64,000 bases of DNA from an uncultured archaeon (GCA_964586355.1 CAZPGO010000030.1:20421-84420); one strand, 5' to 3'. Positions 1 through 64,000 are shown, counted from the stretch's first letter. Notes: a model not told the origin generated them from the letters alone. Numbers and translations: made by a program.

Positions 1-636
1 GAAATATATAATGCCACAGAAAAATATCTTGAAAACTCATTATTAGAAACAGTTTCAGGACATGCCAATTATTCTGGACCAATAGGCCCTGGAGAAGAAA
101 AAATAATTAAATACTATATAAAAACTTTAGAAAACACAGACTATATGACGCCTAGAGCGATACTAAAATACACAGATGAATTTGGAATAGATAGAGAGAT
201 ATACACAGAAACAAAAATAATAACTGTTCTTAAAAATGATCAAAAATTAGATGCATTAATAGATATTGAAAACACAGTTTCATTAAATGAAAAAACTTAT
301 GGGAAAATAGTAATAAGAAACATCTCAGAAACAGATTTAAAAAACATAATAATAGAGCCAGAATTTACTGAAAACATTACAATAAGTAAAAAAAAAATAT
401 CCCTGTTAAATAAATTTGATGTAATAGAAGTACCTTTTATCATAAGCAAAGAAGATCAAACAAAAACAAACTTAAGTTTTTCAATAAAATATACTACTTT
501 AGATAATAGCAAACTAGAATTCAAAACAAAAGCAATAACACTATTTCCAGTAGAAAAAACAAACTACACCAATGAAATTATTGGTATCTTATTACTTTTT
601 TGTGTTTTAATATATATTTGGATAGTTAAACTTTAA
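1..636 (+). CDS. Hypothetical protein, 5'-truncated by the window edge. The frame is open from nt 1; the ORF-track Met at 145 is internal. A C-terminal hydrophobic segment (IIGILLLFCVLIYIWIV) suggests a C-terminal membrane anchor.
   Basis: Frame-1 translation from nt 1 has no stop before 636. There is a single C-terminal TM-like stretch. No recognisable catalytic motif. Confidence 0.4.
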   Translation, partial: EIYNATEKYLENSLLETVSGHANYSGPIGPGEEKIIKYYIKTLENTDYMTPRAILKYTDEFGIDREIYTETKIITVLKNDQKLDALIDIENTVSLNEKTYGKIVIRNISETDLKNIIIEPEFTENITISKKKISLLNKFDVIEVPFIISKEDQTKTNLSFSIKYTTLDNSKLEFKTKAITLFPVEKTNYTNEIIGILLLFCVLIYIWIVKL

Positions 637-2348
637 ACAATCCTTTTAAACAATTTTTCTAAATCCTTTACACTATAAAAAATATTTGTTGGTCTGCCAT
701 GAGCACAAATGTTTTTATCAACACAAGAATCTAATTTTTTTATAAGATCTTGAATCTCAAATACTGAAAGCTCGGTGTTTGATTTTAAAGATTCTTTACA
801 AGATTTTAATTTTATTATTTTATCCTCTAATTTAGTTATAACCTCTTTAGGGTTTTTTTCAAATTCATAAAGAAATTCCAAAAACAAATCAAAATCAAAA
901 AAATTATCTAAAAAAGCAGGAATTGATTTTAAATACAAACCATCTTTTTTTTGCTCAAAAGAAAAACCAACTTCAGAAAAATTGTCTTTGTGCTCTATAA
1001 GTAAAGAGGATTGCTCAGAAGTGATGTTTTTTATCTGCTTAGGCACCAATAACTCTTGCTTATCTAAATTAATATTAAGCTTTCTGTTTTTTTCTAAGTT
1101 TATTCTCTCTGCAGCTGCATGCTGATCTATTAATAAAAAGCCGTCTTTGGTTTCACAGACTATATAGGTTTTATGTAATTGTCCAAGAATTAGTGTGATT
1201 TCTTTATCATTTAATTTTAAGGTTGGATCTGTTGTAAATTCATTAAAATAACTATTTGTTTTTGTAAAAGTTGAATGATAATTTGGTAAAGAAGAAGAGG
1301 ATTTTATAAAGTTTTGCGAACTTACTGGTGTTGAGGAAAATAACCTATTTTGATTTGCAACTTCAAAACTTGCTTTTGGAGCAAACTTATTTGTACTTTC
1401 TAAAATTTTAGAAACCTCTAACTTTAACTCATTAATAAAAAGTGATTCATTCTGTATTTTTATGAATCTTTTTTTAGGATGAACATTAATATCCACTAAC
1501 CCTTTATTAATTTCAAAAAACAAAACAAAGAAGGGTTTTTGCTGAATCATTAAATAGTCTTTATAAGATTCTAGTATAGCTCTATTAATCTGTGAAGAAT
1601 AAATAGCTCTGTTATTTATATAAACAAAAGATTTTGGATAATAAAATCCATTGATAGGACTCATTAATATTCCTTTAATATTAAATAAATCATTTTTAAT
1701 ATCAACAGAAATTATATTGTTCTTAAAATCCTTACCAAAAACCTGCAAATATCTATTATTTGAATCTGTTTGAAAAAAAACTTCTCTTTTCTTAGAGGAA
1801 ATAAAACTAAATTTAATGCTAGGATATAATAAAACAAATTCTAAAAAAACATCATAAATTCTAGAAAACTCCACATATTTAGATTTTAAAAATTTCTTTC
1901 TTACTGGCACATTATAAAACAGATCTTTTATTTTTATGGTTGTGCCTTTTCTACACTCTATTTCTTTAATCACTTCTTTTTCTAGAAGATATCCTCTACC
2001 TGAGTTGTCAACAGACGAAACTATATTTAAATTAGAGATTACATTAATACTAGACAAAGCCTCGCCTCTAAAACCAAAAGAATCTAAAGAATAGAGATCA
2101 TCTATTTTTTTTAATTTACTTGTGGTGTGTTTTTCTAAACAAAGAGAAAGATCTTCTCTAGTAATACCACACCCGTTATCAATAATCTCAATTGAATCTA
2201 GCCCAGTATTCTCTATTTTCAGGGTTATTGAATCAGCACCAGAATCTATGGAATTTTCAATTAATTCTTTTACAACATCACTAGGTGCTTCAATAACTTC
2301 TCCAGCACTTATTAGATTAATAGTTTCTTTATCCAATCTTTCAATCAT
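633..2348 (-). CDS. mutL: DNA mismatch repair protein MutL (GHKL ATPase N-domain, C-terminal dimerisation domain).
   Basis: The N-terminus MIERLDKETINLISAGEVIEAPSDVVKELIENSIDSGA has the ELIENS/GHKL Bergerat fold motifs. It sits immediately downstream of mutS and overlaps its neighbours by 4 nt. Confidence 0.9.
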   Translation of the reverse strand: MIERLDKETINLISAGEVIEAPSDVVKELIENSIDSGADSITLKIENTGLDSIEIIDNGCGITREDLSLCLEKHTTSKLKKIDDLYSLDSFGFRGEALSSINVISNLNIVSSVDNSGRGYLLEKEVIKEIECRKGTTIKIKDLFYNVPVRKKFLKSKYVEFSRIYDVFLEFVLLYPSIKFSFISSKKREVFFQTDSNNRYLQVFGKDFKNNIISVDIKNDLFNIKGILMSPINGFYYPKSFVYINNRAIYSSQINRAILESYKDYLMIQQKPFFVLFFEINKGLVDINVHPKKRFIKIQNESLFINELKLEVSKILESTNKFAPKASFEVANQNRLFSSTPVSSQNFIKSSSSLPNYHSTFTKTNSYFNEFTTDPTLKLNDKEITLILGQLHKTYIVCETKDGFLLIDQHAAAERINLEKNRKLNINLDKQELLVPKQIKNITSEQSSLLIEHKDNFSEVGFSFEQKKDGLYLKSIPAFLDNFFDFDLFLEFLYEFEKNPKEVITKLEDKIIKLKSCKESLKSNTELSVFEIQDLIKKLDSCVDKNICAHGRPTNIFYSVKDLEKLFKRIV

Positions 2349-2351
2349 TTT

Positions 2352-4856
2352 TTATTCACCATTAAATTCACTTAGGGATTTTTGTTCTGAGTCGTAAATT
2401 ACTGGTTTTTCTGTTTCTTGAGAATCTATAGTATTATTATCATTATTTTTTAATTTTAAGAAAGAATCATTTTCTAGATCTCTTTGAATAATTAAAGCTC
2501 TATTTATTACTGAGTTTTTAATACCAGCTAGTTTTGCAACCTGTATACCATAACTTTTGTTAATTCCACCTTTTTGAAGTTTGTGAAAGAAGTGAAGAGA
2601 GTCTCCTTCTTCTTTTGCAGTTACGTGAAAATTATTAATACCAGTATAAAGCTCTTGCAATTTATTTAAGATATGATAATGAGTAGCAACAAGAGTTTTT
2701 GAACAAACACTATTATTTAGCTCTTCAACAATAGCCCAAGCAAGACTAAGTCCATCATATGTGCTTGTACCTCTTCCTATTTCGTCCAAAATAACTAAAC
2801 TATTGTTTGTGGAATTATTTAAAATATAAGCAACTTCTGACATTTCAACTAAAAAAGTGCTTTGCCCATGTATAATATCATCAGAAGCACCTACTCTAGT
2901 AAAAACAGCATCAATCTCGCCTATTTTTGCATAACTTGCAGGAACAAAGCATCCACTAAGCCCTAAAATAACTCCGACACAAACACTTCTCATATAACTG
3001 CTTTTACCTGCCATATTTGGACCTGTTATTATCATCGTTTTATTTGTTTTGGATAAATCACAATCATTTGGAATAAAATGTGTTAATTTTTCTATTATCG
3101 GGTGTCTTAGATCTTTAAAGATTAATTGATCTGAATCATCAATAATAGGTCTTACATAATCAAAATTATTACTTACAAAAGAATGTGAAAAATAAACATC
3201 TAATTTTGCAATCAAAGAAGAAAGCACTTTAATTTCTTCTTGATATTCTAAAGTTTCTTTACAAAGATTAGTAAATATTTCAAACTCTAATTCATTTCTT
3301 TTATCTTTTGCAGATAATATTTGTTGTTCTTTAAAAGAAAGTTCTTCAGTTGTATATCTTTCAGAATTTACTAAAGTTTGTTTTCTTATAAAATATTTTG
3401 GAACTTGATTTGCTTGGGATTTTGGAATTTCTATATAATATCCAAATATTTTATTAAATTTTAATTTTAAAGATTTAATATTTGTTTCAGATTTTAGTTT
3501 TGCTTCAAATTCTGATAACCAAGAACTTGAGTTTTTTGTTATATTTATTAGATCATATAGTTCTTTAGAAAAACTTGGTTTTATGAAATTACCTTCTCTT
3601 AAACTAAAAGGAGGATCTTTTACAATTGTTTGTGATATTTTTTCTGTTAAGGTATCTAAACTTGGCATTTCTAATAATTTTCTTAAATTTTCTGATTTTG
3701 TTTCTAATAGGGTTTTTTTAATTAGAGGGATTATTTCTAGACTTTGTTTTAAAGATATAAGATCTCTTGCATTTGCATTTCCAAAACCAATTTTACAGAT
3801 TATTTTATCAAGATCTCCAATATAAGAAAGATTATTTTTTAATTCCTCTTGTAGAAATAGATCTGCTCTTATCTCATCAACAGAATCATGAATTTGTTTT
3901 AGTTTTTGTTTATCTGTTAATGGATGAAGTAGATCAAAATATAGTTTTCTATAACCCATTGCTGTTTTTGTATGGTTTATTAAACTAAATAAACTATTTT
4001 TTATAGAATCATCTTTTAGATTTGAGACTAGTTCTAGATTTTTAATTGTTTTTCTATCTAGTTTTAAAAATTTAGATTTATTGAATTTTTTAATAGTTTT
4101 AATATAATTAAGATCACAAAATTGTGTTTCTTTTAAATAATTTAGAGCATTATATGCAGAAATTATTGAAGCATCTTCTTCAAAACCAAAACTCTCTAAT
4201 GATTTTAAATTAAAATGTGTTAGTAATTTTTCTGTTGATGTTTGTAGATCTGTGTTTATGGTATAATTAATTATTATATTGTTAATGTGTTTTTTTATTT
4301 TTTCAATATTTTTATAATCATCTAAAAGATTTTTAGTAACTATTAGTTCTTTTGGTTTTATAATTATTAATTGATCTAATAAATTATCAAAGGAATCAAT
4401 AACGCCTGATTTAAAATCTCCTGTAGTAATATCTACTATAGAAAAACCATAATTCTTTTTTGCTTTTACTATTGAACATAAAAAATTATTTTCATAATCA
4501 TTATTAAAAATAGTGCTTGGAGTTATTATTCTTGTTACTGCTCTTTTAACTAATCCTTTTGCTAACTTAGGATCTTCTATTTGCTCACAAATAACAACTT
4601 TTTTTCCTGCTTTTATTAATTTAGTAATATATGGATCTATTGAGTGATAAGGAATTCCTGCAAGTGGTGCTTCTCCAGTACCTTTTCCTCTTTTTGTTAG
4701 AGTTATGTTTAATATCTGTGCAGCTATTTTTGCATCATCATAAAACATTTCATAAAAATCTCCTGCTCTAAAAAGCAATACACCATCAGGATATTCTTTC
4801 TTGGTTTGAATATATTGCCTCATCATCGGAGTTAAGTTAGAATTTAGATCTTGCAT
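2352..4856 (-). CDS. mutS: DNA mismatch repair protein MutS (bacterial MutS1 type).
   Basis: The MutS N-terminal mismatch-binding motif is present (MMRQYIQTKKEYPDGVLLFRAGDFYEMFYDDA). Walker A GPNMAGKSSYMR and the ST-rich DEIGRGTSTYDG motif are present. It is 834 aa. Confidence 0.9.
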   Translation of the reverse strand: MQDLNSNLTPMMRQYIQTKKEYPDGVLLFRAGDFYEMFYDDAKIAAQILNITLTKRGKGTGEAPLAGIPYHSIDPYITKLIKAGKKVVICEQIEDPKLAKGLVKRAVTRIITPSTIFNNDYENNFLCSIVKAKKNYGFSIVDITTGDFKSGVIDSFDNLLDQLIIIKPKELIVTKNLLDDYKNIEKIKKHINNIIINYTINTDLQTSTEKLLTHFNLKSLESFGFEEDASIISAYNALNYLKETQFCDLNYIKTIKKFNKSKFLKLDRKTIKNLELVSNLKDDSIKNSLFSLINHTKTAMGYRKLYFDLLHPLTDKQKLKQIHDSVDEIRADLFLQEELKNNLSYIGDLDKIICKIGFGNANARDLISLKQSLEIIPLIKKTLLETKSENLRKLLEMPSLDTLTEKISQTIVKDPPFSLREGNFIKPSFSKELYDLINITKNSSSWLSEFEAKLKSETNIKSLKLKFNKIFGYYIEIPKSQANQVPKYFIRKQTLVNSERYTTEELSFKEQQILSAKDKRNELEFEIFTNLCKETLEYQEEIKVLSSLIAKLDVYFSHSFVSNNFDYVRPIIDDSDQLIFKDLRHPIIEKLTHFIPNDCDLSKTNKTMIITGPNMAGKSSYMRSVCVGVILGLSGCFVPASYAKIGEIDAVFTRVGASDDIIHGQSTFLVEMSEVAYILNNSTNNSLVILDEIGRGTSTYDGLSLAWAIVEELNNSVCSKTLVATHYHILNKLQELYTGINNFHVTAKEEGDSLHFFHKLQKGGINKSYGIQVAKLAGIKNSVINRALIIQRDLENDSFLKLKNNDNNTIDSQETEKPVIYDSEQKSLSEFNGE

Positions 4857-4882
4857 ATTTTACTCAAAGATTAATTATAATA

Positions 4883-4956
4883 TGGGATCGGTGGGATTTG
4901 AACCCACGACACATAGGTCTTCAGCCTATTGCTCTCCCAGGCTGAGCTACGACCCC
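4883..4956 (-). tRNA. tRNA-Phe (anticodon GAA).
   Basis: The reverse complement folds as a cloverleaf: acceptor GGGGTCG/CGATCCC, anticodon stem AATAGG/CCTAT with loop CTGAAGA, and T-arm GTGGGTTCAAATCCCAC. No CCA is encoded. Confidence 0.85.
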
Positions 4957-4970
4957 ATAACATTTTAGAA

Positions 4971-5047
4971 TGGTGAGCCCGAGGGGATTTGAACCCCCGA
5001 CACCAAGATTAAGAGTCTTGTGCTCTACCAAGCTGAGCTACGAGCCC
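4971..5047 (-). tRNA. tRNA-Lys (anticodon CUU), with the 3' CCA encoded in the genome.
   Basis: The reverse complement is GGGCTCGTAGCTCAGCTTGGTAGAGCACAAGACTCTTAATCTTGGTGTCGGGGGTTCAAATCCCCTCGGGCTCACCA. The anticodon loop is CTCTTAA and the terminal CCA is present. Confidence 0.85.
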
Positions 5048-5066
5048 ATACTATTTTAATATAATT

Positions 5067-5141
5067 TGAATCTGAGGGGATTCGAACCCCCGACACCGGG
5101 ATTAAAAGTCCCGTGCTCTAACCAGGCTGAGCTACAGATCC
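5067..5141 (-). tRNA. tRNA-Lys (anticodon UUU).
   Basis: The reverse complement is GGATCTGTAGCTCAGCCTGGTTAGAGCACGGGACTTTTAATCCCGGTGTCGGGGGTTCGAATCCCCTCAGATTCA. The anticodon loop is CTTTTAA. Confidence 0.85.
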
Positions 5142-5183
5142 AAAAGGTATATATTATATAATAAAATAGTATATACAATATAT

Positions 5184-5729
5184 ATGACTCAAAATATTTA
5201 TAAACTTAATATATTGAAATTAGATCATAGACCAGAAAGAGATAAAAGAATTACAACACATTGTGCACTTGTTTCTAGAGCTTTTGGGGCAGATTCTTTC
5301 TTTTTTTCTGGTATTGAGGATAAAAAGATCATAGAAAATATAAAAAATATTAATAAAACATGGGGCGGGGATTTTGGTGTTGAATATTGTAAAGGCCCTT
5401 TAAAATTTATTAAAGAATTGAAGTTAAAGAATTGGTATGTTATTCATTTGACTATGTATGGTTTAAACATAAATACTGAAATAGAAAATATTTTAGAAAT
5501 TAAAAAAAATAAAAATATATTAATAATAATTGGAGGACCTAAGGTTCCAAGAGAGTATTATGATATTTCAGATCTTAATTTAGCGGTGGGTAATCAGCCT
5601 CATAGTGAGGTTGCTGCTATTGCACTATTATTATATTTATTAAATCCTAAATATCTTACTAAAGAATTTAGTGATTCTAAAATAAAAATAGATCCAAATC
5701 AAAAATATAAAAAGGTTATTAATTTATAA
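5184..5729 (+). CDS. tRNA (cytidine56-2'-O)-methyltransferase aTrm56 (SPOUT family).
   Basis: The N-terminal LKLDHRPERDKRITTHCALVSRAFGAD matches the conserved aTrm56 signature (LGHRPERDKR-TTHVAL-ARAFGA). The size of about 180 aa is typical. Confidence 0.7.
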   Translation: MTQNIYKLNILKLDHRPERDKRITTHCALVSRAFGADSFFFSGIEDKKIIENIKNINKTWGGDFGVEYCKGPLKFIKELKLKNWYVIHLTMYGLNINTEIENILEIKKNKNILIIIGGPKVPREYYDISDLNLAVGNQPHSEVAAIALLLYLLNPKYLTKEFSDSKIKIDPNQKYKKVINL

Positions 5730-5776
5730 TTTGTTAGTTACATAAATATTATTGTAAATTAAAAAAAGGATCAATA

Positions 5777-6367
5777 ATGAGTAAAACTGCAACCTTAAAT
5801 AAATTAAAAAAAGATATCTTGAATGATAAAATAACAACACAATTTCTTGAACAAATTGCAGGACCTGTTGCACCAGATATTATAAAAATTTATGGAAAAG
5901 ATTCTGCTTTGTCTCCAGAAGATATATCTACTAAACTTAAGACTAAAATAACTTCTGTTAGATCTACATTAAATAGTTTACATTACAGAGGAATTGCTTG
6001 TTATAAAAAAGTTAAAAATAATCAAAATTTGTTTGAATTTTTTTGGGAAATTAAGTTTAAAAAAATTATTGAACTTGTTTTAGAAACAGAAATAGAAAAT
6101 ATTAAAAAATTAGAAGAATTAATATATCTACAACAAGATAGAGATTATTTCTTTTGTCCTAAAAAATGTATTGAAGCACCTTTTGAAGTTGCTGCTGCTT
6201 ATAATTTTAAATGCCCTAATTGTGGCAGAAATTTAGAAATGGCAGATACTAAAACTTATGTAGCATCTCTTAAAAGAAAAAAAACTATTGCCAAAAAAAA
6301 CATAGAAAAATTACATAAAATTTTAGAGAATATAGAGGATAAAACAACTGGATATATTTGTGAATAG
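5777..6367 (+). CDS. tfe: Transcription factor E (TFE, TFIIE-alpha homologue): winged helix plus a C-terminal zinc ribbon.
   Basis: There is an N-terminal winged-helix-like region. A Cys4 ribbon reads CPKKC...(17 aa)...CPNCG. The size and archaeal context fit TFE. Confidence 0.6.
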   Translation: MSKTATLNKLKKDILNDKITTQFLEQIAGPVAPDIIKIYGKDSALSPEDISTKLKTKITSVRSTLNSLHYRGIACYKKVKNNQNLFEFFWEIKFKKIIELVLETEIENIKKLEELIYLQQDRDYFFCPKKCIEAPFEVAAAYNFKCPNCGRNLEMADTKTYVASLKRKKTIAKKNIEKLHKILENIEDKTTGYICE

Positions 6368-6471
6368 ATAATATAAAAAAAATCTATTTAAATATCTTTT
6401 TATTTATTATATACTTAGAATGTCTTATAGTTATTAAATAAAAAATACTCTTTTTATTTAAAATCTACTTT

Positions 6472-6546
6472 AGCGGGGTGGGGCAGCCTGGAGTGCCCGT
6501 CGGGCTCATAACCCGAAGGTCGATGGTTCAAATCCATCCCCCGCTA
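6472..6546 (+). tRNA. Initiator tRNA-Met (anticodon CAU), archaeal type.
   Basis: It has the A1:U72 acceptor pair (AGCGGGG...CCCCGCT) and three G:C pairs in the anticodon stem (CGGGCTCATAACCCG). The T-arm is GGTTCAAATCC. These are hallmarks of archaeal tRNAi. Confidence 0.85.
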
Positions 6547-6781
6547 TTTTTTTTACTATTTTTAATTATTAAATTTTGTTAAAATACATTATTAATACTG
6601 GTTATTTCACACCAAATCTTGGACATAAAGCACTTATATTAAAAAGATAAAAACAAGAGCAAAAAAAAACAAAATAATATGATTAATCTATTTTTAACAG
6701 TTATTTTTCTTTTATTTTATTAAAAAACACTTTTTTTAACTTTTTTTAAGAAATAAAGCACAACAAGATCTTTTACATTTA

Positions 6782-6996
6782 GTAATTACCATAGAAATAA
6801 CCGTAATTACTAACATATTTTCTTAAAAATTTATTTAATTATCATAGTTATACATAATAAAAAAATGTTATTTTTACTGCAAAACAAATATTTAGTAATT
6901 ACTTTTGTCTTTTCTTAATAATTACCGTAATTACGAAAATAGCTCTAATATAATTACAGTAATTACAGAAGCATTTATAATAATTACGGTAATTAC
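6782..6996. repeat. Array of the perfect palindrome GTAATTAC. Single copies lie at 6782-6789, 6803-6810 and 6895-6902. Three copies of the 16-mer TAATTACNGTAATTAC lie at 6919-6934, 6951-6966 and 6981-6996, spaced about 31 bp apart.
   Basis: Counted directly in the sequence. The array lies between tRNAi-Met and the ATG at 7007. Confidence 0.7.
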
Positions 6997-7006
6997 TATA
7001 TATAAT
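6997..7006 (+). promoter_or_regulatory. TATA-like element (TATATATAAT) immediately upstream of the ATG at 7007. It is either a leaderless promoter or part of the A/T-rich spacer.
   Basis: The sequence is tatatataat directly 5' of the ATG. The archaeal TATA consensus is A/T-rich. Confidence 0.3.
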
Positions 7007-7753
7007 ATGAACATAATAAAAAAAAGCATTGGTTTTATTCTAAAAAAAGTACATAAACTTGATAGATATTTTATAGATAATAAAAAGATTCAAGAAATAG
7101 ATAATAAAAATATAGATCATCTAAAAAATGAAAAATTAAAAAAAGAATATAACGAATTAATTAAAAAAGAAGAAAATAATAAAATTAATCAAAATAAAGA
7201 TTCTATAAATTACCAAAATACTGTAGATAATTTTACTAATAATTACACTAAAACACAATCAAGTAATTTTCAAAATACTAATACATATTCTAATAATCAA
7301 AATTTTAGTTTAGAAAATTCTTCAAATAAAGAAATAGATGATTACTCTAATAAAGAAAGAAATAATTATTCTAATAATCAAAATAATTTAATAAATGAAA
7401 AACCCTTAAAAAATACTTATACAAAAACTGAATTAAATAAACTTGAAAATACTAAAATATATGATGTTAATAAAATAGATTTTAATAAAATAAATACTAT
7501 TTGGGATGTTATAAAAATAAAAGAAAACACACAAGCAGAACATATTATTAAATCATTGTCTGCAGATCAATGGATGGATATTGAAGATATTAAAAGAAGA
7601 ATAAAACTTGAATTTAATATAGAATATCAAAACGAAAAGAGTCTTTACCCTTACATAAAAACATTAACAGATATTAATTTAATTAAAGTAAATAATACTG
7701 GAAAAAAAAGAACTTGGAAAAAAAACATAATTTTAATTGAAAATAATAAGTAA
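7007..7753 (+). CDS. Hypothetical N/K-rich low-complexity protein with a more ordered C-terminal about 80 aa, possibly a winged-helix-like DNA-binding domain. The likely true start is the ATG at 7007; the ORF-track start at 6905 runs through the repeat array.
   Basis: The in-frame ATG at 7007 is preceded by the TATA-like run. The N-terminal 34 codons of the track ORF are encoded by the GTAATTAC repeats. Confidence 0.4.
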   Translation: MNIIKKSIGFILKKVHKLDRYFIDNKKIQEIDNKNIDHLKNEKLKKEYNELIKKEENNKINQNKDSINYQNTVDNFTNNYTKTQSSNFQNTNTYSNNQNFSLENSSNKEIDDYSNKERNNYSNNQNNLINEKPLKNTYTKTELNKLENTKIYDVNKIDFNKINTIWDVIKIKENTQAEHIIKSLSADQWMDIEDIKRRIKLEFNIEYQNEKSLYPYIKTLTDINLIKVNNTGKKRTWKKNIILIENNK

Positions 7754-7814
7754 TTTTATTAGAAATTATTCTTCCTTTTAATGCTAGTAGTTGCTTTTTA
7801 TTTTATAATAATTA

Positions 7815-8396
7815 TTACTCTTTATTTTTTAGTAATAAAATATTATTATAAAAAGAAGATAAGATTTCTGAGTGTTCTTTTGATTTATTAAACCAATCTA
7901 TATCTAAAACATAATTTATATCATTATCTAAATAATTAATATTAGATAAATTATTTAAAACAGCATAATTAACTTCATCAATTATTTTTTTTAAAGAACC
8001 ATCATGTGATATTATTAAATATTCTTTTAAAAAATCTTCTGTTGCTTTTATTATATTATTAATATCAATATCTATAACCTCTATTTTATAATCAACAGAC
8101 CAAGAACCTTTTTCTTTCCAATTATGAGTTGGGTTAACTCCTGTATTAAAAAAATCTATTAATTTATGTTCTAATTTTAATGGAATTACTACAGCATTTT
8201 TACCTGGTCTAATTAATGGCATATTACTTAAAACACCTTTTCTAAAATAAACATATTTTTTATTATTATTTTTAGAAACATTTTGTTTATAACCATAAAT
8301 AGATCTAAATATTCTTTGGTATGTATAACTTGAATGTTTAATATTATTTTCAAAAACAAACTTATATTTTATGTAGTTAGATTTTATAGTTTCCAT
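7815..8396 (-). CDS. Hypothetical protein (193 aa), no recognisable family.
   Basis: It is an intact ORF in the accessory-looking block between tRNAi-Met and the integrase. Confidence 0.35.
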   Translation of the reverse strand: METIKSNYIKYKFVFENNIKHSSYTYQRIFRSIYGYKQNVSKNNNKKYVYFRKGVLSNMPLIRPGKNAVVIPLKLEHKLIDFFNTGVNPTHNWKEKGSWSVDYKIEVIDIDINNIIKATEDFLKEYLIISHDGSLKKIIDEVNYAVLNNLSNINYLDNDINYVLDIDWFNKSKEHSEILSSFYNNILLLKNKE

Positions 8397-8456
8397 ATTA
8401 CTGACACCCCATAGTTCCTGTATTATTTATTTATTATATATAAACATAGTTATGTA

Positions 8457-8505
8457 TAATAATAATAATAATAATATATATATATATATATATATAAATA
8501 AAATA
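8457..8505. repeat. Simple-sequence repeat: (TAA)6 followed by (TA)12.
   Basis: The sequence reads aataataataataataatatatatatatatatatatataaat. Confidence 0.8.
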
Positions 8506-8548
8506 TAATTTAAAATTAAAAAAATAGAAATATTAAAAGAAGATTAAT

Positions 8549-8911
8549 TTATCTTCTTCCAGCTGTAGAATATTTACTTTTGTAACCAATATACTTTTTT
8601 CTTATTTTAGCATCATAAGTATTTTCAGGTTCTTCAGGTTTTTCTCTTATTACTTCTTTTTCTTGTATTGGTACATTACCTGAATTAATTAGTATAATAT
8701 CATCAACAGATATTACTTTTTTATATGGTATACTATGCTCAGTCATAATCTTTTTAGCTTCTTTTTTAGAGTTAACCTTTAATGGTTGTGTTGTTATTGT
8801 CTCTATTATTCCTTGTTCTAAGTTTACAACTAAATCATATACTTTTCCTCTATATAAGGCATTAGTCTCATATAGATCCATTCCAAATAATTTTGAGATT
8901 CTCATTGTCAT
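8549..8911 (-). CDS. PRC-barrel domain protein (120 aa).
   Basis: The N-terminal ISKLFGMDLYETNALYRGKVYDLVVNLEQGIIETI fits the PRC-barrel pattern (G-x-V-Y-D/N-[LV]-xxD-xxxG-x-I). Confidence 0.45.
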   Translation of the reverse strand: MTMRISKLFGMDLYETNALYRGKVYDLVVNLEQGIIETITTQPLKVNSKKEAKKIMTEHSIPYKKVISVDDIILINSGNVPIQEKEVIREKPEEPENTYDAKIRKKYIGYKSKYSTAGRR

Positions 8912-9174
8912 TTTAATTCCTCCAAATAAATTAAATATTATTTATTAAAAACTATATCTAAAAGGTTATACAAAGCATTTATATATATTACTTTTTTATT
9001 TTATATATAATTTAAATAGATAAGTTTGTTTTTAAAACCAATAATTAATAAATACTTACAAACAATATATAAATGTTATAGTTTTTTAGTTAATTTTATT
9101 AAGATTTTAATAAATTTAGAACTTTCTAAGCAATTTGTAAAATATTTTTAGTAATACAAGAAGTATGGGGTCTA

Positions 9175-10005
9175 TCATATGTTATCTAAAGGATTTTGAA
9201 TAGTTTTTAGTTTATTTGTATTAACTTTAGTATAAATTTGTGTGGTATTTAAGTTAGCATGTCCTAGTAGTTGTTGAATATATCTAATATTTACATCATT
9301 TTCTAATAAATTAGTAGCAAATGAGTGTCTTAATGTATGTGGACTAATTTTTTTATCAATATTTGATTTACTAGAATATATTTTTAAAAATTTTTGAATA
9401 GTGTCTACTGAAAGTGCATTACCTGAATTATTACAAAATAAATATTCTGATTTTATTTTTCTATTTTCTAAATATGTTTTATAATCTTCTACCCATTTTT
9501 TAGAAAGAATAATTATTCTATCCTTATTTCCTTTTCCACTAATAACATTACCAGTAAACTCATCAAAATTTAAATTACTTATTTTCATATTTACACATTC
9601 TGATATTCTAACACCTGTTGAAAACATAAATTCTACTATTAGTTTATTTCTAGTATTATCTATAACAGAAATAAGTTCTTTAATTTCTTTAGGTGTTAAG
9701 ACAATTGGTATTTTCTTAGCTTTTTTTGGCAGTTTTATATTTATTAAAATATTACTTTTTAAAAATTCAATATAAAAATGTTTAATAGCAGAAAGTACAA
9801 GATTAAGTGTTGCAGATCCTACTTTTTTTTCTGTTTTTAAATATGATAAAAAATTTATAATATCATCATCATTTATTTTATCTAGATCTTTTTTAACATA
9901 TTCATAAAACATATTTAAATATATCATATATGTATCAATAGTTCTTTGACTATAACCCATAATATTTAGTTCATTTTTGAATTTTTTTAATAGTATTTCT
10001 GACAT
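9175..10005 (-). CDS. xerA: Tyrosine recombinase, XerA/XerC/XerD-like integrase (276 aa).
   Basis: The N-terminal SAM-like core-binding domain is present. The catalytic R...HxxR...Y elements match a tyrosine recombinase catalytic domain: RISE, HTLRHSFATNLL and LGHANLNTTQIYTKV. Confidence 0.8.
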   Translation of the reverse strand: MSEILLKKFKNELNIMGYSQRTIDTYMIYLNMFYEYVKKDLDKINDDDIINFLSYLKTEKKVGSATLNLVLSAIKHFYIEFLKSNILINIKLPKKAKKIPIVLTPKEIKELISVIDNTRNKLIVEFMFSTGVRISECVNMKISNLNFDEFTGNVISGKGNKDRIIILSKKWVEDYKTYLENRKIKSEYLFCNNSGNALSVDTIQKFLKIYSSKSNIDKKISPHTLRHSFATNLLENDVNIRYIQQLLGHANLNTTQIYTKVNTNKLKTIQNPLDNI

Positions 10006-10356
10006 ATAAATAATAATAGCTCTATTTTCTTTATAATCTTATTGTTTTAAGCCGAAAAAGTGCTTTGTTTTTCAAACCTTTTTGACTCTTTTTTTTTCTA
10101 GTTTTTTAGTTTTTTTAATAAATTATATTAAACAAGTGTTATTTTGGCTTGTTTTATTTATACATAAATTTATTTTTTAGATCTTTTTTTCTTCTAACCT
10201 TTTATATTTTCTAGCTTTTTTCTAATTTATACATAAGTTAGTAAAACAAACAAAACCACTTATAAAATGATTGACCTTCTATTAATTATACTTTTTTTAA
10301 AAAAAGAAATATAATGTGATCAAATATAAATCCCAAATACATACTCAACAGAAAAG

Positions 10357-12353
10357 ATGAAAAAATCACTTATAATATTTATAAAATCAAATTAGCAATA
10401 TTAAAAGCACTTGATGCAATTGAGAATCCTGATATAGATCTTGCTGATTTTATTACTAAAAAAGTTGATACTGTTTTAGTTAATGAATATTTTAATAAAA
10501 AGATTTTACCTAAGATTGATGATATTCAAAATATTATTGAAGATGTTTTAATTAAAGAAGGATTAACTAAATTAGTAAAAGCTTATGTTATTTATAGAAA
10601 ACAACATGATGATTTTAGGCAATTTTCTAAATTAATAGATAGTGTTAATGCTGTTGAAAGTTACATAAACATTTCTGATTGGCAAGTAAAAGAAAATAGC
10701 AATATGGATTATTCATTACAAGGTCTAAATAATTATTTATCTACTAAAATAATTTCTGATTATTGGATAAAAAAAATATATCCTCCAGAAATAAAGGAAG
10801 CACACGAAAAAAGGCAATTACATATACACGATCTAAGCACATTAGGACCTTATTGTGTAGGTTGGGATCTACAATTTTTATTAAGAAATGGTTTTAAGGG
10901 AGGTCTTGGTAAAATTGTTGCATCTGCTCCAAAACATTTTGATATTGCATTAGGTCAAATAGTTAATTTCATTTATACTCTTCAAGGAGAAGCAGCAGGT
11001 GCTCAAGCTTTTAGTAATTTTGATACTCTTTTAGCTCCTTTTATTTTTTATGATAATCTGGATTATAAAAGAGTAAAGGCAGATCTTGAAAAATTTATTT
11101 ATAATATGAATGTTCCAACAAGGGTTGGATATCAAACTCCATTTTCAAATATAACCTTAGATCTAACAATACCATCAACTCTAAAAAACGAATCAGTAAT
11201 AATTGCAGGAAAACCTATGGACAAAACCTATGGGGAATTCCAAGAACAAGTTGATATGTTTAATAAAGCAATTTTAGAAATTTTTTATGAAGGTGATGCT
11301 GGAGGAAACATGTTTTCATTTCCAATACCTACAATAAATGTTACTAGTGACTTTAATTGGGATAGTGATCTTGCAAATAAAATAATTGATCTAACCATAA
11401 AATATGGTACCCCTTATTTTGCAAACTTTGTAAATTCTGATATGAAACCAGAAGATGCTAGAAGTATGTGTTGTAGATTAAGATTAGATAATCGTGAGCT
11501 TCAAAAAAGAGGAGGAGGGTTATTTGGATCTAATCCTCTAACAGGATCTATTGGTGTTGTAACAATTAACCTTGCACAGATAGGTTATCTTGCAAAAACA
11601 AAAGAAGAGTATTTTGAAAGACTTGGTTATTTAATGGATCTTGCTAAAAAATCATTAGATCTAAAAAGAAAGATTGTTGAAAAGTATACAGAGGATGGAC
11701 TATACCCTTATTCTAAATACAATCTTTCACAGATACATGATAGATTTGGATCTTATTGGAAAAATCATTTTTCTACTATTGGTCTACTTGGTATGAACGA
11801 ATCTGCTGTTAATTTTTTAGGTGAAGGCATATATACAGAAAAAGGTCAGGCTTTTGCTATTGAAGTTATGGATTTTATGAGAGATAGAATACAAAAATAT
11901 CAAGAAGATACAGGAAATTTATATAATCTAGAAGCAACTCCAGGAGAGAGTACTACTTATAGATTTGCAACTTATGATAAAAAAGAGCATCCTTCAATAA
12001 TTGTTGCTAATGAAGAAAATTATCAACAAGGTGCTCAGCCATATTATACAAATTCAACACAATTACCAGTAAATTATACAACAGATATTTTTGATGTCTT
12101 GGATTTACAAGACGATTTACAATGTAAGTACACTGGTGGAACAGTTCTTCATTTTTTTATTGGTGAAAAAAAACCTTCTAGAGAAGCAATAAAATCATTA
12201 ATAAAAAAAATCTCTAAAAATTACAAATTACCATACTTTACATTTAGTCCAACATTTTCAATTTGTCCAAAACACGGATATATTTTTGGAGAGCATGAAT
12301 ATTGCCCACTTTGTGATAAAGAAATAGGGTATATAGAAAAGGAGGAAAAGTAA
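10357..12353 (+). CDS. nrdD: Anaerobic ribonucleoside-triphosphate reductase NrdD (class III RNR). It has an N-terminal ATP-cone and a C-terminal Zn ribbon. There is an apparent +1/-1 frame problem in an A6 run just after the ATG at 10357; the ORF-track start at 10704 is internal.
   Basis: The frame is open from 10320 to 12353. Upstream of the track start it encodes ...LNRKDEKITYNIYKIKLAILKALDAIENPD...LVKAYVIYRKQ, which is an ATP-cone. The CxxC...CxxC motif is CPKHGY...CPLCDKE. Confidence 0.8.
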
Positions 12354-12508
12354 ATGGAAGCAAATATAGAAGAATTAAAAGCAAAAAGACAAAAATGTGA
12401 AATTTTTTCTAGAGTAGTAGGATATGTAAGAAGAGTAGATGCATGGAATTATGGTAAACAAGCAGAGTTTCATGATAGAAAATTATTTAATACAGATAAG
12501 AAGTAATT
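12354..12508 (+). CDS. Stand-alone NrdD C-terminal glycyl-radical domain (51 aa). It is in the same frame as nrdD, separated from it by a single TAA.
   Basis: MEANIEELKAKRQKCEIFSRVVGYVRRVDAWNYGKQAEFHDRK contains the RV-x-GY glycyl-radical motif and the W-N-x-GK-x-E tail typical of the NrdD C-terminus. Confidence 0.6.
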
Positions 12509-12511
12509 AAC

Positions 12512-13180
12512 ATGGAATTAAGAATAGGTGCAATAGAAAAATTTAGCACAATAGATTATCCTGACAAGATATCTTGTGCTATTTTTTTAAAAGGGTGTAA
12601 TTTTTTTTGTGGTTTTTGTTATAATAAACAACTAGTTTGTAAAGAACTATTGGACACCACTCCTGATCTTCCCCTAGAAGAACTTAAAGAATTTTTAAAC
12701 AAACGTGTTGGCTTAATTGATGCGGTTGTTGTTAGTGGTGGAGAACCAACAATATATGGCGATTCTCTTATTTCTTTTATTAGAGAGATAAAAACAAAAG
12801 GTTATCTAATAAAATTAGACACAAATGGTTCAAATCCAAAAGTATTAAAACAAATAATTTCTGAAAATTTGGTTGATTATATTGCTATGGATTTAAAAGA
12901 TTCTTTTGAAAATTATGATAAATATACTTTTGTTCCTGTTGAAAACATCAAAGAGTCTATTAATTTAATCCTAAATTCCAACATAGCTCATGAGTTTAGA
13001 GTTACCACTCACCCAGAACTAACTTTGGAGAATTTTAATATTTTATTAACTTATGTTCCTGAGCAAAAGGTTCTTGTCCAAGATTTCATGAACACCAATA
13101 CTATAAAAGAATATCCTGATGATTCTAAAACAATTTTTTCACAATTATCAAAAGAGGACAAAAGATATATTTTACGTTAA
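12512..13180 (+). CDS. nrdG: Anaerobic RNR activating enzyme NrdG (radical SAM).
   Basis: The CxxxCxxC cluster is CNFFCGFCYNKQ. It has the GGEP motif (VSGGEPTIY). It lies directly downstream of nrdD. Confidence 0.85.
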   Translation: MELRIGAIEKFSTIDYPDKISCAIFLKGCNFFCGFCYNKQLVCKELLDTTPDLPLEELKEFLNKRVGLIDAVVVSGGEPTIYGDSLISFIREIKTKGYLIKLDTNGSNPKVLKQIISENLVDYIAMDLKDSFENYDKYTFVPVENIKESINLILNSNIAHEFRVTTHPELTLENFNILLTYVPEQKVLVQDFMNTNTIKEYPDDSKTIFSQLSKEDKRYILR

Positions 13181-13204
13181 TATTTTTAAAAAGAGAGATT
13201 AATT

Positions 13205-15250
13205 ATGGTTTTTGTAAATACAATAATAAGCAATTCAAATGAAAAAGAAATATTTTCTAAAGAAAAATTAACTATTTTATTATTTGAAAATATGTGTACT
13301 ATTGGTTCACCAAATTTAAATCTTGCAGAAAAACTTTCTTTTTTAATAGTTGATAAAGTTAATGCTAGTTTTTCAGAGTCTATTTCTTTTGAAAAATTAG
13401 ATGATATTATAAAAGAGGTTTTATTTAAAGAAAATCAAAAAGATCTCTTACAAGCATATATTTTTAAGAAATCAAAACCTGATCATTCTTTAATAGATCA
13501 GGAGCTTAAAGAAAACATATTAAAATTTCTTTTGAATTTAAATGATTCTGAAAATATTTCTTCTTATTTAATAAATTTAAATAGTCAATTAAATGAATTA
13601 CAGAATAACACCCATGAAAAAATAAACAAAAATATTTTTGATTATATAAGAGAGGGTTTATTTTACCCAAGTTCAAAGATTTTAAAAAGTATTTCAAAAA
13701 ATCATTATTTTTCCTCCACATTTTCTTTTCATATTGAGGATACCTTAGAGTCTATTTTTGATAATTTGTCTTTATCTAGTAAGCTTCAAAAACAAGGTCT
13801 CTCAATATCAATTGATTTAAGTAAAATAAGATCTCAAAAAGAAAAAATAAAATCTATTAATGAAAATGCTTGTGGACCTATTAAAGTTGCAAATTTATTT
13901 AGATCTGCAAAGGCTATGATTGGGTACTCTATAAAAACATCTAGTAATGTTTTTTCTATATCTATTGAACATCCAGATATAATCTCTTTAATTAATTATA
14001 ATTTTTCAGAAACCTCTGATAATTTCACAATTTTAGTTCCAAATAGATTTGTTGAAAACTATATGAATAATGAAGACTATGTTATTGAGACTGTTTTTGG
14101 TAATCAAAAAATAACTCCTTCAATAATTTTTGATCTAATTTGTTCAAAAATAGCTATTGGGGAAAAAATAAATCTTGTCTTTGTAGATCTGATGTCTAAA
14201 AAAAACCCAATCTCTTTAGAACAAAAAATTTTTTCAATTTCTTCTGTCGGTTATCAACCAGTAATTGACAAAAGTGGTTTTCTCTCGGGGGTAATTGATG
14301 TTTCAAAATTAGTAAATATTTTAGGAGATGCTAAAACTTTTGATTGGCAAAAACTAAAAGCAATTATTTGGGATTCTGTAGAATTTTTAGATAATCTTAT
14401 TGATTCTTCTAATTATATTAATGATGAATATATGCAAGCGGCAAAAGATTATAGGCAGATCTATTTGTCTATAACTGGTTTTGCTACTCTTTTATCTAAA
14501 CTAAATATTTCCTATAATAGTGATGATGCGATCTTTTTTGCAGAAACTCTATCTAATTTTATATCCTACTATGCAAAGCTAAAATCCACTGAGCTTGCAA
14601 AAGAAAGAGGTCCATTTTTAAAATTCATAAAAAGTAAATATGAACAATCCTCTTTTTCTTTTGAAAAATCTTCTATTCAAAAAACTTTGTTTTCAAATGA
14701 TCTAAGCAAATCTAAAAAATTATTAAATAATATGCCTTTAATTGATTGGGTTGAACTTAGAAATAATATTAAGAAATACGGACTTAGAAACGCAACTACT
14801 TTTGGAATAATTTTTTCTGATTTTTATTCTATTGCAAATGATTCTACTAACTCTGTTAATCCTATTTTGAGTTATAAAAGTACATATCTAATTAATGGTT
14901 ATAAATCAGAAAAAATAAAGAAAGAACTTTCCTTAACTTCCCCAGACATAAATGAAAATTGGACAGAAGAGGAAATTGATTCTTTTTTATCTAATGATCT
15001 AAAAAAGTTGTTTGTTAAAGCCAAAAATATAGATCCTTATTTTTTAATAAGATTACAATCTGTTTTTGAAAAAAATTCTGACGGGCTTACAAATATAAAT
15101 ATTTTTATTACTGATAATTATACAATCTTAGATATAAAGAATCTAATAATCGAAAGTTACATGTTAGGAAATTCCTTATTTTTGCCAGAAAAAATAAATG
15201 GTCAAAATGACTTTAATACAGATAAAAAAACGAAAAAAAATAGTTTATAA
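13205..15250 (+). CDS. Large ATP-cone-containing RNR-like protein (681 aa), possibly a degenerate class II RNR paralog.
   Basis: The N-terminal about 95 aa look like an ATP-cone (FSKEKLTILLFENMC...LQAYIFKKSK, compare a.aYi.yR). An N-x-C-G-x-I loop (NENACGPIKVANL) resembles the RNR thiyl-radical finger loop SNPCGEI but has Pro where the catalytic Glu would be. Confidence 0.35.
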   Translation: MVFVNTIISNSNEKEIFSKEKLTILLFENMCTIGSPNLNLAEKLSFLIVDKVNASFSESISFEKLDDIIKEVLFKENQKDLLQAYIFKKSKPDHSLIDQELKENILKFLLNLNDSENISSYLINLNSQLNELQNNTHEKINKNIFDYIREGLFYPSSKILKSISKNHYFSSTFSFHIEDTLESIFDNLSLSSKLQKQGLSISIDLSKIRSQKEKIKSINENACGPIKVANLFRSAKAMIGYSIKTSSNVFSISIEHPDIISLINYNFSETSDNFTILVPNRFVENYMNNEDYVIETVFGNQKITPSIIFDLICSKIAIGEKINLVFVDLMSKKNPISLEQKIFSISSVGYQPVIDKSGFLSGVIDVSKLVNILGDAKTFDWQKLKAIIWDSVEFLDNLIDSSNYINDEYMQAAKDYRQIYLSITGFATLLSKLNISYNSDDAIFFAETLSNFISYYAKLKSTELAKERGPFLKFIKSKYEQSSFSFEKSSIQKTLFSNDLSKSKKLLNNMPLIDWVELRNNIKKYGLRNATTFGIIFSDFYSIANDSTNSVNPILSYKSTYLINGYKSEKIKKELSLTSPDINENWTEEEIDSFLSNDLKKLFVKAKNIDPYFLIRLQSVFEKNSDGLTNINIFITDNYTILDIKNLIIESYMLGNSLFLPEKINGQNDFNTDKKTKKNSL

Positions 15251-15278
15251 CTTATTTTAAACAAAGGAGTGATAGTAA

Positions 15279-15575
15279 ATGCCATTATTTAAAGGTCCTA
15301 TAAAAAGACCTGCAGTAAGGAAACCAAAAAAACCTACCCTGAATAAATTTGCAAATTCAAAAAAACCAAATAACTCTACACAAATAAGTAAAGATTTAAG
15401 AGAATCATTTGGAGATTTAGCAAAGTCTTTAATGCAAAACAAATCAAAACCAAAAACAAAAAGCACAATAACTAGCGAACAGCAAAAAAAGAAAGCAATT
15501 TTACTAACAAGACAAAAACAAAGAATAAAGCAAATTAAGAAAGCAAAAAAAGAAAATAAAAAAAGATCTGCATAA
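15279..15575 (+). CDS. Small, highly basic K/R-rich protein (98 aa), function unknown. It could be a nucleic-acid-binding or ribosome-associated protein.
   Basis: Composition only. No motif was recognised. Confidence 0.3.
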   Translation: MPLFKGPIKRPAVRKPKKPTLNKFANSKKPNNSTQISKDLRESFGDLAKSLMQNKSKPKTKSTITSEQQKKKAILLTRQKQRIKQIKKAKKENKKRSA

Positions 15576-15579
15576 ATGT

Positions 15580-17775
15580 CTAACTAATTGCAGAATCTGT
15601 TTTTTCTGTTTTTTCATTTTTCTTTTTAAATTTTTCAATAGCTTTTAAGAAAGCAGTTTTTGAAACTATTGGTTTTGTTTTTAGTTTTTTATTTTTTTCT
15701 GTTTTTTCTACAATTGTTCTTATTTCAGAAAGTCCTGCTTCTCTACATATTGCTTCAATATCAGCACCAGAAAACCCTTCTGTTTCTTTAGCTAGTTGTG
15801 ATATTTTTATTTGGGAATCCACATTCATCTTATTAATATATACTTCAAATATTTTTTCTCTGGTTTTTAGATCTGGTAAAGGGACTAATAATATTTTTTC
15901 AAATCTGCCTGGTCTTAAAAATGCAGAGTCTACCATATCTATTCTATTTGTTGCACCAATAATAACTATATCCTTAAGATTAGAAACTCCATCAATTTCT
16001 GTTAATAGTTGTGCAACTACATTATTTTTTGCCTCGTTGCCTATTTCTCCATATCTTGTTCCTGTAATAGAGTCTATCTCATCAATAAATATAATACTTG
16101 GCGCTAGTTGTCTTGCTTTTTTAAAAATATCTCTTATCTTTTTTTCTGATTCTCCAACCCATTTATTATAAATTTCAGGTCCTTTTACAGAAATAAAATT
16201 GGCATTTGCTTCAGTAGCAATGGCTTTTGCTAGTAGTGTTTTTCCTGTTCCTGGAAGCCCATAAAGTAAAACCCCTCTTGGTGCTTGAACCCCAACATCT
16301 TCAAACAATGTTTTGTGTTTCATAGGCCATTCTATCATTTCTTTAAGTTCTTGTTTAATATTTTCTAAACCACCAACAGCATCCCATTTTGTATTTGGAA
16401 TTGTAACCATAATTTCTCTTATAGCAGATGGTTCAACAACATTTAGTGCATCTGAAAAATCTTCTTGTGTTATAATTAGTTTATCCATTATCTCTTTTGA
16501 TAAATGATTTCCTGTTTCCTTATTAATTAACGGTATTAATCTTTTTAGTGCTTTTAGTGCTGCTTCTTTACAAAGTGCGGAAATATCAGCACCAGAAAAG
16601 CCATTAGTGTATTCAATTATCTTATCTAGATTTACATTTACTAAAGGCATCCCTCTAGTATGCACCAATAATATTTCTTTTCTAGCATCTTTTGTTGGTA
16701 TGTTAATCTCTATCTCTCTATCAAATCTTCCTGGTCTTCTAAGAGCAGGATCTAAGGAATCAGGAATGTTTGTTGCACCAATAACAACAACATCCCCTCT
16801 TGTTTTTAACCCATCCATTAATGTTAATAATTGTGCAACAATTCTTTTTTCTGTTTCTCCATGAATGTTTTCTCTTTTAGGGGCTATTGCATCAATCTCA
16901 TCAATAAATATTATGCTTGGTGCTTTTTCTTCTGCTTCTTTAAATATTTTTCGCAGATTTTCTTCTGATTGCCCATAAACTCCACTAACTATTTCTGGCC
17001 CATTAATTATTTGAAAATTAGAATCTGTTTCACTAGCTACTGCTTTTGCTAATAATGTTTTTCCAGTTCCTGGTGGTCCATAAAGTAAAATACCCTTTGG
17101 TGCAGATATTCCTAATTTTTTAAAAATTTCTGGTCTTTTTATTGGGAGTTCTACCATTTCTCTAATACTTTCTATTTCTTTTTTTAATCCACCAATATCA
17201 TCATAAGTGATTCCTAGTTTATTTGCTTCTTCTGGTTTATCAGTAATTGTTATTTTTGTTTCTGGTGTGATCATTACTGCTCCTTTAGGTAATGTTTTTA
17301 TTACTGTTAATTGTAGATCTCTTTGTTCTCCAGTTTTAGTAACCATTTTTATTCCTGGTATGATTACTGTATTTTGTTCAATAATATTTTTATTTAATAA
17401 TCTATCTTTAATATATGCTAAGACGTCTTGTCTTTTAAGATCAGAACTTTCATCAGAAGGAGAAAGTGTTATACTATTTGCAATCTGACAAACAGTTTTT
17501 TCAATAGTTACTTCTTCATCTATTTTTGTTCCTGCATTAAATCTTAAGGTTGCATCAAGGCATATGGAATTAAGCCCAGTGTCAGAGATTTTCCCTTTAA
17601 TTGCATAAGCAATTGCAGATTTAGTTGTTTTTATTCCTTGTATCTTTATGGTATCTCCAGTAGTTAACCCAAGTTTTTCAAAAACAACAGGATCTATTTT
17701 TGCAATCCCTTTTCCTACATCTGAAATATCTATTTCTTTTACTGTTAAATATGCTTTTTCCATTTTTCTAATCAC
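15580..17775 (-). CDS. cdc48: CDC48/VCP-type AAA+ ATPase, with an N-domain and two AAA modules.
   Basis: Two Walker A motifs are present ([15 protein letters not shown] and [15 protein letters not shown]). Two Walker B/second-region-of-homology blocks are present ([14 protein letters not shown] and [10 protein letters not shown]). It is 731 aa. Confidence 0.9.
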
Positions 17776-17909
17776 TCAATATATATTATAGAATATTTAT
17801 TTATAAATAACTACTAATATAAGAAATAGGTTTGAAAATAATTAAAAGTTTTGTGTAAATATTTTTATTAATTTTTCTTTTTTTATTAATTTTAAGTAGT
17901 GTTTTTTAA

Positions 17910-18731
17910 TTATAAAATTCTATTTTTTAGATCTTTTCTTATTTTGTAAGCAGTTTCTGCAATTTTTAATATATTTGTGTCTATTTCTTGAATAAACATT
18001 TCTTCTTTATTATGACTTAATTTTTTTATTGCACCTTTAAATGGAATAGTGATTTGTGAATGCCCAATTAGCGAATCCTTTATTTTATTATATTTAAATT
18101 CTCCAGCTGCATTACAAAAAACAAAAATGATTTCATTTTCAAAAGCGCGAGCAACACATATAGAATCTACAGATTTTATTTCTGCATTTGCATCTTCTTT
18201 TATTCCTTTGCCTGCATCTCCTGCAGACCAATGGCTTGGACAAATAATGATATTTGCGCCTTTTTTAACCATTTTTCTAAATATTTCTGGAAATATCAAA
18301 TCCCAACAAATAATTAATCCGATTTTTCCATATTTTGTATTAAATACAGAAATTTGATTTCCTGGTGTGAGATATTTTCTTTCAGGTAACCAAAGATTTA
18401 TTTTTTTGTATCTTGATTTTATTTTTCCTTTTGAATCAATATAATATGTCACATTATAAATTCCTGTATTTTCTTTTTCAATTATAGATCCAGGAACAAT
18501 ATCTATTTTGTATTTTTTTGCCAATTTTTGAAAATAGGCAACGAATAATCTTTTATGATCTACAAACTCGTCATTTCCCATAGTTGGGCCAGTAATAAAA
18601 TCTTCTGGAAAAACAATTATTTTTGCATTTTGATCTGCCGCCTTTTTGATAAATATTTCTGCTTTTTTTAAATTAGTTTCTGGTAGGAATTGATTTATTT
18701 TAAATTGTACTACTGCAATGTTTATTTTCAT
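17910..18731 (-). CDS. Carbon-nitrogen hydrolase (nitrilase superfamily).
   Basis: The E-K-C triad context is present: KINIAVVQF...IVFPE, then K, then GLIICWD. Its 3' end overlaps the topA start by 4 nt. Confidence 0.75.
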   Translation of the reverse strand: MKINIAVVQFKINQFLPETNLKKAEIFIKKAADQNAKIIVFPEDFITGPTMGNDEFVDHKRLFVAYFQKLAKKYKIDIVPGSIIEKENTGIYNVTYYIDSKGKIKSRYKKINLWLPERKYLTPGNQISVFNTKYGKIGLIICWDLIFPEIFRKMVKKGANIIICPSHWSAGDAGKGIKEDANAEIKSVDSICVARAFENEIIFVFCNAAGEFKYNKIKDSLIGHSQITIPFKGAIKKLSHNKEEMFIQEIDTNILKIAETAYKIRKDLKNRIL

Positions 18732-20926
18732 GTTGATTTTTTTTTAATAGTTTTTTTTACTGCTGGTTTTTCTTTTTTTATTTGTTTTTTATCTTCTGCT
18801 TTTTTTTCTTTAAGTTTTATTTTTTCTGCATCTTTTATTGCTTTTGCATTTGCTTTTTCGACTTTTGCTTTTTCTCTTTCTTTTACTCTTGCTTCATATT
18901 CTTTTTGTTGTTCAATTCTTAATTTACATTTATGATTTAAGCAAACTTCTACTCCACCACGTTTACTTAGTATTTTAATTATTGGATATTTACACTCCTC
19001 ACAAACTTTTCCTGTTCCTTCAACTTTATATTTCTGAGGCAAAGGAAATGTGTTTTTACAATTAGGATACCCTGAACAGGCTGCAAATTGTTTATTATTT
19101 CTACTTATTCTAACAATTAAATCTTTTCCACAAAGAACACATTTTCCAAGGGTATTATCATATCTTGTTGCTGTTCTTAACTCTTGAGAGATTTCTTGTC
19201 TTTCTTTTACTAATATTTTTACAATATCTAATAATATGTCTCTAGTTTCATCAACAACCTCTGTTTTCTTTTTTTTACCAGCAGCAACAACATCCATCTC
19301 TCCTTCAATCATTGCTGTTAGTTTTGGTTTTGTAATTAGCTGACAATGTTTGTTTAGTACAGAGCAAACAGCTATTGCAATATTGGTTGCAGATATACTT
19401 TTATTTCCTTGAACATACCCTCTATCTCTTAATTTTTTAATAATTACAGGTCTTGTGGATTTTGTTCCTAGATTTTGATCTTCCATTAATTTAATTAAAC
19501 CGCCTTCTGTATAATGGTCTGGAGGGGTTGTCTCTTTTTGATATTTTTGATTATCTACAATATCTACAATTTCGCCTATTTTTAGATTAGGTAATATCAC
19601 TTCATTAATTTTTGAATAAATATATATTTTTTTCCAACCAATTTCTATAATTCTTTGACCAGTTACTACAAATGGTTCTTTTTTTACTTCAATTATTGCT
19701 GAGATATTTTCTGTTTTTGCATCAATATACAATGTTGCAAGAAATCTTCTAACAATAAGATCATATACTTTTTTTTCTAAGCCAGTTATTTTTGAGGAAT
19801 AAGATACTGGATAAATAGGGGGGTGATCTGTTGTTTCTTTTGCTCCTCTTGATGGGTTAATTGGTTTAGATTCTATTTCTTTTATTATTTTTTTAATATC
19901 TGTCTCAGGACATAAAGATAATGTTTTTAATATTTCTAAAAAATTAATACTTTGTGGATAAACAGTGTTATCTGTTCTTGGATAACTAATATATCCTTGT
20001 TGATAAAGACTTTCTGCAATATTCATAGCTTGATTAGTGTTTATGCCAATAGCAGCAGAGGCTCTTAAAAAACTAGTAGTGTTAAAAGGAGCTGGTCTTT
20101 TAAGGTTTTTTTCTTTTTTGTTAATTGTTTTTACTATTCCTGTTTTCTCGTCTTTGATTTTTTCAAAGATCTCTATAGCTTTTTTAAGATCAAATATTTT
20201 TCCGTCTTTATGGGACCCAACAAATTTAATTTTTTCTTTTAAAAAAGTAAGTTCTAATTCTATATATTTTTCTGGCACAAATTTTTCTCTTTCTAGTTCC
20301 CTTTCAACAATAAAATTTAATAAAGGTGTCTGAACTCTGCCTGCGGACAAAAACAGTTTCCCTTTTCTGTTTGCAGTAACTGACAAATATCTAGTAAGTA
20401 TGGCACCCCAAAGTAGATCTATTTCTTCTCTTGTAAAAACAGAATCTGCATAGTTAAAATCAACTTTTCTCAATTTTTCTTCTTGAAAAGAATCATTAAT
20501 TTCTTTTTCTGTAAGTGCACTAAAATATGCTCTTTTCAAATCAAATTTAGTGTTTTTTTCAGAAACATAAGTATATGCTTCTACTCCTATTGCTTCTCCT
20601 TCCCTATCTGCATCTGTTGCTATTATAACTTTTTCAAGTTCTCTTTTTTTTTTAAGTGTTGAGATTATAGCTTTTTCTTTAGGTATGTATCTTAATGCTT
20701 TTTTTGCAAGAACATCTAAATTATTGGTGCTCCAATAACTATCTCCTTCTACAAAATCAACTCCATTAATATGTCCTCTTAATGGAATCACTAAATAATT
20801 TTTTTTATCTTTTGTAAATGAAAAAACATTTACTCCGTTCTCATGATTTGTTTCAAATTTATTTTTAGAAAGTATGCTTGCAATTCTTTTTCCTGCAATT
20901 GCTTTTTCTGAAATTATCAAATTCAT
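18728..20926 (-). CDS. topA: DNA topoisomerase type IA (TopA/Topo III-like) with C-terminal zinc ribbons and a K/E-rich tail.
   Basis: The TOPRIM motif is KVIIATDADREGE. The active-site Tyr lies in QGYISYPRTDN. The C-terminal zinc ribbons read CVLCGK...CSGYPNC and CEECKYP...CLNHKC. Confidence 0.9.
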   Translation of the reverse strand: MNLIISEKAIAGKRIASILSKNKFETNHENGVNVFSFTKDKKNYLVIPLRGHINGVDFVEGDSYWSTNNLDVLAKKALRYIPKEKAIISTLKKKRELEKVIIATDADREGEAIGVEAYTYVSEKNTKFDLKRAYFSALTEKEINDSFQEEKLRKVDFNYADSVFTREEIDLLWGAILTRYLSVTANRKGKLFLSAGRVQTPLLNFIVERELEREKFVPEKYIELELTFLKEKIKFVGSHKDGKIFDLKKAIEIFEKIKDEKTGIVKTINKKEKNLKRPAPFNTTSFLRASAAIGINTNQAMNIAESLYQQGYISYPRTDNTVYPQSINFLEILKTLSLCPETDIKKIIKEIESKPINPSRGAKETTDHPPIYPVSYSSKITGLEKKVYDLIVRRFLATLYIDAKTENISAIIEVKKEPFVVTGQRIIEIGWKKIYIYSKINEVILPNLKIGEIVDIVDNQKYQKETTPPDHYTEGGLIKLMEDQNLGTKSTRPVIIKKLRDRGYVQGNKSISATNIAIAVCSVLNKHCQLITKPKLTAMIEGEMDVVAAGKKKKTEVVDETRDILLDIVKILVKERQEISQELRTATRYDNTLGKCVLCGKDLIVRISRNNKQFAACSGYPNCKNTFPLPQKYKVEGTGKVCEECKYPIIKILSKRGGVEVCLNHKCKLRIEQQKEYEARVKEREKAKVEKANAKAIKDAEKIKLKEKKAEDKKQIKKEKPAVKKTIKKKST

Positions 20927-20989
20927 TATTAATCAAATAGTTTTTTTTAAAGGCATATAAAAAAAATATTAACTAAAAAAAGTTAATTT

Positions 20990-21460
20990 TTAAAAAGTGG
21001 TTTGTAATATTTTCCCTGGAAGATTTTTACTGTTTTTGTGTTCTTTTAATAGTGTTAGAATACTTATTTTTGTTATGCCATCTATTTTAAAAATATTATC
21101 CAGTAATTGCTTTAGATCTGTTTTATCTATTGCCATTATTCTAACAATAATATTATATTCTCCAGTTACTTCTAAAACTTCTTTAACATCTTCAATATCT
21201 TTTAATTTTTTTATAATTTCATTTTGTTTAGATGGATCTATAGTAATTAACATTTCTGCTTTTTCTGTAAATCCAAGTATTTCATAGTCAATTTCTGCAC
21301 TTATTGCTTTAATTATCCCTTTTTGCATCAATCGATCAAGTCTTTTTTTAATTGCAACATCAGTAAGATTAATATCTTTTGCTATATTTGCAAATGACGC
21401 TCTCCCGTTTACTGTTAGTTGTTCAATTATATATTTATCTATTTTATCTATTGCAGGCAT
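20990..21460 (-). CDS. lrp: Lrp/AsnC-family transcriptional regulator (HTH plus RAM domain).
   Basis: The N-terminal HTH is IIEQLTVNGRASFANIAKDINLTDVAIKKRLDRL. A C-terminal alpha-beta RAM domain is present. It is 156 aa. Confidence 0.8.
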   Translation of the reverse strand: MPAIDKIDKYIIEQLTVNGRASFANIAKDINLTDVAIKKRLDRLMQKGIIKAISAEIDYEILGFTEKAEMLITIDPSKQNEIIKKLKDIEDVKEVLEVTGEYNIIVRIMAIDKTDLKQLLDNIFKIDGITKISILTLLKEHKNSKNLPGKILQTTF

Positions 21461-21470
21461 ATTTTTTCAC

Positions 21471-22184
21471 TTACCAATTTGGTTTTAATAATTTATATTT
21501 ATCAAGATACACTTCTGTTTTTAAAATCTCAATAAAAGGAATTACAAATAATACAAAAAACAAACTTGATATTATTGTACCACCTAATAACCCAAAAATA
21601 ACATCTAGAAAGTATGTTATTAATGTTAAAATAAATGCTGTTACAAACAAATAAACTAATAATATTGCATTTTTTTTAAGATAATTAAAATTAATTATTA
21701 GTGCTCTTTCTGTTTTTTCTTTTTCCATAATTATAATTTGGGGCATAAACCAAAATATAACACTCACAAAAAGAAGTATAATATTTATTAAAATATTTTC
21801 TAATAAACCAACATCATATAAAAAACAAATAATAATAAATAATAATAAATAAAAAATAAGATTGAATTTTAATAATTCAAAGAATGGTTCCTTTATTTCT
21901 TTAGATTGTTTTTTATCAAATTCGTATTCATTCTCTACCCTAAACACAATAATTGTTTGAAAGAATGTAAATGCAACAATAAAAACTGCTATTGCTACCA
22001 TAATTAATAAGAGCGTAAATGGATCTTGATTTAATATATTATAAGATATGTTTAAACTTCCTCCAAATAAACTAAATAAAGGGTTTATTAAAAATAATAC
22101 AAATATCAATAATAAACTTATAGAGAATATAACCTTTATATTCTGCAAATATTTTTTTAGTGATAATATAATATCTAAACCCAT
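21471..22184 (-). CDS. Hypothetical polytopic membrane protein (237 aa).
   Basis: It has about 6 hydrophobic helices and no recognised motif. Confidence 0.35.
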   Translation of the reverse strand: MGLDIILSLKKYLQNIKVIFSISLLLIFVLFLINPLFSLFGGSLNISYNILNQDPFTLLLIMVAIAVFIVAFTFFQTIIVFRVENEYEFDKKQSKEIKEPFFELLKFNLIFYLLLFIIICFLYDVGLLENILINIILLFVSVIFWFMPQIIIMEKEKTERALIINFNYLKKNAILLVYLFVTAFILTLITYFLDVIFGLLGGTIISSLFFVLFVIPFIEILKTEVYLDKYKLLKPNW

Positions 22185-22261
22185 TTTTCTACCCTTTGTT
22201 TTTATCTTTATATATACTTTACAAGTAATTCTTTTTAAATAATTAACTTTTTGTGCAGTTT

Positions 22262-23521
22262 TTATTCTTTTTTCAAAAGATCTGTTCTTTTTAAGTTTTG
22301 TTTTTCTATTTTACTTCCTAGTAAGTAATGTTCTTTGGCATTTGTTATTAATATATCAAGTGTTTTGCCTATTTTTTCTTTTTTATTTACTAATATTACT
22401 TGTTTATATTCTTTTGTTCTGCATATTGTGTCTTTGTTATTAAAACCCACTACTCTAACTGTTTTTATTTTATTTAAGTATTTTAAATTATTTTCTAATG
22501 CTATTTTTTTACAAAGAATAGTTGTCTCCCTAGATCTCTTTTTTTTTATGCTTCCAGGTAGATTTGGATATTTATTTGCTTCAATATTTTTTCTTTGCCC
22601 AAACCTAGAGATATTTACAATATCAAACTTAAGTTTTTTAATAATAGTCAAAGTGTCTTTAAACTGTTCTTCGCTTTCTGTTGGAAAACCAACAATAACA
22701 TCTGTTGATAATGTAAGTTCTTTATGTTTTTTTTTAAAATAAGTTATAAGTTCTTCACATTCTTTAACTGTATATGGTCTATTCATTTTTTTAAGTATCT
22801 CGTCGTTTCCACTCTGAATAGGGATATGTAAGAATTTATACATTTTTTTAGAATTAAGTATTTTAGATATCTCTTCTTTATATTTTAATAAATATTTAGG
22901 ATTAGCCATACCAAGTCTAATCTTGAAATCTCCTGGTATTTTTATAATTTCTTTAAGTAGTTCTACAATGTTTGTATTTATATCAAAGCCATAACATCCA
23001 GTATCTTGAGAAGTTAACAATATTTCTTTTGTGTTATTTTCTATAGTTTTGGTTACTTCTTTTTTTATTTCTAAAATATTTTTACTCTTCAAAGTTCCTC
23101 TAGCAAACTTAACCGCACAATAGCTACAAGCACCAAGACAGCCATTAGAGATTATTATGGTTTCTGTGTTTTTATAGTTCTCTTTTTGTTTACTGTTTAT
23201 TAATTCTTTTAGTTTTTCTTTTTCTTCAACTTTAAAGTATTTGGCATTTGGCAAGATTTCTTTAAGACCAAAATCATTAATTGTAACCAAACACCCCGTA
23301 ATAATTATTTTTTCTTCCTTTATTCCTTTCTTTTTAATTTCTCTTAAATATTTTAATATTTTTTGTTCTGTTTGTTCTTTTACACCACAGGTGTTAATTA
23401 TAATAAGATCTGCTTCTGTAATTTTTTTTTCATCAGAAAAAGAAGAGAGATTTCCAATAATCTCTTCACTGTCCTTTTGGTTTAGTGTACAACCAAATGT
23501 TTTAATAAATATTTTTTTCAT
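22262..23521 (-). CDS. MiaB/MtaB-like radical-SAM methylthiotransferase (tRNA modification).
   Basis: There is an N-terminal MTTase domain with three Cys (FGCTLN..., NTCGV, TGCL). The radical SAM cluster is GCLGACSYCAVKFARG. A TRAM-like C-terminus is present. Confidence 0.85.
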   Translation of the reverse strand: MKKIFIKTFGCTLNQKDSEEIIGNLSSFSDEKKITEADLIIINTCGVKEQTEQKILKYLREIKKKGIKEEKIIITGCLVTINDFGLKEILPNAKYFKVEEKEKLKELINSKQKENYKNTETIIISNGCLGACSYCAVKFARGTLKSKNILEIKKEVTKTIENNTKEILLTSQDTGCYGFDINTNIVELLKEIIKIPGDFKIRLGMANPKYLLKYKEEISKILNSKKMYKFLHIPIQSGNDEILKKMNRPYTVKECEELITYFKKKHKELTLSTDVIVGFPTESEEQFKDTLTIIKKLKFDIVNISRFGQRKNIEANKYPNLPGSIKKKRSRETTILCKKIALENNLKYLNKIKTVRVVGFNNKDTICRTKEYKQVILVNKKEKIGKTLDILITNAKEHYLLGSKIEKQNLKRTDLLKKE

Positions 23522-23536
23522 TTACAAAAAATGGTT

Positions 23537-23947
23537 TTATTTTTTAGAAAATATCAAACCTATAATTGCACTAAATAAAAACTCTAAATAGGCAGAATCT
23601 AATAGTGTTTTAAAAAAACCTTTGTTTAATATTTCTAGTGTTTTTAAGAAAGCTACATTATTTAATACAACATAGATCTGATAATAATAAATAAAAAGTA
23701 CAAAATAATAAATAAAAAACCCCATAACTACAAAAACAATTAAAAAAGTCAATTTTTTAATTTTTGCAAATTCTAAAAAATATTTTGTAAGAAAATAAGT
23801 TCCAAAAAATCCAACTATTGGTAATAATACATACATTGGACTTTTCAAAAAATTCTCTTTAGAAATAAAGTAAACCAGTATTTGTGAAATTAAAAAGGTT
23901 ATTATTGATAATATTATTATAAAAAAAATGTTTTTCTTCTCTTTCAT
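23537..23947 (-). CDS. Small hypothetical membrane protein (136 aa, 4 TM).
   Basis: Hydrophobicity only. Confidence 0.3.
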   Translation of the reverse strand: MKEKKNIFFIIILSIITFLISQILVYFISKENFLKSPMYVLLPIVGFFGTYFLTKYFLEFAKIKKLTFLIVFVVMGFFIYYFVLFIYYYQIYVVLNNVAFLKTLEILNKGFFKTLLDSAYLEFLFSAIIGLIFSKK

Positions 23948-24082
23948 ATCTTTTCACCAAATTTTATATATATTTATTGTGTAATATGTTTTTTTAATAG
24001 ATTTGATTTCAATATAACAAGTAATTTAAATATATTGGTAATTTATTTATGTAATAATATATTTATAGGAGTTCTTAATAAC

Positions 24083-25069
24083 ATGTCAACAAATACAAAC
24101 TTTATGCCCTGGACAGAGAAATATAGACCTAGTAGATTAGAAAACATTAGTGGGCAAGATCAAATTATTACTAAACTTAAAAAATATGTGGAAAAAAGAT
24201 CATTACCAAACCTTCTTTTTTCAGGACCACCTGGTGTTGGAAAAACCTGTTGTGCTGTTGCTTTGGCAAAGGAGTTGTTTGGAGAGGGATTTTCACAAGA
24301 TTTTTTAGAATTAAATGCTAGTGATGAAAGAGGTATTAATGTAGTAAGAGGTGCAATAAAGGATTTTGCAAGAACAATAGCCTTAACCTCTGATTTTAAA
24401 ATAATTTTTTTAGATGAGGCTGATGCATTAACTACAGAAGCTCAGCAAGCTTTAAGAAGAACTATGGAAAAATACACTGGAACTGTTAGGTTTATTTTAA
24501 ATGCTAATTATTCTTCTAAATTAATTGCTCCTATTCAAAGCAGATGTTCTTTATTTAAGTTTAAACCATTAACTAATGAGGATGTTAAAAAAAGATTATT
24601 ATTTATTGCAAAAGAAGAAAATGTAGAGATAGATGATCCTGCACTAAATGCTATTAATGACATCTCAGAAGGAGATCTAAGAACAGCTATTAATCTATTA
24701 CAAGCAGCAGCATCAACTAGTGAAAAAATAACAGAAAAAGAAATTTATGATGTTTCTAACACAGCTCAACCAAAAGATGTAATGAATCTTATCGATTCTT
24801 CTCTTGCTGGTGATTTTTTAACCTCTAGGTCTTACTTAGAAAATCTTTTATTTGAACATGGTTTATCTGGTGAAGACATAATAAGTCAGATTTACAAAAA
24901 AATAATTTCTTACCCAGAAGAAAAACTTTCTGTGGAAGGCAAAGTAAAAATAATTGATAAAATTGCAGAATATAATTATAGAATTGTTCAAGGTGCAAAT
25001 GATCGAATACAATTAGAAGCATTAATTTCTCAATTAATATTATTAAATTTAAAAAAAGATGGTGAATAA
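24083..25069 (+). CDS. rfcS: Replication factor C small subunit (clamp loader). The likely start is MSTNTNFMPWTEKYRP at 24083; the ORF-track start at 24035 adds 16 non-conserved residues.
   Basis: The RFC box II is PWTEKYRP. Walker A is GPPGVGKTCCAVALA. The DEAD-like box is IIFLDEADALT, followed by SRC (IQSRCSLFKFKPL). Confidence 0.9.
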   Translation: MSTNTNFMPWTEKYRPSRLENISGQDQIITKLKKYVEKRSLPNLLFSGPPGVGKTCCAVALAKELFGEGFSQDFLELNASDERGINVVRGAIKDFARTIALTSDFKIIFLDEADALTTEAQQALRRTMEKYTGTVRFILNANYSSKLIAPIQSRCSLFKFKPLTNEDVKKRLLFIAKEENVEIDDPALNAINDISEGDLRTAINLLQAAASTSEKITEKEIYDVSNTAQPKDVMNLIDSSLAGDFLTSRSYLENLLFEHGLSGEDIISQIYKKIISYPEEKLSVEGKVKIIDKIAEYNYRIVQGANDRIQLEALISQLILLNLKKDGE

Positions 25070-25071
25070 AA

Positions 25072-26985
25072 ATGGCATCATATATAGATGAATTAAAATC
25101 TCAATTAAACAAAGCTAAAGAGAATAAACCAGAAGAAGTTAAATTAGAAAAAAAGCAGATGGATTGGTCTCAACCAGATAAACAAAAAACACAAGATCTT
25201 TCTTCTGAAAAATCTATAACTGAAGAAAATATTTCCAACACAAAAAATAATAATCAGTCTAAATCAGATAGTTTCTTAGAATTAGATTCTTTAAAAGATG
25301 CTTTTTCAAACAAATCTAATAAGCAACCATATTCTGATATTAATAAAGTCCAAACAGAGCAAAATAAAGATTCTGATTTAAATTTTAAGGAATCTCACCA
25401 AGAATCAAAACTAGCATCTAAGGAAGATTCTGTCTTTGATGAGAATATAAAAGAAACAATTGATAGATCTGTTAATTCTGGAAAAATAGATGTTGAAAAA
25501 ATAGAGACTAAAAAAGATAAACCTAATTTTGAAAAAGTATGGGCCGAAAATTCTCATTTAGTTACAAAGTATGGTGATGTTGAGATTTATAGAATTGAAA
25601 ATCAAGCACTTTATCATTATAAAATTCCAACCCCAAAACCAACAGCAAGTCAGAAATTAATAATTAATACCTTAAAGGAAGCAGCAACAAGATTAATTAC
25701 AATAGATCCTTATAAGATCAGAGATCCTTTACAAAGAAAAAACATTTATTATCAAAAAATTTTAGATATTTTAGAAAATGCACCTGAAATAAATGTTCCA
25801 AAGCACATGTTTGATTTTTATGCAGGGGCAGTTGTAAAAGAAATGGTTGGTTTTGGTCAAATTGAACCATTATTACAAGATGACAAGTTAGAAGAAATTA
25901 TGATCGTTGGTCCAAATAAACCAACTTATGTTTATCATAGAGATTATGGTATGATGACTAGTAATGTTGTATTTTATTCTGATGATGGGATCTTAGAAAT
26001 TATTGATAAAATTTCAAGAATCTTAGGAAGAAGAGTTGATATTTCTAATCCTTTATTAGATGCAAGACTTCCAGATGGTTCTAGAGTAAATGCAACAATT
26101 CATCCAGCATCCATTGATGGGGCAACAATCACTATTAGAAAATTTAAAGCTGACCCTTACACTATTGTAGATCTAATTAAATTTCGTACAATTAACTTAG
26201 AAGTTGCTGGATTTTTATGGTGTATTGTTGATGGGTTTGGGTCAAAACCAGCAAACATAGTTATATCTGGTGGAACAGGTTCAGGAAAAACTACTTTATT
26301 AAATGTTTTAGCAAACTTCATTCCAGATTCTAATCGTGTATTAACTATTGAAGACACTGCTGAGCTAAAATTACCTATAAAACAAGTAATTAGGTTTGAA
26401 GGACGACCACCTGGCTTAGAAGGTAAAGGTGAACTAACATTAGATGTTTTAGTAAAAAACAGTTTAAGAATGAGACCTGATAGAGTAATAGTTGGTGAAA
26501 TTAGACACACAGAAGCTTTATCTTTATTTACTGCTATGAATACCGGCCACGATGGTTGTATGGGTACAATTCACGCGAACTCTCCTAGAGAAACATTAGT
26601 AAGAATAACGTCCCCCCCAATGGAAGTGCCTTTGATGATGCTTGCCGGTCTAGATTTTATAGTTGTTCAGAAAAGATTAAACACTAGTAAAGGAATGGTA
26701 AGAAGAATAGTAAATATTGCTGAGATTAGTGGTGTTTTAGATAATGATCCAAAGGCAGATATTATTTTTAAATGGGATCCAAACACAGATTCTTTAAAAA
26801 GAACAGAGGCACCTATAAAGTTTTTTGAAATGATAAAAACATATACGAATTATACAGATCAGGATATAAAGAATATTTTGACAAAAAGAATAAGTATTTT
26901 AAATGATTTAGTTACTAAGAATATACATGCTCTTGACGATGTGTCAGAAACTATTCAACATGAGTATCTTGATAGAAAATCATAA
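25072..26985 (+). CDS. Type IV pilus / archaellum-family secretion ATPase (FlaI/TadA/VirB11 superfamily) with an N-terminal low-complexity extension of about 200 aa.
   Basis: Walker A is ISGGTGSGKTTLLNVLANFIP. The Asp box and His box are present (TIEDTAELKL and GHDGCMGTIHANSPRE). It immediately follows rfcS. Confidence 0.85.
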   Translation: MASYIDELKSQLNKAKENKPEEVKLEKKQMDWSQPDKQKTQDLSSEKSITEENISNTKNNNQSKSDSFLELDSLKDAFSNKSNKQPYSDINKVQTEQNKDSDLNFKESHQESKLASKEDSVFDENIKETIDRSVNSGKIDVEKIETKKDKPNFEKVWAENSHLVTKYGDVEIYRIENQALYHYKIPTPKPTASQKLIINTLKEAATRLITIDPYKIRDPLQRKNIYYQKILDILENAPEINVPKHMFDFYAGAVVKEMVGFGQIEPLLQDDKLEEIMIVGPNKPTYVYHRDYGMMTSNVVFYSDDGILEIIDKISRILGRRVDISNPLLDARLPDGSRVNATIHPASIDGATITIRKFKADPYTIVDLIKFRTINLEVAGFLWCIVDGFGSKPANIVISGGTGSGKTTLLNVLANFIPDSNRVLTIEDTAELKLPIKQVIRFEGRPPGLEGKGELTLDVLVKNSLRMRPDRVIVGEIRHTEALSLFTAMNTGHDGCMGTIHANSPRETLVRITSPPMEVPLMMLAGLDFIVVQKRLNTSKGMVRRIVNIAEISGVLDNDPKADIIFKWDPNTDSLKRTEAPIKFFEMIKTYTNYTDQDIKNILTKRISILNDLVTKNIHALDDVSETIQHEYLDRKS

Positions 26986-26996
26986 TTATAAATTGA

Positions 26997-28154
26997 TTGT
27001 TAATGACAGAAGTAAATGATAAACAATTAGAATTATTAAAAAAAGAGATGTCTAAATCTAAAGATAACAGCAGTAATATAGATCTAGATGCTGTTGATAG
27101 TATAGTAAACAAACTAAAACAAAAAGACAAATCTAAAGGCATAACAGGCCCAGTTTCAGAATCTCATTTAAAAGAATTAAGAGATATTATTTCTGAAGGA
27201 AAATTAACAAAATTAAATATAGACACTGAAGCAAAGCTAATGGAAGGTTCAGAATCTGTTATAGACAAAAAAATAGTGAAATTATATAAACCTTTTCAAG
27301 GATTTATAAACACAATTGTAAAATACATGCTTAAGCAAAGTATAGGCAAAAAGATTTCTTTTTATCTTTATTCTGCAAATATTAAAAGAACATTAGTACA
27401 ACATTTGGTTTTAGCAGTTTTGTTTTCTATGTTAGTTACTGTTTTTTTATCTTTTTTATTATTTATTATTTTAACTGTTATTAATCCATTATTTTTAATA
27501 GTTCTTCCATTTATTGCTTTAGCAATTTTTCTATTTTCTATTTTTATATTTTCATATATTTTGCCAATGCAGAAAGCAAAGCAAAGAGGAGCTCAAATAG
27601 ATACTGAATTGCCATATGCTTTAAGACACCTGTCTACCGAATTACAAGCAGGTATTGGATTATATAAAACTCTACAATCTATTGCAAAAAACGATTATGG
27701 TTTATTAGCTGACGAGCTTAGTAGAACAATAATTGAAATAGAGAACGGGACTGATACAAAAACAGCATTAAGACATACTGCATTAAGAAGTCAATCCAAA
27801 AATTTCAATATTGCTTTGTTTCATATAATAAGAACATTAAATACTGGTGGAAATTTAGCACAAAGTATTGATGGAGTTGCAGAAACAGTATCTTTTGATC
27901 TTTTAGAGTCTGCTAAACAGTTTGGAGAAAAAATGAATTTTTTTGGAATTATTTTTATATTTGTAGCTATTGTTTTGCCGGTGTTTTTAGCAGTTTTATC
28001 AGCAATAGCAAATGCGCCAATTGGTCAAGGTGGCGAATTGTTTTTACCAGGGGTTTTAAGTGCAGAATTATTAGGGGTTGTTTATTTAGTGGTACTTCCT
28101 GTAATTTTAGGATTTATATCCTTTTATATTAAAGTAATAGAACCAAAAACATAG
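26997..28154 (+). CDS. TadC/FlaJ-like (T2SS-F domain) pilus platform membrane protein, part 1.
   Basis: It is polytopic with T2SS-F-like cytoplasmic helical segments (LPYALRHLSTELQAGIGLYKTLQSIA). It is adjacent to the ATPase. Confidence 0.7.
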   Translation: MLMTEVNDKQLELLKKEMSKSKDNSSNIDLDAVDSIVNKLKQKDKSKGITGPVSESHLKELRDIISEGKLTKLNIDTEAKLMEGSESVIDKKIVKLYKPFQGFINTIVKYMLKQSIGKKISFYLYSANIKRTLVQHLVLAVLFSMLVTVFLSFLLFIILTVINPLFLIVLPFIALAIFLFSIFIFSYILPMQKAKQRGAQIDTELPYALRHLSTELQAGIGLYKTLQSIAKNDYGLLADELSRTIIEIENGTDTKTALRHTALRSQSKNFNIALFHIIRTLNTGGNLAQSIDGVAETVSFDLLESAKQFGEKMNFFGIIFIFVAIVLPVFLAVLSAIANAPIGQGGELFLPGVLSAELLGVVYLVVLPVILGFISFYIKVIEPKT

Positions 28155-28156
28155 AT

Positions 28157-29065
28157 GTGATTAAAGTGAAATTATTAGATAAATATCAAATATATCTTTA
28201 CTCAATAAAAATAAAAGTTCCTGCATTATATTGGATTGCTTCATTTTTTTTGATAGCTATAATATTTAGTGCCTTAATTTATTTAATTTTTAGAAGTTCT
28301 ATTTTTTCAATTTTGGTTTTTACGGTTGTTTTGGATTTGGGGGTGGGTACCCCTTTATTTTTATATACAAAACATATTGAAACAATTGAAAGATTTTGGC
28401 CAGATGCATTAAGATTGATTGCAGATACTATGAAAGCTGGAACTTCTTTTGATTTTGCATTAAGAGAAGTGGCATCAGCTGATTTTGGACCAGTTTCTGT
28501 AGAGTTTAATGAAGTAGTAAGAAGATTAGAGATGGGCGATACAACAAATGATGCATTAACTCATTTATCTATAAGAGTTGATTCTAAAATAATAAAAAGA
28601 ACAGTTACAATTATTCAAGAGTGTTTAAGAACTGGTGCTCAGTTAGCTGAAGTTTTAGATGAAATTGCAAATGATACTAAATATATGTACAGAGTAAAAG
28701 TAGAAAGACAAACAAAAACCCTTTTACAAACTATTTTTGTTTTTGCTGCAGGAGGAGTTATAGCACCTTTTATTTTTGGATTAACAAACGTTATTACACA
28801 GTTTTTAACAAATGTTGCAACAGCATCAGGCATTGCAAATGAAACTTCTATGGCTATTGCAATAGCAACACAGACAACTATAATTTTATTATTAGATATT
28901 TATGTTATGATTGAAGTTGCAGCAGCATCATTAATGATAAGTCTTATGAGAAATGGAAAAATAAGCGGTGCTTTTATTTATTTTCCTATAATGCTTACAG
29001 TAGCATATATTGTGTATTCTATATCTCAATTTATTTTAAATCAGATGTTAGTTACTATGGTATAA
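28157..29065 (+). CDS. TadC/FlaJ-like pilus platform membrane protein, part 2 (GTG start).
   Basis: A second T2SS-F-like repeat is present (WPDALRLIADTMKAGTSFDFALREVA). This gives a split two-gene arrangement. Confidence 0.65.
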   Translation: MIKVKLLDKYQIYLYSIKIKVPALYWIASFFLIAIIFSALIYLIFRSSIFSILVFTVVLDLGVGTPLFLYTKHIETIERFWPDALRLIADTMKAGTSFDFALREVASADFGPVSVEFNEVVRRLEMGDTTNDALTHLSIRVDSKIIKRTVTIIQECLRTGAQLAEVLDEIANDTKYMYRVKVERQTKTLLQTIFVFAAGGVIAPFIFGLTNVITQFLTNVATASGIANETSMAIAIATQTTIILLLDIYVMIEVAAASLMISLMRNGKISGAFIYFPIMLTVAYIVYSISQFILNQMLVTMV

Positions 29066-29085
29066 ATTTTTTAATGTGATAAAAT

Positions 29086-29277
29086 ATGAAAAAAACACAG
29101 AAACTAGAAAAAATAATTAAAGATCAAAAAGCACAGATCTCTTTAGAATTTTTATTAATTATGGGAGTTGTTGTTTTAATTTCATTAATTGTTGGTTTTT
29201 ATTTAAAACAGACTTCTGCAAATCAAGCAAATAAAATTACAGATTATCAGGATAAAAGTTATCAAGGTAATAACTAA
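29086..29277 (+). CDS. Small class-III-signal-peptide pilin-like protein (63 aa; DUF361/Epd-like, Q at +1).
   Basis: It has a basic N-terminus, then KAQ|ISLEF (K-2, A-1, Q+1, E+5), then a hydrophobic helix LLIMGVVVLISLIVGF. Confidence 0.6.
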   Translation: MKKTQKLEKIIKDQKAQISLEFLLIMGVVVLISLIVGFYLKQTSANQANKITDYQDKSYQGNN

Positions 29278-29324
29278 ATTGGTTTGTGGTTGTTTTTATT
29301 GGTTTAGTTTACAAAAAAGAAAAG

Positions 29325-29333
29325 TATATAAAT
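29325..29333 (+). promoter_or_regulatory. TATA box (TATATAAAT) for pilin paralog 1. The SD GGAGGG lies at 29378-29383 and the ATG at 29390.
   Basis: The A/T-rich octamer TATATAAA lies about 57 nt upstream of the ATG. The same TATATAAAT is found upstream of paralog 2. Confidence 0.45.
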
Positions 29334-29389
29334 ATATTAGTAATAATATTAATATATTATTTTTTTTATTAATTTATGGAGGGAAACTT

Positions 29390-29944
29390 ATGTTTAAAAA
29401 GAAAAAAGGACAAGGTGCTTTAGAGTATCTTTTGTTAATAGGTGGTGCGGTATTAATTACTGTTATTGTTATTGCATTATTGGTTGGTATGGGTGGTCAA
29501 AGTAGAGACACAGCTCAAGATCAAGCAAATAGAGTTCAATCAGCAACAGATGTACCACAACCAGCTCAAATAATTTCTGTTGACGCATCTTATAATGAAT
29601 GTACACAGAATGGAGATGCAACAATAACAGTAAATTGGAGAGCTTTAGGTGAAGGAGGAAGTCATAGGTTATATGTTTCTGATTCATCTAATAAAGATCT
29701 AAATATTACACATTTGCCAAATACTAGTTCTGGTGAGGGTAATGTGGGTCATGAAATAGGAAATAGTGGTGGTACTACTGGCCCAGATGATCTAATTATT
29801 TTAAATCCAAACAATTTAGCTGTTACTGATTTCAATATTGGAAATGTAAAAAAATGTGGTGATTCTTATTATGTAAGAATTGAAACAACAAAAAATAATC
29901 AAACAGTTGTTTCTGCTAAATACCAGTTTAGTTGGGTTAATTAA
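29390..29944 (+). CDS. Type IV pilin, major-pilin-like paralog 1 (184 aa). The ORF-track N-terminal extension from 29279 is probably not translated.
   Basis: MFKKKKGQ|GALEYLLLIGGAVLI is a class III signal peptide. There is an SD-ATG arrangement. The C-terminal CGDSYYVRIETTKNNQTVVSAKYQFSWVN is conserved among the paralogs. Confidence 0.8.
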   Translation: MFKKKKGQGALEYLLLIGGAVLITVIVIALLVGMGGQSRDTAQDQANRVQSATDVPQPAQIISVDASYNECTQNGDATITVNWRALGEGGSHRLYVSDSSNKDLNITHLPNTSSGEGNVGHEIGNSGGTTGPDDLIILNPNNLAVTDFNIGNVKKCGDSYYVRIETTKNNQTVVSAKYQFSWVN

Positions 29945-29950
29945 TTTTAA

Positions 29951-29966
29951 TCCTTCTTTTTTTTTC
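29951..29966 (+). terminator. Oligo-T tract (T9) directly after the pilin paralog 1 stop, the archaeal terminator type.
   Basis: The sequence is ccttcttttttttttc. Confidence 0.35.
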
Positions 29967-29985
29967 AAAAAATTAAATAGAAACA

Positions 29986-29994
29986 TATATAAAT
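29986..29994 (+). promoter_or_regulatory. TATA box (TATATAAAT) upstream of pilin paralog 2. The SD GGAGG lies at 30053-30057 and the ATG at 30065.
   Basis: It is the same element as upstream of paralog 1. Confidence 0.4.
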
Positions 29995-30064
29995 GTATTT
30001 TACTTAATATATATTAATGTTTTTTATAAAACAAAAATAAAATTTATTTAATGGAGGAAAATTT

Positions 30065-30544
30065 ATGTTTAAAAAGAAAAAAGGACAAGGTGCTTTAGAG
30101 TACCTTTTGTTAATCGGTGGTGCTGTGTTAATTGCAGTTATTGTAATTGCTTTATTAGTTGGTATGGGTGGTCAAAGTAGAGATACTGCTCAAGATCAAG
30201 CAAATAGAGTACAACAAGCAACAGATGTTCCACAACCAGCTCAAATAGTTTCTGTAAGAGCTCCATATGATGAATGTGGTGATGGAAATATTAGTGTTAG
30301 TTGGAGACCACTTGGCGAAGGCGGAAGTAATGAAATGGTTGTTTTAGATTCTAGCAATACTGAATTACAGATCGATGATGCAGGTACAAGAAAAGTACTT
30401 GATCCAAATGACTTAACTTTTGATGTTAATGTAACTTTAACTTCTGCTCATGAGTGTGGTGATTCTTACTATGTAAAAATAATTACAGAGAAGAACAATC
30501 AAGAAGTTACTTCATCAGCATATCAATTTAGTTGGATTGACTAA
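30065..30544 (+). CDS. Type IV pilin, paralog 2 (159 aa).
   Basis: The N-terminal 60 aa are near-identical to paralog 1 at both protein and DNA level. The C-terminal motif CGDSYYVKIITEKNNQEVTSSAYQFSWID is conserved. Confidence 0.8.
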   Translation: MFKKKKGQGALEYLLLIGGAVLIAVIVIALLVGMGGQSRDTAQDQANRVQQATDVPQPAQIVSVRAPYDECGDGNISVSWRPLGEGGSNEMVVLDSSNTELQIDDAGTRKVLDPNDLTFDVNVTLTSAHECGDSYYVKIITEKNNQEVTSSAYQFSWID

Positions 30545-30568
30545 GTTTAATTTTAAAAGGAATTGTAA

Positions 30569-31117
30569 TTGATCTTCACAAAAAAAAAAGGACAAGGTGC
30601 TTTAGAGTATCTTTTGCTAATAGGTGGTGCGGTATTAATTGCGGTGATTGTAATTGCTTTGTTAGTTGGTATGGGTGGTCAAAGTAGAGATTCTGCCCAA
30701 AATCAATCTAATAAAGTACAACAAGCATCAGATCTTCCGCAACCTGCTCAAATAGTATCAATAAATGCAGTTTATAGTAATTGTCCTAGTTTTGATGGAG
30801 ATCAAAACAAAACTTCTAAAATTTCTTTTACTTGGAGACCACTAGGAGAAGGGGGTACTTATCATTTATCTTTTTATGATTTTAGAGATCGCCAGTTAAA
30901 GATAATGTCTGCTGAGGGGCACACCATCGATAGTGATGGTGTTGATTCTTTAATTTTAGATCCAACAGACTTAACCTTAGATATAAATGTTTTAAGATTA
31001 AATACTACTGAAATTGTACATAATTGTGGAAATTCATATTATGCGCAAATAATTACTGAAAAAAATAATCAAAAAGTAAAATCATCAATTTTTGGTTTTA
31101 GTTGGATTCCAAATTAA
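30569..31117 (+). CDS. Type IV pilin, paralog 3 (182 aa; TTG start, 24-nt gap from paralog 2).
   Basis: MIFTKKKGQGALEYLLLIGGAVLIAVIVIALLVGMGGQSRD is conserved. The C-terminal motif is NCGNSYYAQIITEKNNQKVKSSIFGFSWIPN. Confidence 0.75.
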   Translation: MIFTKKKGQGALEYLLLIGGAVLIAVIVIALLVGMGGQSRDSAQNQSNKVQQASDLPQPAQIVSINAVYSNCPSFDGDQNKTSKISFTWRPLGEGGTYHLSFYDFRDRQLKIMSAEGHTIDSDGVDSLILDPTDLTLDINVLRLNTTEIVHNCGNSYYAQIITEKNNQKVKSSIFGFSWIPN

Positions 31118-31167
31118 TTTTTAAGAAAAAAATAATTTTTTAAAAATAATAAAAACAGGAGTTTATT

Positions 31168-31638
31168 TTGAAAAAAAATATTAATTCAAACAAAGGACAA
31201 GGTGCCTTAGAATATTTGCTAATTATCGGTGGTGTTTTAGTTATTGCTGTTGTTGTTATCTCATTAATTATGTCAACAGGCAGATCAAACACAGACAAAG
31301 TAAATGAATCAGAACAACAACATTCTCAATTAATAGATAGCACTATTATTCCACCAATGATTCTTAAAGTAAATTGTTTAGATCAAGGTGGTAATGACAC
31401 TAATATTATAGTAACTTACAACAGATCTACAACAAATGGGGTTGCTGAATATTGTTTAGTTTTAAACGAATCAATAACCACAAATTGTAAACCACCTGCA
31501 ACAACAGGCAATGTTGTTTTTTTTGATAATATTTCTGGATTAGCTACTGGAGTAAAACACAAAGTTTCTTTAGTTGCAAAAAGAGGAGATTATATGTCTC
31601 AACCTGCTTTACCAACACCAACTTGTGAGGTTGAATAA
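31168..31638 (+). CDS. Type IV pilin, divergent paralog 4 (156 aa, TTG start, 4 Cys).
   Basis: It has the same KGQ|GALEYLLIIGGVLVI signal peptide but an unrelated globular domain. The upstream SD-like sequence is caggag. Confidence 0.7.
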   Translation: MKKNINSNKGQGALEYLLIIGGVLVIAVVVISLIMSTGRSNTDKVNESEQQHSQLIDSTIIPPMILKVNCLDQGGNDTNIIVTYNRSTTNGVAEYCLVLNESITTNCKPPATTGNVVFFDNISGLATGVKHKVSLVAKRGDYMSQPALPTPTCEVE

Positions 31639-31654
31639 TTTTAATTTGGTAGCT

Positions 31655-31834
31655 ATGAAAAAATTAATTTTAGATCAAAGAGCTCAAGTATCTGTTGAAT
31701 ATCTAATCTTAATTGTTTTTGGAATGATGCTTGTAATCACAACAGGTATTATAGTAATTAATATCAATACTTTAGTAGCTGTTGCAAAATCTAAAATATT
31801 ATCTTATAGAGATAATATCATTGCTACTTTATAA
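31655..31834 (+). CDS. Small DUF361-like pilin (59 aa).
   Basis: The start is MKKLILDQRAQ|VSVEYLILIVFGMMLV. The ORF-track start at 31574 overlaps the paralog 4 terminus. Confidence 0.5.
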   Translation: MKKLILDQRAQVSVEYLILIVFGMMLVITTGIIVININTLVAVAKSKILSYRDNIIATL

Positions 31835-31845
31835 TTTAGAAAAAT

Positions 31846-32973
31846 ATGTTTTCTATTTTTAATTTTCTGATTTTTTTTGTTTTATTAATTTTTATTATTC
31901 TTTGTACTTATTTTGATTTAAAAAAAAGAATTATTCCTAATAAATTAATTTTTATTTTTTTAATACTTTTTTTATGTTTGTTTTTAATAAAACTGGTTTT
32001 GTTTTTTTCATTTTCTTTATTATATAATACTTTTTTGTCAGTAACAATAACTTTTTTTGTTTGTTATTTACTTTGGGAGTTTGGGGTGATTGCCGGAGGA
32101 GATCTAAAATTTTTTTTTGTAATTTCTATTTTACTGCCTTTTAATCTCTCTGTTTTTTCTAATTTTTTTAATATTGGTTTAAATCTTACTTTATTAAAAC
32201 ACCCTATTTTTTCCATTTTTTTATTGTTTTTTAGTTTTTTAATGATGTTACCCTATATTTTATTATTTTCTATTATTAAACTATTTACAAAAAAAAATCT
32301 TATATACTTAAAAAGATTTTTTTTTACAAAAAAGAATTTTGAAAATTTATTTTTAAGTACTCTTTCTTTATTTTTAGTTTCTATTATTGTAAGCTTTTTT
32401 GCTCTCTCTTTTAATTTGATTTTTTTGTTTATATTTTCTTTTATTTTGTTTAATTTAATTATGTTACTTAAAAATAAAAATCAACATTATTTTATTTGCA
32501 TTTTGATATTTTCTTTTTCTGTTTTAATTTTTTTAGAAATAATATTAAAACAATCTTTTTTTGTGTTTACAGATCTTGGTTTAATTTTTGTGATTAATAT
32601 ATCTGTCTCTTTTCTTTTGTTTTTAATAAAATTTACAAAAGAAAATATTTTAACAACCCCAATAAGTATTAAAAATTTACAAGAGGGGGTAGTTCTATCT
32701 AAAAATTATTATTTTAATAAACAAACAAACAAATTAACTGTTGAAAACACCAGTTTTGTTAATCAATTCAAAAGATTAGTTTCTGGAACCTATTATCTTA
32801 ACCTAAAAATAGATTCTAACAAAGCAGGGGGTCTAAAGAAAGAAGACATTGCTTTTTTAAATACTATGTATGAAAATAATTTAATAGGCAACTGGATTTA
32901 TGTTAAAAAAACATTGCCTTTTATGCCTGTTGTGTTAATAACTTTTATTGTTTTAAATTTTATAAAATTTTAA
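31846..32973 (+). CDS. Prepilin (class III signal) peptidase, PibD/FlaK/EppA-like A24 aspartic protease with an additional C-terminal domain.
   Basis: The first Asp context is YFDLKKRIIPN. The second catalytic Asp lies in IAGGDLKFFF, matching the GGGD-[VL]-K-L motif. It is polytopic and sits within the pilin cluster. Confidence 0.75.
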   Translation: MFSIFNFLIFFVLLIFIILCTYFDLKKRIIPNKLIFIFLILFLCLFLIKLVLFFSFSLLYNTFLSVTITFFVCYLLWEFGVIAGGDLKFFFVISILLPFNLSVFSNFFNIGLNLTLLKHPIFSIFLLFFSFLMMLPYILLFSIIKLFTKKNLIYLKRFFFTKKNFENLFLSTLSLFLVSIIVSFFALSFNLIFLFIFSFILFNLIMLLKNKNQHYFICILIFSFSVLIFLEIILKQSFFVFTDLGLIFVINISVSFLLFLIKFTKENILTTPISIKNLQEGVVLSKNYYFNKQTNKLTVENTSFVNQFKRLVSGTYYLNLKIDSNKAGGLKKEDIAFLNTMYENNLIGNWIYVKKTLPFMPVVLITFIVLNFIKF

Positions 32974-32986
32974 AGATGTGTAATTT

Positions 32987-33457
32987 ATGATAAAAAATAT
33001 TAAAGCACAAATTTCTGTAGAATTCATTATATTATTAGCTATATTTATGTTGTTTTTTCAAGCAACTATTTTGCCAACAATAGAGTTTTCTGAAAATATT
33101 ATAAAAGACACTCATAGCTTAAGTATAGCTAGTGATAATGTTTCTAGATTAATAACACATATAGAAAATTTTTCAAATAGTCCAGGGTATGGTAAAAGAA
33201 GTGTTTTTTTCTATCTTCCTGAGAATGCAACTATTACTTCTTGTGGTGGATCTGAGAATAACATAAAATATAATGTAAAAATATCCACTCAAAACCCAAT
33301 ACCCTTAACTTGTGATAGTACTGGTGACTGTAATTTTACAAAAAATATAGAAACCTCTTTAGAAATTAGTTGTTCTCCAAATAAGATAGGCCCTGGTTTT
33401 TCAGGAAATATTGTTTTAGAAAAAACAAGTATAGGGGAAATTATAATTAATGGTTAG
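32987..33457 (+). CDS. DUF361-like pilin or pilus-associated protein (156 aa, Cys-rich globular part).
   Basis: The N-terminal is MIKNIKAQ|ISVEFIILLAIFMLFF. There are 5 Cys in the C-terminal domain. Confidence 0.55.
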   Translation: MIKNIKAQISVEFIILLAIFMLFFQATILPTIEFSENIIKDTHSLSIASDNVSRLITHIENFSNSPGYGKRSVFFYLPENATITSCGGSENNIKYNVKISTQNPIPLTCDSTGDCNFTKNIETSLEISCSPNKIGPGFSGNIVLEKTSIGEIIING

Positions 33458-33460
33458 ATT

Positions 33461-33808
33461 ATGAATAAGCAAGGACAGATTAGTGTTGAGTTTATAATGA
33501 TATTAGGTTTGTTATTATTATTTTTGTTTTTTATATTAAACACAACACAAAAAGATCTAAATCAAAATAGAGCAATTCTATCTATAAAATCAAGAACTAT
33601 TGATTTGATTAATTTATCAGACTCTAGAGCTGTTCTTTTAAATATGGATTATTTAATTCAAGGTAGTTATTTAGATGTTACCATAAACATAAAAAAAAAC
33701 GGATCAACATTTACACTGGCTGTTTCTGATTATTTAGATGTAATTGCTTATATCAAAAGAACAACTGGTTTTAGGAATGTTAATTTAGATTTTGTTTATT
33801 TAACATAA
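33461..33808 (+). CDS. DUF361-like pilin (115 aa).
   Basis: The N-terminal is MNKQGQ|ISVEFIMILGLLLLFLFF. Confidence 0.55.
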   Translation: MNKQGQISVEFIMILGLLLLFLFFILNTTQKDLNQNRAILSIKSRTIDLINLSDSRAVLLNMDYLIQGSYLDVTINIKKNGSTFTLAVSDYLDVIAYIKRTTGFRNVNLDFVYLT

Positions 33809-33810
33809 GG

Positions 33811-34461
33811 GTGAATTTTATGATTAGTAAAGATTTATTATATATTCAAATATTTTTTTTATTTTCATTAATAGTTAATTTATTTACAGAGGGTCTTTTA
33901 TTTTTAAAGATTTTATTAATTATTTTGCTTTTGTTGTTTATTATAAAGTCAAAAGATTCTTTTATCTATAATAGACAAAAATACAACTTTTTTTCTTATG
34001 GTCTTTTATTTTTTTCTATTTTATTTCTTTTAACAAATTATCTTACAAGTAGTTATTTTTATATGTTTTTATTTTGTGTTTTAATATTATATATTTATTT
34101 ATTTAAGGTTTTATTTAACACCTCTTATGGAGAAGTAATAAGTAATAAAAATGGTTTTATAGGTGTAAAAGTTTTAGATGCTTTTTACAAATCAAAAAGT
34201 CTCTCTTTTAAACATAAAACTCTATTAACAGGTTCAATAGTTGTTTTTTCTTTAACTAGATTTCCTTTAAGAAAAAAACCAATAGCTATTATAGATGTTG
34301 TTCCTCCTTATGACCTAAAACCCAAAAAGCAAAGTACTAAGAGGCCACCAATAAAACACGCAGCAAAGAAAACCCCTAAAAAGCAAGCGGTTAAAAAAAC
34401 CCCTAACAAAAAAAACATCTCCAGACAAAAAACTTCAAAAACTATTAAAAAGAAAAAATAA
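33811..34461 (+). CDS. Hypothetical membrane protein (4 TM) with a possible C-terminal beta-rich domain and a Lys/Pro-rich tail.
   Basis: It has hydrophobic helices and a KKTPKKQAVKKTPNKK tail. It has a GTG or nearby ATG start. Confidence 0.3.
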   Translation: MNFMISKDLLYIQIFFLFSLIVNLFTEGLLFLKILLIILLLLFIIKSKDSFIYNRQKYNFFSYGLLFFSILFLLTNYLTSSYFYMFLFCVLILYIYLFKVLFNTSYGEVISNKNGFIGVKVLDAFYKSKSLSFKHKTLLTGSIVVFSLTRFPLRKKPIAIIDVVPPYDLKPKKQSTKRPPIKHAAKKTPKKQAVKKTPNKKNISRQKTSKTIKKKK

Positions 34462-34803
34462 ATGACTTTTGAAAAAATAAAATATTTTGTTTTTGTTTTT
34501 GCATTACTTTCTTTGTGTCTTTTATTATTTTCGATTTATTTTTTCTCACCAAAATTTTTTTCTGTAACGGATTTTTTAGTCTCTGACACCTCAAAGGTAG
34601 TTACTCTTTATGGAACTATAAGAGAATTAGATAACACAAACACAACCTATTTTTTTAATTTATGTGATGGATCTAAATGTGTTGAGTGTATTTTTTTTAA
34701 TCCTTCTTCTTTTCAAAAAGATTTGTTAATCAACAATACAACTATTAAAATAACCGGTAAAAAAGAAGACAAATTTTTTGTTTATAAAATAGAAAAAGGC
34801 TAA
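34462..34803 (+). CDS. Membrane-anchored OB-fold protein (tRNA_anti-like/BOF-like pattern).
   Basis: An N-terminal TM is present. Then VVTLYGTIRELDNTNTTYFFNLCDGSKCVECIFFNP...TIKITGKKEDKFFVYKIE follows the pattern seen in extracytoplasmic OB-folds. Confidence 0.35.
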   Translation: MTFEKIKYFVFVFALLSLCLLLFSIYFFSPKFFSVTDFLVSDTSKVVTLYGTIRELDNTNTTYFFNLCDGSKCVECIFFNPSSFQKDLLINNTTIKITGKKEDKFFVYKIEKG

Positions 34804-34808
34804 CTACT

Positions 34809-35990
34809 ATGATTTTATTACTTCAAATAATATTAGGTGTTTTCTTAGGGGTGTTGTTTGGTTTTATACCTTCTCTTCATATTAATGTTATTGGTTATCT
34901 TATTTTATTAATTGGATTTTTTAGTAACCAATTTGATTTTTTATTCTTTTTAGCTTTTTCCATAGCTCAGTTAATTACTTCTATTATTCCTGCTATTGTT
35001 TTTGGAGTTCCAACAGATGAAACCATAAATACATTATTTCCTGGACAGCGAATGTTTCTTTTAGGTAAAGCTAAACAAGCAATTTACCTTTGTTTTATTG
35101 GTTATTTTTTAGGTGTTTTTTTTGCAATTCTTATTTTGCCTATTTTATATTTGTTGTTCTCTTTATTATCCTCTTTTTATATTTTAATTGTTTTTGTGAT
35201 CTTATTTATTTTGTTTTTGTTTATTTATGAGCAAAAGTTTCTTTTTGATAAAATAATTGTTTTGATAATGATCTTGTTTTCAGGGGTTCTAGGCATATTT
35301 ACTTTAAGCTATAATTATTTTTTTACAGAGCCTATTTTTGTGTGTGTTTTTGGTTTGTTTGGTGCACCTACTTTGATATTTTCTTTATTTTCAAACAAAA
35401 AAGTTTTTCAAAAAACAGAGATTCAATATTTAAACTTAAAAAACTCAATTTCAACTTCTTTTTTAGGAGCCCTCTCTTCAGTATTAGTTATTTTAATTCC
35501 TTCTTTAAGTTCTGCTCAATCTGGACTAATAATTTCCAAAATTAAAAAGAAATTAACTTCTCAAGAGTATCTAATATTGTTTTCAAGTATTTCTATAAGC
35601 ACTCTTATTTTTTCTTTTTTTCTTTCTATCTTTTTCCGTAAATCTAGGTTAGGTTTTATTTCTTTATTACTTTCTAATAAGATCGTAGTTCCTTCTATAA
35701 ATATTTTTTTATTTATCACAACAATCCTTTTTGCAACGATTTTTAGTATTTTAATATTGGTTTTGCTTTTAGATTCTTTTTTAAAATTTGTAAATAAAGT
35801 TAATCAAGTTGTTATAAATTTAACCATTTTGATTTTTTCTATACTCTTGATACTTTTAATATCTGGTCCAACAGCTTTATTTTTATTATTTCTCAGCGCC
35901 TCTATTGGTTTTTTGCCTTTGTTATTTAATAAGCCTAGGGTTGTTTTAATGAGTTATATTATGTTTCCAACTTTGCTTTATTTTATATAA
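34809..35990 (+). CDS. Polytopic membrane protein, possibly TctA/DUF112-like.
   Basis: It has a Gly-rich N-terminal helix (LGVFLGVLFGFIPSLH) and a ...FGVPTDETINTLFPG segment, reminiscent of DUF112. The match is weak. Confidence 0.3.
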   Translation: MILLLQIILGVFLGVLFGFIPSLHINVIGYLILLIGFFSNQFDFLFFLAFSIAQLITSIIPAIVFGVPTDETINTLFPGQRMFLLGKAKQAIYLCFIGYFLGVFFAILILPILYLLFSLLSSFYILIVFVILFILFLFIYEQKFLFDKIIVLIMILFSGVLGIFTLSYNYFFTEPIFVCVFGLFGAPTLIFSLFSNKKVFQKTEIQYLNLKNSISTSFLGALSSVLVILIPSLSSAQSGLIISKIKKKLTSQEYLILFSSISISTLIFSFFLSIFFRKSRLGFISLLLSNKIVVPSINIFLFITTILFATIFSILILVLLLDSFLKFVNKVNQVVINLTILIFSILLILLISGPTALFLLFLSASIGFLPLLFNKPRVVLMSYIMFPTLLYFI

Positions 35991-36012
35991 CCATATATTA
36001 CATATATTCTTT

Positions 36013-36375
36013 ATGACTTGGAAGATAAAAAAAGAAGTTTTAGCATCTATTTTAGAATTTAGTAAAGCAAGTTATCCTAATGAGTTTTCTGGGCTTTTAA
36101 TTGGAGAAGAGAATTTAATAACTGATATATATATTTTACCAGCTACACAAAATTACGCTCATTCTTCGGTTTTAAGATTAGATCTTGCCCCCCTAAGCAC
36201 ATCAATTATTGGTTCTGTGCATTCACACCCCATAAGATCTGGTAAACCTTCTTCTGCTGATTTAAAGTTTTTTTCTTCTAAAAAAATAAATATTATTTCC
36301 TATTATCCTTTTGATTTTAGTTCTTTTTCTGTTTATGATAGTTTTGGAAAAGAAGTTTTTTTAGAGGTTTTTTAG
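36013..36375 (+). CDS. JAMM/MPN+ metalloprotease domain protein (120 aa).
   Basis: The JAMM motif elements are present: E (EFSGLL) ... HSHP-x7-S-x2-D (GSVHSHPIRSGKPSSADL). Confidence 0.65.
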   Translation: MTWKIKKEVLASILEFSKASYPNEFSGLLIGEENLITDIYILPATQNYAHSSVLRLDLAPLSTSIIGSVHSHPIRSGKPSSADLKFFSSKKINIISYYPFDFSSFSVYDSFGKEVFLEVF

Positions 36376-36518
36376 TGAAATTTCTCTAAATTTTGCAAAG
36401 TTTTATAAACCTTACAGCAAAAAGAATTTATTAATTTTGGTCTCTATCTTTATTATAGTTGAATTTTTAAAATAATTTTTATTTTTCGATTTTAGATAAG
36501 ATTTATGGTTAGATATTT

Positions 36519-37181
36519 ATGAGTATGGATAATTTAGAAAACAGCAAAGATCAAAACAAAGAAGATCAAGATAAAAAAAACACAGATCAAAATGATCAAG
36601 ACATAAACACATCAGAAGAATTTTTAAAAAAAAATCTAATTAAAGAAACTAAGCATAACAAAGGTTCTCAAAATAAGGAAAACATTTCAAAAGAGCAAGC
36701 GACAGAGATAAAATCAGAAATAGATCTAATAAAGCATAAGTTAAATGAACAAAATAAGTTGTCTGATGAGTATTTAGATCTATTACAAAGAAGCCAAGCA
36801 AATTTTATTAACTACAAAAACAGAGTTGAAAAAGAAACTAAGGATCTGTTATTTATTGAACAGAAAAAAATAATTAGTAGTTTTTTAGATTTTAAAGAGA
36901 CTTTAAAAAAAGCTTATGAACATGAATATGATTCAAAAAACAAAGAAAATATTTTACAATTGATTAATAACTATGATATAATTTTAAAAAGATTAAGTGT
37001 TGAAAAAATGGAGCTCTTAAACAAAGAGTTTGACTATAATTATCACGAGTGTGTTTTTAAAAAAGAAACAGAAAAAGAGAATCATAATAAGATTATAGAA
37101 ATTATAGAAGATGGTTATTTATTAAATAACAGATTATTAAAACCAGCAAAAGTAGTTGTTGGAAATTATATAAAAAAATGA
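36519..37181 (+). CDS. grpE: Nucleotide exchange factor GrpE.
   Basis: It has an acidic N-terminus, then a long helix with [18 protein letters not shown] (GrpE signature AEFENYRKR-like). It lies immediately upstream of dnaK. Confidence 0.75.
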
Positions 37182-37197
37182 TTTTGGAGGAAAAATT

Positions 37198-39021
37198 ATG
37201 ACAAAAGTAATTGGAATAGATTTAGGTACAACAAATTCAGCAGTTGCTGTAATAGAAGGTGCAGCACCAAAGATTGTTATTAATTCAGAAGGTGCAAGAA
37301 CAACTCCCTCAGTAATTGCATATTCAAATGATCAGGTTATTGTTGGTACTCTTGCAAAAAGACAATCAGTAGTTAATCCAGAGAATACTATTTATTCAGT
37401 AAAAAGAAAAATGGGTACAAACGAAACAATTAAATTTCATGGAAAAGATAAAACCCCTGAGCAGATCTCTGCAATGATATTACAAAAGCTAAAAAAAGAT
37501 GCTGAAGAACAATTAGGTGAAAAAATAACAAAAGCTGTTATTACTGTTCCTGCATATTTTTCAGACTCTCAAAGAAAAGCAACAAAGGCTGCTGGAGAGA
37601 TTGCGGGTTTAGATGTTTTAAGAATAATTAATGAACCAACTGCAGCAGCACTAGCATATGGTTTAGATAAGAAACACACACATAATGTTCTAATCTTTGA
37701 TTTTGGTGGTGGAACTTTTGATGTTTCTATCTTAGAGTTAGATGATGGTGTGTTTGAAGTAAAGTCAACTGCTGGAGATAATCAGTTGGGTGGAGATGAT
37801 ATTGATCAAAAGATTATTGATTATTTAGTAAAAGAGTTTAAACAAAAGGAAGGCATAGATCTAACAAAAGATAAAATGGCTATGCAAAGATTAAAAGATG
37901 AAGCCGAAAAAACAAAAATAGAGTTATCATCAACAGTAAAAGCAACAATCAATGTTCCATATATAACTGCAACTCCAGAAGGTCCAAAGCACTTAAACAT
38001 AGAACTAACTAGAGCGAAATTTGAGGAAATTTGTGCTGATGTTTTTAAAAAGTTAGAAGCTCCACTAAATCAAGCAATTAAGGATTCAAAACTAAGTTTA
38101 TCTGAAATAAGTGAAGTTATCTTAGTTGGAGGGTCTACAAGGATTCCTAAAGTAGTTGAGCTTGTGGAAAAAATCACAGGTAAGAAAGCAAACAAAAGTA
38201 TTAATCCTGATGAAGTTGTGGCTTTGGGTGCTGCTGTTCAAGGAGCTGTATTAATAGGGGATGTTAAAGATGTTTTATTATTAGATGTTACTCCTTTGTC
38301 CTTAGGTATTGAAACCTTAGGAGGTGTTTTTACAAAACTGATTGAAAGAAACACAACAATCCCTACAAAAAGATCTCAAGTATTTTCAACAGCATCAGAT
38401 AATCAACCCTCAGTAGATATTCATGTGTTGCAAGGGGAAAGACCAATGGCCAGAGACAATCTGACACTTGGTAATTTTCAATTAGCAGGTATTCCTCCAG
38501 CACCAAGGGGTGTTCCACAAATAGAGGTTACTTTTGATATTGATTCTAATGGAATAATAAATGTTTCTGCAAAAGATCTTGCAACAAATAAATCCCAAGC
38601 AATAAAAATAACTTCTGCCTCTTTATCTAAAGATGATATTGAAAAAATGAAAAAAGAAGCTCAAGAGCATGAAGAAGAAGATAAAAAAATCAGGGAAAAA
38701 ATAGAGGTTAAAAACAAAGCAGAGACTTTAGTTTATTCTGTTGATTCTTTATTATCTGAAAATAAAGATAAGTTAGAGTCAAGTGATGTTGATGAAATAA
38801 CAAAGCTAAAAGACGAGCTTAAAGAATCTTTAGAAAAAGAAAAAGATGATATAAGTCAAAAAACAGAGGCTTTACAGAAAAAAGTTTATGAGGTTTCTCA
38901 AAAACTATATCAAACAGCAAATAAAGCTTCTCAAGAAAACAATTCTAAGGAATCTACAGAAGACCCAAAATCTTCTGACGATTCTAAAACAGTTGATGCT
39001 GATTACACAGTAGACAAATAA
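37198..39021 (+). CDS. dnaK: Hsp70 chaperone DnaK.
   Basis: The start is [26 protein letters not shown] is present, and [11 protein letters not shown] becomes [13 protein letters not shown]. It is 607 aa. Confidence 0.95.
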
Positions 39022-39034
39022 AAGGTAAAAGATC

Positions 39035-40147
39035 ATGGCTAAAGATTATTATGATATTTTAGGTGTTAGTAAAGGTTCTTCAAAAGAAGAAATAAAATCA
39101 GCATATAAAAAACTAGCAAAAAAATATCATCCTGATGTTAATAAAGAAGAGGATTCTGAAGAGAAACTTAAAGAAATTACTCAAGCCTATTCAATTTTAA
39201 GTGATGATCAAAAAAGAGCACAGTATGATAGGTTTGGTGCAGATGCTTCTAATTATGGTTCCTCAGGATTTTCTAGCCGTGGATTTTCTTTTGATTTTTC
39301 TGATCTCTTTTCTGATTTTGACACAGATTTTTTTTCAAATTTTGGTGGGTTTAGAAGTTCCAAACGAGATGAGTGGCAAAACCTAGATATAAAGACCAGA
39401 ATAGATCTTGATTTTATTAGTGCTGCAAAAGGAACAAAGAAAACAATTAATTTAACCAAAGAAGTTATTTGTGATTTTTGTAATGGTACTGGTTCAAAAA
39501 GTGGAAAAAAAACAACCTGCCCAGAATGTGGGGGTAGAGGCAGCACAGTAACTAGAAAGCAAACCCCCTTTGGATTATTTGCTGTTCAACAAACCTGTCA
39601 GAGATGTCATGGAACAGGAAAAATTATTACTGATGAGTGTAAGAAGTGTTCTGGAAAAGGTTATGTAAAGCAAACCTCAACAATTAGTGTGGATATTCCT
39701 TCAGGTATTAATAATGGTGATTATCTAAGATTAAGGAATCAAGGAAATGAGAGAGTAGATAAGAAGGGCGATTTGTTTATATTAATTAGTGTAGCAAATC
39801 ACGAGTTTTTTAAAAGAAGTGGAGCAGATCTATATTGTGAAGTTCCTTTAACATATTCTGATTTGGTTTTAGGTACAAAAATAACCATTAAAGGAATACA
39901 AGACACTATTAACTTAAAAGTACCTTCTGAGACAACCCCAGGAACCCTTTTTAATGTAAGAGGTAAGGGTTTATCAGATCCAAATAAAAGAGGAGTTCAT
40001 GGATCTTTGTTTGTTAAGGTTACTTTGGCTATGCCTACTAATGTTAATAAGGATTATAAAGAGTTTTTATCTAAAATAAATTCTATTGATGATAAATATA
40101 CTAAGAAAAAAATACAACAAAAATTAAAAGAATATGTTTCTGTTTAA
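39035..40147 (+). CDS. dnaJ: Hsp40 co-chaperone DnaJ (type I, with a zinc-finger domain).
   Basis: The J-domain HPD is present (KYHPDVN). The G/F region is present. Four CxxCxGxG repeats are present (CDFCNGTG, CPECGGRG, CQRCHGTG, CKKCSGKG). Confidence 0.9.
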   Translation: MAKDYYDILGVSKGSSKEEIKSAYKKLAKKYHPDVNKEEDSEEKLKEITQAYSILSDDQKRAQYDRFGADASNYGSSGFSSRGFSFDFSDLFSDFDTDFFSNFGGFRSSKRDEWQNLDIKTRIDLDFISAAKGTKKTINLTKEVICDFCNGTGSKSGKKTTCPECGGRGSTVTRKQTPFGLFAVQQTCQRCHGTGKIITDECKKCSGKGYVKQTSTISVDIPSGINNGDYLRLRNQGNERVDKKGDLFILISVANHEFFKRSGADLYCEVPLTYSDLVLGTKITIKGIQDTINLKVPSETTPGTLFNVRGKGLSDPNKRGVHGSLFVKVTLAMPTNVNKDYKEFLSKINSIDDKYTKKKIQQKLKEYVSV

Positions 40148-43100
40148 AAAAAGTCTGATAAAGATCTTTGTTTTTTTTCTTCTTTATCTAAAAATAGACT
40201 GTCAATTTCTTCTTCACAAAGATTTATTCTTTGTAGTAGGTATGGTTTTAGATCGTACTCAATAATTATTTTTTTAGCTATTTCTAGATATTTTTTAATA
40301 GATCCTTTTGCAATTGTTAGTATAATGTTTCCTCCACAAGAGCAGGTTCCTGATAGAGGTATTCTTCTAAATTTTGCATTACATTTTACGCATCTTAATT
40401 TTTGTCTGGAAAAAGCTCTAGTGTTTCCAATAATATCTGGAAATAAATGATAATGTAGTAATCTTTCTAGGGCGTCTTTTTGATCAACAGCAATAAGTCT
40501 TTCTTGAAGTTTTGCTTGTTTTAGAACTTTATCGCTCATTGCTTTTATGGTAATATATGCACTTTGCTTTGGTCCTTCATCAAAGGAATTGGTATCATGT
40601 GTGAATTTTATGGAGTTGTATTGGTCTTTTGTTCCAAGTAATTTTCTAGCACTAATAATCCCTGGTATTTTGTCCGGATCTCCAAAGTTTTTGGCCATCT
40701 CGTAAAACTCGTAAGGATAACTGGTATTTGTTTCTATCTCGTGAGACTCATCATCAATCTCATAAGGGCTTAGGGTTGTTGTAAAAGCTATTGGTGCATC
40801 CATTCTACCGCCCCTACCAACACTTAGATAACTTTGAGAAAAGTTAAGTAGCCCATCTAATAGTAAAAGCATAGAATCCTGATCCCCATCAACATTTCTT
40901 CTTTTTGCAGTAATATAATAAGGATGTCCCCAACAAAGTTTTGCTTTAGAAAAACCAATGATTCTTCCAACAATTCCTGCTGATGTGTGTGGTGCAAGTC
41001 CAATTACATATTGTCCAATCAGGTCTTCTCTTGTTTTTGCATTATAATATTTATTTAACCCATAGAATTTTTCTAAAAGATCATCAATAAACCAACTAAC
41101 TCTTAAAAAATATTCTCCACAGTTTTCATCAACAATAATATCTTGTGGAAATATAGATGCTCTTTGGTTTTCGTCTTTTAGTTCTTTATCAAGATAATCT
41201 TTTTTATAACCTAATTCTTTAAATTTATCTAAAGACAAGTTAAGTTCTTTTGCTGACACTTGAGAGATGGTTGCATTTAGTGCTTCATATCTACAGGTGC
41301 CATCTCTAAAAACATATACTTCATGTTTTGCTCTAAGAATTCCTTTTTCTAATGGTTCTGCTATTCTTTTTGAGCTTACAAGTCCTTTTACTCCTTTTAG
41401 TGTTTGAGGTATTCCTACTTTTAGGTTTTTACTTGCTCTTTCTATTAATGAATCTAAATTTATTTTGTGATTAGTTTCAGGAATAGTTTCCTCTTTACAA
41501 ACCGGACAGACTTTTTCAAAAGTTTTTTTGCCGCATTTTGCGCAGCTTCTCATCTCATTTGCTTCTAACTGACATTCAAAGCAATAGTTATGATAAAGTA
41601 TTTTTTTACAGTTAGGGCAATAATAAGATCTAACTTCCACAGAATTGATTCCATATTCTCCAGCAGCAGCACGATCTGATTTTTTTGTGCTTGCTTTTAT
41701 TAGATCTCTATTGTTTCCAAAGCCTCTACCAATAGGGAAAAGAACATTTGGTTTTCCTGCCATTATTCTTTCGTGTGCTGCTTCTGGTCTGCCCATTCTT
41801 GTTCCTATATAGGTTCCTGATTTTTCTTTAATCTCTATTCCTGAAATTTGACTTAATATTTCTACTATTGGTTTCTCTTTTAATTCTTCAAAATTGAATT
41901 TTGTTAATGGATCTAAAGCATTTAGTGCTCCAACAGTTTTTAGAAAAGGATATGCTTGATCTTTATCTATAAAAATCTTATTCTCTTCTTCTAGGTATTT
42001 ATGCACTAAACCTATTTTTTCTAGTATTTTTTTTATTTCTTTATTATAATTTATTTTTATTCCTATTATGTTTTCAGTAGGTTTTGTAAGTTTAAAAAAA
42101 TCAATTTTTTCTAAAATTTCTTTTAGATCTGCCAAATGTTTGTTTTTTGTGCTTTCTACATCTCCAAAAAGTTTTTCTGAGGTTCTTATTTCTTTTATTA
42201 GGGTTTGTAGTTCTTCTATTGTTAGCAGATCATAATAAAATAAATATTTTGGAAATAATGGTAAGTTATATTTTAAGCTAATAGCAACAGCTGTATACGG
42301 ATCAGGATTTTTATAAAAATCATTACAGAACTCAAATGTTTTTTTATCTATTTTTTCTTTAATTAATAAATATTCTATTAATGACAACCACTCTTCTTCA
42401 ACAAAACCATTTTTCAACAAAGGGTGTCCACTTTTTCTAAAGTCTCCTATGTTTATTAAAAGATCTCCTAAAAACAAAACTTTTTCTATTTCTTCTCTAT
42501 ATTCTAAAGCTGTTTTTACATCTTTTATATAAATAACATCTTTATTTTTAAGTCTTACAATTGGGCCATCAATTGTAGAACAAGGGAAAAACTGTAAAGA
42601 TTTTCCTGGTCTTTCTATTCTTCCATGTGTGCCAACAGCAATAAATTCATCTAGAACATACATGGTTGAGGGATTGATCGCTTTTGCCATTAATCCAGTG
42701 TTTCTACCTTTTCCATATCTAAGCCTAAAACCACCAGGCACAAAAGGGTATCCAAAAACCGGTCTGCCAGCTGCTAGTCCTTCTAAATATTTTGTAGATG
42801 GTTTTAATTCAAAAGAACCTTCTGAAGTTTTTTCCACTTTTATTAATTTTTCTAACCAACTCCAATTAAGTCCCATCTTTTTACTGGTCTTAAGTATTTT
42901 CATCGCTCTTACATAAAGCCCATCAATTAAAACCAAACACATTGCTCCACGAATTCTGTTTGTTGGTATTGATTTTATATCTCTATTTACTATTATTTCT
43001 ACATTGCTATCTGGAAAACTATTTACACAGATAGCACAGTTTTCAATAATTATTTTCATTTCTTGTTCTGTTACTCTTTGTTGTCTTGCAACAATCTCGT

Positions 43101-43692
43101 CTTGATAGATTGATACTTCTTCAATTACTCTATCAACTATTTCTTTTGAAGGTTTAAATCTATCCAAATGTAATTTTTCTCTAGCAAGATCTGCAAGTAA
43201 CAAAGGAAGTGTTTGTGCATTACCTCCAGCTGCTCTGATAGGTCCTGCATAGTAAATATCAGCATATTTAGTTCCATCTTGGTTTTCTGAAATCTTAATC
43301 TCAGGAAGTCCATCTAAGGGGGATACTACAACACCTTCTGTTTCAATAATCAGTGCTGTTCTTATTGCTTGATCTAATCTTTTTTCAGGGTCTTCTATAT
43401 TTCCTAGTTTTTTATCAAGAATCAGGTGAAAAATATCAAGCATTACTTTGAATCTATCGTGAGAATGTTTTTCCCAAAGTTCATCATATACCTCTGCAAC
43501 ACCCTTAGGTCCAACCAACAGTTCTGTTTTTTCTGCAATTCCTGTTGCTGGTATAGATTCTATATCTTCACAAACATCTCTTTTTGTGGCTCTGGCTTTT
43601 TTTGCTAGATCTACAGTTAGAGTTACATCTTCATTTAGTTTTTTATAATATTCTTTAACTTCTTTGGTTGCAACTAATTTTTCTAAATTCAT
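40144..43692 (-). CDS. polC: DNA polymerase II (PolD) large subunit DP2. No intein.
   Basis: It is 1182 aa. The Cys clusters are CPNCKK...CFEC...CAKCGKK...CPVCK and CVKCNAKF...CSCGG. It is conserved throughout and overlaps the DP1 gene by 4 nt. Confidence 0.9.
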   Translation of the reverse strand: MNLEKLVATKEVKEYYKKLNEDVTLTVDLAKKARATKRDVCEDIESIPATGIAEKTELLVGPKGVAEVYDELWEKHSHDRFKVMLDIFHLILDKKLGNIEDPEKRLDQAIRTALIIETEGVVVSPLDGLPEIKISENQDGTKYADIYYAGPIRAAGGNAQTLPLLLADLAREKLHLDRFKPSKEIVDRVIEEVSIYQDEIVARQQRVTEQEMKIIIENCAICVNSFPDSNVEIIVNRDIKSIPTNRIRGAMCLVLIDGLYVRAMKILKTSKKMGLNWSWLEKLIKVEKTSEGSFELKPSTKYLEGLAAGRPVFGYPFVPGGFRLRYGKGRNTGLMAKAINPSTMYVLDEFIAVGTHGRIERPGKSLQFFPCSTIDGPIVRLKNKDVIYIKDVKTALEYREEIEKVLFLGDLLINIGDFRKSGHPLLKNGFVEEEWLSLIEYLLIKEKIDKKTFEFCNDFYKNPDPYTAVAISLKYNLPLFPKYLFYYDLLTIEELQTLIKEIRTSEKLFGDVESTKNKHLADLKEILEKIDFFKLTKPTENIIGIKINYNKEIKKILEKIGLVHKYLEEENKIFIDKDQAYPFLKTVGALNALDPLTKFNFEELKEKPIVEILSQISGIEIKEKSGTYIGTRMGRPEAAHERIMAGKPNVLFPIGRGFGNNRDLIKASTKKSDRAAAGEYGINSVEVRSYYCPNCKKILYHNYCFECQLEANEMRSCAKCGKKTFEKVCPVCKEETIPETNHKINLDSLIERASKNLKVGIPQTLKGVKGLVSSKRIAEPLEKGILRAKHEVYVFRDGTCRYEALNATISQVSAKELNLSLDKFKELGYKKDYLDKELKDENQRASIFPQDIIVDENCGEYFLRVSWFIDDLLEKFYGLNKYYNAKTREDLIGQYVIGLAPHTSAGIVGRIIGFSKAKLCWGHPYYITAKRRNVDGDQDSMLLLLDGLLNFSQSYLSVGRGGRMDAPIAFTTTLSPYEIDDESHEIETNTSYPYEFYEMAKNFGDPDKIPGIISARKLLGTKDQYNSIKFTHDTNSFDEGPKQSAYITIKAMSDKVLKQAKLQERLIAVDQKDALERLLHYHLFPDIIGNTRAFSRQKLRCVKCNAKFRRIPLSGTCSCGGNIILTIAKGSIKKYLEIAKKIIIEYDLKPYLLQRINLCEEEIDSLFLDKEEKKQRSLSDFF

Positions 43693-45122
43693 TTTCTATC
43701 CTTATAAAAATCTTTAACAATAATTTCTTGTGTTTTTAAATTAAATAAAATTACTTTTGATAACGTTGGTATATGCCCATTTTCTATTTGATAGCTAGTT
43801 ATTGATTGCCAACATGATGCAGCAATAAGATGTGTATGTTTGTATTTAGAAAAGGAGTGGTGGTGTATATGTCCACAAATAAAAACATCTGGAACCTCAG
43901 TAATTGTTAAAAAGTTTTTTTCAATAGGCATAAACATTTGTCTTTCCCCATATTGTGGCATAAGATCTCTTCTTTTTAGTAATTCTCTTAATGCATGATC
44001 AGGCCGGTCTGTTTTAACACCTTGTATTTCTCCAAAAATCCCATGTAAGGAATTCCCATGATACACTAAAAATAAAAGTCCTTCTAAATCTATCCAAGTA
44101 GGAGATCCTAACATATGTATGTTTTCTTTAGTGTATAACCTTGGCAAAAATTTATCACTAACCGCAGGTTGTGGATCTGAAAGTCTAACAGCATCATGAT
44201 TTCCTGGGCTTATAAATATTTCAATATCTTGTGGAATTTTTAGTATGTGTTCTTCAAATAGGCGATATTGTTCAAAGATGTCTGTTATTGCAAGTTCACT
44301 AAACTGTTTAGGATATATGCCAATACCATCTACAAGATCTCCAGCAACTATTAAATATTTTATTTTTGAAACTAGTTCTGTATCTTCACAGTTTTTATTA
44401 TTTAACCAATCTATAAAATCAATAAAATCATCTTCTAAAAAAAGATTACTGCCTACATGTGTATCTGCAATTATTGCAACATAACAATCATCATCAAGAT
44501 TTGTGTTTTTTTGTTCATATGGTATGTCTGGGAAATAATATTCTTTTACAATTAGCATATCTTTAGATAAAACACCACATCTAAACCCGATAACATTATC
44601 ATTTAACAACTGTTTTGCTTGAATAAGTTCTTCAGGAGTTTTACAAGTCATAATTAGATTTATTTTTCCTGTGGGATCATCAACTACTATAAGCATATTC
44701 CCGTTTTTGGTTATCCTTTTTTCATAAACCATTGCAATAATATCTACTTCTTTGTTTTTTATTTCTGTTTTTGCTTGTGCTATAGTAATTGGTTTAAAGT
44801 CTACTCTTTTTTTTATAATCCCAGAAAGTGTTTCATATTTATCTAAAAAAAGTTTTAAAAAATCTGGAACCGATCCTTGCGACAAATTTTTATTAGTAAC
44901 ATCATATTTTTCAAGAATATTAAAATTTTTATGATATTCTTTTTTATCTTCTATTTTACAGGTATTAAGAATTTTTTTAATATGTTCAGGAGTGATAAAC
45001 AGATCTTCTGTTGAAAGGCTATCTATTACTTTTTTATAATTATAAATATTTAGAAGTCTTAATGCTTCTTCAGTAATGATCAAATTTTTATTTTCTGCGT
45101 ATTTTAGTATTTTTTCATCCAT
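43689..45122 (-). CDS. polB: DNA polymerase II (PolD) small subunit DP1 (calcineurin-like phosphoesterase exonuclease).
   Basis: The metallophosphatase motifs are IIADTHVG, VAGDLVD, GNHD and GHIHH. It is 477 aa. Confidence 0.85.
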   Translation of the reverse strand: MDEKILKYAENKNLIITEEALRLLNIYNYKKVIDSLSTEDLFITPEHIKKILNTCKIEDKKEYHKNFNILEKYDVTNKNLSQGSVPDFLKLFLDKYETLSGIIKKRVDFKPITIAQAKTEIKNKEVDIIAMVYEKRITKNGNMLIVVDDPTGKINLIMTCKTPEELIQAKQLLNDNVIGFRCGVLSKDMLIVKEYYFPDIPYEQKNTNLDDDCYVAIIADTHVGSNLFLEDDFIDFIDWLNNKNCEDTELVSKIKYLIVAGDLVDGIGIYPKQFSELAITDIFEQYRLFEEHILKIPQDIEIFISPGNHDAVRLSDPQPAVSDKFLPRLYTKENIHMLGSPTWIDLEGLLFLVYHGNSLHGIFGEIQGVKTDRPDHALRELLKRRDLMPQYGERQMFMPIEKNFLTITEVPDVFICGHIHHHSFSKYKHTHLIAASCWQSITSYQIENGHIPTLSKVILFNLKTQEIIVKDFYKDRK

Positions 45123-45130
45123 TACTTTCT

Positions 45131-45403
45131 TTATTTTATAGTTTCTTTAAGTTTTTCTAGTTTGCTTATTAATGACCACACAGCACTTCTACAAAATTGT
45201 GGTACATTGTTGTTGTTTGTTATTTCTTCTAATTGATAAAGTATGCTAGAGATCTCTACTACATCTTCTTTTTTAGTTAATCTAGCTTCTATTCCATTTA
45301 ATAGTAATTTAAGATTTTTAGGTATTGAAGAATCTTCTATTAAAAATTCAATTTCTGCAATTATTTCTTCAAGAATTTCTGAAGTGTCTATCTTTTTTTT
45401 CAT
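45131..45403 (-). CDS. UPF0147-family small conserved archaeal protein (90 aa).
   Basis: The size and the pattern LEEI...IP-NLK...I...L......ISSIL-LEEI...NNVP...R..VW.LIS.L resemble UPF0147. Confidence 0.45.
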   Translation of the reverse strand: MKKKIDTSEILEEIIAEIEFLIEDSSIPKNLKLLLNGIEARLTKKEDVVEISSILYQLEEITNNNNVPQFCRSAVWSLISKLEKLKETIK

Positions 45404-45544
45404 ATTTATCGCCTTTTTGTTTTTTAGATTATTAAAATTAGTAAACCCTTTATTATATTTTTGTTTGAAACTATTTTTAATAGCTATGGTTAGGTGTTTT
45501 AAAATTAAGTTTTTTTTAAAAACTTTTTTTTTAAAAGTGAAATT

Positions 45545-46447
45545 TTAGTGTTTTTTAAAAGGATATTTTATAATATCTTTCATAAGCACATTTTCTTCGC
45601 CCTTAAGCTCAGAATCTTTTTCATAGGTGCTAGAAACTATTATTTTTTTATTTGGATTATTTTCTTTTATAGACTCCAAAACCTTTTTTTGTTCTTCTTT
45701 TGAGATTGTAGGATTATACACAAAAACAACAAGATCTGCAATAGTTTTTATTGCAACAATTGCTTGTTTTTCTATCTTGTTCATATCCTTAAAATCTAAA
45801 TGTATAATTCCTGGAGTGTCAACTACTTGAATCATTTCTTCTCTTCTACTAAAGTATCCAATATTAAGTGCTTTTGTGGTAAACGCATAACTATTGATCT
45901 CAGGATTTGCACTAGTTATATTAGTAAGAAAAGTAGTTTTTCCAGCATTTGGTGCGCCCACTAAACAAATAGTAAAAAGATTAAAGTCTGGTTTTGCTAT
46001 TCTTTTATACTCTTTTGCTAAATTTAGTAATTCTTCATTGGTTTTATCCAGTTTTTTAATAACTGAAGCTATTCTTCCAAAGAATTCTTTTCTTACTAGT
46101 ATTTGTCTACTCATTTTGCTTTTTCTATCAGTATATCTTACAAGCACTTTCTTATATTTTTCACAGAGCTTGTTGATAATATGTATGGTGCTTCTATAAT
46201 GATTTTTATATCTTTCAAGTGTGCTTTCTGCAACTATGTTTTTAGACATAAATCTATAATAATCATTCATTTTCTCATTATCTGGTAAGCCATTAAGTAT
46301 TTTTGTGTATTTTTCTGTAATTAATATTTGATAGGTTGAGATATATTTTACTGCATTTTCTTTTCTTTGTAACTCTCTATTTTTTTTAATACTATTTACA
46401 ATAATATCAAGCATCTCTTGAGATTTATATATTCTTGGAAATTGCAT
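45545..46447 (-). CDS. NOG1-family GTPase (archaeal Nog1-like).
   Basis: G1 is GAPNAGKTTFLTNIT. FTTK...G is present. G3 is DTPGI. KIEKQAIVAIKTIADLVVF follows the NOG1 pattern. An N-terminal NOG1-N helical domain is present. Confidence 0.7.
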   Translation of the reverse strand: MQFPRIYKSQEMLDIIVNSIKKNRELQRKENAVKYISTYQILITEKYTKILNGLPDNEKMNDYYRFMSKNIVAESTLERYKNHYRSTIHIINKLCEKYKKVLVRYTDRKSKMSRQILVRKEFFGRIASVIKKLDKTNEELLNLAKEYKRIAKPDFNLFTICLVGAPNAGKTTFLTNITSANPEINSYAFTTKALNIGYFSRREEMIQVVDTPGIIHLDFKDMNKIEKQAIVAIKTIADLVVFVYNPTISKEEQKKVLESIKENNPNKKIIVSSTYEKDSELKGEENVLMKDIIKYPFKKH

Positions 46448-46581
46448 ATTTGATTTCTCTTGAAAAAATTTATTTAAAAAGGGTTCTATTTATAATTATA
46501 ATATATATAAAATATAATATAAGTCTATGTTATTTTTAAAAATAGCAAATCTTTATTTTAATTTAATTTGAGGAATTATAT

Positions 46582-47658
46582 ATGAAATTTATTACAGAAA
46601 AGAATTATAAACGTCTTATGATTATTCCAATTATTATGTTGGTAATCTTTTTATTTTTAATTTTAGTTTATCCAGGAGTTCAAAAAGGAATTGATCTTAA
46701 AGGAGGAAATCAACTTATTTTAAGATATGATGAAAAAAAAGATTTTCAAGGTTTAGATCAAGAGCTATTAAATAATTTTAGAGTAATGGAGGCTAAAGTA
46801 AGTGAAACAGTTAGCCCAACAGAATATGGTTTGTTAATAGAATATTCTCATCAACCTGATATTGAGTCAGTAAGAGCTCAAAAAGATTCTTTAGATTATT
46901 TAAATAGTAATATAGAAGATCTAAAATCTCAAGCAAAATCTCTTTTAGATCCTTTGTTAGAAAAGGGTTTTTTAACGTCTGCAAATGTTAATGAAATTGA
47001 TATCATAAATAACAAAGATGATCTAAAAACATATGTAAACGAATCCATTGTTCTTGCAAATAATTCTTTTAATGAAAATGTAGTGAATTTTATAAAAGAA
47101 TATTTAGATCTAACAGATGATGAAAATGTAAGAATTCAAACAAGAGATGTTTCTGCAACTCTTGGAGATGACTTTGTAAAAAGTTCTGTTATTGTTGGTT
47201 TATTTGCTTTTATATTTTTAGTTTTAGTTATATTATTTTTCTTTAAAGAACTAATCCCATCAGGATTAATAATATTTTCCGCAATTTTTGATGTGCTGGC
47301 TGGTTTAGCTGGAATGGCTTTGTTGGGTTTACCATTAAGTTTAACAACTATTCCTGCGTTATTAATGCTTGTTGGTTACTCTGTTGATACAGATATATTA
47401 ATTGCTTCTAGGTTATTAAAACAAAGAAAAGGAGATTCCTTTTCTACTCTTAATAGATCTGCATCTACTGGTCTAACCATGACTTTTACAACATTAGCTA
47501 CTGTTATTGTTATGATGATTATTTCTTATTTTACACAAATGTATGTAATTTTAGAAATAGCAACAATATTATTTTTCGGTTTGATTGGAGATTTATTTAG
47601 TACTTGGTGCTTTAATGGTCCTGCATTAATCAGATATATTTTACATAAAAATAAATAA
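46582..47658 (+). CDS. secF: Protein-export membrane protein SecF (358 aa).
   Basis: It has an N-terminal TM, an extracytoplasmic domain and a 5-TM RND-like bundle. It is paired with the larger SecD downstream, in the archaeal secF-secD order. Confidence 0.65.
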   Translation: MKFITEKNYKRLMIIPIIMLVIFLFLILVYPGVQKGIDLKGGNQLILRYDEKKDFQGLDQELLNNFRVMEAKVSETVSPTEYGLLIEYSHQPDIESVRAQKDSLDYLNSNIEDLKSQAKSLLDPLLEKGFLTSANVNEIDIINNKDDLKTYVNESIVLANNSFNENVVNFIKEYLDLTDDENVRIQTRDVSATLGDDFVKSSVIVGLFAFIFLVLVILFFFKELIPSGLIIFSAIFDVLAGLAGMALLGLPLSLTTIPALLMLVGYSVDTDILIASRLLKQRKGDSFSTLNRSASTGLTMTFTTLATVIVMMIISYFTQMYVILEIATILFFGLIGDLFSTWCFNGPALIRYILHKNK

Positions 47659-47695
47659 AAACATTAAATGATATTTTTTAAAAAGGTGAATTTTC

Positions 47696-49333
47696 GTGAA
47701 AAGTTTAATAAAAAAACCAGTGATTATATTTTGGGCAATTTGTTTAATAATTGCAATATTTTTATTATCCACCAAAGGTTTACAATATGGGGTGGATTTT
47801 AGTGGAGGTACTGCTTTTTCAATTGTGTTAGAAGAGCCAGTACCTGCAGAAGATATTTCTAGAGTAACTTCTGTTATTTCTAGAAGACTTGATTGGGCAG
47901 GATTAAAGGATGCTAAAGTAAATGCTGCTGGTAATCAGTATATTACAGCACAGCTTGCTGAATCAGATCCAGAAAAAATTTCAAAATTAAGAACAAATCT
48001 TCTAAGACAGGGTAAATTTGAGGCCATATTAGATGGAGAAGTTCTTTTTGTAGGAGAAGAGATACGATCTATTCAAAAAGATCCAGCAAAAGGGTATGGA
48101 ACCTCTGTTGTTGATAATAGTGGTGCTGCAAGATGGGTTTTACCTTTCATGTTATCCCCAGAGGCAGCAAATAGATTTGCTGAAATGACCTTTCATAAAT
48201 GTAATCCTATAGGTTATGGTACTGAAATAGAGTATGATTGTGAAAAAACATATTTTTTTATTGATAGACCTATAGACTCTATAATTATAATAGATAATGA
48301 AACATATTTTGCAGAAAGAGAAGTACCTTCTGCTCCTGAGCTATTACAAAGTGATTTCCTAAAAATTGAAGAAATATTGGATCAAGTAAGAACAAAGTAT
48401 TATGTTGTTGATAGTAATCTTACTACTGAACAGTTAACAGAGATTACTGTTGATTTAAATGTTTATACTAAAGCCATAGTTTCTAGTAATGTTGCTAACT
48501 CCATAAAAGAGCAACTAAGAGATTTAGGTTATAAAATAACAATAAAAGAGAAAAGTAAGGAAACTGTTCCTTGGGTGTGGGAAGCAACAGGTCTAAAATC
48601 AGTAATCTCATTAACAGATAGTGTTACAAACATGGATGCTCCTACATTAGATTCTCCAAGATTTCAAAGATTTAATAATTTAACAATAACCGGTTCTGGA
48701 GAAACACAATCACAAGCAAAAGAAAGATTAGAAGAGATTGTAGTTATTCTAGAATCAGGTTCTCTACCAATTGCAATTGAAAGTATAAGTACTGAAACCA
48801 TTTCTCCATATCTTGGGGATTCTTTTTTAAAGAATTCTTTACTAATTGGTTTATTTGCTTTGCTTACAGTGGCTATTGTTTTGTTTTTTAGATATAAATT
48901 ACTTAGTTTAACAATACCAATATTAATTGCAGATCTTTCAGAGATAACCTTACTTTTAGCTGCATTATCTTTAATAAGTTATAGATTAGATCTAGCATCT
49001 GTTGCTGGTGTTCTTGCAATTATTGGTACTGCTGTTGATCATAAGATTATTATTACAGATGAGTTAATAAAAGGTAAAAAAGATGAAACAGATTCTAATG
49101 AAAGTCCAATAGTGAAGATCAAAAAAGCCTTTTTTGTAATCTTTGCATCTGCTGCGACCATTATGGCTACTATGCTTCCAATTATATTGTTTAGTACTGG
49201 TTTAAGTAAGCTAGTTGGTTTTGCAATAACTATTATCTTAGGATCATTAGTGGGTATTTTTATCTCTAGACCAGCATATGCAGAATTTGCTAAATATGCT
49301 GTAACTAAAGCTAAAAAAAAGAAAGCAAAATAG
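47696..49333 (+). CDS. secD: Protein-export membrane protein SecD (545 aa).
   Basis: It has a large extracytoplasmic domain between TM1 and the C-terminal 5-TM bundle. LIGLFALLTVAIVLFFRYK is typical of the SecD/F TM region. Confidence 0.65.
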   Translation: MKSLIKKPVIIFWAICLIIAIFLLSTKGLQYGVDFSGGTAFSIVLEEPVPAEDISRVTSVISRRLDWAGLKDAKVNAAGNQYITAQLAESDPEKISKLRTNLLRQGKFEAILDGEVLFVGEEIRSIQKDPAKGYGTSVVDNSGAARWVLPFMLSPEAANRFAEMTFHKCNPIGYGTEIEYDCEKTYFFIDRPIDSIIIIDNETYFAEREVPSAPELLQSDFLKIEEILDQVRTKYYVVDSNLTTEQLTEITVDLNVYTKAIVSSNVANSIKEQLRDLGYKITIKEKSKETVPWVWEATGLKSVISLTDSVTNMDAPTLDSPRFQRFNNLTITGSGETQSQAKERLEEIVVILESGSLPIAIESISTETISPYLGDSFLKNSLLIGLFALLTVAIVLFFRYKLLSLTIPILIADLSEITLLLAALSLISYRLDLASVAGVLAIIGTAVDHKIIITDELIKGKKDETDSNESPIVKIKKAFFVIFASAATIMATMLPIILFSTGLSKLVGFAITIILGSLVGIFISRPAYAEFAKYAVTKAKKKKAK

Positions 49334-49608
49334 TTTTTTAGTTCTTTTTTTATTTTCTATTTTTTTGTAACTAATATGTGTGGTGTTTTCTGGTTAACAA
49401 GAGGGCGATACTTAATCGTTTTTCTTTTTCTTTTACTCAGATCGCACCCTCTGTGAGCTTATTTTGCTGTTTTTTGTTTTGGTGGTATTAATTTTTATTG
49501 TGGTGGTGTATAATAGATATATATGACAGAAACCAATAGAACATAACCGTCCTACACTAATCTAACTAAATTTATTTATATTAGAATAAACCTAAAAATA
49601 TTTTTTTT

Positions 49609-50037
49609 CTAAACAGTTTTTTTAATAAGTAGCAATATAATAACAGCCATAAAAAACCAAGAGAAAATATGTGTTATTTCTGTAAGTAAAACACTGTTGC
49701 TTATTTTTTCTATAACTAAGATCAATATTAGTCTAATTATATTTATTAAAAATAAAGAAACTATGGATAAAAAAATAATGCTGTTTTTGGTTTTTATTTT
49801 AATTATTTTAAGTCCAATTATTACAGAAAAATAAACCGAAAGAGAGATTAAACCACTACAAAAAGGAACAAACACAAAATTCTGATAATTTAAATAGTTT
49901 CCAAACAATAGATGAATCAGATCTTTTTGTAATATAACTAGTTTTTGGCCTATTGGATTAAGTAAAATAATTAATAGAATATAAGAAATTATAAAACTAA
50001 CAATAAATCTGATTTTTAAGTATTTATTAAGATTCAT
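49609..50037 (-). CDS. Hypothetical membrane protein (142 aa).
   Basis: It has 4 hydrophobic helices and overlaps the DUF92 gene by 4 nt. Confidence 0.3.
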   Translation of the reverse strand: MNLNKYLKIRFIVSFIISYILLIILLNPIGQKLVILQKDLIHLLFGNYLNYQNFVFVPFCSGLISLSVYFSVIIGLKIIKIKTKNSIIFLSIVSLFLINIIRLILILVIEKISNSVLLTEITHIFSWFFMAVIILLLIKKTV

Positions 50038-50687
50038 ATTACTGCCAAAATTATAATAGCTATTATTCCAGAAATAGCTGTTGCTAAAAAATTGGTTTGT
50101 GCATTATCTATATATCCTTTATTTTCCCAAAGAGCTCCTATATAGCTATCAATAATGGTTCCTAGGATTCCTATTGTTGAAATAATTATTGCTATTTTTA
50201 TATTTATATCAAACAAATAATAAAAGTAAAAAAATGTTATTATACTTACTAAAAAAGCACCTAAAAAACCTAAAACAGTTATACCACCATTAACTCCTGT
50301 GTTTACTTTTTTAAAGTTTGTAATCAATCTTGGTTTTTTCTTTGATAATCTACCAATCTCTGAAGAAGCTGTATCACAAAAAGCTGCAGAGATGCTTGCA
50401 AGCCCTGCATAGATTTGCCCAAATGCTATTAATGCAGATCCAGCAAGGCAATTGCCTAGCAGATTAACATAAGATCTTTTCCCATGTTTTTTATTAAGTA
50501 TTGAAGTTATGCCTTCTGCAACTGTAAAGAAAAAGATAAGATATAGAAAAGAGGATAACCCACCAAATCCTAAAAAAACAGCTGATATGCCAAAAATCAA
50601 ACTAATGGTAAATAGATCATATTTTCTAGTTACCCAAAGAATAATTCCTAATAAATAAAAAATTGAAAGATAAAATAGAAATGACAT
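50034..50687 (-). CDS. DUF92 (TMEM19-like) integral membrane protein.
   Basis: AAFCDTASSEIGRLS...VNTGVNGGITVLGFLGA matches the DUF92 signature (A-DT-SEIG ... GTNGG-S-LG). Confidence 0.5.
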   Translation of the reverse strand: MSFLFYLSIFYLLGIILWVTRKYDLFTISLIFGISAVFLGFGGLSSFLYLIFFFTVAEGITSILNKKHGKRSYVNLLGNCLAGSALIAFGQIYAGLASISAAFCDTASSEIGRLSKKKPRLITNFKKVNTGVNGGITVLGFLGAFLVSIITFFYFYYLFDINIKIAIIISTIGILGTIIDSYIGALWENKGYIDNAQTNFLATAISGIIAIIILAVI

Positions 50688-50701
50688 ATTTGCCTATTTT
50701 T

Positions 50702-51274
50702 TTATTCCATTAATTTTGTTTTTGAAATTAAAACTTTGTTAACAAAACCTAATTTTTTCAAATTTGCTTTTGTTTTTTCAGCAATAACTGGAAAGATCAA
50801 ATCATGCCAACTTTCATAAACTGTTTTTGTGCTGATTTCTTCTTGTATGGTGTTTATTATTATTTTTCTTGCTTCTGTTCTTAATGGTGTTGAATATTTT
50901 CTGCCACTAATAAAGAGTGCTTTAATTTTTAGTTTATGTCCGTCTTTTGTTGTTGCATAGAACACTGGCTCTATTTTTGATCTTTGTTTTCTAATTAATC
51001 TTCTAAGATATCCTGCCTTTGCTTCAAAACAATAAAGAGCTGTATCTGCTTTTGTTGCTGTTACTTTTGTTATCCTAAAAGTTAATTCATAATATGAATC
51101 TCTTATATTTCCAGTTAGTTCATTTAAGGTTTTTTTAATTTTTCTATCTACTAGGTTTTTACTAGCAATAGCTACAGTTTCACCAATTAATTTTTCATCA
51201 AATGTTTTATCTGCAAAAATTTCAAACCATTTCTTTTTTTTCCAAGTATCTGTACTTCCTTTTTTATTTGCCAT
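50702..51274 (-). CDS. rps3ae: Ribosomal protein S3Ae (eS1).
   Basis: The N-terminal KKGSTDTWKKKKWFEIFADKTFDEKLIGETVA has the conserved KDKW-KKKW-EI-AP-F-IGET pattern. Confidence 0.85.
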   Translation of the reverse strand: MANKKGSTDTWKKKKWFEIFADKTFDEKLIGETVAIASKNLVDRKIKKTLNELTGNIRDSYYELTFRITKVTATKADTALYCFEAKAGYLRRLIRKQRSKIEPVFYATTKDGHKLKIKALFISGRKYSTPLRTEARKIIINTIQEEISTKTVYESWHDLIFPVIAEKTKANLKKLGFVNKVLISKTKLME

Positions 51275-51286
51275 TTTTTAACACCT

Positions 51287-51706
51287 TTACTTTACTAATA
51301 ATTTTGCCTCTGAATCAGAGTATCTCCAATTAGGGTCTATTTTTCCTTTTCTTATATAATATTTTCTAAGTCTATTTATTTTAGATACTGTTTTTTGTTT
51401 TCCTCTTTTAGCACTAGTATCTTTTTTATTATTTTCATTATGCTTTATTAGTTTTACTGCTTTTTTAATTAAAAAAACTAATTCATCAGGTAATTTTCCT
51501 TCTTTAAGGTTTTGTTCTTTTTGTATTTTTGAGATCTTTTTACCTGTTTTTTGTAAAACATTTTTAATTGCATATTCTTGTTTTAGATAAAGTCCAATTT
51601 CAGTTGTACTTTTACCTTTTTTTGTTAGTTCGTTTATTATTTGGTATATTTCTTCTGTTGACATATCTTTTACTTCTTTATTTACTTTTGCCATTTTTAT
51701 TATCAC
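51287..51706 (-). CDS. rps15: Ribosomal protein S15P/S13e (uS15).
   Basis: The N-terminal region is followed by EEIYQIINELTKKGKSTTEIGLYLKQEY and a C-terminal RLRKYYIRKGKIDPNWRYSDSEAKLLV, the typical uS15 archaeal layout. Confidence 0.7.
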   Translation of the reverse strand: MIIKMAKVNKEVKDMSTEEIYQIINELTKKGKSTTEIGLYLKQEYAIKNVLQKTGKKISKIQKEQNLKEGKLPDELVFLIKKAVKLIKHNENNKKDTSAKRGKQKTVSKINRLRKYYIRKGKIDPNWRYSDSEAKLLVK

Positions 51707-51839
51707 ATTTCTCTTTTTTTATTTGCGAAAGGCGTTTAAGTTGATAAAACCAAATTCTGGGGAATTTTTCTGGTTTTATAAAATAAGCACTATACTATAT
51801 ATTATTTTGGGGCGATTTATTTATAAATTGTGTTTATTT

Positions 51840-52415
51840 TTACAAATATCTTGCTCTTTTTTCAATAGCCTCAATTTTACTAATTATTTCTGGATTTTTT
51901 GCTTCTTTTTTATAACCTTCAATAATCTCTTCCCAATATTTTTTTGTTTTTTTGTTTGAAAGAAGAGTTTTTTTAAAAACAAGTAAGTCAGTTGCCTTGT
52001 CTTCTATTTTTTTAGAAATAAAACCTAATCCAAAGTCAATAAAATAGATCTTATTTTCTTTAATTATAATATTAATCAGATTAAGATCTCCATGTATAAC
52101 ATCAATAGCATGAAGCCTTGCAATTTCTTTTCCTATTTTTTTTAGATTTTTTTTATAGTTTTTTGTGTTTTTTAAATATTCTTGAATTATCTTATCTTTA
52201 GATACATAATACAGAGTTGGTGTGTTTATTTTTTCTTTTTTAACTTTATGTAATAAATTTGCTTCCTGTTTATTTCTGGTCTTTATTATTTTTTTATCTA
52301 GAACTGGGTTTCTATATTTTTTAGAAATTCTTTTTTTAATAATTATTTTTTTATCAAAAGCTTTGCCCAGATAGATTTCTGCTTCTGCACCGCTATTTAT
52401 TTTTTTAAGACTCAT
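51840..52415 (-). CDS. bud32: Bud32/PRPK-like atypical serine kinase (KEOPS complex subunit).
   Basis: It is a small kinase of 191 aa. It has a glycine loop-like INSGAEAEIYLG, a catalytic loop HGDLNLINI and a DFG motif (IDFGLG). Confidence 0.7.
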   Translation of the reverse strand: MSLKKINSGAEAEIYLGKAFDKKIIIKKRISKKYRNPVLDKKIIKTRNKQEANLLHKVKKEKINTPTLYYVSKDKIIQEYLKNTKNYKKNLKKIGKEIARLHAIDVIHGDLNLINIIIKENKIYFIDFGLGFISKKIEDKATDLLVFKKTLLSNKKTKKYWEEIIEGYKKEAKNPEIISKIEAIEKRARYL

Positions 52416-52441
52416 TTCCTATCAATTTTAAAAAAAACAGT

Positions 52442-52939
52442 TTAACATTTAGAAAGGGCGTGTAATCTTTCTAAAGTTGATTCTAATGATCTATTATCTA
52501 AACCAGTAATATATCTTTCCCAATATATCTTTTCTAATTTTTTTTTATTATAAAAAATAAACAGATCTTGATATGCTTCTCTTAATCCTATATAATATTC
52601 AAATTTTTCTAAAGTTTTTTCTGTAATACAAGGTGTTTCTAAGGAATAGATTTGAGTATACATTCTATCTAGTTTCTCAGCATCATCATAAAGTAAAACA
52701 TATTTTTTTATTAGATCTGCTTCTTTTGAGTTTATTTTATTTAGTTCTATTACATAACCGGTTCTATCATATGGTATTAAATTGTTAGTCGTTATCTCAA
52801 ATTCAATATTTGTTTTTTCAATTTGATTTAGAGTTATTTGTTCTGACAATTTAAAAAAACCAAATATCAATAAAGCAACAAAAATTAAAAAAACAACAAC
52901 ACCAAAAAAAGACAAAGGTCTTTTTCTATAACTCAACAT
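52442..52939 (-). CDS. Hypothetical protein with an N-terminal TM anchor (165 aa).
   Basis: It has one N-terminal hydrophobic helix. It overlaps the valS 3' end by 14 nt. Confidence 0.3.
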   Translation of the reverse strand: MLSYRKRPLSFFGVVVFLIFVALLIFGFFKLSEQITLNQIEKTNIEFEITTNNLIPYDRTGYVIELNKINSKEADLIKKYVLLYDDAEKLDRMYTQIYSLETPCITEKTLEKFEYYIGLREAYQDLFIFYNKKKLEKIYWERYITGLDNRSLESTLERLHALSKC

Positions 52940-55304
52940 CTATTGTTCCCTCTGATTCTTCCTTATATTCTATTTTTAATATATTGTGTGTCTTTATTAG
53001 GTCTTTTTCTATATATTTATATTTGTTTGTTATCTTTATAACACTTACTTTTTCTTTTAAAGAGTATCCTTTTTCTTTTTTTTCTTTCCAAATAGCATTA
53101 TTTATTTTTTCAATATCTTCTAAGGTTAGTTTACTAAAATATTTTTTAGTATCTGGAAATATTTCATCATCTAGATCTGTATCAAACATTTCTTTTGAGA
53201 TTCTGTTTGTTGTAAATGGTATTACAGGATAAAGCAAGTATAATATTTTGTTTAAGCAATAATAAAGTGTATCAATTGCACCCATTTGCTCTTCTTTAGT
53301 AAAATACTCCTCTTGATTATATGCTCTGCTTTTAATTAGTTCTAGATAGTGTGAGGAAAAAGTGTTTGTTAGGAAAAATTTAATCTTTAATAAAGGGTTA
53401 TGAAAATCATATTTTTTATAGGCTTGATCGCTTTCAATTATTAGATCGTTTATTTCTTTTCTAACAAATAGATCTAGTTCATTATATTTTGCAGTAATGT
53501 CTTTATCTAACTTAAATTGCCCAATAAATCTTGCAACATTCCAAAGTTTGTTAAGTGTTTTTTGTTCTGATTTTATTCTTTCTTTTGAGCACTTAAAATC
53601 TTTTTGATTAAGATTTCCTTCATAAGCTGTCCATAATCTAAAGGATTCTGCTCCAAATTCTTTAATAATTTCTTGAGGATCTATGCTATTTCCTGCAGAT
53701 TTTGACATTTTGTTTCCATTTTCATCAAGTATGTGTTGATGAATATAAACATCATCAAATATTTTTTTACCTGTTAATAAATATGCTTTTAAAACAGTAT
53801 AATATAGCCAAGTTCTAACAATCTCTTTTCCTTGAGGTCTTAGAGAACACACCGGATTTTTTTCAAAAAATTCTGTGCCATATTTGTGTATGTAAAGAGG
53901 TGTGTTTGAGGAATCAAACCAAGTATCTAAAACCCTTGTTTCTCCGATAAATTCTTTTCCTCCACATTTTGGGCAACTATCAATCGGTGGATTTTCGCAC
54001 CATGGTTTTTGATATACTCCTTCTTTTCCAAGAATTATCTCATTACAGTTTTTACAATACCATAATGGTATTTCTGTAGCATAATACCTTCTTCTAGAGA
54101 TTGGCCAATCAATGGAGACAACTTCTAACCAATCTAAAAATATTTTTTTTGTTGGAGCATATGAAAAATTAATTTGGTCTGCTAGTTCTTTTATTTTTTC
54201 AACATGCTCTAATTGCTTTAAATAAAATTCTTTTAAAGAAACAAATTCTATTTCGTCTTTAGATCTTTCACAAATAGGAACTTTATGTTGTATGGTTTTT
54301 TGTTCAGTAATTAGATTTTTTTCTTTTAAAATCTCAACCATCTTTTGTCTAGCTTCCTTAACTGTTAAGCCTTCTAAAATACCTGCATTTTTATTCATTT
54401 TTCCGGAAATATCTATGGACATTATTGGTTTAATATTTTGTTCCATAAAAAACCTTATATCTGAATAATCCCCTGCTGAGCACATCATAACTAATCCGGT
54501 TCCTTTTTCTAGCTTTGCTATAGGGTGTGCTTTTATTAAAACTTCTTTATTAAATATTGGAGAAATTGCGGTTTTTCCTTCAAGATGTTTATATCTTTCA
54601 TCGTCTGGGTTATATACTACCATTCCAAGACTACAGATAAGTTCTGGTCTAGTGGTTGCAATAGGTATCTGTTCTCCTGTTTCTTTTACTGTAAACAAAA
54701 CAGTATTAAATAAAGAGTCTGCTATTTTATAATCTATTTCTGAATCTGCTAATGTTGTTTTACATCCTGGACAATAGTTAGTTACTTTTTCATCTAGATA
54801 TATAAGGCCTTTTTTATAAAGATCTAAAAATGTTTTTTGAGTAAGAGCACGATATTTTTCTGAATCTGTTTTATATAATCCTCCAACACAAGCACATTCT
54901 TCCCATTCATTAAAAGAAATACCTAGCATTTTAAATGTTTTTCTTGTCTGATCTGACATTTCTGAGAGTAGTTTTTCACAATATTCTACATATGTTTTTC
55001 TATCTGTATTTAATATAGAAATTTTATATTTCTTTTCTGCTTCCATCTCTATTGGTAAGCCATTTCTATCAAGACCTAATGGAAATAAAACACTATACCC
55101 TTTCATTCTTTTATATCTTGCAATCATATCCATAATGGTATATGTTGCTGATTGTCCAATATGTATTGGTCTGTTTACATATGGTGGGGGTGTATCTATA
55201 CTAAAGACTGGTTTATTGCTATCTTTAAACTTAAATTTTTCTTTTTCTATATATTCTTCTATTAGTTCTTTTTCTAGTTCTTTAGTCCATTTATAGTCTA
55301 TCAT
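52926..55304 (-). CDS. valS: Valyl-tRNA synthetase (class I). The HIGH motif reads HIGQ.
   Basis: PPPYVNRPIHIGQSATYTIMDMIARYKRMKGYSVLFPLGLDRNGLPIE closely parallels archaeal ValRS (PPPTVSGKMHIGHAFSYT..DFIARYKRMRGYNV..P.G.D.NGLPTE). The KMSKS motif is present (KMSKSAGN). It is 792 aa. Confidence 0.7.
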   Translation of the reverse strand: MIDYKWTKELEKELIEEYIEKEKFKFKDSNKPVFSIDTPPPYVNRPIHIGQSATYTIMDMIARYKRMKGYSVLFPLGLDRNGLPIEMEAEKKYKISILNTDRKTYVEYCEKLLSEMSDQTRKTFKMLGISFNEWEECACVGGLYKTDSEKYRALTQKTFLDLYKKGLIYLDEKVTNYCPGCKTTLADSEIDYKIADSLFNTVLFTVKETGEQIPIATTRPELICSLGMVVYNPDDERYKHLEGKTAISPIFNKEVLIKAHPIAKLEKGTGLVMMCSAGDYSDIRFFMEQNIKPIMSIDISGKMNKNAGILEGLTVKEARQKMVEILKEKNLITEQKTIQHKVPICERSKDEIEFVSLKEFYLKQLEHVEKIKELADQINFSYAPTKKIFLDWLEVVSIDWPISRRRYYATEIPLWYCKNCNEIILGKEGVYQKPWCENPPIDSCPKCGGKEFIGETRVLDTWFDSSNTPLYIHKYGTEFFEKNPVCSLRPQGKEIVRTWLYYTVLKAYLLTGKKIFDDVYIHQHILDENGNKMSKSAGNSIDPQEIIKEFGAESFRLWTAYEGNLNQKDFKCSKERIKSEQKTLNKLWNVARFIGQFKLDKDITAKYNELDLFVRKEINDLIIESDQAYKKYDFHNPLLKIKFFLTNTFSSHYLELIKSRAYNQEEYFTKEEQMGAIDTLYYCLNKILYLLYPVIPFTTNRISKEMFDTDLDDEIFPDTKKYFSKLTLEDIEKINNAIWKEKKEKGYSLKEKVSVIKITNKYKYIEKDLIKTHNILKIEYKEESEGTIDVEL

Positions 55305-55392
55305 TTTTACTCACATTAAATATAATATATAATATTTTATTAGAAAATAATTAAAAACACTCTTTTATTTTAAAAAATAAAGAAAAAGAAGA

Positions 55393-56022
55393 CTATTTCT
55401 GTTTTTTAAGAAATTTCAAGATATATTTGTTAGCTAAAAGCTCTGTATTTATATTTTTTATTTTTTCATTTAAGGAATCATACATACTTTTTGCATTATC
55501 AGTTTTTAGTTTTTGTTTTTTTTTGCTATGTTCTCCAATATTTGCATCTTTGTATATTAATGATTTATTTACAGTGTCTACTAGTTTTTTTCTATAATCA
55601 TAATCTGTTAAAAAAGTATAAAATAATCTTTCATATCTTGGATCTAATAATGTATTATCACTTAACCTTGCATTTTTCACATCTAAATTATACTCTTTGT
55701 TAGTCATTTGTTTTAGCTTATGTTGCCAAAATTTTTTTTTAATAAATTTTGTATATTTTATTTTTTGATCATAATTTTTTGCAATAAATAGTTCTTTTTT
55801 CCAAAAGTTTTTTAGTTTGCTTATTTTCTCTTTATTCTCTTCTAGTTCTTTTATTTTTTCTGTGATGTCCTTACTTGTTGGATATCTTATTTTGTTATCC
55901 TCTATTACCAAAAATCTTTTTTTAAAAAAAAGATCTAAATGTTTTTTATCTTCTGTATTTTTATTAATATCAAACTCTTTAATAAAATCTTCAGAGTTAT
56001 TAATGGTTTTTGTGTTTTTCAT
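55393..56022 (-). CDS. Hypothetical K-rich protein (209 aa).
   Basis: ORF only. Confidence 0.3.
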   Translation of the reverse strand: MKNTKTINNSEDFIKEFDINKNTEDKKHLDLFFKKRFLVIEDNKIRYPTSKDITEKIKELEENKEKISKLKNFWKKELFIAKNYDQKIKYTKFIKKKFWQHKLKQMTNKEYNLDVKNARLSDNTLLDPRYERLFYTFLTDYDYRKKLVDTVNKSLIYKDANIGEHSKKKQKLKTDNAKSMYDSLNEKIKNINTELLANKYILKFLKKQK

Positions 56023-56155
56023 TTTAATGATCTGTTTTTCTAGTATATATTTATTTTTTTAATATATAAACAAATATTAAAAAGGTTTAAAAACAGAACA
56101 ATCTCTTTTTAATTGTTTTTTAGGTTAATTAATATATATTAATTTTAGAGAGGTT

Positions 56156-56506
56156 ATGATTATGATGCCAAATTTAGGAGGACTAGATCCTAGAAGAATA
56201 CAATCAATGATGAAACAGATGGGTATAGAAAATAATGAAATTTCTGCTAAAAGAGTAATTATTGAGACTACTGATAACAAAAAAATCATTGTAGAAAACC
56301 CATCAGTAACAGAAATAACAATGCAAGGTCAAAAAAGCTTTCAAATTGCTGGAGAGGTAAAAACAGAAGAAGAGTTACAGATCCCAAAAGAAGATATTTC
56401 TATGGTTTGTGAAGCCACAAAAGTTTCAGAGAAAGAAGCAAAAGAGCTTTTAGAAAAAACAGAAGGGGATATAGCAAAAGCTATATCTTTGGCAACAAAA
56501 GAATAA
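56156..56506 (+). CDS. nac: Nascent polypeptide-associated complex protein (NAC alpha) with a C-terminal UBA-like domain.
   Basis: The NAC domain is DPRRIQSMMKQMGIENNEISAKRVIIETTDNKKIIVENPSV. The C-terminal UBA-like region is ISMVCEATKVSEKEAKELLEKTEGDIAKAI. Confidence 0.75.
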   Translation: MIMMPNLGGLDPRRIQSMMKQMGIENNEISAKRVIIETTDNKKIIVENPSVTEITMQGQKSFQIAGEVKTEEELQIPKEDISMVCEATKVSEKEAKELLEKTEGDIAKAISLATKE

Positions 56507-56509
56507 ATT

Positions 56510-57763
56510 TTATTCTTTTTTTGTTAGATTTAAATAGAATATTTGATCTCTTGAAACATACCCTTGTAAAGTAAATATTTCTTTTGTTTTATTTAGATCT
56601 TCTGGATAATTTAACCAAGAGCTTGTTATATTTTGATCATATTGATATTTTTTTTCTTCCACTATTATTTCAGAAACATCAATTTTTGCTGATTTTTTTA
56701 TATTTAGATCTGTAATATTTAGATAATTTATTTTATTTATTAGATCCTCTTCTATTTTTTCAGCATCAAAAGAAATATTAATCTGTGTTTTTGGTTTTTG
56801 GATTATAGTTAAGTTTTGATCTTGTTCTTGTAACTCTTTTATTAATAAGTTATAAGACTCTAGATCTAAGGAGGTAGCATCTAGTGTTAATATCAATTCC
56901 TGATCACTTTTATTATAATCTAAAACCACTGATCCATTTTTATCTATAATTTCTTCTAAAGAAAAATTATTATCTTTAATTATTAGATCTCCTAAATAAT
57001 TTCTCTCTATATTAGTGTTGTTTTGATCAATAATTTCTTTAAGAGTGGATGTGTTGTTATCTATTTCTGTGATTCCAGATATTAAAAACTTATTTTCCCA
57101 CCCAATTATTTCAAATTCGCCTTCACTAAAAAGCATTTGTATACTTTCTGATAAGTTTTGTTGTTCTACACCTCTAATATAAGCCATACTTTCTCCTTGA
57201 AAGATTGCTTGTATCATTACAGATAATTGATCTCCTTTTTTGGTGGTGTTTTTTATAATACCTTCAATCTTTTCACTTACAAATGCTTGCTCTATTTCTT
57301 TATTTTGATCGTTTGTAAAGGTTATGGTGTAGGGCACTTTTAAAAGAGCAGATTGGTATATTTCTATTTCTTTTAAAACATCAATAGCTAAAATGTTTTT
57401 TTCAACATCCTCTTTTTTTTCTCCATCAATGTTTGCATTAATCATTACAAAAAAGTTGTTTTCATCTTCTTGTGTAAATTGTATTGTTGTATTTTTTATT
57501 CCTTCTATTTCATCAAATTTTTGTTGAATTATTTCTTGATCATAATCTAATGGTTTTGCAACTATGTTTAGTTGTGGAAATAGCTCTAGCACATTTGCAT
57601 CTGATTCTGCAGAATATAGCTCCTGCTTTTGTTCTTCTGGTATTTGATCTACTCCACCTTCTTCTTTTTCCCTTAATAATTCTACTAATCCTGTAGCTAG
57701 TATAGACCCTAAGAAAAGTACTACTAAAATAACTGATGCTATTGTTTTTTTATCCCATTTCAC
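56510..57763 (-). CDS. Exported acidic protein (417 aa) with an N-terminal signal/TM and at least 12 N-x-S/T sequons. It is probably a glycosylated surface protein.
   Basis: It has an N-terminal hydrophobic segment. It is E/Q/D-rich. It has many sequons (NTT, NLS, NTS, NFS, NGS, NKS, NLT, NIS, NIT, NKT). Confidence 0.35.
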   Translation of the reverse strand: MKWDKKTIASVILVVLFLGSILATGLVELLREKEEGGVDQIPEEQKQELYSAESDANVLELFPQLNIVAKPLDYDQEIIQQKFDEIEGIKNTTIQFTQEDENNFFVMINANIDGEKKEDVEKNILAIDVLKEIEIYQSALLKVPYTITFTNDQNKEIEQAFVSEKIEGIIKNTTKKGDQLSVMIQAIFQGESMAYIRGVEQQNLSESIQMLFSEGEFEIIGWENKFLISGITEIDNNTSTLKEIIDQNNTNIERNYLGDLIIKDNNFSLEEIIDKNGSVVLDYNKSDQELILTLDATSLDLESYNLLIKELQEQDQNLTIIQKPKTQINISFDAEKIEEDLINKINYLNITDLNIKKSAKIDVSEIIVEEKKYQYDQNITSSWLNYPEDLNKTKEIFTLQGYVSRDQIFYLNLTKKE

Positions 57764-57845
57764 AATTCGTTCACATTTATAATATTTTTTTAATATATAT
57801 TATATATTCAAAACAATTTATAAAATTGTTCTTAAAAGAAAAAAC

Positions 57846-58763
57846 ATGATCTATTATAAAATTGGCAAAATACCAATTAGAAAAAAAGGAGTTTTAGCTC
57901 CTATGTTAGAATATACCACAAAAAGTTTTAGAGACCTTTGTTCTCATTATGGTTGTGGATATTTATTTACTGAAATGGTTCATATAAATAAAATCATTAA
58001 TACTGGTGATTTGCCATTAATTTCAGAAAGCCCAACAGCATTACAGATTGTTGGTGATTTTAGAGATAAACAAAGTACTTTGTTAGCGCTAGAAAAAATA
58101 GAAAAATCAAAATTTAAGATAGTAGATTTTAATTTTGGGTGTCCTTCAAGAAAAATAATTTCAACAAATTCTGGTGCTTTTTTATTAAAATATCAAAAAG
58201 AGGTTTTTGAGGTTTTAAAAGAAATTAAGCAAATAAGTAATTTAGCAATAACTGTAAAGACCAGACTAGGTTTTGATAATAACCAAATTGAAAAAATAGC
58301 AAAACAATTAGAAAAAACAAATATAGATGGTTTTTCTGTTCATGGAAGATTAGCAAAAGAAAATTATAGTGTTCCTTCTGATTTTGAAAGTGTAAGAAAG
58401 ATCTCTGATCTTGTTTCTTTTCCTTTAATCTATAATGGAGATATAACCACAGAAAATTATAAAGATTTTTTAAATATTAATGAGTTTACTGATCTAATGA
58501 TTGGAAGAGGAGCACTTAAAGATCCTTTTGTTTTTAAGCAGATTAATAATTTTTTAGATCACAAATCTACTCCAACACTAACAAAAAAGGAAATTATTTT
58601 AAAATATCTTTATTATGCAAAAAAAAATAATGAAAACATAAGCTCACAGAAATTAATTTTACTTCAATTGTTAAATGGTTTAGATAATACCAGATCCTTA
58701 AAAAATAGTATTTGTAATTCTAAAACAAAAGAGGATCTACTCTCTCTTTTTTTATCTAAATAA
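57846..58763 (+). CDS. dus: tRNA-dihydrouridine synthase (Dus family, TIM barrel).
   Basis: LAPMLEYTTKSFRDLC is present. The FMN/catalytic motif is DFNFGCPSRKI. It is 305 aa. Confidence 0.8.
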   Translation: MIYYKIGKIPIRKKGVLAPMLEYTTKSFRDLCSHYGCGYLFTEMVHINKIINTGDLPLISESPTALQIVGDFRDKQSTLLALEKIEKSKFKIVDFNFGCPSRKIISTNSGAFLLKYQKEVFEVLKEIKQISNLAITVKTRLGFDNNQIEKIAKQLEKTNIDGFSVHGRLAKENYSVPSDFESVRKISDLVSFPLIYNGDITTENYKDFLNINEFTDLMIGRGALKDPFVFKQINNFLDHKSTPTLTKKEIILKYLYYAKKNNENISSQKLILLQLLNGLDNTRSLKNSICNSKTKEDLLSLFLSK

Positions 58764-58786
58764 TAAAATTATAAGTAACCTCTGTT

Positions 58787-59512
58787 TTATAGTAACAATA
58801 AGATTGCTAATAATATTAAAAAAATTAATAAAAAAACTGTGTTGTGTTTATAGACGTATAAAATTGCTTTTTTTAAACCTAAAAAAATATTTTTAAACAC
58901 CCATAAAACATATTCCAAAAGTCTAGAAGGTTCTTTTATTTCTTCAATCATTTCTTGAAATAGTTGATTGTTATTTTTTTGTTTAACTTTAATTTCTTTA
59001 AAATTATTTAGTTTATTATCTGTAGCATCAAAAATAAAATCTTTTTTATCAACAGTAATTTTCCAAAAAGGCACCCAAATCTCATCAAATCCACTAAGTG
59101 CAACTTCTTCTTTTTCTATTGTGTATTTACTTAATAATGTTTTAAGTATAATTTTTTCAGATTCTTTTTGACTAATAACAAGTTTTTTTATTTTTACTTC
59201 TGTTTTTTCAAAAACATTAATTTCTAGATTTTTAATTAGTTTTGGATTAGAAAATTCAAAAAGTTTTAGAATATCATCTTCTATTTTGTTTTTTGTGGCA
59301 TTTAGTGCGGTTTGTCCAGAGATATGCTTATATTTACCATCTATTTTAGTATCTATATCAAAAAAACAGACCCAATAAGGAAGGACTACTAATCTTAATC
59401 CTTCTTTATTGATTTTTATGTTGTGCCCTTTAGAACAAAATTCTTTACTAAATATATTAACAGCATCTTCTGTCGTTATATTAATTGGAAAACAGTTTTT
59501 ATTAAATTCCAT
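58787..59512 (-). CDS. Hypothetical protein with a C-terminal TM anchor (241 aa).
   Basis: The C-terminal segment is VFLLIFLILLAILLLL. Confidence 0.3.
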   Translation of the reverse strand: MEFNKNCFPINITTEDAVNIFSKEFCSKGHNIKINKEGLRLVVLPYWVCFFDIDTKIDGKYKHISGQTALNATKNKIEDDILKLFEFSNPKLIKNLEINVFEKTEVKIKKLVISQKESEKIILKTLLSKYTIEKEEVALSGFDEIWVPFWKITVDKKDFIFDATDNKLNNFKEIKVKQKNNNQLFQEMIEEIKEPSRLLEYVLWVFKNIFLGLKKAILYVYKHNTVFLLIFLILLAILLLL

Positions 59513-59530
59513 TTTTAATTAACATTAGAC

Positions 59531-59887
59531 TTAATTTCTGTTTTTAAAGATTTTTACTTTTGCAGGAGTTAACAAAACTTTTGTTTTTGAAACAAATGCT
59601 AAGTCTCCACCATTGTCTTTTACAAACATTTTTATTTGACCTAAAAATTGTTTTGCTCTTTGTTCATTTCTTTTAGACAACTTTTCTATATCTAAGATAA
59701 CTATATTTCTTTGTTTTAGTTCTCTTATAGTTTCTTCAACTTCTCCATTTGTTTGTAAGCTAATAGGTTTTACAAAAAAGTCAACATCTTCTGGTTCTTC
59801 TTCGACTTCCATATTATTTAAAAAGTCATCCATATCTAAACCATCTTTTTTTGAAAACACACCTTCGAAAAATGCCACCAAAACCAC
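59531..59887 (-). CDS. sepF: SepF-like cell division protein (DUF552).
   Basis: The C-terminal domain IVILDIEKLSKRNEQRAKQFLGQIKMFVKDNGGDLAFVSKTKVLLTPAKVKI matches the SepF core (..ld......r.iDfl.G...a.GG....i....fLltP..v.i). It is 118 aa. Confidence 0.5.
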   Translation of the reverse strand: MVLVAFFEGVFSKKDGLDMDDFLNNMEVEEEPEDVDFFVKPISLQTNGEVEETIRELKQRNIVILDIEKLSKRNEQRAKQFLGQIKMFVKDNGGDLAFVSKTKVLLTPAKVKIFKNRN

Positions 59888-60102
59888 CTCAAAATTCGTT
59901 TATTTTTTTATTGTTTCTTGTTTTTTTAATTAAAACAAATATCATATAATAATATATTTTGCACCAAAATGTATAAAAACTAGATTGTATTTTCTTTTTT
60001 TCTAATGGCTCTAAAAATAGCCAAAAATCCTAGTTTTTATAATTATTTTGCTTTTTAAAGTTTTGTGTTCTTTATTTATATATATAACTTATTTTATAAA
60101 AT

Positions 60103-61293
60103 ATGATACTTATGACAAAATATACCCACATAGTTATACACTATAGTGAACTTGGAATCAAGAAGGGAAATAGATCTAAATTTGAGGCCCAATTAATAAG
60201 AAATATTTCATATTCTTTGGAACCATATGTTTTAAGGGTTCACAGAAGATATGGGATTGTTGTGTGTGTATTAAAAGAAGATCTAAAAGAAAAAGATCTA
60301 AAAGAAATAGAAGACAAGCTCTTACAAGTAATAGGAATTTCTTTTTTTGCTTTTGTTGTGGCTTGTAAAAAAGAGATTAATGATATTGCCAATTCTGTTT
60401 TCGATCTAATAAAGGAAAAGGAATTTGCATCTTTTAAGATTAACTCTAGAAGATCTAACAAACAATTTTTCTATTCCTCTCAACAGATAAATGAAATTAT
60501 AGGTGCAAAAGTTGTTGAACTTTTTTCAAAAAAAGTAAATCTAGATAAACCAGATCTAGAAATTTTTATAGAAGTTACAGAAACAGAAGTTTTTGTGTAT
60601 TCTAAAAAACACGCAGGTGTTTGTGGTCTTCCAATTGGCTCTAGTGGAACAGTAATTTGTTCTTTATCCGGTGGGATTGATAGTCCAGTTTCGGCATATT
60701 ATTTAATGACTAGAGGATGTAAAGTCGTTTTTGTTCATATCTTATCTGGAAATTTACAAGTAAATTCTTTAAAATCAAAAATTTATAAACTTTGTGAAGT
60801 ATTATCAAAATTTCAAAATTCTGCAAAATTATATGTGGTGCCTTTTTCTGAGATTCAAAAGCAAATAATTACTTTTGTTCCTGCTGATTATAGGATGATT
60901 GTTTATAGAAGATATATGTTAAAAATCATGTGTGAAATTGCAAAAAAAGAAAATGCAAAAGCAATAGTTACTGGAGATAGTGTGGGACAAGTGGCTTCAC
61001 AAACACTAGATAATCTTGCTTGTATTTATGAAGCATCATCTTTACCAATTTTTTCTCCATTAATAGGTTTAAATAAAGAACAAATAATTTCTGTTGCAAA
61101 AAAGATAGGAACCTATGAACTCTCTATTTTACCCTATCCTGATTGTTGTTCTTTTATGGTAGATAAACACCCTCAGACAAAAGCAAAGTTAGAGGATGTT
61201 TTGACTTTAGAAAAAAACATAAGTGATTCTTCTAAATTAGTTTTAGATGCTGTTGTAAATTCTGAGTGTAAGAAAATATCTCTAAAGGATTAA
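60103..61293 (+). CDS. thiI: tRNA 4-thiouridine synthase ThiI (THUMP plus PP-loop ATPase).
   Basis: The PP-loop is LSGGIDSPVSAYYLMTRGCKVVFVH. An N-terminal THUMP-like region is present. Confidence 0.85.
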   Translation: MILMTKYTHIVIHYSELGIKKGNRSKFEAQLIRNISYSLEPYVLRVHRRYGIVVCVLKEDLKEKDLKEIEDKLLQVIGISFFAFVVACKKEINDIANSVFDLIKEKEFASFKINSRRSNKQFFYSSQQINEIIGAKVVELFSKKVNLDKPDLEIFIEVTETEVFVYSKKHAGVCGLPIGSSGTVICSLSGGIDSPVSAYYLMTRGCKVVFVHILSGNLQVNSLKSKIYKLCEVLSKFQNSAKLYVVPFSEIQKQIITFVPADYRMIVYRRYMLKIMCEIAKKENAKAIVTGDSVGQVASQTLDNLACIYEASSLPIFSPLIGLNKEQIISVAKKIGTYELSILPYPDCCSFMVDKHPQTKAKLEDVLTLEKNISDSSKLVLDAVVNSECKKISLKD

Positions 61294-61296
61294 TTT

Positions 61297-62346
61297 ATGA
61301 AAAAAAAAGTGGTTGTTGGATTATCTGGTGGAGTAGATTCAACAATAGCTCTAGTTTTATTAAAAGAAAAAGGTTATGATCCTATAGGCGTTTCTTTAAA
61401 ATTACCTATTTGGTCTAAAAGTTCTTGTAAAGAAAATAGTTGTTGTACTGATAAATCTGTTGCGATTGCAAGAAAGATCTGCAAATCCTTAAACATTCCT
61501 CATTATGTTGTTGATGGTTGTGCTGATTTTGAAGAAAAGGTGGTTTCTTATTTTGTGTCTGAGATAAAAAACAACAAGACTCCAAACCCTTGTGTTATTT
61601 GTAATAAAGCTCATAAATTTAAAGTGCTTTTAGAGTGGGCTAAGAAAAAGAAAATTCCTTTTGTTGCTACTGGTCATTATGCAAAAACAAGATTAAATAA
61701 AGAAACAAATAAATATGAGCTTTTAATTCCAAAAGATAAAACAAAAGATCAAACTTATGGGTTGTGTTTGTTATCTGAAAAAGAGCTTTCTAAAATACTT
61801 TTTCCCTTAGCAAATTTAACCAAAGATCAAGTTTATAAAAAAGCACAAGACACCAATTTTGATTTTTTTACAAAACAAAAGCAAAGTCAAGATTTTTGTT
61901 ATGTTTCAGGCAAAGATCTTTATTCTTTTTTGTTAGAAAAAATTGGCGAACAAAAAGGCCAGATTTTAGATGTTAATAATAAGATATTGGCTGCTCATGA
62001 CGGCTCTTGGCTATACACTATTGGTCAAAGAAAAGGTTTAGGGCTAAATAAAAAATATTATGTTTTTTTTAAAGATAAAAATAATGTTTATGTAACTAAT
62101 AAAAAAGATCAAGTGAAAATAAAAGAAATAAATTTAGAAAACCTTCATTTAATTTCTGGTAAATTGCCTAAAAAAAAAATAAAGGTTAAGATAAGATATT
62201 CTTCTGACTTTTTTTCTGCAAAACTTGTAAAAAATAAAAAAGGAATAAAAGTTGTTTTAGACAAACCACTAGAATTTATAACCCCCGGTCAATTTTGTGT
62301 ATTTTATTCTGGCAAGGTGTGTTTAGGTGGCGGAATAATTAAATAA
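61297..62346 (+). CDS. mnmA: tRNA-specific 2-thiouridylase MnmA-like.
   Basis: The PP-loop is VVVGLSGGVDSTIALVLL. Catalytic Cys contexts are NPCVICNK and C at 200. It is 349 aa and adjacent to thiI. Confidence 0.8.
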   Translation: MKKKVVVGLSGGVDSTIALVLLKEKGYDPIGVSLKLPIWSKSSCKENSCCTDKSVAIARKICKSLNIPHYVVDGCADFEEKVVSYFVSEIKNNKTPNPCVICNKAHKFKVLLEWAKKKKIPFVATGHYAKTRLNKETNKYELLIPKDKTKDQTYGLCLLSEKELSKILFPLANLTKDQVYKKAQDTNFDFFTKQKQSQDFCYVSGKDLYSFLLEKIGEQKGQILDVNNKILAAHDGSWLYTIGQRKGLGLNKKYYVFFKDKNNVYVTNKKDQVKIKEINLENLHLISGKLPKKKIKVKIRYSSDFFSAKLVKNKKGIKVVLDKPLEFITPGQFCVFYSGKVCLGGGIIK

Positions 62347-62467
62347 TTTTTTAACATTTTAATTTTATTTTCCAAATACCAAGTATATAAAAAGTATTTT
62401 GTTTATAATATATAATAGTTTCTTAGATGCAATAACTATTTAAGAGAAAAATTTAGGGTGTTAATTA

Positions 62468-63676
62468 ATGAGTGATAATATTTTTTATGAATTATTAAAT
62501 CAAGATTCTGTTTTTACTGACAAATCAAAAATATCACCACATTATGCTCCAGAGAAACTACCTTTTCGTGATCAACAAATAAAAAACCTCTCTTTATGGT
62601 TAGCACCAGCACTAAAAAAAGCAAAACCTCATAATATCTTTATTTATGGTAAAGTGGGTACAGGAAAAACAACTGTTGTAAAACATGTAATAGATCAATT
62701 AGAGCATTTTTCTAAAGATCAACAGCTTCCATTAAAAACAATTTATATAAATTGTAGAAATTATCAAACAAAATATGCGATTTTATTCTATTGTGTTCAA
62801 TTGTTTTATCCAGATCTAAATTTTATAGGTTATTCTAGATCTTTTATTTATGATAAATTTTTAACTTATGTTAAAGAAAATAAACTTAATTTTGTAGTTA
62901 TCTTAGATGAGATTGACAAAGTAAAAGAAATTGATGATCTAACTTATACCCTAATAAGATCAAATGATGAAATAGATCTAGGCTCTGTTTCTATGATTGG
63001 CATCTCAAACAACATTTTTTTTAAAAATAATTTAGATTCTAGAACAAAAAGCACACTTTGTGAGCAAGAAGCGGTTTATCCCCCCTATAATGCTGAAGAA
63101 CTAAAAAGTATTCTTGAGCAAAGAGTTGAACTAGCTTTTAAAGAAAACTCAGTTACTGATTCTGCAATAAATTCTGCAGCTGCAATTGCTGCAAAAGAGT
63201 CAGGGGATGCTAGGCGTGCTGTTATGTTATTATTAAGAGCAGGAGAGCTTGCTGATCTAAATAAATCCAAACAAGTTACAGATAAGGAAGTTTACAGAGC
63301 AAAAGAAAAAGTTGAGTTAGAAGTTATGAAAAGCATGGTTTTAACTCTACCATTACAATTACAACTAGTTTTATTTGCAATTGCTCAAAGCTCATTAAAA
63401 CCTAAGGGAATACTCAATCTAACTGGTCAAACACTAGATTCAAATATAATCTATTCAGGAGAAATATTTGATAAATATTCAGAGATTTGTGAAAGTTATT
63501 GTGAAAAGGCAGTTTCTATAAGATGGTTTAGAGAATATATTACTGAGTTAGAGACCTATGGTTTTATTTCTACTACTATTTCTGGTAAAGGAGTAAAAGG
63601 AAATACTACTTTAATAAAACTAGGTATTGATGCACAAAGTATAGTAGATCTTTTAGAAAATGAATTAAAGGTTTAA
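62468..63676 (+). CDS. cdc6: Orc1/Cdc6 replication initiator (AAA+ plus a C-terminal winged helix).
   Basis: LPFRDQQIKNL is present. Walker A is IYGKVGTGKTTVVKHV. Walker B is VVILDEIDK. Sensor 2 is GDARRAVMLL. Confidence 0.9.
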   Translation: MSDNIFYELLNQDSVFTDKSKISPHYAPEKLPFRDQQIKNLSLWLAPALKKAKPHNIFIYGKVGTGKTTVVKHVIDQLEHFSKDQQLPLKTIYINCRNYQTKYAILFYCVQLFYPDLNFIGYSRSFIYDKFLTYVKENKLNFVVILDEIDKVKEIDDLTYTLIRSNDEIDLGSVSMIGISNNIFFKNNLDSRTKSTLCEQEAVYPPYNAEELKSILEQRVELAFKENSVTDSAINSAAAIAAKESGDARRAVMLLLRAGELADLNKSKQVTDKEVYRAKEKVELEVMKSMVLTLPLQLQLVLFAIAQSSLKPKGILNLTGQTLDSNIIYSGEIFDKYSEICESYCEKAVSIRWFREYITELETYGFISTTISGKGVKGNTTLIKLGIDAQSIVDLLENELKV

Positions 63677-63744
63677 ATTGTTTTTTTTTGTACAATCTAT
63701 TTGCTTTATATATCTTTTTTTGTATAATTTATTTGTGGTTTATT

Positions 63745-64000
63745 ATGCCAGAAACAAAAAAAATAGTAGATTCTATAAGGGTAAAAATTTTATCAGCTAT
63801 GAAACAAAAAGGTTCCATTACTCCAAATGTAAGACAAATTAAGAAATTAACAGGTTTTCATAGAGCTACCATTAAATCATCAATAGATTTTTTAGAAAAT
63901 TCTAAATTTATTAATGGGTATAGACCATTATTAGATTCTAAAGTTGTTGGAAATAAATTAGTTGTTTGGTCTTTTTTAAATGTTGATTCAAGTGATAAAA
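63745..64000 (+). CDS. Winged-helix transcriptional regulator-like protein, 3'-truncated by the window end.
   Basis: The ATG is at 63745. The protein is MPETKKIVDSIRVKILSAMKQKGSITPNVRQIKKLTGFHRATIKSSIDFLENSKFI, an HTH/wH pattern. Confidence 0.35.
   Translation, partial: MPETKKIVDSIRVKILSAMKQKGSITPNVRQIKKLTGFHRATIKSSIDFLENSKFINGYRPLLDSKVVGNKLVVWSFLNVDSSDK

Follow-up and report, generated by a model that had tools for sequence, protein, structure and literature searches.

The 64-kb window (the whole stretch of DNA that we analysed, 64,000 nt) belonged to an AT-rich Iainarchaeota (Diapherotrites, DPANN) archaeon. It encoded the archaeal markers RFC, PolD, TFIIE and aTrm56, and the named relatives nearest to it were Candidatus Iainarchaeum, 'ainarchaeum' and Forterrea. 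An operon-like cluster at 25072-32973, syntenic in relatives, contained T2SSE, two T2SSF and Peptidase_A24+Arc_PepC genes; all the features described below were on the plus strand. The pilus assembly ATPase (T2SSE / FlaI-TadA-like, 25072-26985; PF00437, E 6.5e-46) matched the NCBIfam FlaI/TadA-type models with scores below their curated cut-offs. It was followed by platform protein 1 (T2SSF / TadB-C-like, 26997-28154; PF00482, E 2.3e-15) and platform protein 2 (T2SSF, 28157-29065; PF00482, E 1.5e-15). Directly 3' of the platform genes there was a 63-aa headless pilin with a class III signal (Flp/EpdE-like, 29086-29277; PF04021, E 6e-8), which was kept in the syntenic loci and had no promoter element of its own. 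Next to it we found three tandem pilin paralogs with the lengths given in the original prediction, namely p1 (184 aa, 29390-29944; PF04021, E 7e-7), p2 (159 aa, 30065-30544; E 4e-8) and p3 (182 aa, 30569-31117; E 5e-8). The distant paralog p4 (156 aa, 31168-31638; PF04021, E 2e-8) was 25% identical to p1 and 92% identical to its own ortholog in the sister species; its N-terminus was of the p1-p3 kind but its Cys-containing head was different. A small pilin-like protein of 64 aa (31640-31834; weak PF04021, E 0.0045) was also kept in the syntenic loci. The prepilin peptidase (31846-32973; PF01478 and PF06819) combined an A24 domain with an archaeal C-terminal domain and was EppA-like, since EppA was its best NCBIfam match (full-length, E 3e-11, 43 bits versus a curated cut-off of 450). 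Finally, two minor-pilin-like genes (32987-33457 and 33461-33808) had weak class III signal / TadE matches and both encoded Q-I-S-V-E-F at the N-terminus.

PF04021 was the sole Pfam match of p1-p4, with 29-34 bits against a cut-off of 23.7, which indicated a class III signal peptide. Together with the operon containing the ATPase, the platform proteins and the prepilin peptidase, this confirmed that the genes encoded pilins. [quoted passage not shown] The processing sites were KG/QG in p1-p4 and KA/QI, RA/QV, KA/QI and QG/QI in the small and minor pilins. The known EppA substrates carry KGQV, KGQI, KGQL and RAQI, so the Gln at +1 of p1-p4 (KGQ) agreed with an EppA-substrate, or Epd-type, processing site (PMC4371748). 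Two separate platform (TadB/TadC-like) genes stood beside the ATPase as in the Epd-type (clade 1) loci, an arrangement that is also present in many clade 2 euryarchaeal loci (PMC4858521). Judged by these genes, p1-p3 are probably paralogous subunits of a single archaeal type IV pilus of the Epd/Tad-like kind.

The near-identical 5' ends with mostly synonymous differences, for which the locus was singled out, were confirmed by alignment. Over the first 64 codons, nucleotide identity was 91% for p1-p2, 83% for p1-p3 and 87% for p2-p3, and synonymous differences outnumbered non-synonymous ones in every pair (Sd/Nd 13/4, 20/13 and 16/9, respectively). This N-block (p1 29390-29581, p2 30065-30256, p3 30569-30763) comprised a 7-residue leader, a hydrophobic helix of ~30 residues and a helical linker of ~27 residues, and was therefore not the signal peptide alone. 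At residues 8-38, p2 and p3 were identical and p1 differed at one residue. At the DNA level there was a direct repeat of 234 nt (29369-29602, 30044-30277 and 30551-30784), whose second and third copies were 88% and 78% identical to the first. The aligned C-terminal block (p1 29849-29944 with CGDSYY...KNNQ...FSW, p2 30449-30544, p3 31019-31117) had a DNA identity of 70-73% (29849-29938, 30449-30538 and 31019-31108). Its consensus was CG[DN]SYY..I.T.KNNQ.V.S....FSW with an upstream Cys at C71/C71/C72, and both Cys were at least 90% conserved in the family alignment (n=100 sequences). Thus, the predicted C-terminal Cys motif and its upstream partner were present, but the motif as originally spelled out was only approximate (p1 had TTKNNQ and p3 had FGFSW).

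A BRE/TATA promoter-like element with a putative function, AAAAGTATATAAATATATTA, was located upstream of p1 (29320-29339), and a similar element recognised by its sequence and its conservation in relatives, GAAACATATATAAATGTATT, was upstream of p2 (29980-29999). The longer form GAAAnnTATATAAAT[GA]TATT recurred upstream of pilin genes in many related genomes, as for p1 and p2, and it was this conservation that carried the expected promoter reading for both genes. The bare 9-mer TATATAAAT was rejected as a promoter signal since it was not enriched in the window (12 observed versus 6.7 expected). A T9 run resembling an archaeal terminator (29957-29965, putative) was found 13 nt past the p1 stop. 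Both p1 and p2 had strong GGAGG ribosome-binding sites, and they appear to be transcribed from their own predicted promoters. The p3 gene started with TTG rather than ATG, 24 nt downstream of p2, with a weak Shine-Dalgarno sequence; the context of this TTG start was conserved in the related loci L090, L088 and L089. Because of the 24-nt gap and the absence of a promoter-like element, the proposed co-transcription of p3 with p2 was plausible; p3 appears to depend on read-through from p2 and has weaker signals for translation. The leader codons of p3 contained an A10 homopolymer (30580-30589), which was A13 and broke the frame in the contig L003. A '167-aa variant' of p3 in L003 was rejected as a new head because it was the same gene with a later start due to A13.

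The middle parts of the three proteins had been described as unrelated in sequence, which turned out to be wrong. The heads could be aligned throughout with 46-55% protein identity, had the motifs C..(loop)..W-R-x-L-G-E-G-G and L-[DN]-P-x-[DN]-L in common and differed in length by indels within loops. Of the supposed constant ends and variable core, the mosaic was therefore real and the unrelatedness of the core was not. In the AlphaFold2 models, p1 (pLDDT 82) had a helix at residues 10-52 followed by a beta-sandwich, and p2 (pLDDT 80) had the same beta-sandwich. The models thus had the 'lollipop' form with a long N-terminal alpha-helix and then a beta-rich globular domain, and the predicted fold bore out a constant assembly helix with a surface-exposed variable head. 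The head was thus modelled as an FN3-like beta-sandwich, with the conserved Cys pair probably acting as a pin. A Foldseek comparison with PDB gave weak Ig/FN3 matches only, and a profile search of PDB sequences returned no match. The head family had no Pfam model, and a set of 1.84 billion representative proteins contained only 21 clusters of it. An exact-sequence look-up had no record of the window p2 or of P0013, which was the same as the window p1.

The N-terminal part evolved in a very different way from the heads. The sequence QGALEYLLLIGGAVLIAVIVIALLVGMGGQS was invariant in 32 homologs with an overall identity of only 45-80%, the helix was also invariant in relatives from other genera, and the first 30-36 residues were constant across the family. 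Over its first 90 nt, the coding sequence for the mature part was up to 90% identical to single-copy genes of other genera, compared with 90-91% to the sister paralogs. Against the sister species, dN/dS was 0.02-0.04 for the first 64 codons, 0.04-0.11 for the assembly machinery, and 0.29, 0.38 and 0.18 for the heads of p1, p2 and p3. The N-block pS among p1-p3 (0.31-0.43) was only modestly below the plateau reached against other genera (0.38-0.62), and any gene conversion in this lineage was thus neither recent nor strongly shown. In the light of these comparisons, the 5' near-identity was mainly due to purifying selection across the whole family. It was correct as a fact in the original prediction, but as a signal of recombination it was mostly a family trait. 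Since most of this identity comes from purifying selection alone, near-identical 5' ends of pilin genes must not be taken as gene conversion without an outgroup.

From the dedicated promoter-like elements and the N-terminal conservation only, we infer that p1-p3 would be major subunits. An alternative role is that of low-copy minor or tip pilins (adhesins) on a filament made of the 63-aa Flp/EpdE-like protein, with the diversity of p1-p3 reflecting ligand specificity. The major pilins of Epd-type (clade 1) systems are headless and ~70 aa long (PMC4858521; preprint 10.64898/2026.04.22.720090), and by analogy with the Methanococcus Epd pili the headless class III signal protein directly 3' of the platform genes could be the major subunit. 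However, its gene was the one without a promoter element of its own, whereas the promoter-like elements and GGAGG sites of p1 and p2 and the T-run after p1 were typical of highly expressed structural genes. Moreover, the helix of p1-p3 was the most conserved pilin N-terminus of the phylum. We therefore considered it unlikely that p1-p3 were tip proteins, although this was the alternative that fared best.

In the sister species, p1-p3 were complete and in the same order, with orthologous heads 70-88% identical. The population of the window itself was represented by six contigs out of four JGI samples, and all had the same array where covered, without rearrangement. In the wider set of related contigs, both of the anticipated kinds of variant, in copy number and by recombination, were found. 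The gene was single-copy in L004, L007, L009 and L010; at least ten further lineages had 2-3 copies. Recombinants were represented by a pair of short metagenomic contigs of 886 and 638 nt, both from the sister species, and by a hybrid-looking protein, P0005. Of the 146 informative sites up to nt 703 of the contig L088 (p3-head/p1-tail type), 134 had the sister-species p3' state; past this point all 26 sites had the p1' state, and the contig ran on into the p1-p2 intergenic region. Its nt 371-413 were also p1-like (Fisher P = 6e-22). The contig L089 (p3-5'-block/p2-head type) had the p3' start and N-block and then a p2-type head (P = 1e-13). Chimeric assembly was unlikely since the exact runs shared by the parental genes were at most 29 nt, compared with k = 119-141 in the contig names.

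Such breakpoints have to be set against an explanation by selective constraint only, that is, old duplications with purifying selection on the helix and the C-terminal strands, relaxed or positive selection on the loops, and no recombination. This would be sufficient for the family-wide invariance of the N-terminal 30-36 residues, for the equal similarity of the first 90 nt to other genera and to the sister paralogs, and for the overlap of pS values described above. It would also agree with the p3 N-block, which clustered with its ortholog (13 differences versus 21-30 to the paralogs). On the other hand, constraint would not produce the sharp breakpoints of the hybrids, and three further comparisons spoke against it. 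Namely, in the related lineage of L108, L115 and L119, paralogs A and B of the same genome had N-blocks that differed by 10, 6 and 19 nt, and the orthologous N-blocks of L119 and L108/L115 were 26-33 nt apart, so that N-blocks clustered by genome and heads by ortholog. Between the window and L090, the N-blocks of p1 and p2 did not sort by gene, with 12 differences whichever way they were paired. Additionally, the p1-p2 N-block dS of 0.37 was similar to that of ortholog N-blocks (0.30-0.49), whereas the paralog C-block dS was saturated (1.6-2.3). An origin by constraint only was thus improbable. The hybrids and the N-blocks clustering by genome supported the predicted recombination between copies; the copies probably recombine with each other, and heads are probably swapped between them.

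A different kind of variation was observed between near-identical strains. The alignment of the window with the contig L001 had 27 differing columns over 20,480 nt, and 24 of them were concentrated in two patches with a combined length of 79 nt (binomial P about 3e-55), with 3 differences in ~20 kb outside both patches. The patch in p1 (29711-29775, aa 108-129) was a low-confidence surface loop with 19 of the 27 columns; it had 16 substitutions, all at codon positions 1-2, and a 3-nt indel in 65 nt. This loop had a mean pLDDT of 65-74 in the ten-residue blocks covering it (AlphaFold2) and included the sequon N111-T-S. The patch in p2 (30422-30435) had 5 of the 27 columns, with five substitutions in 14 nt, all non-synonymous, which changed alternate residues (D120N, N122R and T124D) and toggled the sequon N122-V-T; D120 and N122 were in the predicted beta-strand 118-123 and T124 was next to it. 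Among the 21 substitutions there was no third-codon-position change on its own, the sole such change (in p2) being joined to a second-position change, so that all of them read as non-synonymous (P = 0.002 at 25% synonymous expected). Excess variation in the pilin head was modest in two other close strain pairs (L004/L008 and L096/L097) and absent in a third (L009/L007), which indicated that the extreme hotspot was specific to the window's population.

It was hard to explain 16 substitutions and an indel in 65 nt by point mutation alone. A blastn-short search with both alleles of the patches against the window and 169 fetched loci returned the alleles themselves only. The p3 gene was rejected as a direct donor of the L001 allele, whose first half encoded IDSDGV like p3 but with TCT instead of AGT as Ser codons. 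The loops of L169, L087, L090 and L103 from the sister species all differed, and none of them shared an allele. A viral origin of the heads or patches was also rejected since IMG/VR contained neither relatives nor a match to the patches. There is a slim chance that the patches were the footprint of templated or targeted diversification of pilin surface loops. This could proceed by mini-cassette conversion from donors in the genome or population or through a remote mutagenic element, and could be linked with N-glycosylation sites being switched and with slippage on the poly-A tract where p3 begins. If so, Archaea would have a genuine system of surface variation.

Antigenic or phase variation programmed as in the pilE/pilS system of Neisseria, with one copy expressed and the rest serving as mini-cassette donors at high frequency, was very unlikely at this locus. 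The p1-like tract inside the otherwise p3 gene of L088, the dense and templated-looking patches, and the weak TTG start of p3 with its length-variable A tract were in line with such a system. However, all three genes were complete with leader, start and ribosome-binding site, two of them had a conserved promoter-like element, and the 64-kb window contained no promoterless, 5'-truncated or other partial copies. Their order and orthology were kept across species with a head dN/dS below 0.4, the array was identical where covered in the same-population contigs, and neither patch allele had a donor in the window or the fetched loci. The 'cassette-like' character of the original prediction was accordingly not of the pilE/pilS type, as the copies were complete, had starts and signal peptides, and were ordered and orthologous across species. 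Diversity-generating retroelements (DGRs) are common or enriched in DPANN genomes, and patches written by a DGR or another targeted mutator on the pilin head would fit the 16 substitutions at codon positions 1-2 in p1 and the lack of synonymous ones among all 21. We rejected this source as extremely improbable, since no reverse transcriptase was present among 40 scanned ORFs (mostly the larger ones of the 64-kb window), neither patch had a template-repeat copy in the window (nor the patch alleles in the 169 fetched loci), the alleles differed by a 3-nt indel and had many patch adenines in common, and the patches were in the middle of the genes and not at the 3' end.

It is likely, therefore, that p1-p3 were paralogous subunits of one pilus whose mosaic structure resulted from constraint on the helix, fast evolution of the heads and occasional recombination. 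The leader would be cut at the predicted KG/Q site, the alpha-helix of ~45 residues would form the filament core, and the FN3-like head would point outward. Since the helix was essentially the same in all three proteins, they would fit the same filament lattice and could be used in turn or mixed in one filament, each with a surface of its own. Three layers of evolution were superimposed. The first, evident in our data, was extreme purifying selection on the helix as a trait of the whole family. The second, equally evident, was fast and mostly non-synonymous change of the head at its surface loops and at a single exposed strand, including strain-level micro-hotspots that gain or lose N-glycosylation sequons. 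The third, supported by the comparative data, would be occasional homologous or unequal recombination of the tandem copies at the conserved blocks, by which 5' blocks would be homogenised, hybrid genes made and array content altered. Selection may have favoured altered attachment to hosts or surfaces, or evasion of viruses that bind pili. The diversification of these paralogs is of the ordinary evolutionary kind and not programmed switching from silent cassettes.

Type IV filaments of bacteria and archaea are already well known to combine a constant scaffold with variable heads and several paralogs, and p1-p3 are of value as a further, well-documented case and not as a new concept; a literature search found nothing relevant. 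The cells of DPANN archaea are tiny, most of these organisms are uncultivated and many depend on contact with other cells; pili are prime candidates for such contact and for virus attachment. The locus provided a concrete picture of pilus-surface variation in a DPANN organism, with a phylum-wide invariant helix, an uncharacterised FN3-like head family, sequon-toggling hotspots and probable recombination of tandem paralogs.

The closest functional analogy to p1-p3 appears to be the adhesion pilins PilA1-PilA6 of Haloferax volcanii, which Esquivel et al. reportedly described in 2013, although the likeness is functional and does not imply membership of the same family. To our knowledge, there is no report of recombination between Haloferax PilA genes. 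These expressed paralogs likewise have a near-identical hydrophobic N-terminal domain and divergent C-terminal parts; each of them can build a pilus and they differ in adhesion (PMC4371748). The PilA family (arCOG02416) had no homology with p1-p3 beyond the class III signal (PF04021 only). Moreover, the Haloferax pilA genes are dispersed and depend on the PibD peptidase, whereas the genes of the window were in tandem next to an EppA-like peptidase and had a predicted FN3-like Cys-pair head of a kind that has not been described for PilA.

The Methanococcus maripaludis Epd locus (clade 1, or System 1) also has two platform genes and one ATPase (PMC4858521; bioRxiv 10.64898/2026.04.22.720090), and System 1 has been reported in some DPANN (bioRxiv 10.64898/2026.04.22.720090). 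The Epd locus has a dedicated EppA-type peptidase and the locus of the window an EppA-like one, and both have a KGQ site with Gln at +1 and several pilin genes. However, the peptidase and the ATPase of the window matched the curated families only below their cut-offs. The Epd major pilin is short, headless and encoded elsewhere, whereas the window had three headed paralogs inside the locus, two of them with their own promoter-like elements. Tandem archaellins (FlaA/FlaB families), which are 'prone to duplications' (PMC4858521), are similar in that their subunits are duplicated and join a conserved helix at the N-terminus to an outer domain that is variable and beta-rich. Unlike archaellum loci, the locus had no FlaC-H or FlaX, its peptidase was EppA-like with Gln at +1, and the head belonged to a different fold and family.

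The pilE/pilS system of Neisseria resembles p1-p3 in its constant N-terminal helix, variable Cys-pair head, conserved blocks and short recombination tracts. However, its pilS copies are silent, promoterless and 5'-truncated, and its head is a bacterial alpha-beta roll, whereas the archaeal p1-p3 were complete, stably ordered across species and FN3-like in the predicted head. In contrast to high-frequency switching in Neisseria, the events observed here resembled rare conversions or unequal crossovers that had become fixed in individual lineages. A similar arrangement of tandem surface-protein paralogs with a conserved intragenic recombination block is the lpl cluster of Staphylococcus aureus, in which recombination shuffles the flanking variable parts and alters array composition between strains (Tsuru and Kobayashi 2008, PMC2568036). 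The lpl genes encode lipoproteins with a central conserved block on a bacterial genomic island, whereas p1-p3 encoded pilins with conserved blocks at the 5' and 3' ends.

The four pilin genes of the array, p1 (29390-29944, 184 aa), p2 (30065-30544, 159 aa), p3 (30569-31117, 182 aa, TTG start) and the more distant paralog p4 (31168-31638, 156 aa), were located on the plus strand, and each matched the Pfam Class_IIIsignal profile (PF04021) above its curated cut-off. A repeat search recovered a 234-nt direct repeat that spans the ribosome-binding site plus the 5' coding part of p1-p3 (88% and 78% identity to the p1 copy) as well as a 90-nt repeat at their 3' ends (70-73% identical). The original prediction of a tandem array with 5' and 3' repeats and an excess of synonymous differences was correct, but the middle parts of the genes, which it had called unrelated in sequence, were not so: the heads aligned end to end with 46-55% identity and differed in length by loop indels. 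A mechanical ORF and the JGI call in the near-identical strain contig L001 (222 aa) stretched p1 upstream to a TTG, adding 29279-29389. The real start codon, an ATG at 29390, had GGAGG upstream and was conserved in paralogs and orthologs.

The AlphaFold2 model of p1, built from a 100-sequence alignment (mean pLDDT 82), consisted of a helix (residues 10-52) followed by a beta-sandwich of about nine strands with a single low-confidence loop at about 108-130, and the p2 model had the same fold. The FN3-like heads had a common motif, C...W-R-x-L-G-E-G-G...L-[DN]-P-x-[DN]-L...C-G-[DN]-S-Y-Y, and two cysteines (C71 and C156 in p1) were at least 90% conserved and presumably form a disulfide. A search with the head alone hit no more than 21 clusters in a set of 1.84 billion representative proteins; the family is narrow and unannotated. 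The same head (PAQI.SV...C...W...CGDSY...KNNQ) was also found behind non-pilin N-termini with a Sec-type signal or membrane anchor and in long pilins of several domains (355-681 aa), where it came first (proteins P0121, P0127, P0131, P0133 and P0135; loci L017/L118 and L019), suggesting that it acts as a movable module.

Over the first 64 codons (the N-block, comprising leader, hydrophobic helix and linker), nucleotide identity was 91% for p1-p2, 83% for p1-p3 and 87% for p2-p3, and the differences were mostly synonymous. The N-block dS among paralogs was 0.37-0.67 (Nei-Gojobori) compared with 1.6-2.3 in the well-aligned Cys-containing C-terminal block (C-block). However, this 5' identity appeared to be little special to these paralogs at the protein level. 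The motif QGALEYLLLIGGAVLI.VIVIALLVGMGGQS was invariant in 32 homologs with only 45-80% overall identity, and the 90 nt that open the mature coding sequence were 90-91% identical among p1-p3 and shared 83-90% identity with single-copy genes from other genera. The N-block pS among the window paralogs (0.31-0.43) was only modestly below that measured against other genera (0.38-0.62), but the gap was clear against L004, the nearest relative with a single copy (0.52-0.69). Purifying selection together with AT-biased codon use thus accounts for most of the 5' signal. The N-terminus QGALEYLLLIGGAVLIA was common to Iainarchaeota pilins with unrelated tails (loci L036, L042, L053, L063, L068, L075, L078, L081 and L083), including headless pilins of 55-62 aa, three of them in tandem in L083, and proteins of 270-435 aa. 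In L036 it preceded a Cys-rich 96-aa pilin present in two tandem copies that were 100% identical.

Three lines of evidence backed the predicted recombination between copies and suggested that it does occur, at least in the pilin family. The first came from the grouping of N-blocks in genomes L108, L115 and L119 of a related lineage, each of which carried paralogs A and B. Their heads grouped by ortholog (A-A 49-63%, B-B 62-73% and A-B 41-48% identical), whereas their 171-nt N-blocks grouped by genome: A and B differed by 10, 6 and 19 nt within the respective genomes, while the orthologous N-blocks of L119 and L108/L115 were 26-33 nt apart. The second was provided by a sister species (L090; L087 for its machinery genes) that carried the same p1'-p2'-p3'-p4' array, so the triplication was older than the species split. 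The heads of p1, p2 and p3 were orthologous, being 78%, 70% and 88% identical between the two species, as opposed to 46-55% between paralogs. The p1 and p2 N-blocks were nevertheless intermixed between species, with the window p2 being 12 nt from both p1' and p2' of L090, and the paralog N-block dS (0.37) was similar to that of orthologs (0.30-0.49) even though the paralog C-block dS was saturated. The p3 N-block followed orthology.

The third line of evidence was hybrid contigs from the sister species. L088 (886 nt) started in the 3' part of p2' and crossed into the beginning of p3'. As far as nt 703 it agreed with p3' at 134 of 146 informative sites; beyond the junction (nt 703-715) it agreed with p1' at 26 of 26 sites and went on into the p1-p2 intergenic region (Fisher P = 6e-22). 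It also contained a p1-like tract at nt 371-413 inside the p3' sequence. This structure would be the expected product of an unequal p3/p1 crossover plus a short conversion. L089 (638 nt) began with p2' 3' sequence, followed by the intergenic region and N-block of p3' to about nt 337, and then switched to a p2-type head of another allele (junction nt 314-337; P = 1e-13). The ENA assemblies behind the two contigs were ERZ27249489 and ERZ27298653. Chimeric assembly of these contigs was unlikely because the longest exact runs common to the parental genes were at most 29 nt, whereas the contig names implied assembly with k = 141 and k = 119. Protein P0005 looked like a third hybrid, with a slot-3 start on a p2 body. 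The number of genes of the p1-3 type also varied, from one in L004, L007, L009 and L010 to two or three in at least 10 other lineages. An earlier study described homologous recombination within a population of Diapherotrites (PMC5905446).

Differences between near-identical strains were concentrated in two short stretches of the heads. The alignment of the window with contig L001 spanned 20,480 nt and had 27 differing columns, 19 of which were in 29711-29775 (p1 residues 108-129, the low-confidence loop) and five in 30422-30435 of p2 (D120N, N122R and T124D, alternate residues), leaving only three elsewhere (clustering binomial P ~3e-55). In p2, D120 and N122 were in the predicted strand 118-123, and T124 came next. 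All 16 substitutions in the p1 patch were at codon positions 1-2, and the sole third-position change, in the p2 patch, shared its codon with a second-position change. Thus, all 21 patch substitutions may be read as non-synonymous (P = 0.002 if 25% synonymous were expected). The non-window allele was present in six contigs from four JGI samples (L001, L002, L003, L005 and L006 among them). JGI samples 3300001335, 3300001533, 3300077317 and 3300077564 represent the window's population. Relative to the sister species, head dN/dS was 0.29 for p1, 0.38 for p2 and 0.18 for p3, as compared with 0.04-0.11 for the machinery and 0.02-0.04 for N-blocks. The same loop was also hypervariable in the sister species, which had no patch alleles in common with the window. 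Both hotspots created or removed a predicted N-glycosylation sequon: N111-T-S (p1, 29720-29728) and N122-V-T (p2, 30428-30436) were present in the window allele and absent from the other.

For the dense patches, the preferred reading is that short tracts may have been exchanged with divergent alleles of the population, which diversifying selection would maintain. A sequence search returned no donor for either patch allele in the window or any fetched locus. A templated or targeted surface-variation mechanism was improbable. A DGR was an unlikely source since the alleles differed by an indel and had many adenines in common; there was no reverse transcriptase among 40 scanned ORFs and no template repeat in the 64-kb window.

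The most fitting reading of p1-p3 is that they are subunits of a single pilus that either replace one another or assemble together; they have an invariant core helix in common and differ in their FN3-like surface domain. Their diversification draws on duplication, on rapid change in exposed loops and probably, at the conserved 5' and 3' blocks, on occasional recombination. This recombination resembles that described for the Staphylococcus lpl tandem cluster (PMC2568036), and Haloferax PilA1-6 can be considered a functional analogue (PMC4371748). Archaeal pilus systems generally keep several major-pilin paralogs (PMC4858521), and p1-p3 belong to these already known type IV pilin families; it is their micro-hotspots and hybrid genes that deserve follow-up. 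A silent-cassette system of the pilE/pilS type was rejected because each copy was a complete gene whose order and orthology were conserved.

Separate promoters for p1 and p2 with read-through to p3 had also been proposed, and the sequence features fit such an arrangement. The element GAAAnnTATATAAAT[GA]TATT was located some 60-75 nt before p1 (29320-29339) and p2 (29980-29999) and preceded pilin genes of many relatives, as well as copies 1 and 2 of other arrays. The bare 9-mer TATATAAAT was not significantly enriched in the window, so it is the conserved longer element that carries the promoter argument. The p1 stop codon was followed by a T9 run (29957-29965), and p3 started 24 nt past p2 from TTG with a partial Shine-Dalgarno sequence only, an arrangement kept in the sister species. 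The p3 leader (30569-30589) had an A10 tract directly after the TTG. In L003 (535-560; JGI 3300001533) this tract was A13 (a C-to-A change and one added A), which put the TTG out of frame with an in-frame TGA upstream; for this single contig, slipped-strand phase variation and homopolymer error are the two candidate explanations.

The p4 protein had an N-terminus of the same kind but another head with four cysteines. It carried five N-glycosylation sequons, was 92% identical to its sister-species ortholog, and was encoded once per syntenic locus, also where the p1-3-type gene was single. The genes upstream of p1, on the plus strand, encoded a T2SSE ATPase (25072-26985), a pair of T2SSF platform proteins (26997-28154 and 28157-29065) and a 63-aa class III signal protein lacking a head (29086-29277). 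Either this short pilin or p1-p3 may make up most of the filament. Downstream of p4, on the same strand, were an A24 prepilin peptidase with an archaeal C-terminal domain (31846-32973) and, by profile matches, a small pilin-like gene and two minor-pilin-like genes. The top NCBIfam match of the peptidase was EppA, full-length but with a score far below the cut-off. The pilin processing site was KG|Q with Gln at +1, as in EppA substrates (PMC4371748). With its two platform genes and one ATPase, the locus was similar to Epd-like clade 1 / System 1 loci (10.64898/2026.04.22.720090; PMC4858521), which a 2026 preprint placed in methanogens and some DPANN (10.64898/2026.04.22.720090), and it likely belongs to this group.

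The window gene annotation had no mobile-element genes adjoining the pilin array. Homologs of MutL (633-2348) and MutS (2352-4856), both on the minus strand, adjoined a cluster of tRNA genes. Mismatch repair would be expected to curb recombination of diverged repeats, for example the pilin blocks. Housekeeping genes encoded a XerC/D-like tyrosine recombinase (9175-10005, minus strand), the anaerobic ribonucleotide reductase NrdD with its activase and a second ribonucleotide reductase (10704-15250, plus strand), and PolD DP2/DP1 (40144-45122, minus strand). The window (26% G+C) was archaeal by the marker genes RFC, PolD, TFIIE-alpha and aTrm56. Its nearest named relatives, all Iainarchaeota/Diapherotrites, were Candidatus Iainarchaeum / 'ainarchaeum' MAGs and Candidatus Forterrea multitransposorum, which has a complete genome. 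The near-identical contigs came from JGI samples with contig names starting with ML8 and MLSed.
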